Below, piece by piece: positions 1 through 37,399 of a DNA stretch of 37,399 nucleotides. The DNA is taken from assembly GCA_001724265.1 (NCBI GenBank), contig MEDY01000008.1, positions 124,001 to 161,399 on the forward strand, in the 5' to 3' direction. The position numbers were made by a program, and so were the translations under genes. Source of the stretch: Rhizaria sp. SCN 62-66. Taxonomy: Eukaryota. The notes under the pieces were generated by a model that had not been told where the DNA came from, did not search any database, and saw only the letters and a program-made list of their open reading frames with translations. How positions within the stretch are numbered: position 1 is the stretch's first letter; each line of letters begins with the position of its first letter.

Positions 1-1
1 G

Positions 2-1430
2 AGTCAGTTTCTCATTTGGTGAAAGAGCAACACCACCATACTCAATAGTACTGCGTGTACCAATCACTGCTGCCGCAGTTGAAAACAGATGCTGTGAGGT
101 CGTTGTAGCGGTGAGCTTTGAGGCTGTGTTGAATTCTGAGCGAAGAGAGAGTGTGCTGGAGACTTTAGCATCGCTGGTGTTTGGCTCGTAAACATAAGAG
201 AACGACGACTCAAAAACACGGACGAGGGGGGAAGGCACGTTACCAGTGACATACCCTACAGCAACGGTCGGCGAGAACCGCTGTTGCGCAAGCGGACGAA
301 GCGCAAGGTGTGTCAGGATGGGCATGCTTTTGATTGTGATCTTAATGCGCTCACAGACAGTCACATGCGTCCACACCGAACTCGGAAGCCCTGCAGTGAC
401 GCACAGCCGGAATCTGTACGAAGCACCGGGTGGTAGCGTGAATGCCGGAATAAACAGCGCAGTTTGATTCAGCGTTGTGACGGTGGATGCGAACAAAGCA
501 GGAAGCGTTTCATTGACGAGCGGGCCCCACTTATATGAGATAAACTCGTGCCCTGCTGCAGTTGAACAGGATGACAACGTGACAAGCGGAGTCACCGTGA
601 TTGCATCTGCAGCAGCATACGTGTTGCTGCGGCCGGAAAGGATCGAGATTAGCGGTCCGTCCGCGGCAAGGCGCGTCACATTGACCGTGGCAACAAACTC
701 GGAACCCAACCAATTTGTGACGCGGACAGAGAACGTTGCGGTTGTGCCTGCAGGAAGGAAGGTATCAACCTCCGTTGAGTTAAATTGAACTGTAAACACC
801 GAGGCGGAACTTGTCAGTGTTGAAAACGGCGTATTGAGATTGGTGGGTGCGATACGGTTTAATAAGGTGTTAAATGCAGCCACAGCGGCACTGTTAGTAC
901 CATTATTGACGAGCTCAAAATTCATCGACGGCATCATGCCAGCATGACCAATAATAGAACGCACGAGTAGAGTTAGTGGTGAACAGTTACCGATTGTTGA
1001 CGGCGCCGAAAGATCTGCAAACAAGCCCGGCAGAGACGCAGGCGCACGCACTGTTGCGGTGACTTGCGGCATAAAAGGCACCGAGTCATCGTCAATGTTT
1101 GCGTAGAGCGCAGAATTCGTGGCCGTCACAGCGGGCTTGATCACACCACCCTTAAAGGAGACAGTAGACACTGGTCGCAATGTAAAACCGGAGCCAAGGC
1201 GGATCCGAAAAACAGTAGGCGTGCGCCAGTGACATCCAGCGCTCGCCGTCTCACCCAAAAGATCTAATGTTGCCGTCACAAGCACATGCGTACATGTGTA
1301 AAACGTGCCACCAGTGTCGCGGACAGAGATGCCGTCTGCGTCAATGTACGTCGGCACCGGCTGCATGGTGGGGTACGTGAACGTAACGTCAACAAAAGAC
1401 CCAGCAGCGTCAAAATGCGCATCGGCAACG
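2..1430 (-). other. Start of a REJ / PKD1-like beta-sandwich region
   Basis: Motifs typical of REJ-domain proteins: AHFDAAGSFVDVTF...C...LLGETASAGCHWRTPTVFRIRLG, LSAPSTIGNCSPLTL, FSVRVTNWLG, SYKW, LFIPAFTLPPGASYRFRLCV. Recognised from memory of the family, not from an HMM run. Confidence 0.7.
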
Positions 1431-4400
1431 TTGCACATTGGAATACACATGATATCCTCGGCCCAACTGCCGGCCCACGTTATACCGGCGGAGGCGTTCG
1501 TCGCGTCAGACACGCGAGAACAGAGCGTGAACGACGTTGGATAGTAAACAAATCCACTCTTGCATGTGACATATGTTTCCGTGTCAATATCAAGCTCATC
1601 GGGACTCTTAGGGGAGGTGGGACCACCAATGATCGCCCCAGCGACATCAGAGTCGTCCCATATCTCGCCATCATCACTCATGTACGCAGCGCTATACATC
1701 GCAGAACGGGACTGATCAGAGACACCACTGACGCGTGACGCGCGGGGCTTAGAAGGGGCCACGAAGAACCCAATAGTGTGCAATTTTCCACCCCCCATCC
1801 CCCCGCCTGCGCCAGCATCGTTCGTGGCACCGCCCTCAAGTGTGGCGGGATCAACGACGTAAACCGTATTGTTCCAGCCAAGTGTATATGTAATCGAGAC
1901 CACACCAAGTCGCACACGCATGGCAGCGCAAGTTGGCTTCGGAACACACTGCGGCACATCCGGGCTCCATACTCCGCCAGTCTGACAGTACCGGTACATG
2001 ACGGATGAGCCGTAACCATAGCCTGCAAATTCGTAGCCAGTCTTGCACTCATATGTCACTCGAGTCCCTTCCTCGAGCGTGTGTTTGTTATAGTGGATAA
2101 TTGTGTTTGCTGGAACAATGTAGTTGGTCACCACAGGGAGGCACGCCCTGTTCGGATACGGCTCACACACAGGTGGTCCCGGCTCCCACTGTCCTTGTTC
2201 ACTGCATGTAGTCTTGACGTAGTGGATTTCAGAGTCTTTAACACGGAGACCAACGTCACAAACAAAAAAACGGGAACGCCCAGCAATAAACTCTTCTTGT
2301 AAAAACTGATATCTGGGATTGTTCCCTCCGTTGAAGTCAACAGTTTGGACAGTTTTAAAGACAGTTAGATTTGCGATGCTGTCTATCCAGTCGCAACTGG
2401 CAGCACATACCATGACTGAACCTGGGTTAGACCAATATGTCAGTGCGGATGTGTCGAACGTAGAGTCAAGAAAAGCCTGTGATTGAGCAAGATGACGTGA
2501 GCGGGCTGCTCCGTTCCGTAAAGCAGTTAGGCGTTTATCAGCGACTGCAGCAAGAGAAGCAACACCATCGTACGAGTTGTCAAACTGGTAGAAAGATGAG
2601 CTCTTGACGATAGCGGCAGCAGATTTGTTGAGGGTACACGTCCTACGAACACGGTTTGCACTATAGTCATCAAAGATTAACACAGTACCCAGCGTCGTGC
2701 GGCGATCATCACCTTCAACAACGCTAAGAGGCGCAATCAACAATGCCGTCGTCAATGAGGGACAAAACAATGTTAAATCTGAGGTAACATCGTAGATCTC
2801 GTCATCTTTGACATACCCTGGTTGGGCGTCTAACAGCACGCGGGGCTCAATAATAGTGACAACGTTGTTCTCGTCCATGGTGACAGAGCCAACAGTGATA
2901 CCTGCGTTCAGCGCTCGGAAGCTATGACGAGATGCTGTAAGCGGTGCCTGTGCAGAGAGTGAAGCCGCGATTGCAGCCCCATTAGCTATAGTGGGCAAAG
3001 TGGGGGCAGTGAGGGCGGCTGCGTTGAACATGCTCACATCCTTATAGTGAATATTCATTTGATTGACACGCTTTAGAATAGCGCTGTAAGGGAGCTTGGA
3101 GAGATAGAGCTCTTTATACTGAATCGGCACCACAGGATAACTAGCTGGCCCGCAACCGACCAGTGTGCACTCGAGTCCAGTCCGCTGCACCCAACCACGG
3201 CCAAATACGCACTCATACTTAGCAAGACTATTGGACGAGCCAGGCTCCACCGACCCAGTTGTCGAGTTCAAAGTCAACTTTGGCACATAACACTTGGTGA
3301 AAGCAAACTTTCCAACCGCACTGTGCGCAGCAACTCCCCAATTGTAAGAGACGCCTGAGTCAGGATCCGGTGCAATCCATTGACCAAAAGGAGCTTTAAA
3401 TACTGGGCATATGTAAGATTCGCACCGCGATGGTGTATATGACCACAGTCCTGTTGATAAGCACTCAACAGCAGAGCTTATAACGGTGCTCAAAACAAAG
3501 TTGGTCATGCATGTGAAGGCAAGAACTGTCCCAACAGTATAGCCGGTACCGAATGAATCGCTCACCCGGTCACCTTTGCGGACAGTGAAGGTGGGGAGCG
3601 GACGAGTAGCCGTGCCGTTCACGTTCGCAAATGGGTCTGGACACTGTACAGGAATACATGGCTTCATGGTTGACCAACCATCCGTGCGGCATACGATGTC
3701 TTCAACTGGTACATAGCGATCGGAAATGCAAACGGGATTTGCACGTGCGCTCTCAAGTGTAAGCTGCGTCGCACCTGTGAGTGCTGAGTAGAAAATTGAG
3801 GACACAGGAGACACAACAGGAAGTGAGCCGCAGTCGTAGCGAGCCACACAATTAACCGATGCCACACTCCATTGATAACCAGATGAAACAGCTGCGGCTG
3901 CAACTGCAAGAGAACGTAACATACGCCGCTGATGGCGCGAAGTACCATTATTGACGTCCTCAACATCAACTCCGTTGTTTTCAGACATTGCAGCCATGTC
4001 ATCAAGTGTAGCTTCCATAGAAGCTGTGACACGTGTACACACTATAGGCGTCGATGTCGACACTTTGAATGACGGTGATGAACACACAGGGACAACATAA
4101 GAGCCGGGAATACGTGAGTCCGTGTACGACACTGAACCGCCAGAAATTGCGGGAAACGTGGGGCACTGCGTTGTCGGTTCACACTGTAACGGGATTGTGA
4201 CTGAAACAGCCTGTACAGTCATACGCGCAGTATGTGATACCGACAAAGATGATGCGCTGGGCAGAACGGCAGCAATGGATGACGGGTCATATGGTGTCCA
4301 ACCCGCTGTTGTGCAGTTTAACGTGCTGATAGTGCCAGAGACCGGAGCAAACCAGGTGCGACAGACGAGCGTGGCAAGTGTGCCGAAAGGATGAGATGAA

Positions 4401-7400
4401 CGCTGTGCATCATATGTAGCTGTAGTCACCATTTGCGTCCCAACTAATGACACAACTAGCGGCAGTGGCGGACAATTTTCAGTAAATAGACAGACGCCCG
4501 TCATAGGAACTGTCACAGTGACGCCAGCTTCGCGCTCCCACACGCCACTACCGTTGCACGTGAGCGTCTGTTGCGAAATAGCAGCAGAATCCGTCACGGT
4601 GGTGTTTGCGCGGCAAGAGTAAGTCGCAACTGCGCCAGCAGGATACCCAGAAACGGGTTTGAACGAGTATACCGCACCGTTGCTCCCATGAGAGCGCACA
4701 GTGACTGTCATAGTCTGTGGTGTCGAAGGCGGCGAGTCGCAGTACACAGGCGTGCATACCGGTGCACGGCCAAACCATTTACCATTTGCGGCGCATTCAA
4801 CATCGCTTGCGTTGGTTTTGTAACCCCACGGACAGGCAATTGTAAGTACCGAACGGAACTCGGGATACGCAACACCCGTCTGGAATGAACCAACAGCGGC
4901 TAAGATAACTGAGTCGATCGTTCCCGCAAGAAGACACCGCTCACCAAGATCGCACACAGTGTAGGGCAAAGTAAACGTGCGGTTTGAGTTCGATGACACA
5001 GGTGTCACCGGGTTGAGGAGAGAACCTGCAGGGAGAACATGGTTCGTGGTGACAATGTTGCCTGCGGGGTCCATCTCGTACACTGTCTCAGTTACATGTG
5101 GACACTTAACGGGCTCACACAACGGAATAACCCCGTACCATTGCGCGTCTGTCATACACCGAAGCGTGCTCAGAGTGCCATCGGGCGCCGTGAGACAGAC
5201 CTCCGGATCCGTCGGTCCTGTCAGTGAGACAGACGGTGATGGTTGGTAACCACGTGCACAAGACAGGTACAGAGATACGGTGGCCTGCGGGTATACGCGC
5301 GTGGTGTTTGAGGAGGATACTTGTTGGGCAACAATAAATCGAGATTTAAGTTCAGGAAGCACGTCCTCGCACTGAGGGATAACGCACTGAAACGCGGTCT
5401 CGACGAGGGGGCCAGTCAAGACAACAGCACCGGAGGTCGGGTCACGCAGACGCCAGATAGCAACTTTCAGTGTCGGGTTTGATGAAGATGTCTCTTCAAC
5501 ACATTCATATTTACGGGTAGAGTCACCGACTTCATCGAGGGGAACCGCACCTGCTGAGGCAAGACATGAGACCTCAACAGACGTTGAAACCGCAAAAGAC
5601 CCACCGAGAGCAGCTGCATTGGAGTATGCAAGACTGACTCCAGCGGCAATAAGTGACGCTTCTGTAGCATTAACACCAAAAAGAGAAGCCGCGGAGCGAC
5701 ACATGGGTGTAGTAGAGCAAACGGGGGCAACGCCAGACCATGTACCTGTGCTTAAACAGCGGCGGATTAGTGAGCCTGCAATGAGATGCGAGTCCTCAGC
5801 ACACGCGTAAGTGATTATTGAGTCAGCGAGTGGGTACGAAGCGGTGTCCGTGTCACCATTGTGTGCTGAGAGCGTGAATACCGCGTTCGCCACAGTAGCA
5901 GGCAGCTCGCACGCAGCGTACGCCGCGGTAGCGATTGGCACGCAGAGTCCCAACACATACATCTCATTCAAACTCCGCCATTCTGCAACAATGCCGTTCT
6001 GAACGCATGCCCAGCCGACCTCGTCATGTTCGCGCCCCAATGCGCGCGCAGCGCCCTCGCGACACTGTGCACGCATAACTGTGCCAACCGGAAGTCCAGT
6101 AGTAGAGGCCGGTAGCATCGGATTTGTCCAACCACCAAGCTCGGCTTGACTCACAACCGCCGTGACGTAGACGGAGCCATTGAACGAGGGCAGGAGTGGA
6201 CACTCCGCGCGCACACAGGAGAATCTACTCACACCATCAGCATTTGTCCACTGAGGCACTGCGGTGTACACAGATGCAGCTCGAGCCTGACACGTCACAA
6301 CAAGCTCTGAGCCGCTGGCAGGGGTGTAGCCAGAAGCACAAGAATAACGCACGCGTGTACCGAGAGGGTACGGCTTGGCTGAGTTAACAAGGGTACTTAC
6401 TGCAGTCGGCAGCTCGAGCATGCTCACTCTGACGAGAGTCGCATTGTCAGACAATGCTGGAAGTGGGGGTACACTACAGCCCGTATAGTTAACCGATGGA
6501 ACAGTGCCGCAAGTAGGAAACACGCCAGTCCATGCGCCAGATGGGGCGCAATAGATTGTACTGGCACGAAAACTAAGAGGATCGTCCGTACTGTCGATTG
6601 ACGCAGTGGCAAGTGCAGAGAATGAACGCATCCGAAGCATCCTACGGCTAACAGTAGCAGGAGCTGAAACTGAGTTCAGGTCAGGGGGAGACTCAAGAAT
6701 GTTGGCAGTTGATGCACAGGTTAACGTTGCAACGGACCCAACAAGAGGGTATGTATGCGCCGCAATCTTCATCGGTGTAGAAGTGATAAGATGTGCAAAC
6801 TCCGAGCCCATATGCAAGCAAGCTGCATCCTGTGCGTACGCGACACAGCGAAATGTCGGTGAAGACACTGAAAACCTGCCCAAATCAGTCGAAACATCTG
6901 TTGCAGAAGTGCCACTTGCATTAGCAAGAGAAGTGATGTTTGTCCAAATAGCACCTGCACCTCCAGAGCCCGCTGCCTCACATCGCAGCCAGAGCGAGCG
7001 CGGTGAGCTGGGGCTGGGATGTGTTTGCGCAGCGCAGCCGATCGCAATCGCGCTTCCAACAGAAACTGTATCCCTGTACTTGGTCGGTGCACCCGTCCAA
7101 GGCCGCACAAACGTGCCATTGGTGACCGTGATAGCCATATTTGTTGCTAAAACCGGACGCGCGCATTGAAGATCGAGACACAGGGGTAGTGCGGTTACGT
7201 TGTACTTCCAAAGTCGTGTCTGGGTATCACATTCAATGTTAACCCAGTCAAGACCGGATGGCCGCGACGGGTGGCGACAACGGACGTAGATGGACTGGCC
7301 GGGTGAGCCGGTGATCTCACTAACGGGGTGCAGATCACTTGAGTCTGAATATGTAGCGCCGCTTACAGGTCTCTTTAGCAATGCAGCATGATGCGCCGAC

Positions 7401-10400
7401 ATAAACGAGGTCAGGGCAGGACACCGAGGCGCCACGCAGCTAAACGCAGCCGCCTCAGTGGGCCACGTCCACCGGCCGGTAAGTCCGTCACAAATACGAT
7501 AGAGTGGAGATACAGTACTGGCGTAAGGTTGCGGCGCATCTGCAGAACATGAATAACGTGCGACAGTGCCCATATCAAAACCACCATTAGTCGTAGAGCC
7601 ATTGGTATCACTGCGTAGAGTGCCGCCAGTGATGTTAACAGCATCGGTAAACAGATCAACTTGCACAAACTGCGGCGTGACTGTCTCGCCACCCTGTGTG
7701 ATCGGCAGTGGCTGCGTGTTGCTATCAAGTGCTAATGCAGGACATGACGCACGCGATGTGCAGATAGGAGGCTCACCACGCCAAGACCCGTCCGCAGCAC
7801 AGACGAGGTATGATTGACCTCCATAGGTGCCAGTGGGACACTGGAGCGTGATCCGTGAGTTGACCGCAGGATAAGTCACATTCACTCCATTAGGCTGCTG
7901 CAGTGACGTAACATAACCGCGCAACAATCCGGCAATGTCCTCACACACGGTGGTGATACACGAGAGTTCAGAGACGATATCTGCCTTTGCTTTAGTCCAG
8001 TAACCTACGTCGGAGACGCCATCGTGCTCACATGTCAAGTTGACATGCTTGTTGACCTCGGGCGTTGTAAAGAGCGCCCAGGTCTGGTGCGCAGTCGCCG
8101 GGCACATGTAGAACATCAGAGCACCATAAGGCCATTTCTTGACCAGATACCAGAATGACGTCCCAAGCCCAGTAGGAACGCCCGGTTGGGGACCAAGGCC
8201 GTCCTCTTCGGGAAGTAATACCGCACCAAGCCGCAATCCAGTGTAGCTTACCACAGGTAACGCACCACATGCCACGGGGACACAAGTTGGCAACGTCCCA
8301 ACCCATATACCGTTGGCGTTGCAGGTCAGCCGTGAGGAAGCAGGGACAAAACGGCGTTTACATTGAACAACCATGACAGATTTGTAATGCTGAAATGGTG
8401 CTGGGTCTTGCTCGCTTGCGTTGAATGAGCTTGGTGGGCCAAAATTGAAACGGTAGTTGCCAGTGAGCCCATTGTCGCTCGAGCAACGAGGATGCAGCTT
8501 CTCGCATCGCAACATCGACTCCATGACGACAGGCGACGTCGTAACATGACCATCGGTCCACGCCGCAGTTGCAGCAGCGTCGACAGTCGCATTAATGCGT
8601 CTCCACTGCGCCACTGCGCCAGAGGAGGATTGTACACATTGTGCGGCCACGACACCTTCGTCGTCATAAAGCGTCGCCACACCAGTGGATGAAAAGCTTG
8701 ATGATGGGGCGTAGCCGGGAGAGCAACGCAAGTGAGCGCGTGCATTGACACGGACGTGACCAGTCCCTGTAAGCAGTGACGGCGTGGGGTACGTCAGCTG
8801 GTAGGTTTCCAAAGCATAATCTGTCTCATCAGCACTAGGAATCATCAACATTTGCCGTGCTAGTGCGATTGTCATCACAGGACATAGTGCGGGTTTGCAG
8901 TTAAAGTTTTTCATTGCTACACTGGGAATCGCATCAGGCGGTACGTCTCCAGAATATGCTGAAACTTTACTTGGGACAGTCGAAGATGCCCATTTCGCAA
9001 ATGTCAGTCCAGTTGCGGCTTGGACGCTGTCAGAGCAAGTGTCCGAAACTGAGAATGTCACAAGTGCGGCGCCGTACTGGTCAACAGCTGAATAACCAGG
9101 CTTGCAGGAGGCAGTAACTGTGGTTCCAGGAGCAACCTTGACTGGAACGCGAGGATCGTCAAGCCTACCAAGTGTGTCTCCAAGGCGGGGCGCAGCCGCA
9201 TCCCGTGGGTTCACAACCGTGGTGCCGGTGAACACATTCTCGACCACAACATCCGCTTTAGTTCCGGATAAAGTGATAACTGCGCCTTCTGATTCGAGTT
9301 TGCCAGAGCTAGCAAGCTGTAGGGGGATTCGACAAGACCTGCGCGGGCACGACGCAAGTGTGTTCGCGCCAGCAAAGTCTGTTGGCAATGCAGGTACCCA
9401 CCGTGCTGTGGCGTTGCAGGAGTGGAATGAAATAGACTCATACCCCGGCTCAACGCAATAAACAGTGAAGTTACTCCCCATTACAGGTGGACTGAGCGTG
9501 GTTGAACCAATGACTTGGAGTTGACTTACAGGGTCAAAGCCTGCCCAGCGCAAGTGAGAGATTGCAGGACACTCAACGGCAGAGCAGACTTGCATAGAGG
9601 CCATTGTGACATTGTTCCACAGTGGCACTACATCGAGTGTAGGATCGCCAACTTTGTACCCGTAACCCAAGTGGTCACTGTACGTCTCCACTTCCGTCAC
9701 ACGCATTGGATCAACACGATATGGGCCACGACCACAAGACCGCCAGATTACGCCAACACTATTCACATCTGGCGATTCACCAGCGGCGCTGCACGACTGT
9801 TGCACAACAGCGCCCACTGGGTAATGAATTTCACTCGCGTAACGCCAGGGGAGCGCCATTGAGTCGCGCTGGTCATCAGTGGCCGTGACCGTGGGCAGGT
9901 CCAGCATCGGAAGAGTGCGGAATTGAAGCCGTGAAGCAGAAGGTTTGTGCATCGGCAGTACGCAGACGGTGTCTGCGCGGCAGGAGGTTCCTTGTACAGC
10001 CCAAACACCATCAACGCAAGAGATCGTACCTCTTGTGCCAATCTCTGGTGTGAGCGTGACGTAGTGGGCAGGACAGACTGTTGTCAACTCAGTCTTGAGG
10101 CCAGAAACAGAGGACGTGTACGCAGAGACTGAGATCGATTCTAACAGCGACGACCGCGGCTTGGCCCATTGTGGTAAATGTAAACACTCACTTGGGACGC
10201 ACAGCGGAAGGCCAACACCGTTACCAAGGACTTGGTTTGTGTCGACAGCAACCCAGGACCCACGGCGGAACCCAGCCTGTGCAGCGGTTGCAGCCTCTTT
10301 TGTCGCCGTCATAATGACTTGCGTTGTGGTAGTGCTACTTCCAGAAGCGGCTGGCGTCGACGAAGTGTCACAATCAATATCACTATAACCACACCACGTA

Positions 10401-12220
10401 TCTCCAAACGCGCGTGCCTGCGTCCTATCGGTACTGGTTGCACGGCATTCAAACTGCATCGCAGCTGGTAAAGCAGATAGCGTACTCTGAGGCACGGGCA
10501 GACCACCGAAGGGACACGAGAACGTAACAACCGTGCCAGACGGGAAACGGCGGCCGCGGAACGGTAATGTTGTCGTGTTGTCAGACGCTGAAGCCAGAAG
10601 AAACTTCGGCTTCGCGCCAGGAAATACTGGTGGTTGCGAGTACGACGTTAACAGCCCAACAGTAGACGTATACGTCTGAGGAAATCCGTCACATACAATT
10701 GGCAGGCATACAGCACACATAATTAAAATGGTACGCGCACTTGCAGTTGTCACACGTTGCGGGAGCGATTCAGCGAGGGCCAGCAGTGCAGTTTCATCTG
10801 GGTCAGATCCAATAGACGTAGGTACGCTTGTAGGAACCGATGATAAAACTTGACGCCACTCACCAGGGCCAGTTGGTGAAGCGTAACACTGGTATGATGC
10901 AACTGGGCGGGCGTCAACAGAAGACACAGCAGCATTGCGGCAGGTAATGTGCGCAAAGGCACCATCACTGAAGACGTGCAAGCCATCGATCAGGCCGCCA
11001 CCGGCGCCAGGAAGGTCATCTGCGCTGATAGTATCAAGTTTTCCATTCGCTGCGATCTTTGCCGCAGCCAGCACTGCGCTCATGGCGGGGCTCGCTCGGA
11101 CCGTGCTGAGGACAGGCGGGGGCAGCACGCCCTGATCTGCGGAGGCCACCGCGTATTGCGAGTAGTGCAGACGCATGTGCGGCGGTAAAGCGCGCTCCAG
11201 TGGATGCGGGCCGCACTGCGCAGGACAGCGCGCAAGTACCACAGGCCGTGTTGCAACCGTGTTGACCTTGGCGTCGCCAGGAACGAGCGGCGTGGTTGAC
11301 GACGCGCTCTCGCGCAGATGTGTGCGTGTATGCCAGCGACCGCGACGACAAGTAAGTGCAACAGCAGTGGCAAGATACGGCGTGGTAACTGTCGCCGTAG
11401 CGGCAGCAGGAAGTGCAGGGATAAGAGTTGAACCGGAAAGAAGAGTTGTCAGATTAACGTAACTCGCATCGGGCTCAGGTGCAGGTTCAGACTCGGGTTC
11501 AGGTTCAGCGCTGTTATTTTCGTCGTTGTCAGTAGTGTCCCCAGGCGTTGTAACATCAGGGTTCACATCCGTATCAACGCCTCCGTCAGCGTCATCACCA
11601 GAGTTTGCGTCAGTCGTTGTCGAGTTAGTATCGCCCGCCGTGGTGTTGGACTGGAGCCAGGGAGGCAACGAGTCATTACCACCAATCAGCGCCAAGCCAA
11701 CAGGGTTCAGCTCCGTGTTGTCTTGTAGTGAGCTCACGCTGCTTGGGTCAGCGCCGAAGTAAGATGGCTCCTCAGTGAGAACAAAGAGATCAGGGACAGC
11801 GTTATGCCAGCATGAGAATGTGACTACGGTGTCTTCCAACGCAAACACAGACGGACGTAAAACAGCATCCGGGTTGGGGGAAACAACATTGGCGCGAACG
11901 AGCGCTGGTGATGCGGAGATTGACGAGAGATTAAGGTATGACAAGGTGGAAACGAGCGAGAAGGGGTCGGAGCAGTGAGAACCTGACGTGAGCCAGGGAT
12001 CGATGTTCGTTTCCGCATCACCGCGTTGGAAAACGGCAGCAGGAATCTCTACAGTATAACCAAATAATGGGCCGGTTGAAGGTGGCGAGTCGGATATACC
12101 ACCACACTTGGCACCCCAGGTAACGCCAGAGGGCGGTGATGAGACGTCGGTGATGAGTGGAGCTTGCGCAGCGGCGAGAGACAGCAGAACTGCAAGTGTC
12201 AGTGCGATTAGGGTGTCCAT
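2..12220 (-). CDS. Giant secreted or cell-surface protein (>=4073 aa, 3'-partial): signal peptide + Sushi/CCP-like repeat array + REJ (polycystin-1-like) module
   Basis: Manual translation of the minus frame from ATG 12220 gives MDTLIALTLAVLLSLAAAQAPLITDVSS... and is still open at the window start (...GTRSTIEYGGVALSPNEKLT). No stop was found in the stretches translated. The ORF track lists no terminated ORF in this frame between 1 and 12220, as expected if it has no stop in the window. An in-frame upstream ATG at 12262 is an alternative start. Confidence 0.92.
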   Translation of the reverse strand, partial: MDTLIALTLAVLLSLAAAQAPLITDVSSPPSGVTWGAKCGGISDSPPSTGPLFGYTVEIPAAVFQRGDAETNIDPWLTSGSHCSDPFSLVSTLSYLNLSSISASPALVRANVVSPNPDAVLRPSVFALEDTVVTFSCWHNAVPDLFVLTEEPSYFGADPSSVSSLQDNTELNPVGLALIGGNDSLPPWLQSNTTAGDTNSTTTDANSGDDADGGVDTDVNPDVTTPGDTTDNDENNSAEPEPESEPAPEPDASYVNLTTLLSGSTLIPALPAAATATVTTPYLATAVALTCRRGRWHTRTHLRESASSTTPLVPGDAKVNTVATRPVVLARCPAQCGPHPLERALPPHMRLHYSQYAVASADQGVLPPPVLSTVRASPAMSAVLAAAKIAANGKLDTISADDLPGAGGGLIDGLHVFSDGAFAHITCRNAAVSSVDARPVASYQCYASPTGPGEWRQVLSSVPTSVPTSIGSDPDETALLALAESLPQRVTTASARTILIMCAVCLPIVCDGFPQTYTSTVGLLTSYSQPPVFPGAKPKFLLASASDNTTTLPFRGRRFPSGTVVTFSCPFGGLPVPQSTLSALPAAMQFECRATSTDRTQARAFGDTWCGYSDIDCDTSSTPAASGSSTTTTQVIMTATKEAATAAQAGFRRGSWVAVDTNQVLGNGVGLPLCVPSECLHLPQWAKPRSSLLESISVSAYTSSVSGLKTELTTVCPAHYVTLTPEIGTRGTISCVDGVWAVQGTSCRADTVCVLPMHKPSASRLQFRTLPMLDLPTVTATDDQRDSMALPWRYASEIHYPVGAVVQQSCSAAGESPDVNSVGVIWRSCGRGPYRVDPMRVTEVETYSDHLGYGYKVGDPTLDVVPLWNNVTMASMQVCSAVECPAISHLRWAGFDPVSQLQVIGSTTLSPPVMGSNFTVYCVEPGYESISFHSCNATARWVPALPTDFAGANTLASCPRRSCRIPLQLASSGKLESEGAVITLSGTKADVVVENVFTGTTVVNPRDAAAPRLGDTLGRLDDPRVPVKVAPGTTVTASCKPGYSAVDQYGAALVTFSVSDTCSDSVQAATGLTFAKWASSTVPSKVSAYSGDVPPDAIPSVAMKNFNCKPALCPVMTIALARQMLMIPSADETDYALETYQLTYPTPSLLTGTGHVRVNARAHLRCSPGYAPSSSFSSTGVATLYDDEGVVAAQCVQSSSGAVAQWRRINATVDAAATAAWTDGHVTTSPVVMESMLRCEKLHPRCSSDNGLTGNYRFNFGPPSSFNASEQDPAPFQHYKSVMVVQCKRRFVPASSRLTCNANGIWVGTLPTCVPVACGALPVVSYTGLRLGAVLLPEEDGLGPQPGVPTGLGTSFWYLVKKWPYGALMFYMCPATAHQTWALFTTPEVNKHVNLTCEHDGVSDVGYWTKAKADIVSELSCITTVCEDIAGLLRGYVTSLQQPNGVNVTYPAVNSRITLQCPTGTYGGQSYLVCAADGSWRGEPPICTSRASCPALALDSNTQPLPITQGGETVTPQFVQVDLFTDAVNITGGTLRSDTNGSTTNGGFDMGTVARYSCSADAPQPYASTVSPLYRICDGLTGRWTWPTEAAAFSCVAPRCPALTSFMSAHHAALLKRPVSGATYSDSSDLHPVSEITGSPGQSIYVRCRHPSRPSGLDWVNIECDTQTRLWKYNVTALPLCLDLQCARPVLATNMAITVTNGTFVRPWTGAPTKYRDTVSVGSAIAIGCAAQTHPSPSSPRSLWLRCEAAGSGGAGAIWTNITSLANASGTSATDVSTDLGRFSVSSPTFRCVAYAQDAACLHMGSEFAHLITSTPMKIAAHTYPLVGSVATLTCASTANILESPPDLNSVSAPATVSRRMLRMRSFSALATASIDSTDDPLSFRASTIYCAPSGAWTGVFPTCGTVPSVNYTGCSVPPLPALSDNATLVRVSMLELPTAVSTLVNSAKPYPLGTRVRYSCASGYTPASGSELVVTCQARAASVYTAVPQWTNADGVSRFSCVRAECPLLPSFNGSVYVTAVVSQAELGGWTNPMLPASTTGLPVGTVMRAQCREGAARALGREHDEVGWACVQNGIVAEWRSLNEMYVLGLCVPIATAAYAACELPATVANAVFTLSAHNGDTDTASYPLADSIITYACAEDSHLIAGSLIRRCLSTGTWSGVAPVCSTTPMCRSAASLFGVNATEASLIAAGVSLAYSNAAALGGSFAVSTSVEVSCLASAGAVPLDEVGDSTRKYECVEETSSSNPTLKVAIWRLRDPTSGAVVLTGPLVETAFQCVIPQCEDVLPELKSRFIVAQQVSSSNTTRVYPQATVSLYLSCARGYQPSPSVSLTGPTDPEVCLTAPDGTLSTLRCMTDAQWYGVIPLCEPVKCPHVTETVYEMDPAGNIVTTNHVLPAGSLLNPVTPVSSNSNRTFTLPYTVCDLGERCLLAGTIDSVILAAVGSFQTGVAYPEFRSVLTIACPWGYKTNASDVECAANGKWFGRAPVCTPVYCDSPPSTPQTMTVTVRSHGSNGAVYSFKPVSGYPAGAVATYSCRANTTVTDSAAISQQTLTCNGSGVWEREAGVTVTVPMTGVCLFTENCPPLPLVVSLVGTQMVTTATYDAQRSSHPFGTLATLVCRTWFAPVSGTISTLNCTTAGWTPYDPSSIAAVLPSASSLSVSHTARMTVQAVSVTIPLQCEPTTQCPTFPAISGGSVSYTDSRIPGSYVVPVCSSPSFKVSTSTPIVCTRVTASMEATLDDMAAMSENNGVDVEDVNNGTSRHQRRMLRSLAVAAAAVSSGYQWSVASVNCVARYDCGSLPVVSPVSSIFYSALTGATQLTLESARANPVCISDRYVPVEDIVCRTDGWSTMKPCIPVQCPDPFANVNGTATRPLPTFTVRKGDRVSDSFGTGYTVGTVLAFTCMTNFVLSTVISSAVECLSTGLWSYTPSRCESYICPVFKAPFGQWIAPDPDSGVSYNWGVAAHSAVGKFAFTKCYVPKLTLNSTTGSVEPGSSNSLAKYECVFGRGWVQRTGLECTLVGCGPASYPVVPIQYKELYLSKLPYSAILKRVNQMNIHYKDVSMFNAAALTAPTLPTIANGAAIAASLSAQAPLTASRHSFRALNAGITVGSVTMDENNVVTIIEPRVLLDAQPGYVKDDEIYDVTSDLTLFCPSLTTALLIAPLSVVEGDDRRTTLGTVLIFDDYSANRVRRTCTLNKSAAAIVKSSSFYQFDNSYDGVASLAAVADKRLTALRNGAARSRHLAQSQAFLDSTFDTSALTYWSNPGSVMVCAASCDWIDSIANLTVFKTVQTVDFNGGNNPRYQFLQEEFIAGRSRFFVCDVGLRVKDSEIHYVKTTCSEQGQWEPGPPVCEPYPNRACLPVVTNYIVPANTIIHYNKHTLEEGTRVTYECKTGYEFAGYGYGSSVMYRYCQTGGVWSPDVPQCVPKPTCAAMRVRLGVVSITYTLGWNNTVYVVDPATLEGGATNDAGAGGGMGGGKLHTIGFFVAPSKPRASRVSGVSDQSRSAMYSAAYMSDDGEIWDDSDVAGAIIGGPTSPKSPDELDIDTETYVTCKSGFVYYPTSFTLCSRVSDATNASAGITWAGSWAEDIMCIPMCNVADAHFDAAGSFVDVTFTYPTMQPVPTYIDADGISVRDTGGTFYTCTHVLVTATLDLLGETASAGCHWRTPTVFRIRLGSGFTLRPVSTVSFKGGVIKPAVTATNSALYANIDDDSVPFMPQVTATVRAPASLPGLFADLSAPSTIGNCSPLTLLVRSIIGHAGMMPSMNFELVNNGTNSAAVAAFNTLLNRIAPTNLNTPFSTLTSSASVFTVQFNSTEVDTFLPAGTTATFSVRVTNWLGSEFVATVNVTRLAADGPLISILSGRSNTYAAADAITVTPLVTLSSCSTAAGHEFISYKWGPLVNETLPALFASTVTTLNQTALFIPAFTLPPGASYRFRLCVTAGLPSSVWTHVTVCERIKITIKSMPILTHLALRPLAQQRFSPTVAVGYVTGNVPSPLVRVFESSFSYVYEPNTSDAKVSSTLSLRSEFNTASKLTATTTSQHLFSTAAAVIGTRSTIEYGGVALSPNEKLT
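1430..11850 (-). other. Tandem array of about 25-30 Sushi/CCP-like modules (count by eye), many with loop insertions
   Basis: Recurring C...G.V.Y.C..GY...C...G.W...P.C pattern. Examples: TLQCPTGTYGGQSYLVCAADGSWRGEPPIC (~7760-7850), ITYACAEDSHLIAGSLIRRCLSTGTWSGVAPVC (~5715-5820), IACPWGYKTNASDVECAANGKWFGRAPVC (~4750-4845), GTRVTYECKTGYEFAG...RYCQTGGVWSPDVPQC (~1945-2070). Confidence 0.85.
12167..12220 (-). other. Signal peptide of the giant protein
   Basis: MDTLIALTLAVLLSLAAA|QAP: hydrophobic core followed by an A-x-A cleavage site. Confidence 0.8.
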
Positions 12221-13059
12221 GCGCGCGTTTGAGCACACGTATAGCCACGAGGAAATCCGCATGATTAACGTGCTCAACAACAAACGCTTCGTTGGGTCTT
12301 GCAAGACGACAAGAGTGCGAAGACGAATGCCTAAGGAGGCCTGATGGCCACAATACGTCCGAAGTGGGCTGGACGGCCAAATCAGTTCGATCGGAGCGTT
12401 TTAAAGGTGGAGACGTAGTGTACAGCTCAAGTAGTTGTTATATGCGGAGCTGTGTCGATAAAGACAATATGAAAAAGGACGAAGAGTGCCCTAAAACAAT
12501 CACGACAAGCTGCAAAAGAAAATAAAAGAGAGAACCGCAGACACACATTTAAACAGCTTTATGAGAGCAGGATGAACAATTTAAAATAAGAAATAAGATC
12601 TTCCCGTGCATTACAGTATAGGCAAAAGAGAAGCTGCGAACAACAACGATGAGGGTATTGACAACATCCCCGTTATATTCGTCAACTCAGATCGATCGTA
12701 GCCCCTGTTCAACCCCCACACGACACCATAAATGCGAAGCATCTCTTCGTTGTCACAGCATTATGTCGAGCTCTAGCGCGTTAAAATATGCGTCGATTAA
12801 CTTAGATTTGTGATTTAATGATTAAACAGGTAGTTCCCGTATTTTAAACTCGATTCATACTTGAGGCATATCTGACTTCATGCACTAAAAACATGCGTAA
12901 CGCGAGGTAAGATTCGGCAGATTAATTTTGTTGATCCCGGAAGGGGAAAATAGACAACGCTGCTGATGTGTGATACTGTTCATCGCAAGTAGGTGCCGAC
13001 TCAGTTGCACAAGATATTCAAGGATGGAGTATTGATATGTTCCGTCTCACTAACCGTTA

Positions 13060-13920
13060 AATGCTGGCAGAGCTGCCTCAGTGACTGTTCAAACCAGGGC
13101 ACGTGCTTCTACGACCATTGCTCTGGACATTGTACTTAAAGTGTGGGCGGCAACGCACGCGATCCGTGGCAGTCGCTACCGTCGCCACATGAATGTTAGG
13201 GCCACGGCTCGTGCAAGCTCGACATGTACTTCCGCGAGCCGGGTTTCGGGGGCGCCGCGTGCTCACCGACAGGGTAACCTGTAACAGTCACGGCTAATGC
13301 CTCCGCAACCAGTGGACCTTTGCTGACGGCTACACAAGCGTCCATTGCTGCTGAATTAGACACATGTTCTTTATGTTGTGCATTTCATGCTGATCTCCTC
13401 ATTCTTCGTATTCTTGTTGTTGCTCTATACGATGGGCTTGTGATGACGCTGTCAGCCATAGCTGTCGCTGTGGGATGAGAGTGTTGTGGTAACGTAATGA
13501 TTGGTCGCTGTCGTGGCATCCCCAGGGTCCGTAGCTGTGTTGGTGCTGGTGTTGTTCTTCGTTGCGCTCACAGTGTTTTTTTCTCTGATAACTCTCTCGC
13601 GATAAGTATATGGGTATGAACGCTCTCCTTGGGGCTGCGAATGACTCAGCGCGGTCTCGAGCTTGGCGCACCGAGTGCAGATTTCTGGCGCTTGGCGCGC
13701 GCCCTTCCGCGACGAACGCGGAACGCGGTAACGACAAAAAGACTTTCTCATGCCACCGCGCGTTGTGCACATCGTTGCATTGATGTGAGTACCATGTAGC
13801 GCGCAACATGGAGATGACAGAGCACAAGCCTGCGTTCATACACTCTGGACACGTGCCTTTTGTGACACAAGCACACGTCGGCGCAACACTCGATTTCTTA
13901 ACGTTGAAGTTACGCGACAC
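13060..13920 (-). pseudogene. Possible decayed coding sequence of unknown family
   Basis: Protein-like segments in different minus frames (AMDACVAVSKGPLVAEALAVTVTGYPVGE; GAPETRLAEVHVELARAVA) are separated by frameshifts and stops. No family recognised. Confidence 0.25.
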
Positions 13921-14218
13921 TCTATAGCTACTATGCTAATACGTGCTTGCGCCAGTATCACGACATACACAAGATCTACGAACATATTCAAGCAATTTCA
14001 AAGTTTAGTTGACAGTTTATGGATTATGGATGCGATTGGGTTTTGACAAGGGAGGCGTTGAAAAACGCCAGGGTATTTTTTGTTGGTTTTTGAGTATTGT
14101 TGTTTTTTTTGCATGCACTAGTTAGATTATAGGCAGCGTATTGAGTTCACTCGCGCAGAGTGGATGTTGCTGTTTTGGCAAGCTGAGTTAGCATGTATTA
14201 GATGCTAAAACAAACTGC

Positions 14219-14641
14219 TTAGTAGCGGACACCACGGATACGGCGGGCAAGGATGATGTCCTTGGACTGGATGGTCACGCGCTTGGAGTGGAGGCAAAGC
14301 AGGTTGGCATCCTCGAAGAGGGAGACGAGGTAGGCCTCGGCAGCCTCCTGAAGGGCCATGATGGCAGTGCCCTGGAAGCGGAGGTCACCCTTGAACTGCT
14401 GGGCGACGTCACGGACGAGGCGCTGGAAGGGGAGCTTGCGGATGAGGAGCTCGGTGGAGCGCTGGAGAGCCTTGATCTGGCGGAGAGCGACGGTACCGGG
14501 GCGGTAGCGGTGAGCCTTCTTGACGCCGGAGATGGCAGGGGCACTCTTGCGAGCAGCCTTGGCAGCGACGTGGACGGAGGACTTGCGGGGGTACTTGCCA
14601 CCGGAGACGGTCTTGTGGGCAGTGTGCTTGGTGCGGGCCAT
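14219..14641 (-). CDS. H3: Histone H3, divergent variant (140 aa), intronless
   Basis: ARTK..., [74 protein letters not shown]. Strong C/T-ending codon bias and a TAA stop. Confidence 0.97.
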
Positions 14642-15099
14642 GTTGGTTTAAAAAAGAGAGACGAGAAGTCTGACTAGTTTTCGAAATCAATAAACTTCCG
14701 CCTAAATCAACCCGTCCAAAAGATTTTTTAACGGTCCGGCCGCCACACTCCGATTGCAGTCGTATTTTTCAGTCTACCCTTGGGCTTCATTTTACCTTAA
14801 CCATGTATCTGTTATAATTATTGTAAATCATATTTAATGATTACTTAAGCACTTTATATTTCGAATATTTGTAGGCCATGACATTATGTTTTGGAATAAA
14901 ATAATATCTTTCATATAACACAAGATAGACGTGAGTTAGAGCTCCTTTAAACAAAAGGGTCCACTAAAGCAGATATCAACAAAACGAGTATTCATACACG
15001 GAAAACAACACGTACTCTGATAAATGTTATTTAAACATTGCGCCTTTAAAATTCTTGCATGGGACTCATATGCAAACCGAAAGCATGACTTGCTGTTAC

Positions 15100-16900
15100 T
15101 GACCAGATGGAAGACTTGACTGTGACTAACTTGAATCTGGCACTGTGACGAAGTCTACAGGCAACACAGCAGCATCACAACCGTTGGCGATCTGTCTGCT
15201 GTGTTGTTCCTACCGTGGTGACACACTTATTCAATGGATATTTGTTATCTCTGTGGGTCATGTCCACCTAGGGGCGTTGAGACTCTGCTCACAGCAAGAA
15301 GCTTGTGACTGACTCTAGCAGAACGTCTTCCAACGTTAAATCAGCCCATACTGCGTCAGCCATGGGCAACCGCATAGCTGTAATATTGAGCACCTTGGAA
15401 AACCTCAGTAATGTTCACGCTGCCTATGTGCCTCAGCGCTGGGCGCGTTGGTACTTGTTAGCGAACGGCTGACAACACATCAGCCTCTTCTGCCAAAACT
15501 TCTAGCGTGGCTGCGTGACTGAACGCGAACATGATATTCCGTGTCAATTGATGTTTAGAGACCAAGTATATTTTTTTTAAAATCCTATATAGGATCTCAC
15601 ATTGACCTGTTTATATACGTTCACGTAGTCCAAATTGTGACGATATGGGATGTGAAATGATCTTATCCGCTAGCACTTGAGGAGTAGTTAGGCAGGTATA
15701 TCTCCGTCACGCTGAGATAATAATTGTATATCATTTATGAACCTTTGTTTGGTGCACTATACAAAAGTGTTTCTGCATTTAGCTTTCACCACGCAGATGT
15801 TCTGACTTGAAGAATGCTGGAGTCCCTCCGTGCGCCCAACGCGCGCGTCGCTCTTTGACCACATACGGATTTCACGTCAGGTTCGACAACTTTCCGTCAG
15901 ATCGTTGTAGCACAGTTGCAGCTTCTTACTGATTCGAGGTGTGACAGCACATGGCTATATTTTACTTGTATCAACAAATTATATCTTTCCTAAATTCGTT
16001 GCTGGCCTTGTCTTGAATCTGTAGTTCCTTCGCCAACCTCACGCTCTCTGCCTGTGCTCATCCAGTATCTACACCAGTCTTGTTGGTAGTGACTCTGCAT
16101 TGATGATCTTAACGTTAGTGCCAGTGATAGTGAAAGCATATGCGATGTCAGGCATGTGAAAGAAAGAGCAGACACTGACAATGCCGTTGCGGCGGACCCA
16201 CGATGTCCGTCCTGAGCGCGGAAACCACTCTTCAAGATGCCTCTGCTGCCACGTTGATGACGGCGTCCACGACTGCGTTCTGCGTCCCCAGTTGGGGGTG
16301 ACAAATACCTTAGCGCTAGTGCCTGGCGATGAATAGCGCCAGAGCCACCAGCAACGCCTCTATTTCACCTGCTGCTTGACCCGCGACCAATCGATACAGC
16401 GTCCCCGCACACACCGCCGCACTCGTCACCACACTAATCATCACGCGAGTCGTTTCGGTTTTCCACGCTATTACCCCTTGCATAGCTTGACGTGTGTTAT
16501 GCACAGGTTTGTGCTGGATCCATGCGCAGTCGTGAAGCTGCACACTTGGAATGCATCTGGCATCATCTCTAGGAGCTCATACATCCTTGTGCCCCCAACC
16601 GTGTCCGGCTACTCTGTGTTAATACAAAAGGGGACATTTACTGAATTGCGCACTTCTTGTTCGCGCGCACACACCTTCACCAACAGTTGACGCTTCAGGC
16701 GGCCGGTGTGACACAGACTTCGTGGTGCACAATTGACTTTCGTATACTGGTCACAATCAATGCACTCATAGGTGATTTATGCGTCAATGTAGACTGTGAA
16801 ATCCGTGCACTAAGTCAGCAGTGCATGTCTCTACTACTATAGCTAATGCGGAAGACGTAAACGGCAGCACCACTTGAAGCTCTTTGTGTACGACAAGGAT
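15100..16900 (-). pseudogene. Possible decayed coding sequence(s) of unknown family
   Basis: Long protein-like minus-strand runs broken by isolated stops and frameshifts: MFAFSHAATLEVLAEEADVLSAVR*QVPTRPALRHIGSVNITEVFQGAQYYSYAVAH / ADAVWADLTLEDVLLESVTSFLL* (15532-15290), and FTVYIDA*ITYECIDCDQYTKVNC...NTE*PDTVGGTRMYELLEMMPDAFQVC (16800-16520). Confidence 0.3.
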
Positions 16901-17284
16901 TTAAAGATTGTTATAATGATGGTAAACAAACATGATTACTATAACAAGTTGAAGTCATATGCAAGCATACATACTGACTGTGTAGTACTTACTCAAATTC
17001 GAACAAACAAACAATACACCCCACTATAGCGCCAAAACCGCTATGCCGCAGGGTCCAAGTGTACACTCCAAGCCAAGCGGCTCCGGCTCGAAGGCAAGGT
17101 GGTTTGTACGAAATTGCCGAAAACGTAGATGTGATCGTGAAGTATCTGTGTAATATGGTGCTTTGTGGGTGTTGTTACTAATGAATTTGTGTTCCTCTTA
17201 TTATATCTTATCAAACGTACTCTATGCCTGCATTATCCCAGCTCAGTTTCACGCCCCACACACCGCAGCACAAGTCGAGCCATA

Positions 17285-20200
17285 ATGCACTCTTCTGCGC
17301 GTCCCAACGCAGGGCAATGGTCCGAGTATGGCTCTGACCCGGACTCGTTGGGCTATGGCAGCTGTATTCCACGCTCTAACGCACCGCTTGGTCCTCCACT
17401 TCCCTCGCAGGGCACTGCAGGCGGTGGCAACGGAAGAGCTGGGAGATCCGGTGCAACGCTGTCTTCATCTTCTTCTTCGTCGCAAATGGCCTACATTGCG
17501 GATTGCTTTAACGACAGCTTTGATCCAGACGCTGCCGCATCCGACATGGACAGTCCGGTCACCGCTGCAGGCTTGCCCTCCAACCTTCCTCCTAGCCTTT
17601 CAGCTGCGGTCGATGCTGCTCTATCCCAAGTCGGTTTCTCACTACAGTTCCAGTCTCCCAACACCGACAGCAGCACCGCCAACTACAGCGCGCAGCACTA
17701 CAAACTCTCCCCGCGCGCGTCCCCATCCCGCGCCGGCACAACCGCGCGCCGCCTCTCCCCGCGCACGTCCTCTGATGCATCCACCTCAGGCGCCCACCGG
17801 GCCGGCGGCATCGACCCGGTTCACAACAGCAGCAACATCAACAGTAACTCTGCGGTCCCCTCGGCGGGCGCTCTATTTTCCGACAGCAGCGACGACGCTG
17901 ACCCTGACGCCGCGCTGGAGTTCTTTCTCGATGCCATCGCGTCCGCTCTCGACGCCGTCGTCGACCTCGCGACTGCGCCCGCCGCTCCTGCCGGCAGGAG
18001 CGGCGCCGCGGCCCTCCTGCCGCCGACCCCGCGGTCGCGGCGTCTGCAGGCGGACCCCATGGCGGTGGCGCGCGCCGCGGCGGCCGCGTTTGACGCCCAC
18101 GTCGCGCCCATCGCGCGTGGCCTGCCGGGCTGGCGAGACGCGTTCGCGCCTGTGGCGGCCGCCGCGACCGCCGCGGTGACCGCTGCGACAACCATCACGG
18201 GGCAGCACGGCAACGGACACAGCCATGGGCGTAGTCACAATTATGGGCATGCTCACGGCCACTCAGGCCCTGATGCCAGTCAAAACCACGGCCCCAGCCA
18301 AAGCTTCGGTCCGGGGCGCACGAGCTCCGCCGTCGCCATCGCCGACGCCGTCACGCGCGCTGCGCTCGCCAACGGTGCCGCGGCGGGGGGCGGCAGCAGC
18401 GCATCTGCGAGCGGTTTGATCCCCCCGGCCGCAGCGAGGGAGCTTGTGCGCGCCACGGCCTCCGCGGCCTCTTCCTCGGCCGCGGGGCTCTTCCTCCGGT
18501 TCGCACTCTCGGAGGCGCTGTTGCTGGCTGCCAGCGCGGCGGCTTCGGCGCTGCTCCAGGTCGCCGCCGCGGTTGCCGCGGAAGCCGAGGCGGGCAGGGC
18601 CGCTGAGGCTGAGGCTGCCGCCGATGCTAAGGCCGGTGCAGATGCGCTGGGAGGCGTGCTCGTCTGTCTCGTCGCCTGGTGCGTCGCGGCGGGCGCTGAT
18701 CCTAACTACAAGGTACGGCTGTGCTTCACAAACGATCATGAGACTCCGACCGAACATGTGTTGCCTATAACATCGAACTGTGTTTTGTACTCACACAATC
18801 TCTGTCTTCTGCACCCCTTTTTATCAGTGTGCGGACCGTGGGGATACAACACCCCTTCTCGCGCTGTTGCACTCAGCCGCGACCGCAACAGCGCCTACCG
18901 TCCCCGCTGCGGCGTCCACAGACAGCCCCGGCAGCGCTAGCAGCGTGCGCCTTAGCACCCCCGAGTCGCGCGCAGATGTGCTCGACTTGACTCTGTCCGC
19001 GCTGGCGCGTGTGCTGACTGCGCTGGGTGCGGACACGAACACGGCTGCGGCCGCGTCCGTCGCGGAAGAGAGCCTCTACGAGGGCGACACGCCGCTGCTG
19101 CTCGCCGCTGTTGCCGTGCTTGACGACACACTCGAAACATTACTTAAGGTACGCAACACGCTCACGGCATACAGCATCACAGATGACATGAATGTATGTT
19201 ACGATCGAAACCGGACGCGTTATCTTCGCATCAAACTATCTAACTCAACGATATCATGGTATATTTTCCCCTCAGGCCGGAACGAACCCCGCGGCGGCGA
19301 ATGCGCACGGCTCAACGCCGCTGAGCTTCGCGGCCTTCAACGGCCGGCCCCGCGCGCTGACGCTGCTGCTCTCCGCGGGCGCGAGCGCCAACAGCGCCGG
19401 CCGCGACGGCTTCACCCCGCTCATGTCTGCTGCGCGCGGGGGACACGGGGACGCCGTGACTGTCCTAGTCGCCGCCAAGGCAGACGTCAATGCGGCCACG
19501 GTGTCGGGGCTCACGGTCCTTATGGCTGCCTGTCAAGCGGACACGACGGATTCGTACGTATATCCAAGAGAACAATAACTTATTGACATGAAGCAATCAC
19601 TTTGTTACTCATTTTATATGTTACTTACTGTGCCTCGAGATTGAATCATCCTGCATTGAACTTTGTTTGTATAGATCTCGCCTGGATCTGGTGAAGCAGC
19701 TCCTGTCAATGGGCGCGTCACCCGCGCCGATCCCGCTGCCCTTCCCCGCCCAGCCCCAGCGGCCCAACTCGACGGCCCCGGCGCCGCCGCAGTGTCTGAC
19801 GTCGTGCCTGCACGCCGCGGCCGCCACAGGTTCGCTGCCGCTGGTGCGTCTCCTGCTCACGGTCACCCCGCCCCGGTCCACCGGCGGTCCGGCCAGCTCC
19901 CCCGCGGCGTCACCTGCCACGGCCGGGCGCGCGCCGGGCCCCGGCGTGGCGCTGCTGCCGCCGGGGCTGGTGGACGCGCACGGCCGCACCGCCAGCGACG
20001 TGGCGCGCGAGTGCGGCCACCGCGTGCTCGCCGACTACCTCGCCGACGCCGCCGCGGCCGCAGCTGCCGCCGCTGCGGCCGTCGCGGTCGCCAAGGGCGC
20101 TGCGAACGGCACGAACGATGCAAATGTGGGCAGCGGCGGCGGCAAGAGTGCAACGAGCGAGCCGGCGCCCGGGACGATCGCGTACGTCGCGCGCGGCCTC

Positions 20201-20863
20201 GGGGCAACGCTTCCTGTTCCTGCTGCAAACTGCGCGGCTGAGGCTGCGGCAGCGCGGGACGCGGCGCTGCGCGTGCTCAAGGCCGTGCAGTCCGTGTCTG
20301 CTGCGGGCGCGGCGCCAGCGACTTCTGCACCCGTGATATCGGGTGGACAAGGACAGACGCAGTTTGACACACTGGCGCTGCCATCGGTGAACTCAATGGG
20401 CCTCGCCAAACATCAGCAGCAACTAGAGCAACAGCAGCAGCAACAAGCGGTGGCCGTTGCTGCGGCGGCAGCTCTCGCTGCGCTTAGTTCGACGGCTCAC
20501 ACCAACTACGGCCTAGGTAGCACTACAACAGCGACTGTAGCATCAACGACGCCCTCCGGCTCCGGCATCGAACTCAATATGGACGCACTGCGCCTCACTA
20601 AGCCCCCGCCGGCTCAGCCGCAGTCGCAGGCTCCGCAGCGGAGTGACCGTGAGCAGCCCGGTCCCGGCGCGGCCGGTGAGGCCCGCCCTGGGTCGCCCGC
20701 GATGTCGCTGGCAGCGTCATCGGCCTCTGGCGCCACGGCGACCTCCGACGCGACATCCTACGCCACTGCGGTGCCGCTGGGACGCACAGGCAGCTCGCTC
20801 CCGCCCTACGCCAGCGGGCTGCAGACTTCGCTGCCGCAGCCGCAGACTGGACGCACCACACAA

Positions 20864-20907
<44 letters not shown>

Positions 20908-22933
20908 CTCGACCTCTGGCTCCAGCGCCATCGCCGGCGCAGGCGCGAGCGCGAGCTTCAGCGCCGGTGTGGGGGTGGGGCGCGATAGGGCAGGGCGCGG
21001 TGACGCCGTCACTGCAGTGGCCGCGGCGGTCTCGGCGGCAGCGACCCGCCTTGCCCCGGGAGGCAGCGGCGGCGCCAGCGGCGGCGGTGGCGGCGGCGGC
21101 GGCGGCGGTGCAGAGGGCTGGGGCTGGGACCTGACGGTCGACCTCGACGACGAGAATGACACTCGCGACGACAGCGACGACGACGACGACGGCACGGGCC
21201 GCGGCGGCGGCAGCGACACCGGCAGCGCCTACGGCTCCGGCCCCGGTTCCACCGCGGGCGGGCAGCACGCCGGCGGCGGCAATGCCAACGGCGGCGGGGC
21301 CGGCGGGTCGCGGCTCTCGCCGCGGGGCTCGCCCGGGCGCCGCCGGACGTGGTCGCCGGTGCACACACCGCGCTCTGCCGCCAACCTCGCCGCGCAGGCC
21401 GCTATGGCACAGGCGATTCCCAGTGCAAATGCAAGCGCAAATGCGAGTGCGGGTGTGAAGGCTGCTGATCCCGAGCTTGAGCAAATGCTCGAACGCTCTT
21501 GGCAGCTTGCAGCGCAGCAACAACAAACTCAGCAGCAGCCGCAACAGCAGACACAACAGTCACAATGGCGCAACCATATCCCGTCTCGTCCTCGCGCCAG
21601 TCAACCTCAAACACAGGCGCAGCAGCAAGTGCCGCAACAGCAACAGGTGCCGCAGTCCCCCATGCGTGCTGGACCGGTCCACTCCGGCCCCGGCCAGCAG
21701 CAGCAGCAGCAGCAGCCGCAGCAGAGGCGGCCGCCGTCGTCGCCATCGACGGCACGCGCGAATACTGGCGCGAGCAATGGCAACGGCAACAGCGACTTGC
21801 TCAAGACTGTGTACAGCGACCTTCTCTTCGCACGTCGCACCGCCAACGCGACTACCACAGCTGCAGCTGTAAGCAGCAGCAGCGCTGCAGGGAGCCGTGG
21901 CACGCGCCCAGTGTCCGCGCAACGCGGTCCCGCGCCGACGAGCGCCAACGGCTCTGCACCGACGGCCGCCTCGGCCGCAGCAGCAGCGGCTGCATTGGGC
22001 AACGGCGCGGGTGCGACGCCAGGGCACAGGCGCAGGCCCAGCGGCGGCAACGCCAGCTCAGCGTATGGCCCGGCATACGGCTCCAGCTACAGCGCCGGGG
22101 CAGCGGGCTCTGGAGGCAGTACGGCGGCTTCTGGCGCTGGCGCTGCGCCGCGCACGTTTGCGACGAGCGACGACTTTGACGCGTTTCTGCACGCGCTGCG
22201 CCGCCGCAACGGGCTCCCCGCCACCGGCGCCCCAGGTTCTGGCCCTGGTGCTGGTGTCGGAGTGAGTGCGAGCGGGTTCACCGGCTACCAAGGCGCCAAC
22301 AACGCAAACGCCGGATACAGTCAACATGGCGCCAGCGCTGGCGCCGGTGCTGGCGCGGGCTCTGCTGCGGGCGCGTCGTCGTACAGCCCCTACAGCGCGT
22401 ATGGCGCATATGGGGCTGGGGCGGGCTCCGCTGCGGCGGGGGCGGCGCGGCGACAGGCCACCGGCCGCGCTGGCGCTGGCGCCCATGCGTACTCGGCAGC
22501 CGGGCCCGGGACGCCGCGCAGCAAGGCCTCTGGCGCCGCGGCCGGCAGCGCGTACAGCAATAACGGAGCCCGCGCTGGCTTCGGCGCTGGCTCCTCGAGC
22601 GGTGCGGGCGCGGATCCAGGCGCGCGTGATACGTATGTACCCGGCTTTGCGTCCCCGCAAGCCACGGCGGCGGTGCGGCCGGCGATCGTGGTGCTGCTGC
22701 TGCGGCTGCACACTGTGCTGCCGCCGCTGGACGGCACCGCGGGGCCCTACGCCTTCGCGGCCGCGCTGGGCGGCTCTAGGGTCAGCGCGGCGCTGGTCAA
22801 GTCGGCGTACCTTGAGGCGCTCAAGGTGGCGCACCCGGACAAGCAGGGCGGCGACGAGAAGCGCGTTGCCGCCGCAGAGACAGCGTTTCAACAGTTGCGC
22901 GAAGCTTACAAGCAGTTTACCGGATCTGCATGA
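17285..22933 (+). CDS. Ankyrin-repeat protein with C-terminal auxilin-type J domain; join(17285..18712,18828..19148,19276..19553,19675..22933), ~1761 aa
   Basis: Three GT-AG introns join four ORF-track frames in phase and restore ankyrin repeats (GADPNYK|CADRGDTTPLL; EGDTPLLLAA..LETLLK|AGTNPAAANAHGSTPLSFAA; DGFTPLMSAARGGH; CLHAAAATG; DAHGRTASDVARECGH). The C-terminus reads LLLRLHTVL...VKSAYLEALKVAHPDK...AETAFQQLREAYKQF, with HPD at 22832-22840. The start codon choice is uncertain. Confidence 0.88.
18713..18827 (+). other. Spliceosomal intron 1 (115 nt, phase 0) of the ankyrin/J gene
   Basis: AAG|GTACGG...TACTCAC...CCCCTTTTTATCAG|TGT. AT-rich relative to the exons; removal restores the frame. 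Confidence 0.9.
19149..19275 (+). other. Spliceosomal intron 2 (127 nt, phase 0)
   Basis: AAG|GTACGC...CTAAC...TTTTCCCCTCAG|GCC. Removal restores the ankyrin motif LLK-AG. Confidence 0.9.
19554..19674 (+). other. Spliceosomal intron 3 (121 nt, phase 2)
   Basis: TC|GTACGT...TTTGTTTGTATAG|A. Contains stops; removal joins to the 19667..22933 frame. Confidence 0.85.
20861..20905 (+). repeat. (CAA)2(CAG)13 coding microsatellite, polyQ15
   Basis: Directly visible in exon 4 of the ankyrin/J gene. Confidence 0.95.
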
Positions 22934-23436
22934 AAGTCTTCAAGAACGGTTTGTGGTCGATCGATGGAGAGCAGGTGGAATAATAACGCGTTTTATATAG
23001 TTAGCGAGTTTGGATAATACAGCGTCCAGTTCTTTATCATTCGATTGAGTTTGTTTCATAGAGATATACGTGTGAACGAATGTGGACCACAAATCAGAAT
23101 CGCCACGTTAGGACCCACAGGTTCGTAAAAATGACGGTCAACATTTCTTTTTCGAGGTCGCGGCCAGTCAAACTCTCAACCTTGCGCGCGAGAATCCGTT
23201 CTTCTATCCCGGGCGTCCAGATGGGAATTTTGACCCCAGATCTCTTTACTTAAGGGGATATTAGCTTAGTTTGGATCAATGTGCAATATAAACTCCGTGT
23301 GCCGCGAGGGTATTCCCGGCCATCCTGACGCGACCCCTGCGCCATCGACCACACTCTCACGTTTCCACCATTCATTTTTACCGACCCGATTGCTCACCGC
23401 TCCGCTCACCCCTTCACCGCCTTGACTCACGCGCAG

Positions 23437-23450
23437 ACACACACACACAC
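23437..23450 (+). repeat. (AC)7 microsatellite 5 nt upstream of the ATG at 23456
   Basis: Directly visible. Confidence 0.9.
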
Positions 23451-23455
23451 AACCA

Positions 23456-25437
23456 ATGTCGAGGGGCTTTGGTAAGTTTAAGAAGGCTGTGCTCTTACAG
23501 CCTGCTCAGCAGGAAGTCCTGGACATGGTCTCGGCAGTCATTGTCAACAGTGTCGTACGTCCAACTCTCTCGCCTACCCGCATCCGCAATCAACTTTAGA
23601 TCATATTTTTTTCATTGACTTCTTCACCTAGAACGCTATCTATATGTACTCATCAGTTTCTGACTTCATCGCGGATTATCTCATTTCATGCGTTCTTTAT
23701 CTGTGCTCTCAAGCATGCCGTGAACTCACCAATCTCTCACTTTCTTGGCCCTTTTGTCTTCTCTCGTCTATCGCCCACATCGCACCCGACACAGGATGCC
23801 CGCGCTTTTTGCGAGAAGCATGGCTGGAAGAAGGACTCGATCATCACTGGTCTCGACTCCTATTTTGAGTACAGTAAGCCCGACGAGGAGGACTGGGTCC
23901 CCGCCACTAAGGGCGGCGCTGCGCCCGTTGTGCCCGCCTCCAAGGCCGCCAACAACGCCCGCAACGCTGGCCCCGCGTCTGGCCGCACCTCCCGCGGCGG
24001 CTTTGGCGGCCGCTCGTCCACGCGCCCCGACAACGCGACCCTCACAGAGACCACGGTGACCGAGTCCGGCGCCGTCAAGTCGTACAAGACCCACGGTGCC
24101 ACCGTCGCCGCGGGCTCCCCCAGCAACAGCAACCACGGCCGCGAGTCCCGCGGCGACCGCCCCGCGCGCCGCGACGCCGAGGCCGGCCACAAGGACAGCA
24201 AGAAGGACGCCGACAAGGCCGCTGAGAAGGCCGCCAAGAAGGAGGAGAAGGCCCCCAAGGCGCCCCCCAAGCCGACCTGGGCCGAGATGTTCAAGGCCGC
24301 CGTCGCGCCCACCGCCAAGCCCACCGTCGCCCCCGCCACGTCCAAGGACTCCAAGAAGGCCGACGCCGCCGCCGACAAGGCCGCGGACAAGGCCGCCGAG
24401 ACCGCCGCCGCTGCGGCCGCCAAGGAGCAGAAGGAAGAGGTCGAGGAGCCCGCCGTGGAGCCTGTGTCCGCCGTCGTGCGCGGCGCGTGGGCGCTCAACA
24501 GCAACGTCTCGAGCAGCGCCATCGTGCGGGGCACTGTCGCGCCCATTGCGCCCCCCGCGCCCAAGCCCGTTGCCGCCCCCGCAGCCGCCGAGCCCGAGGC
24601 CGAGGCTGCCGCCGCTGAGGCCGCTGCCGGGCCCGCCGCCGAGGCCAAGGCCGACGCCCCCGCGCGCGCGCCCCGCGCCCGCCGCGAGCGCCGCGGCAAG
24701 GCCAACGCTGACACTGACGCTGCCGCTGCGCCCGCCGCCGATGCTGAGGCCCCCGCCGCCGCCGCCGCTGTCGTCGCTGCTCCTGAGGTCGAGGAGAAGC
24801 CCGCCGTCGTCGCCGCCGCGCCCGCCCCCGTCGCCGCCCCCGTGGCCGTCGTCGCCGCGCCCGAGCCTGTTGTCGCTGCTCCCGCGCCCGCCGCCGTCGC
24901 CGCGCCCGCCGCCGCGCCCGTGGCCCCCGTGGCCGCGGCCCCCGCCAAGCCCGCGCTCATCTTCTCCGCCGCCATCCCCGAGGCCAAGAAGAAGTTCGTC
25001 TTCGGCGCCCCCGCCCCGGCCCCCGCCCCCGTCGCCGCGCCCGTCGCGGTCGCCGCCCCCGAGCCCGCCGCCGCTGCCCCCGCCTCCGCCTCTGCCTGGT
25101 CCGCTGAGGCTGAGCCCGAGGCCGCCGCCGCCGTGGCTGCCCCCGCCGCCGCCACTGACGCTGCGGCCCAGAGCCAGCAGTTCCAGTCGCAACCCCCGCC
25201 CCAGCAGCAGCAGGCGGCCGCGGCGGCCCGCACCGGCTACGAGAGCATGATGTACGACGCCAACGCCGACGCCGGCGCGAGCGCCGCGCAGTACGGTGAG
25301 CAGGTCTACGGCGACCACGGCCACACCGGCCGCGGCCCCCGCATGCAGCAGCAGCAGGGTCAGCAGCAGCAGCGCGGCAACAACTACAACAACATGGGCT
25401 ACAACAACCAGCAGCAGCAGCAGCAGTACCGCATGTC

Positions 25438-25474
<37 letters not shown>

Positions 25475-25895
25475 CACCAGCAGCAGCGCGTTGTCATGCA
25501 GAACAACAACCAGCAGCAGCAGCAGTTCGGCGGTAACTACACCGCGCCCATGCAGTCCCCGCCGTCGCCCACCGCCGACGGCATGAAGGCCAAGGCGCAG
25601 CCTCAGCCCCAGCAGCAGGGCCAGCAACAGCCTGCGCAGCCCCAGCAGCAGGGCCAGGGCCAGCAGCAGCAGCCGGGCCAGCCCCAGCAGCAGCACCAGC
25701 AGCACCAGCAGCAGATGGGCTACGACTACAACTACAACATGGGCTACAACAACTACAACATGATGCAGCAGCCCCAGCAGCAGCAGCAGGGCGGTTACAT
25801 GAGCCAGGGCCAGCAGCAGCTGCAGCAGCCCCAGCAGCAGCAGTATTCTGCGCACATGGGCTACGGCTACCCGCCCCAGCAGGGCCAGGCCCAGG

Positions 25896-25926
<31 letters not shown>

Positions 25927-26596
25927 CAAGCCCTACAACCAGGGCCAGAACCAGGGCGGCAACGCCTCGCTCAGCAACACCGGCGTTGGCGCCTACCCTA
26001 TGGGCGCCGCGATGGGCTCGATGGGCGCGATGACGGCGCCGCGCCAGTACACGACCTTCTCGCAGAAGCCCCAGACGCAGCAGTACCCCAAGAAGACGGG
26101 CTACTCGCAGCACAGCGGCTACCCGTCGATGCAGATGGGCCAGCAGCAGCACTACAACAGCTACGGCGGCCACAACGCCTTCAACGGCGGCTACGCCTCG
26201 CAGCAGCGCGGCGGCTACGGCGGCGGCTACGGCGGCTACGGCTACGACTCGTACCCCATGGACGCGAACCAGGGTAACTACTACCAGCAGCACATGATGA
26301 TGCAGTCGCACCAGGGCCAGCAGCAGGCCAACCAGCAGCAGGGCCAGGGCCAGGACCAGGCCCAGGGCCAGCAGCAGCAGGGCCAGGCCACCCCGCAGGG
26401 CGCCCAGGCGCAGCAGGCGGCGCAGCCCCAGCAGCCGCAGGTTCAGCCCCAGCAGCCCCAGACACAGCAGCAGCCTCAGCAGCCTCAGCAGCCTCAGCAG
26501 CAGCAGCCCCAGGTGCAGATGCAGCAGACCGACAACTATGGCAACTACGGCGGCTATGGCAACTACAACTACGGCGGCTACACCCAGGGCTGGTAA
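23456..26596 (+). CDS. Def1/UBAP2(L)/Lingerer-like low-complexity protein with prion-like Q/N/Y/G C-terminus; join(23456..23554,23795..26596), ~966 aa
   Basis: The ATG exon MSRGFGKFKK...VIVNSV splices in phase 0 to DARAFCEKHGWKK. Order of elements: short helical UBA/CUE-like N-terminus, EEDW..., RGG, KPTWAEMFK, Ala/Pro/Glu linker, KKFVFG (24995-25006), Q/N/Y/G/M-rich tail. Very strong C/G-ending codon bias. The gene itself is well supported; the family call is moderate. Confidence 0.8.
23555..23794 (+). other. Spliceosomal intron (240 nt, phase 0)
   Basis: GTC|GTACGT...pyrimidine-rich...ACACAG|GAT. Contains an in-frame TAG at 23597-23599. Confidence 0.85.
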
Positions 26597-27683
26597 GCGA
26601 CCAGCTTGCGCGCGTGGCTCCGTCTTGCTCGCACCTCACCGACGCGATGGGCCCGCGGCTTAACTTTGAAAAACGTCTAGTTCACGACGCGGCATAAAAT
26701 CTACATCTACGATCAACCTCTGTGAATGGCGCGCTCGCCCCCTCAGCTGTGCGTCACCTTCACGGATGTGGTTGTTTCTAGATCTTATGTTGTGTCGGTC
26801 CTGTCTGGATACAAGTTAAGCCGCGTCCGTCGCAGAGGTGCTGCTTACCTCTGCGGCCGTCGATGTCTGCTGGCTTGATTGCTTGCTCAAGCCAAGTAGC
26901 CTCACACTGCGCAGCGAGACCAGACGTGACCGACTACGAAAGCGACAATGGCAGCCGCTGCTGTCATTTCCCAGATTGCTGTCGTCGTCGCCACGCCGCT
27001 CTGTCTCGCTGCGCAAAGGGGCGCAGTCGGCGTTGCGCCGGTCCGCGCGGTCAGCGCTGCTATGTGCTCGCCGCCCGTGCGCGTCCGTCGATCGACAACG
27101 CCCGCTGCGCTCATGCGCCCTGGCCCTGCCCACAGTCCCCGCCCGCTCCCGGCCGCTCCCTCCCTCTGGTGTCTGCTCGCCAGAGGGAGTCGAGCGCCGA
27201 CCAGCCCGCGCGAGCGACTGTGCGCGCGGCCGGAAGTGCCCGCACCCAGTGCCGCCGCCCGCGCGCTCCCCCTCTGGCCCGCCCCCGCTCGGTCGGGGAG
27301 AGCCGGAGCCAGAGAGCGCGCCGGAGCGGCGGCCGACCCTGTCGTCCGTCCCCCGTCGCAGTCGCAGTATGCGCGCGCCGGAGCGGCCCGCCGTCGCGGA
27401 GCTCTACCGCGTGCGTTGGGCTTACCATTGCTCCTCAGTGTTGAGTTTGTTGTTTGTTTTGTGTTATGCAGCGTCTGATATTTTGTGCGTATGGAACTGT
27501 GTTTGAGAGACTTTCTGCGCCCGTGTCTGAGACAGCGACTCGACCACGCGCGACTGCCTGCCTGACCGACACGTCGCCGCTGGCGCCAGCGAGACTGACC
27601 ATCTCGCTCGCGCCATCATTGCGGCGACGCGTCCCTGTGCAGCGCATCGCGTCTGTCGCTGTCTCGGCAGACACAACAGGCGC

Positions 27684-27684
<1 letters not shown>

Positions 27685-27716
<32 letters not shown>
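27685..27716 (+). repeat. (AC)16 microsatellite
   Basis: Directly visible. Confidence 0.95.
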
Positions 27717-27718
<2 letters not shown>

Positions 27719-28202
27719 GCACACACGCGACGGCGCTGGCGCTGCTGCTGGCGCCGGCGCTGTGCTGTATTGTGTGTGCGGGTAAAGTCTCTCAAGCACA
27801 GAACCAGTATCACACGCTAACACGGAACCGCAGACAACAAACTGCGACAACAACACTGAGAAAGCGAGGTGCCCGACGTCGTCGTCGTGCAGCGCGCGAC
27901 CACCGCGACTGCGGACCGCGCTCACACGCCGCGAAGACTATTCTTCTAAGTGACTGCGAGTCTGGGGCGATCAATTATCACTGCTCCGCGCGCGTGCGGA
28001 GCAGGAGGATGGCAGCGTCAGCTGACTGCGGGTAACAAAATGAGAGAACTTGCAAGTGTTTAAATTGTCTCTGTAAAGACTCTCAATCTAATATTCAAGT
28101 TTCCTGTGAGGAAAGTGCTGTGTGAGTTTCTATTTAGGCTGTCATAAGACACGTAAAGAGTTGAAACGGTAAAGTAAACTGTTTTCATGTTAATAATACA
28201 CT

Positions 28203-28604
28203 GTGCTTTCCTACATCTTCTATGACCATTTCCTGAAATGTACTATATTTACTTCGCAGTTGATTTTCGGGTGTAACTCTTCGCCAACGAGCCGCTACGA
28301 AGGTGGTTCTCAAGTTGAGTTGCAATCCTCACTCAGGACCAAGAGGACGTATATTCGAAATGCTGGGTTGATCAATGAGTTATTTAATAGTGTCATAGAT
28401 CATTCATTTGTGGAACTCGTCACAAGCTCCTGTATCACTGGCTCCAGGAGATTTCACCTCAACAAGTCGGAGGACGATCTACGAACTGAGGCAAGAATGA
28501 AAGCGAGCAAGTTCATTGGACTATCAACGTCAACAAGAAAACCCAAGCTTGATTTAGATTTAAAACAACAATTTATGACTGTAATGCCAATTATATGCTC
28601 TTAA
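28203..28604 (+). other. AT-rich 133-codon open frame of doubtful status (relic or spurious)
   Basis: A long open frame in low-GC DNA, but with a non-ATG start, codon usage unlike neighbouring genes and no recognised motif. Confidence 0.15.
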
Positions 28605-28723
28605 TCTACAATTACACTCCGCTATTTCCAAACTCTTACCTGGTTTCGCTTGCTTGCTCATATTTCCCGCCTCTAGCCCCTCCCAGCTCTCCCGTCGTTC
28701 AACCTCAGCGCTTCAGAGCTAGA

Positions 28724-30268
28724 ATGCCACCCAAGAAGTCCGCCTCCGGTGGTGGCCACGGCGGTGGTCGCCCCATGAACCCCGGTGCGGCCCTCTTCCG
28801 CCCCAACAGCGTCATCACTGGTCAGCCCAGCGCCAACAGCGGCCAGCCCGGCCCCGCGTCCAGCGGCGGCGCTGGCCAGCCCGGCGGCCCCGGGCCCCGC
28901 ATCATGCGCGGTGGCAACAACCCGCGCGCCGGAAACGCCCCTATGAACAACAATCACAATAACAACAATAACATCAGCTTCGGCCAGCCCGTCGCTGTCT
29001 CGACCCCTGTCATTGCGGCCGCCCCTGTCGCCGCCGCTGCTCCCGCTGCCGCCGCTGCTCCCGCTGCCGCCGCTGTTGGCGGCACCGACGACGCTGCGCA
29101 GAAGGAGAAGGTGCGCAAGAGCCGCGAGGCGATGGCTGAGGTGCTCCGCCTCAAGAAGGCCGCCGCAGTCGCCGCCTCGGCCTCGGCCGCCGCCACCCCT
29201 GTCGCTGCTCCTGGACCAGCTGCGGCTGAAACGACCGCTGTGCCTCAGTCGACTGCTGCTCCCGTCATCCGCAGCCCTGCCGCCGCTGCGGCGACTCCTG
29301 CTAGCGCAGCGCCTGCTGGCTCTGGGACTGCTGCGGCGGCTGGTGCTGCTGGTGGTGGTGCAACTGCTGCGCCTGTTGCGGCTGCGCCGAGTGGGCCTGC
29401 GGCTGCACCAGGCCCAAGCGCCAAGCGTAGCCGCATCGTGCGCACCATCGACGCCCCCGCGACCCCCGCCGCGGGCGCCGGCGCCGCGGGGCCCGCCCCG
29501 CTGGTCGCGCTCACCGCTCCCGGGCCCGTTCCGCCCTCCGCCGTCGCCGCGGTTCCAGTGTCGACCACGCCTGTTGTGCCGGCCCGCGTCGCCGTCGCGG
29601 CACCCGCGGCGGGCCCGGTCCCCGCGGCCGCCACCGCGAGCCCCGGCGCCACTGCCGCCGCTGTTGCTGCTCCTGCGGCGCACGCGCGCACGCTGCATAC
29701 CGGCGCCGCGGCGTCGCCCGCACACGCCCGCATCGCCGCTGCCGCTGCCGGTCCTCAGGGCGGGCTGAGGGCTGCCAACAGCAACGCCAATGCTGTGGCC
29801 AACGCGGCGATTGCGGCGGGCATGCCCCCGCCCGTGTCTTCTGTCCCTGCGGTAGCGACGCCGGCGCGCAAGATCATCCCCACCAGCGGCAACGCAGCTG
29901 CCGCTGCTGCTGCCGCTGCGGCTGCTGCTGCATCTGCTGCCAAGCCCCCCGCGGGCGGTGCGGCGATGACCGACGGCCCCACCACGCCGGCGCGCGCGGC
30001 CGCCGTGCCCGCGAGCGCCGCCGCCGGGGCGACCGTCGCCGGGACGACCGTGGGCGGGATGACCGTGGGCAGCAATGTCGGCGGCGCGAGCGCGGGAGAC
30101 GAGGAGCTACCCGAGCGCACGCCGCTGGCGATGACCAAGAACGAGGTCGTGCAGCTGCTGACGCGGTGGCGCGGCACGGTGGCGGCCGCGCAGAGGGAAG
30201 TGGAGGCGTTTAGGGCGGCATTTGTGCCCGCGGTGGCCAGTGAGGCTACTGCGACGGCCACGCAATGA
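28724..30268 (+). CDS. Hypothetical Ala/Pro/Gly-rich, largely disordered protein (514 aa)
   Basis: ATG 28724 (MPPKKSASGG...) marks the onset of biased codon usage inside ORF 28595..30268. Basic patches KEKVRKSRE..RLKK and PSAKRSR; short predicted helical C-terminus MTKNEVVQLLTRWRG...REVEAFRAAF. Confidence 0.8.
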   Translation: MPPKKSASGGGHGGGRPMNPGAALFRPNSVITGQPSANSGQPGPASSGGAGQPGGPGPRIMRGGNNPRAGNAPMNNNHNNNNNISFGQPVAVSTPVIAAAPVAAAAPAAAAAPAAAAVGGTDDAAQKEKVRKSREAMAEVLRLKKAAAVAASASAAATPVAAPGPAAAETTAVPQSTAAPVIRSPAAAAATPASAAPAGSGTAAAAGAAGGGATAAPVAAAPSGPAAAPGPSAKRSRIVRTIDAPATPAAGAGAAGPAPLVALTAPGPVPPSAVAAVPVSTTPVVPARVAVAAPAAGPVPAAATASPGATAAAVAAPAAHARTLHTGAAASPAHARIAAAAAGPQGGLRAANSNANAVANAAIAAGMPPPVSSVPAVATPARKIIPTSGNAAAAAAAAAAAAASAAKPPAGGAAMTDGPTTPARAAAVPASAAAGATVAGTTVGGMTVGSNVGGASAGDEELPERTPLAMTKNEVVQLLTRWRGTVAAAQREVEAFRAAFVPAVASEATATATQ

Positions 30269-30833
30269 GCAAGATTGGATACCCCGCAAATCAGCTGGAG
30301 ATGTGTATTGGCCGAATCTCACCGACAAGGTCGGATACTAAGATATGATATAGAAACTGTCTGATACTAGTAATAAAGCAATGTTTTTTAGTCTAAAGTG
30401 ATGAAGCTAAAGAGAAAAATGCGGTCTTGTGTGTGACCACAAGTCGGTGACGTAGAGGAAGCTCGTGTCGCGACGGCTTCCAAGAGACGATTAGAATTAC
30501 TTGCATATCGCGTTGCACGGGTCGTCAAATTCAGAGCAGCTGGGATATGGTGACTGTTTTTTGTGTTTTGTATATAAAATAATGTGTTCCGAGTTGCTTA
30601 TGTGCGCATGTACCTCCTAATCGAACGAATGAAACTCGCCCTTCAAGTGTTTCTCACTGCTCTTCCCCCTCCATGCTCTTCATCGCCAATCATGGGCTCC
30701 ATAACCCAAACGCTGCAGAAACGCATCTCACCACACGTGGGAAACTCTCCGCCTACTACAGAACCAGTTTTCATTAACAAATCTCTCTACTATCGTCCAG
30801 CCACGATCGTGCGCAGCTCGCAACACTGCCGCC

Positions 30834-33800
30834 ATGCCGCGCAAGTTCGAGAAGCTCACGTTTCTGGCCCTGGCTGTGAGCGTCGCGCTTCCCGCGTCGC
30901 TCCTTGCTCCAGCGCCGATTTCTGCTGTGACCGTGCTGCCTGTATCGGCGCTGGCACTGTTTTACTGCGCGCGGCACGTGCTCGCCGGCTTCACACGCTG
31001 GCAGCTTTACCCTTTCTACATCGTCGTCGCCACTTCGACGCTCCCCCTCTTCCTCACAACGATTGCATCACTGCTCCCCGCTTCCGCGGCCGCCGTGTCC
31101 AACGCGTTGCTTGCCGTCCCCCCGGCGCCCTCGTGGCTCGCGCTGATCCTCTTCGCCGCGTCGTTCCTGCTGGACCGCGTGTTGTTTCCTCTCACGCCGC
31201 TGCCGCTACCACCCGGCCCCCACCAGCGCCTGCGCCTCGTGCGCCACCGCTTCGCCGCGCTCGTGCCCGTCCCGCGCGAGGGCCCGCTGGTGGATGAGTA
31301 TCCCGACTCGTCTTTCCCGCCGCAGACGCACCCGCAGTTCTATGGCGTCCCGGGCGCGCGCCTCAGCGCCGCCGCGCAGGCCGTCGCTGACCGACAGGCG
31401 GTCACGGCCGCGGAGGCGCTCGCCGCCGCGTTCGCCGACGCCCGCAGGCCCGACGGCGCCGCGCTCAGTGACGGCGTCTACGCGAGCTCGATCTACAAGA
31501 CTGCGAGCACGGCCAATGCGGCTGCGAAGGACAATTCGAGCGCCACCGACTGCGCTGCCTCAGAGTCCAAGTGTGAATCCAAGTGCGCCTCGAACTCAGC
31601 TGATGTGAGCTCGGCGACTCGCGCTAACCCCAACGCGACGGCCGTGCCGCTGCACGCGCAGCGCCCGTTCGAGGTGCTGGACATGTGCGTGCACGTCACT
31701 TACCCTGCGGCCGCGGCGCACGGCGGCGACCGCGGCGACGGCGACTCGTACCTCGCGCCGTACCTGTCCCCGTACGAGGCCTCCGCCACGGCGTCCTTCG
31801 CGTCGCTGCCCGTGTGGCTCTTCAGCTCGCTGCAGATGGTCACGCAACACGTGCGCACGCCCTCGTTCCTCGCGCCCTGCCCCCCGCCCGCGCCCGCCGC
31901 CGCCGCTGCGGCGGCGGCCGCTGCCCGTGGGGCGCCCGTGCTGCCCGTGCCGCTGCCGGCCGGCGTCGTCGCCACGCTGCTACCCGCGGGGAGCCCGGCC
32001 GCCGTGGGCGCGGCCGCGCTGGCTGCCGCGCTCGACTCGACCGCCGTCTCGGTCAACGCGGGAGCCGCGCTCGATGTCGACGCCGTGGTCGAGAAGGCTG
32101 CCAAGAACAGCGCGGGCAACGCCGTCAAAGAACACTTCAAGCGCGCCCTGACCCAGCTGTCCGCTATCTTGCCCAAGACCACGAGCGCGACAAAGACTGC
32201 TCCGACGGCGAGTACTGTTCCGGCGTCCTCGCCGTCGTCGTGGCCCGTGGTGATCCTGTCCCACGGGCTCGGCGGCACGGCCGAGATGTACGCCACGACG
32301 GCCCAGGCGCTGGCGTCATACGGCCACATCGTCGTCGCGCCCACGCACACCGACGGCTCGGCCTCGGTCGCGTTGCCCTTCACGGCCACCGACGTGTTCT
32401 ATTCGCGGCCGCAGGGCGAGTGGCTCGTGCGCCGCCGCCGCCGCAAGCACATCCTCGGCGACCCTGCGGCCGGCGCGACGGCGGCGGCGGATCACGGCGA
32501 CCGCGGGAGCCACCACGCCGCGCGCGAGGAGAGCGCGGTCGAGGACGAGGAGGAGCTGGAGCCTGCATCGCCCGCCACGACGCGCTCGGCCGGCGACAAG
32601 CTCGCGCTCTCCGCGCTCCACAGCAACAGCAGCGGCGACGCGGGTGGTGCGGGTGCCGCTGACAGCGGGAACGACGACGAACTCGCACAGTCGAACGCGC
32701 TGCGGTTGTCGTGGACCGCGACGGACCTGGACGCTGCGTCCATCGTCGTCAACCTGCTGCCCGCGACCGCGGAGGCCATGGGCGGCGCCAGCACCGACGT
32801 CGCCTCGGCGGAGGACCACGAGCGCGCCGCCGCGGCTCTCGCCGACAAGGGCTCCGACTCAGCGTCGGACGCTGCCGCCGCGGCAACTGAGGAGGACAAC
32901 GGCTGGGACCCGCTGCAAGAGTACAAGACCGCCATCGCCAACGTTGCTGCAAACTCGAGCGCCGCCTACAACAAGAACGCCAGTTCGTCGGTGTTTGTCG
33001 CGCCCCTGTGCGCCGAGGGCTACACAGAGCGCTCTGCGGTCCGCATGGCGATGGTGTTCCCGACGCACCTCGAGCGCAAGCTCGAGCGCGAGATCCGCGC
33101 CACGCAGCTGCAGCGCCGCGTGCGCGAGGTGCGCTTCGTCGTCGACGTGCTCACCGTCGCCGAGCGCGCGTTGTGGGCGCCCGACGCCCGCATCGGCTTC
33201 CGCAGCGACTGCGTGGCCGAGGCGCCGGGGTACTGGCTCAACGGTGCCTACATCGCGCCCCCGCAAGCTGCGAAGAACAACAGCGGCGCGGCGCAGGCGT
33301 CAACTGCCACTGTGATTGCCGGTGCTGGCCCACCCGCGCCTGCTGCGGCCGCGGCCCCGTCACAGTGGGCCGCCACCGCGTCCGCTGCGGACGTGCTGCC
33401 CGCGGGCTGCGAAGCGCCCCGCAGCGACCGCGAGCTCGTGCCCACGCTACCGTTCTTCCCCGCCATCCCGTGCCGCGCCACAGCGGCGCTGCTGGCGCCG
33501 ACGGACGGCGACCGCGATCAAAGGCCCGTGGTCGTGACGAGCTTTTCGCTGGGCGACATTATCCCTTCGCTGCGCGTGCGCACCTACACCGTCGCGGCGG
33601 GCGACCCCAACGCCGCGCCCACGCCGGTCGCCGACAACGCGCCTGCTGACGGCCAGAGTAACAGCGACGTCAAGTCTGCTCCGAAGCCGCTTGGAGTCGG
33701 CACCGGCGGCGCGTCTCTGCCGTCGTCGTCGCTGCTCACAGTCACTTGCGCGGCCGTGCCCGCGCCGCCCGCGGGCCGCTTCGACCTCGTGTCTCGCCTG

Positions 33801-35213
33801 TGGACCTTCGGCCACTCGTTCGGCGGCGCAACAGCGCTGCTCTCTGGCGCGCGCGACCCGCGTCTGCGGTCCGTGGCGACTGCGGACCCGTGGATCTACC
33901 CCACGCCGCCGCTGGTCACGCACGCAGACGTGCCGTTGGCGGGCGAGAAGGCTGTGTCGGAGATCCTGCCGCCGCCGCCCAAGGGGGCTCGCGGCCGCGC
34001 GCTCGCCCGTGTCGGACGCAGGCCCGCGGTCGGGGTCGTGCTGGGCGGCGTCGGCGCGAGATGGGCGCTCGACGGTGAGCGCGCGCTGACTGACGGATAC
34101 GACAACGACTGCGAGCTTGATAATGTAAATGGTGCCGCTGACAACGACAACACTCTGCGCGCTCGTCGCGGTGCTCAGAACAAGAACAACAAATGCATCT
34201 CGAACAAAAACTTGGCTGCCATTGCGAGTCCCACCTCTGCTGGCTTGCAGAGCCCTGCGCTGCTGTCGCGCCGCCCCCTGTCCCGGCTCACTCTGCCGTT
34301 CCCTCACGCCGTGCCTGCGCTCACGCTGGTGAGCGACCGGTGGGAGAAGTGGCTCATCCACCACAACGCCATCCGCCGCATGGTGCGCTTTATGACGCTG
34401 GCGAACCCGTTGTCGGCGCTGGCGCTGATGCCCGGCACGCTCCACAGCAACTTCATGGACGCGCCCTTCTGGTCGCCCGCCACGTCGACCTGGCTCGAGG
34501 CATCGGGCACCACGGACCCCGCCAGCGCGATGGACAAATGCATGACGGTTGTTGCCACCTTCGCCGCAGCCACCGTTGCCGACGCCGCTGCGACGGTCGC
34601 GGACTCGGCTGCTAACTCTGGATCTGGCGATCCGAGCGAGAGTGAGATGCTGAAGCACGTCGTTGCCACGAGGACTCCTGGCGGCCACCGCAGTCGCCTG
34701 GCCAGTAAGAGCGCCGCGAGCGCGCTGACCGTGGGCAGAGACGTCAGCTGTGACTGGGTCGCCCTGGAGCGGCGCCCCCGCGTGCCGGCCCCGACCATGG
34801 CGGCGGCGATGCTGCGCTACCTCCGCGCCGCGCTCTCGGCCGCGCTCACCTCGCGCTTCCCCTCCGTGCCCGCCACGCCGGAGCAGGCCGCGGCGGCCAA
34901 CGCGGCCGCGCGCTCTGCGGCGCTGGCGGCGGCACTAGGCATTGCGTCCGCTGTGAGCGCGGGCAGCGCGGGTGTCACAGGGGCCGGGTTTGGCACGTGG
35001 AGCGTGGTCGAAGAGGCCGCGCTACACCGCGGGCCCGGCTCGGCGCCTGCGAGCGCGGGTGAAACTGTCGCCATGGCCGTGCTTGCGGGCGGCCGGAGCG
35101 AGGCCGTGGCGGCGGCGCAGGAGCTGCTCCGCAGGCTGGATGACGATCAGATCTCGGTCGATGCGCTCGTCGTTGAGAACTTGGAGACTGTTGCCACAGA
35201 AGCGCTTATTTGA
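30834..35213 (+). CDS. PAF-acetylhydrolase-family (PLA2G7/PAFAH2-like) alpha/beta hydrolase with N-terminal membrane segments, 1459 aa
   Basis: WPVVILSHGLGG..EMY....LASYGHIVVAPTHTDGSA (from 32241), QLQRRVREVRFV, nucleophile elbow GHSFGGATA (Ser 33816-33818), ADPW (Asp 33885-33887), GTLHSNFMD (His 34443-34445). Hydrophobic N-terminus with RWQLYPFY and LFPLTPLPLPPGP. Confidence 0.88.
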   Translation: MPRKFEKLTFLALAVSVALPASLLAPAPISAVTVLPVSALALFYCARHVLAGFTRWQLYPFYIVVATSTLPLFLTTIASLLPASAAAVSNALLAVPPAPSWLALILFAASFLLDRVLFPLTPLPLPPGPHQRLRLVRHRFAALVPVPREGPLVDEYPDSSFPPQTHPQFYGVPGARLSAAAQAVADRQAVTAAEALAAAFADARRPDGAALSDGVYASSIYKTASTANAAAKDNSSATDCAASESKCESKCASNSADVSSATRANPNATAVPLHAQRPFEVLDMCVHVTYPAAAAHGGDRGDGDSYLAPYLSPYEASATASFASLPVWLFSSLQMVTQHVRTPSFLAPCPPPAPAAAAAAAAAARGAPVLPVPLPAGVVATLLPAGSPAAVGAAALAAALDSTAVSVNAGAALDVDAVVEKAAKNSAGNAVKEHFKRALTQLSAILPKTTSATKTAPTASTVPASSPSSWPVVILSHGLGGTAEMYATTAQALASYGHIVVAPTHTDGSASVALPFTATDVFYSRPQGEWLVRRRRRKHILGDPAAGATAAADHGDRGSHHAAREESAVEDEEELEPASPATTRSAGDKLALSALHSNSSGDAGGAGAADSGNDDELAQSNALRLSWTATDLDAASIVVNLLPATAEAMGGASTDVASAEDHERAAAALADKGSDSASDAAAAATEEDNGWDPLQEYKTAIANVAANSSAAYNKNASSSVFVAPLCAEGYTERSAVRMAMVFPTHLERKLEREIRATQLQRRVREVRFVVDVLTVAERALWAPDARIGFRSDCVAEAPGYWLNGAYIAPPQAAKNNSGAAQASTATVIAGAGPPAPAAAAAPSQWAATASAADVLPAGCEAPRSDRELVPTLPFFPAIPCRATAALLAPTDGDRDQRPVVVTSFSLGDIIPSLRVRTYTVAAGDPNAAPTPVADNAPADGQSNSDVKSAPKPLGVGTGGASLPSSSLLTVTCAAVPAPPAGRFDLVSRLWTFGHSFGGATALLSGARDPRLRSVATADPWIYPTPPLVTHADVPLAGEKAVSEILPPPPKGARGRALARVGRRPAVGVVLGGVGARWALDGERALTDGYDNDCELDNVNGAADNDNTLRARRGAQNKNNKCISNKNLAAIASPTSAGLQSPALLSRRPLSRLTLPFPHAVPALTLVSDRWEKWLIHHNAIRRMVRFMTLANPLSALALMPGTLHSNFMDAPFWSPATSTWLEASGTTDPASAMDKCMTVVATFAAATVADAAATVADSAANSGSGDPSESEMLKHVVATRTPGGHRSRLASKSAASALTVGRDVSCDWVALERRPRVPAPTMAAAMLRYLRAALSAALTSRFPSVPATPEQAAAANAAARSAALAAALGIASAVSAGSAGVTGAGFGTWSVVEEAALHRGPGSAPASAGETVAMAVLAGGRSEAVAAAQELLRRLDDDQISVDALVVENLETVATEALI

Positions 35214-36061
35214 TCTGAGCGTGACAAAGCAGCTGATGTGGTCGGTTGGTATTGGTGATAGAGCGGAGATAACAATGGATATTTATGTATTGCAGTGAAG
35301 TGCTCTAGAATACAAGAATTATTATTGAATGCAGCTCATCTGTACTAGAGAATCATTCATCCTCCCGTTGTAAGACTTTGACCTCTTATAAATGCAATTT
35401 AAAACGTGTTCTTCGTATAGAATATAGCTAAATACATATATCAGACAAAAATAAATGAAGTAATACTATCAAAACAAATTTATACGCCTGTACCAATTGT
35501 AAAAAGCAAATTATCTAAAATACAGCAGTTTAAACGTGAGTACCTTATAGATCACCAGAATGACCCATCAGATGGGGGCTCTTCATATCTTCTGTCAAAA
35601 CAAAAGGGAGTAATCCTTTTAGTTTAAGGTATGAACTCGGACAATTGTTCGGTTATATCTGCTCAACTCACGTGAGATGAGCATCCGCCCGCTAGTTGCT
35701 GGTGTTTCAAGAAACAAACAACACAATACAAAAAACAAAAAACAGAAAACAACACTACTTTTCTTCATTGCAGATTGTGGTTTTTACGTCTGTTTGCTGT
35801 GACTGACGGTTGTTCTGAACTACCCATTTTGCAAGTAGACCTAACACAAGATATCTGCATCGCTACCCTTGTACAGCGTGCACGAAGCTGATTACGCGCA
35901 CCTAAACTCTGGCACACCTTTCCAGTGAAACGATCGAGTGCAAGACAAGCTCCCAACAACGAGCATTACGCGTGCACTGATGACTGACATCATGAGAAAT
36001 ACATGATAATGAACAATGACGACCATTAAAATCAATAAATTTGATATCGTGCAGTGTATAG

Positions 36062-36369
36062 GTCTCTGTTTGGTGGTTATCTCTGGAATGTAAACGCATC
36101 TGCGTTGCTCAAGCTGTTCCAGAAACAGAGCTTGATGTCGGCTTTGACGCATCCAGTCATCATCCTTGTAGCGGAGAGCGGAAGAGCTCAACATCCAATG
36201 GCACCGAAGGCCAGGATAACAAAGAGTACGAAGTCGAAGAGAAAGATGCTCGTAGAGAAATATTACGCATCACCATCGACAAAGCCCACTTCGTCACAAC
36301 AGAATGCTATGGGACATAAATCGTTATGAATGTGGCGCAACGTGCTTGCGATAAACCCAAAAAATCATA
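36062..36369 (+). pseudogene. Startless protein-like open frame (relic or orphan exon)
   Basis: 85 codons VSVWWLSLECKRICVAQAVPETELDVGFD...DNKEYEVEEKDARREILRITIDKAHFVTTECYGT*, continuing IVMNVAQRACDKPKKS*. Preceded by TAG (stop or splice acceptor). Absent from the ORF track because it has no start codon. Confidence 0.25.
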
Positions 36370-37261
36370 AAACTACTGTACTACATACCAATGCTTGAGC
36401 GCAGCGAAATCTGCGCCGTCACAACGCCAAACCTCTTGCACTAATGTCTCCAAACCTGAAGTATGTGATAGAACGGCCCTAACGCGTGCTAATCCTCATT
36501 CCCGACATTCAGTGTAACCCACATTGTAGCCTTGCAAATGCCAAACAAATCAGTGCTACGACGAAAGCTTTATGCAACATATAGCCTACTACAGCTCGCA
36601 TTATCGCAGGTGATTCGTACGTCAGTGGTGAGGCAAAGGACGAAAAGGAGCCTAGATCCACCACTAAACCAGGGTCTAATGAACTAAATATTAGGGCCAA
36701 AATAGATTGCAATAATTCACCGCCTGCTACCCAACTCTCAGGTTTATACGCAATAAACTCTCTGAGATATCCTTGGTTTTCTGAGATAAGCACTGTTGGT
36801 GACCGTGAGCTGCACATGAGCGGCCTTGCTTTAAAAAAGTAAGTCGCTCGCGTGTGCTCGCCTCGACCAGCCGAAACCCCCCAAGCCTGACGCGCGCCGG
36901 TCTTTACATTTCTCATATTACAAGAACAAATGAGCTGATACTGCAATGAAACTCAGATGAGTGTATTGATCGCTATTAGATCAACATTGTCTTAATTACG
37001 TACAGCATTTGCTCACGATTCTGCATCAGACCAGCGAAGATATGATCTGTCGATGGTCACCACGATGCAAAATCGATGTGACTGATCTTGGACGCTCTTT
37101 TACCCGCGTTTCATTCTTCTGCTTTGAAAATCGGTTGATTTGCTAGAAGTGTTTCGTCCTCGACGTACCTCTTCTAAATATCCGTATCTCACCTCAATTC
37201 TCTTTTGTGTCACTTTTTCCCTATGAACTCCCCTGGCTCGCCCTCATAGAAAAGCATCTCG

Positions 37262-37399
37262 ATGTCTGAGGTTCAGTCCCTCGTCGTTGACAACGGCTCT
37301 GGTATGTGCAAGGCCGGCTTCGCCGGTGACGATGCCCCCCGCTCCGTCTTCCCTTCCGTCGTCGGTCGCCCCCGTCACCAGGGCGTGATGGTCGGCATG
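37262..37399 (+). CDS. ACT: Actin, 5' part (first 46 codons; runs off the window)
   Basis: [46 protein letters not shown]. In-frame TAG upstream at 37247-37249; highly biased codons. Confidence 0.97.

Follow-up and report, generated by a model that had tools for sequence, protein, structure and literature searches.

A giant Sushi-stalked surface protein with a predicted polycystin-1-like five-helix membrane region in a likely rhizarian flagellate

The window analysed here is a stretch of 37,399 nucleotides corresponding to G000:C8:124001-161399 within a 34.9-Mb eukaryotic assembly of 714 contigs. Its minus strand carries one stop-free frame (positions 2..12400, 4,133 codons, no N) that is open at the left edge. 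A sequence-only reading of the window had proposed a stop-free minus-strand frame of at least 12.2 kb, and this agrees both with exact translation of 2..12400 and with extension along the contig, where the frame continues for 11.2 kb beyond the left edge (from 1..2 onward, minus strand) and adds ~3,750 aa holding the rest of a REJ region, a GAIN/GPS region, the membrane segments TM1-5 and a tail. Between stops the frame measures 7,872 aa; counted from its first Met (window position 12262) it measures 7,826 aa, and it ends on this strand at a TAG or, if TAG is a sense codon as discussed below, at a TAA that follows ten added residues (7,836 aa). The start given earlier, at 12220, is the second Met (Met15); it does open the hydrophobic signal segment, but the first Met lies at 12262. 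The earlier description of the gene as intron-free is compatible with the sequence, as the lowest 80-nt GC content in the gene is 0.36, whereas the introns that we inspected in this genome are AT-rich. Three further frames lie on the plus strand of the window: a 1,113-aa frame at 19592-22933 with weak Pfam matches to DnaJ and ankyrin, a 998-aa Q-rich frame at 23600-26596 that Pfam does not match, and a 1,502-aa PAF-acetylhydrolase-like frame (Pfam) at 30705-35213. No link between the giant gene and these three neighbours was seen in the window.

Four sequencing runs from three studies contain at least half of the sampled words; those that are labelled are bioreactor or wastewater metagenomes, and one of the four is a possible source of the assembled DNA. 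In run X4, from another study, overlapping contigs span window positions 1-13500 with indels solely upstream of the receptor frame. Among the differences listed for a second strain (40 of 57), 36 fall within the receptor frame, with 23 synonymous, 13 non-synonymous and no stop, and these give a pN/pS of ~0.19. Together with five paralogues that are colinear with the receptor, these data argue against the long frame being an assembly artefact or a decaying pseudogene, an explanation that could draw on the frameshifts in some family loci (C367, C212, C558 and C581) and on one in-frame TGA in the homologue P0280 from another organism. We consider this explanation largely refuted and very improbable, and the gene to be real. 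The frameshift in C367, which falls within a polyQ tract, may be an assembly error; the TGA in P0280 lies between REJ and GPS, near position 9965 of the P0280 piece examined, with no obvious frame-keeping intron. One polyA run contains seven matching contigs of 157-473 nt, at low depth and inside the receptor frame, with none in the 1.2 kb upstream; because such libraries can contain DNA, these contigs are only a weak hint that the gene is transcribed. Run X13 is probably DNA.

The encoded protein begins with a predicted signal peptide (start and signal peptide at 12167..12262, minus strand, with Met1 at 12262 or Met15 at 12220). The hydropathy profile places its hydrophobic segment at aa 15-32, and this segment aligns with its counterpart in three paralogues, in keeping with the signal peptide proposed from the sequence alone. 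It is followed by an array of ~31 Sushi/CCP-like modules (aa 97-3606; 1445..11974, minus strand) recognised by Pfam, by a profile of our own, by cysteine spacing and by PDB matches. The modules are ~60-250 aa each, many of them with large inserted loops, and most have the four cysteines and late Trp of Sushi/CCP proteins; the count of ~31 comes from cysteine spacing with three irregular segments merged by eye. A Sushi profile built from other loci of the same genome, with the receptor left out, found 22 modules in the receptor (top score among 20 shuffles and one reversal, 2.7 bits), Pfam Sushi matched nine stretches (E 5.6e-41), and in the PDB aa ~2855-3620 match the complement regulators Crry, factor H and CR1, with an E-value of 1.8e-6 at best. 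The ~25-30 CCP-like modules reported earlier are therefore well founded, as are the REJ-type motifs: the first part of the REJ region (~aa 3610-4087; 2..1435, minus strand) scores 22.7 bits with Pfam REJ inside the window (cut-off 25) and 44.1 bits across the window edge. The first module contains an acidic, Thr/Asp-rich low-complexity insert that is visible in the translation (~aa 205-270; 11453..11650, minus strand) and whose sole Pfam match is a sub-threshold, compositional, PARP-like one. The ectodomain carries 66 N-glycosylation sequons.

A GPS reading C-A-C-T-R-L|G-L-Y lies within the GAIN region just before TM1 (C8:120519-120620, minus strand; Pfam, 27.1 bits, cut-off 22.5), so that extension of the contig recovered both the GAIN/GPS site and the membrane helices, five in number, that had been predicted to lie beyond the window. 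The H/R-L|T/S autoproteolysis triad is absent from this GPS. The R-L|G reading is kept in all six members of a subfamily that are 45-60% identical (on contigs C8, C233 on the minus strand, C367, C232, C2 and C112), and all 15 other GPS loci examined in the genome (C172 left out) have H-L|T. Readable GPS triads among the best 150 of 557 relatives are H-L|T in 112 of 122 cases and R-L|G in none of the 122. The T838G change in latrophilin has been described as blocking cleavage while allowing folding and surface transport, and BAI3 as having Arg at the position of the GPS His (PMC3321182). Because Gly replaces the catalytic Thr/Ser, as in the latrophilin precedent, the GPS of the receptor is probably uncleaved, as judged from its sequence. 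The stalk-agonist signalling of polycystin-1 has been described as involving a TOP domain (PMC11458180), and this domain is absent from the receptor. In a model of the compact paralogue C279 the GAIN domain is recovered by Foldseek (E 9e-8) and matches adhesion-GPCR GAIN domains with Z up to 15.6; a single-sequence model of the receptor's own GAIN-TM1 region had a pLDDT of 33 and was discarded.

Downstream of the GPS, hydropathy gives five hydrophobic segments in a 1+2+2 pattern, followed by a polar tail up to the stop. TM1 (~aa 5279-5299) is followed by a 480-aa loop, TM2-3 (aa 5813-5884) by a 900-aa loop and TM4-5 (aa 6790-6862) by a 970-aa Q/S-rich tail, these loops and the tail comprising ~2,350 aa of low-complexity sequence. 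Basic residues flank TM2 on its N-terminal side and TM1, TM3 and TM5 on their C-terminal sides, a placement that agrees with an N-terminus outside and a C-terminus inside the cell. The cytosolic regions of the receptor have no effector domain that Pfam recognises, and its five helices do not make up a seven-helix GPCR domain. The receptor is matched by a profile of 12 compact paralogues in three blocks, all colinear, which score 22.6, 11.9 and 3.1 bits where the highest of 21 controls scores 0.7 bits; the TM4-5 block by itself accounts for just 3.1 bits. The AlphaFold model of paralogue C279 (pLDDT 68, pTM 0.50) superposes on polycystin-1 residues 3063-3620 with Z 18.5 and 2.9 A over 207 residues, and in an unbiased comparison with 48,161 chains polycystin-1 came first (Z 17.2). 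For the membrane part alone, the best match other than polycystin-1 among these chains has Z 7.0. By sequence only, the family profile reaches polycystin-1 with E 0.044. As predicted by this paralogue model, and carried over to the receptor through the colinear profile blocks, the five helices correspond to the TM1-TM5 bundle of polycystin-1.

PKD1 proteins are described as having eleven helices, with TM1-TM5 forming an N-terminal domain and TM6-TM11 a TRP-like half (PMC8357825), so that the receptor would match only the first half of PKD1. Between TM1 and TM2 the loop is of low complexity, and no PLAT domain was found there by Pfam or by a profile built from three PLAT-bearing relatives; nor did any channel-family profile (TRP-like half, pore) match the receptor, whose helices number five and not eleven. 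The receptor is not a full PKD1, since both PLAT and the six-helix channel half are absent. The proposal that this unicellular eukaryote has a giant surface receptor akin to polycystin-1 has thus held up through its REJ, GAIN/GPS and TM1-TM5 matches, with the likeness to polycystin extending to the five-helix N-terminal membrane domain but not to PLAT or the channel half.

A PKD2-type partner, for which the sequence-only reading suggested a search, was not found among the six PF08016 matches in this possibly incomplete assembly. Four of these are Ion_trans-type channels and the remaining two look like what we take, from their motifs, to be mucolipins. A PF20519 profile search returned no matches anywhere, controls included. 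Such a partner would be expected if the receptor were one half of a split polycystin that gates a separate TRP-type channel in trans. That polycystin halves are separable follows from PKD1L3, whose C-terminal TRP-fold half alone has been described as sufficient for channel activity with PKD2L1 (PMC8357825), and two weak PKD_channel-type genes are present on C38 and C93; set against the make-up of the six PF08016 matches, this leaves in-trans gating distinctly unlikely in our judgement. The same PKD1L3 result leaves the role of a TM1-TM5 half open. A separate channel gene of the voltage-gated type lies at G000:C55:82001-92000, where an 11,291-aa open frame was scanned over 3,333 aa and shows four Ion_trans stretches, with further helices upstream.

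The genome contains 22 GPS loci. The paralogues share conserved cytosolic motifs next to the membrane and another at the C-terminus, and in those on C205, C356, C47 and C181 a kelch propeller takes the place of Sushi on the same GPS-membrane base. Sushi matches occur on 34 contigs. Giant membrane proteins with Sushi arrays form a second family at 11 loci (C663, C11, C68, C141, C19, C163, C382, C408, C43, C30 and C67), with open frames of up to 9,238 aa; nine of the 11 were scanned and show Sushi, TIG and ephrin-receptor-like Cys repeats followed by a multi-pass region, five of the nine with a sub-threshold PF06011 match.

The host is likely a rhizarian flagellate. In a one-gene tree of a DEAD-box helicase, built from 74 hand-chosen matches out of 120, it groups with Amorphochlora and Paulinella in one clade (SH-aLRT 97); the helicase match list alone did not place the organism. 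The best named match of one host kinase is from Plasmodiophora, and dynein heavy chains have matches at 11 loci in the genome.

A wider search of 1.84 billion representatives with the family profile retrieved 557 clusters (E <= 1e-10). Among the best 150 of these, 113 combine a GPS with the TM2-3 block and lack both PLAT and channel; the TM4-5 block is present as well in 60 of the 113, and six have both PLAT and channel. This sample was drawn with a profile biased toward PLAT-less forms, and nine of the 150 are this genome's own. Named relatives belong to Paulinella, Rhodelphis and Ploeotia. In the 34 of the best 150 that were scanned with Pfam, the ectodomains are of the EGF, fn3, TSP1, kelch, cadherin or F5/8 type, and the domains C-terminal to the GPS are RGS, RhoGAP, B-box or SAP; P0230, P0268, P0216 and P0217, all from other organisms, are REJ-GPS or GPS multi-pass proteins with such fusions after the GPS. 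P0275 is a full-length PKD1-type protein with kelch repeats. Sushi was found by Pfam in two of the 34 relatives scanned, both JGI proteins that are 37-38% identical to paralogues from this genome, and the JGI protein P0280 aligns across 4,442 aa at 35% identity and contains 24 modules, REJ and the R-L|G site. Since 113 of the best 150 relatives are channel-less and only two of the 34 scanned carry Sushi, the core is widespread and the Sushi stalk narrow in distribution. We found no Sushi-REJ-GPS protein in the literature searched, which consisted of the main texts of mostly freely accessible papers. The earlier claim of novelty is accordingly divided: the REJ-GPS-5TM core is common in unannotated protist data and has a precedent in the Tetrahymena CRMPs as described in PMC9670195, while the size, the Sushi stalk and the R-L|G site look specific to this lineage, the stalk and the site having turned up solely in this genome and in a few relatives from environmental data. 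The locus encodes a variant on a polycystin-1-like plan and not the new system that had been envisaged.

The paralogues also bear on the genetic code of the host, as they carry lone in-frame TAGs with conserved sequence on the far side. Stops flanked by coding-like sequence on both sides in the DNA examined comprise 27 TAG, four TGA and two TAA, with all six such TGA and TAA and at least one TAG lying in AT-rich, intron-like sequence; terminal-like stops comprise 39 TAA, 23 TGA and eight TAG. Lone TAGs occur in nine of 133 kinase matches (lone TAA, one; lone TGA, none); five of the nine are exonic, and the other four were rejected as codons because they are splice acceptors. The codon is rare, at 26 of 156,063 codons in loci that overlap. 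Very probably, TAG is a sense codon or is efficiently read through. Dynein heavy chains were considered as a decoder of TAG and set aside since their TAGs lie mostly in intron sequence, and an in-frame TGA in the dynein gene on C164 was rejected as a codon because it falls inside a GT-AG intron. A first all-against-all analysis had pointed to Tyr, a result discarded when antisense frames were found to dominate it, and the analysis was redone on sense frames.

A candidate decoder is a 73-nt tRNA with a CUA anticodon on G000:C84 (1489-1561 of the piece examined, minus strand; Rfam 58 bits), which is followed by a T run. It shares 5/7 acceptor positions and 20/25 last bases with the host tRNA-Glu(TTC), compared with 1/7 and 13/25 for the host tRNA-Gln. 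Only one Glu isoacceptor entered this comparison because a host tRNA-Glu(CTC) was not found. With bacterial tRNA-Glu the CUA tRNA shares ~74% identity across 56-65 bases, and most of its top matches among phage and E. coli records bear a tRNA-Glu annotation, though the E-values are weak. A strict tRNA-Glu/Gln pattern matched no tRNA. Protein alignments at 11 TAG sites give log-likelihoods of -31.7 for Glu, -33.5 for Gln and -31.6 for Asp, and at an overlapping set of 11 sites -32.1 for Glu and -32.3 for Gln, and so they do not separate Glu from Gln; at one kinase TAG site Gln is favoured (Q 26, K 24 and E 6 of 100). On balance we lean slightly toward TAG encoding Glu, with TAA and TGA as stops and TAG read by the CUA tRNA with its Glu-type body. 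A Gln meaning is possible but rather unlikely, and a mixture of Glu and Gln highly unlikely. TAG-only codes have been listed for Leu, Gln and Ser, and TAG as Glu only where TAA is reassigned too (PMC11687900, PMC10553269, PMC5304391, as far as these sources were available). Within the main texts of mostly freely accessible papers we found no nuclear code in which TAG alone encodes Glu, and if the Glu reading is right this would be a nuclear code for which we found no report in that literature. Recoding of TAG means that standard gene callers truncate these genes and that intact paralogues resemble pseudogenes. The database protein P0281 ends at a TAG.

We consider it fairly probable that the protein is a contact or adhesion receptor in the plasma membrane which belongs to the polycystin-1/REJ-GAIN lineage, signals via its cytosolic loops and has no ion channel. 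In such a receptor the CCP chain would form a glycosylated stalk that binds prey, substrate or other cells. From the length of a CCP module, the stalk would measure roughly 100 nm. With Gly standing for the catalytic Thr/Ser at the GPS, the ectodomain would remain covalently attached, and for this reason pull or binding would travel via the intact GAIN domain to the five-helix bundle, without shedding or release of a tethered agonist. The signal might then leave through the conserved juxtamembrane helices and through disordered cytosolic loops that recruit partners. By analogy, the output could be contact-triggered secretion, as in the Tetrahymena CRMPs, or cytoskeletal or G-protein regulation, as suggested by the relatives that carry RhoGAP or RGS domains.

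The protein might instead be a structural surface-coat protein or adhesin for which the five-helix bundle is merely an anchor. The very large ectodomain with its many sequons, the uncleavable GPS, the spread of Sushi matches over 34 contigs and the lack of a recognised cytosolic domain would all suit such a role. A single helix would suffice for anchoring, though, and the juxtamembrane cytosolic and C-terminal motifs are conserved among the paralogues; expression also looks low in one RNA run, a weak point as contigs cannot rank expression. We therefore hold a purely structural role to be unlikely and retain the contact receptor as the preferred reading.

We see about an even chance that the TM1-TM5 bundle is an old, free-standing, GAIN-coupled protist receptor module with no channel and that PKD1 arose by fusion of this module with PLAT and a TRPP channel. 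If so, the Tetrahymena CRMPs would belong to this module family. That this history, with its giant Sushi-stalked expansion and natural uncleavable subfamily, and a nuclear code with TAG as Glu both hold is a more tentative proposition. TM1-TM5-only proteins with cleavable (H-L|T) and uncleavable (R-L|G) sites in one genome allow a test of stand-alone signalling and of the need for cleavage, and channel-less receptors of this kind would connect polycystins with the GAIN and five-helix exocytosis sensors of ciliates.

Among known systems, the PKD1 family (PKD1, PKD1L1-3 and PKDREJ) resembles the receptor in its large ectodomain, in REJ, in a GAIN/GPS that precedes TM1 and in the TM1-TM5 bundle. 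The receptor differs in having five helices and not eleven, in lacking PLAT, TOP and the pore domain, and in its CCP stalk, its R-L|G at the GPS, its cytosolic loops and tail of 480-970 aa and its length of ~7,830 aa. Adhesion GPCRs (latrophilin, BAI3, CELSR and CD97) likewise place a GAIN fold behind a long adhesive ectodomain (profile E 5e-17, Z 11-16), but their seven-helix domain is lacking in the receptor, and membrane-only matches to GPCRs do not exceed Z 7. The combination of GAIN with 7TM has been described as holozoan (PMC12716839), and GAIN domains in Tetrahymena and Dictyostelium have already been published (PMC3321182). Animal CCP arrays (CR1, factor H and Crry) are similar at the level of the module; the modules of the receptor, often 80-250 aa long with inserts, sit on a REJ-GAIN base, and there is no pointer to complement regulation.

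A further known system is the male-gamete protein Esi0130_0068 of Ectocarpus, a REJ-GPS multi-pass protein proposed as a recognition receptor, which like our protein combines REJ, GPS and a multi-pass region outside animals (PMC4700764). As described there it is unlike the receptor in having 1,427 aa and 6-7 predicted helices, with no Sushi array reported. The Tetrahymena proteins CRMP1 and CRMP2 (TTHERM_00442310 and TTHERM_00637180) are described as having a GAIN domain (by HHpred) and five predicted helices, as being required for mucocyst exocytosis and as proposed contact sensors (PMC9670195). Their likeness to the receptor, GAIN plus five helices, is drawn from this published description; their ectodomains have EGFR-like cysteine repeats in place of Sushi, and the passages that describe them make no mention of REJ or polycystin. 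In the Atlas the top matches are clusters with ciliate members (0.94 with REJ/GPS and 0.91 with no family). By analogy with what is described for them, the Tetrahymena CRMPs would be the nearest functional precedent for the giant Sushi-stalked receptor.
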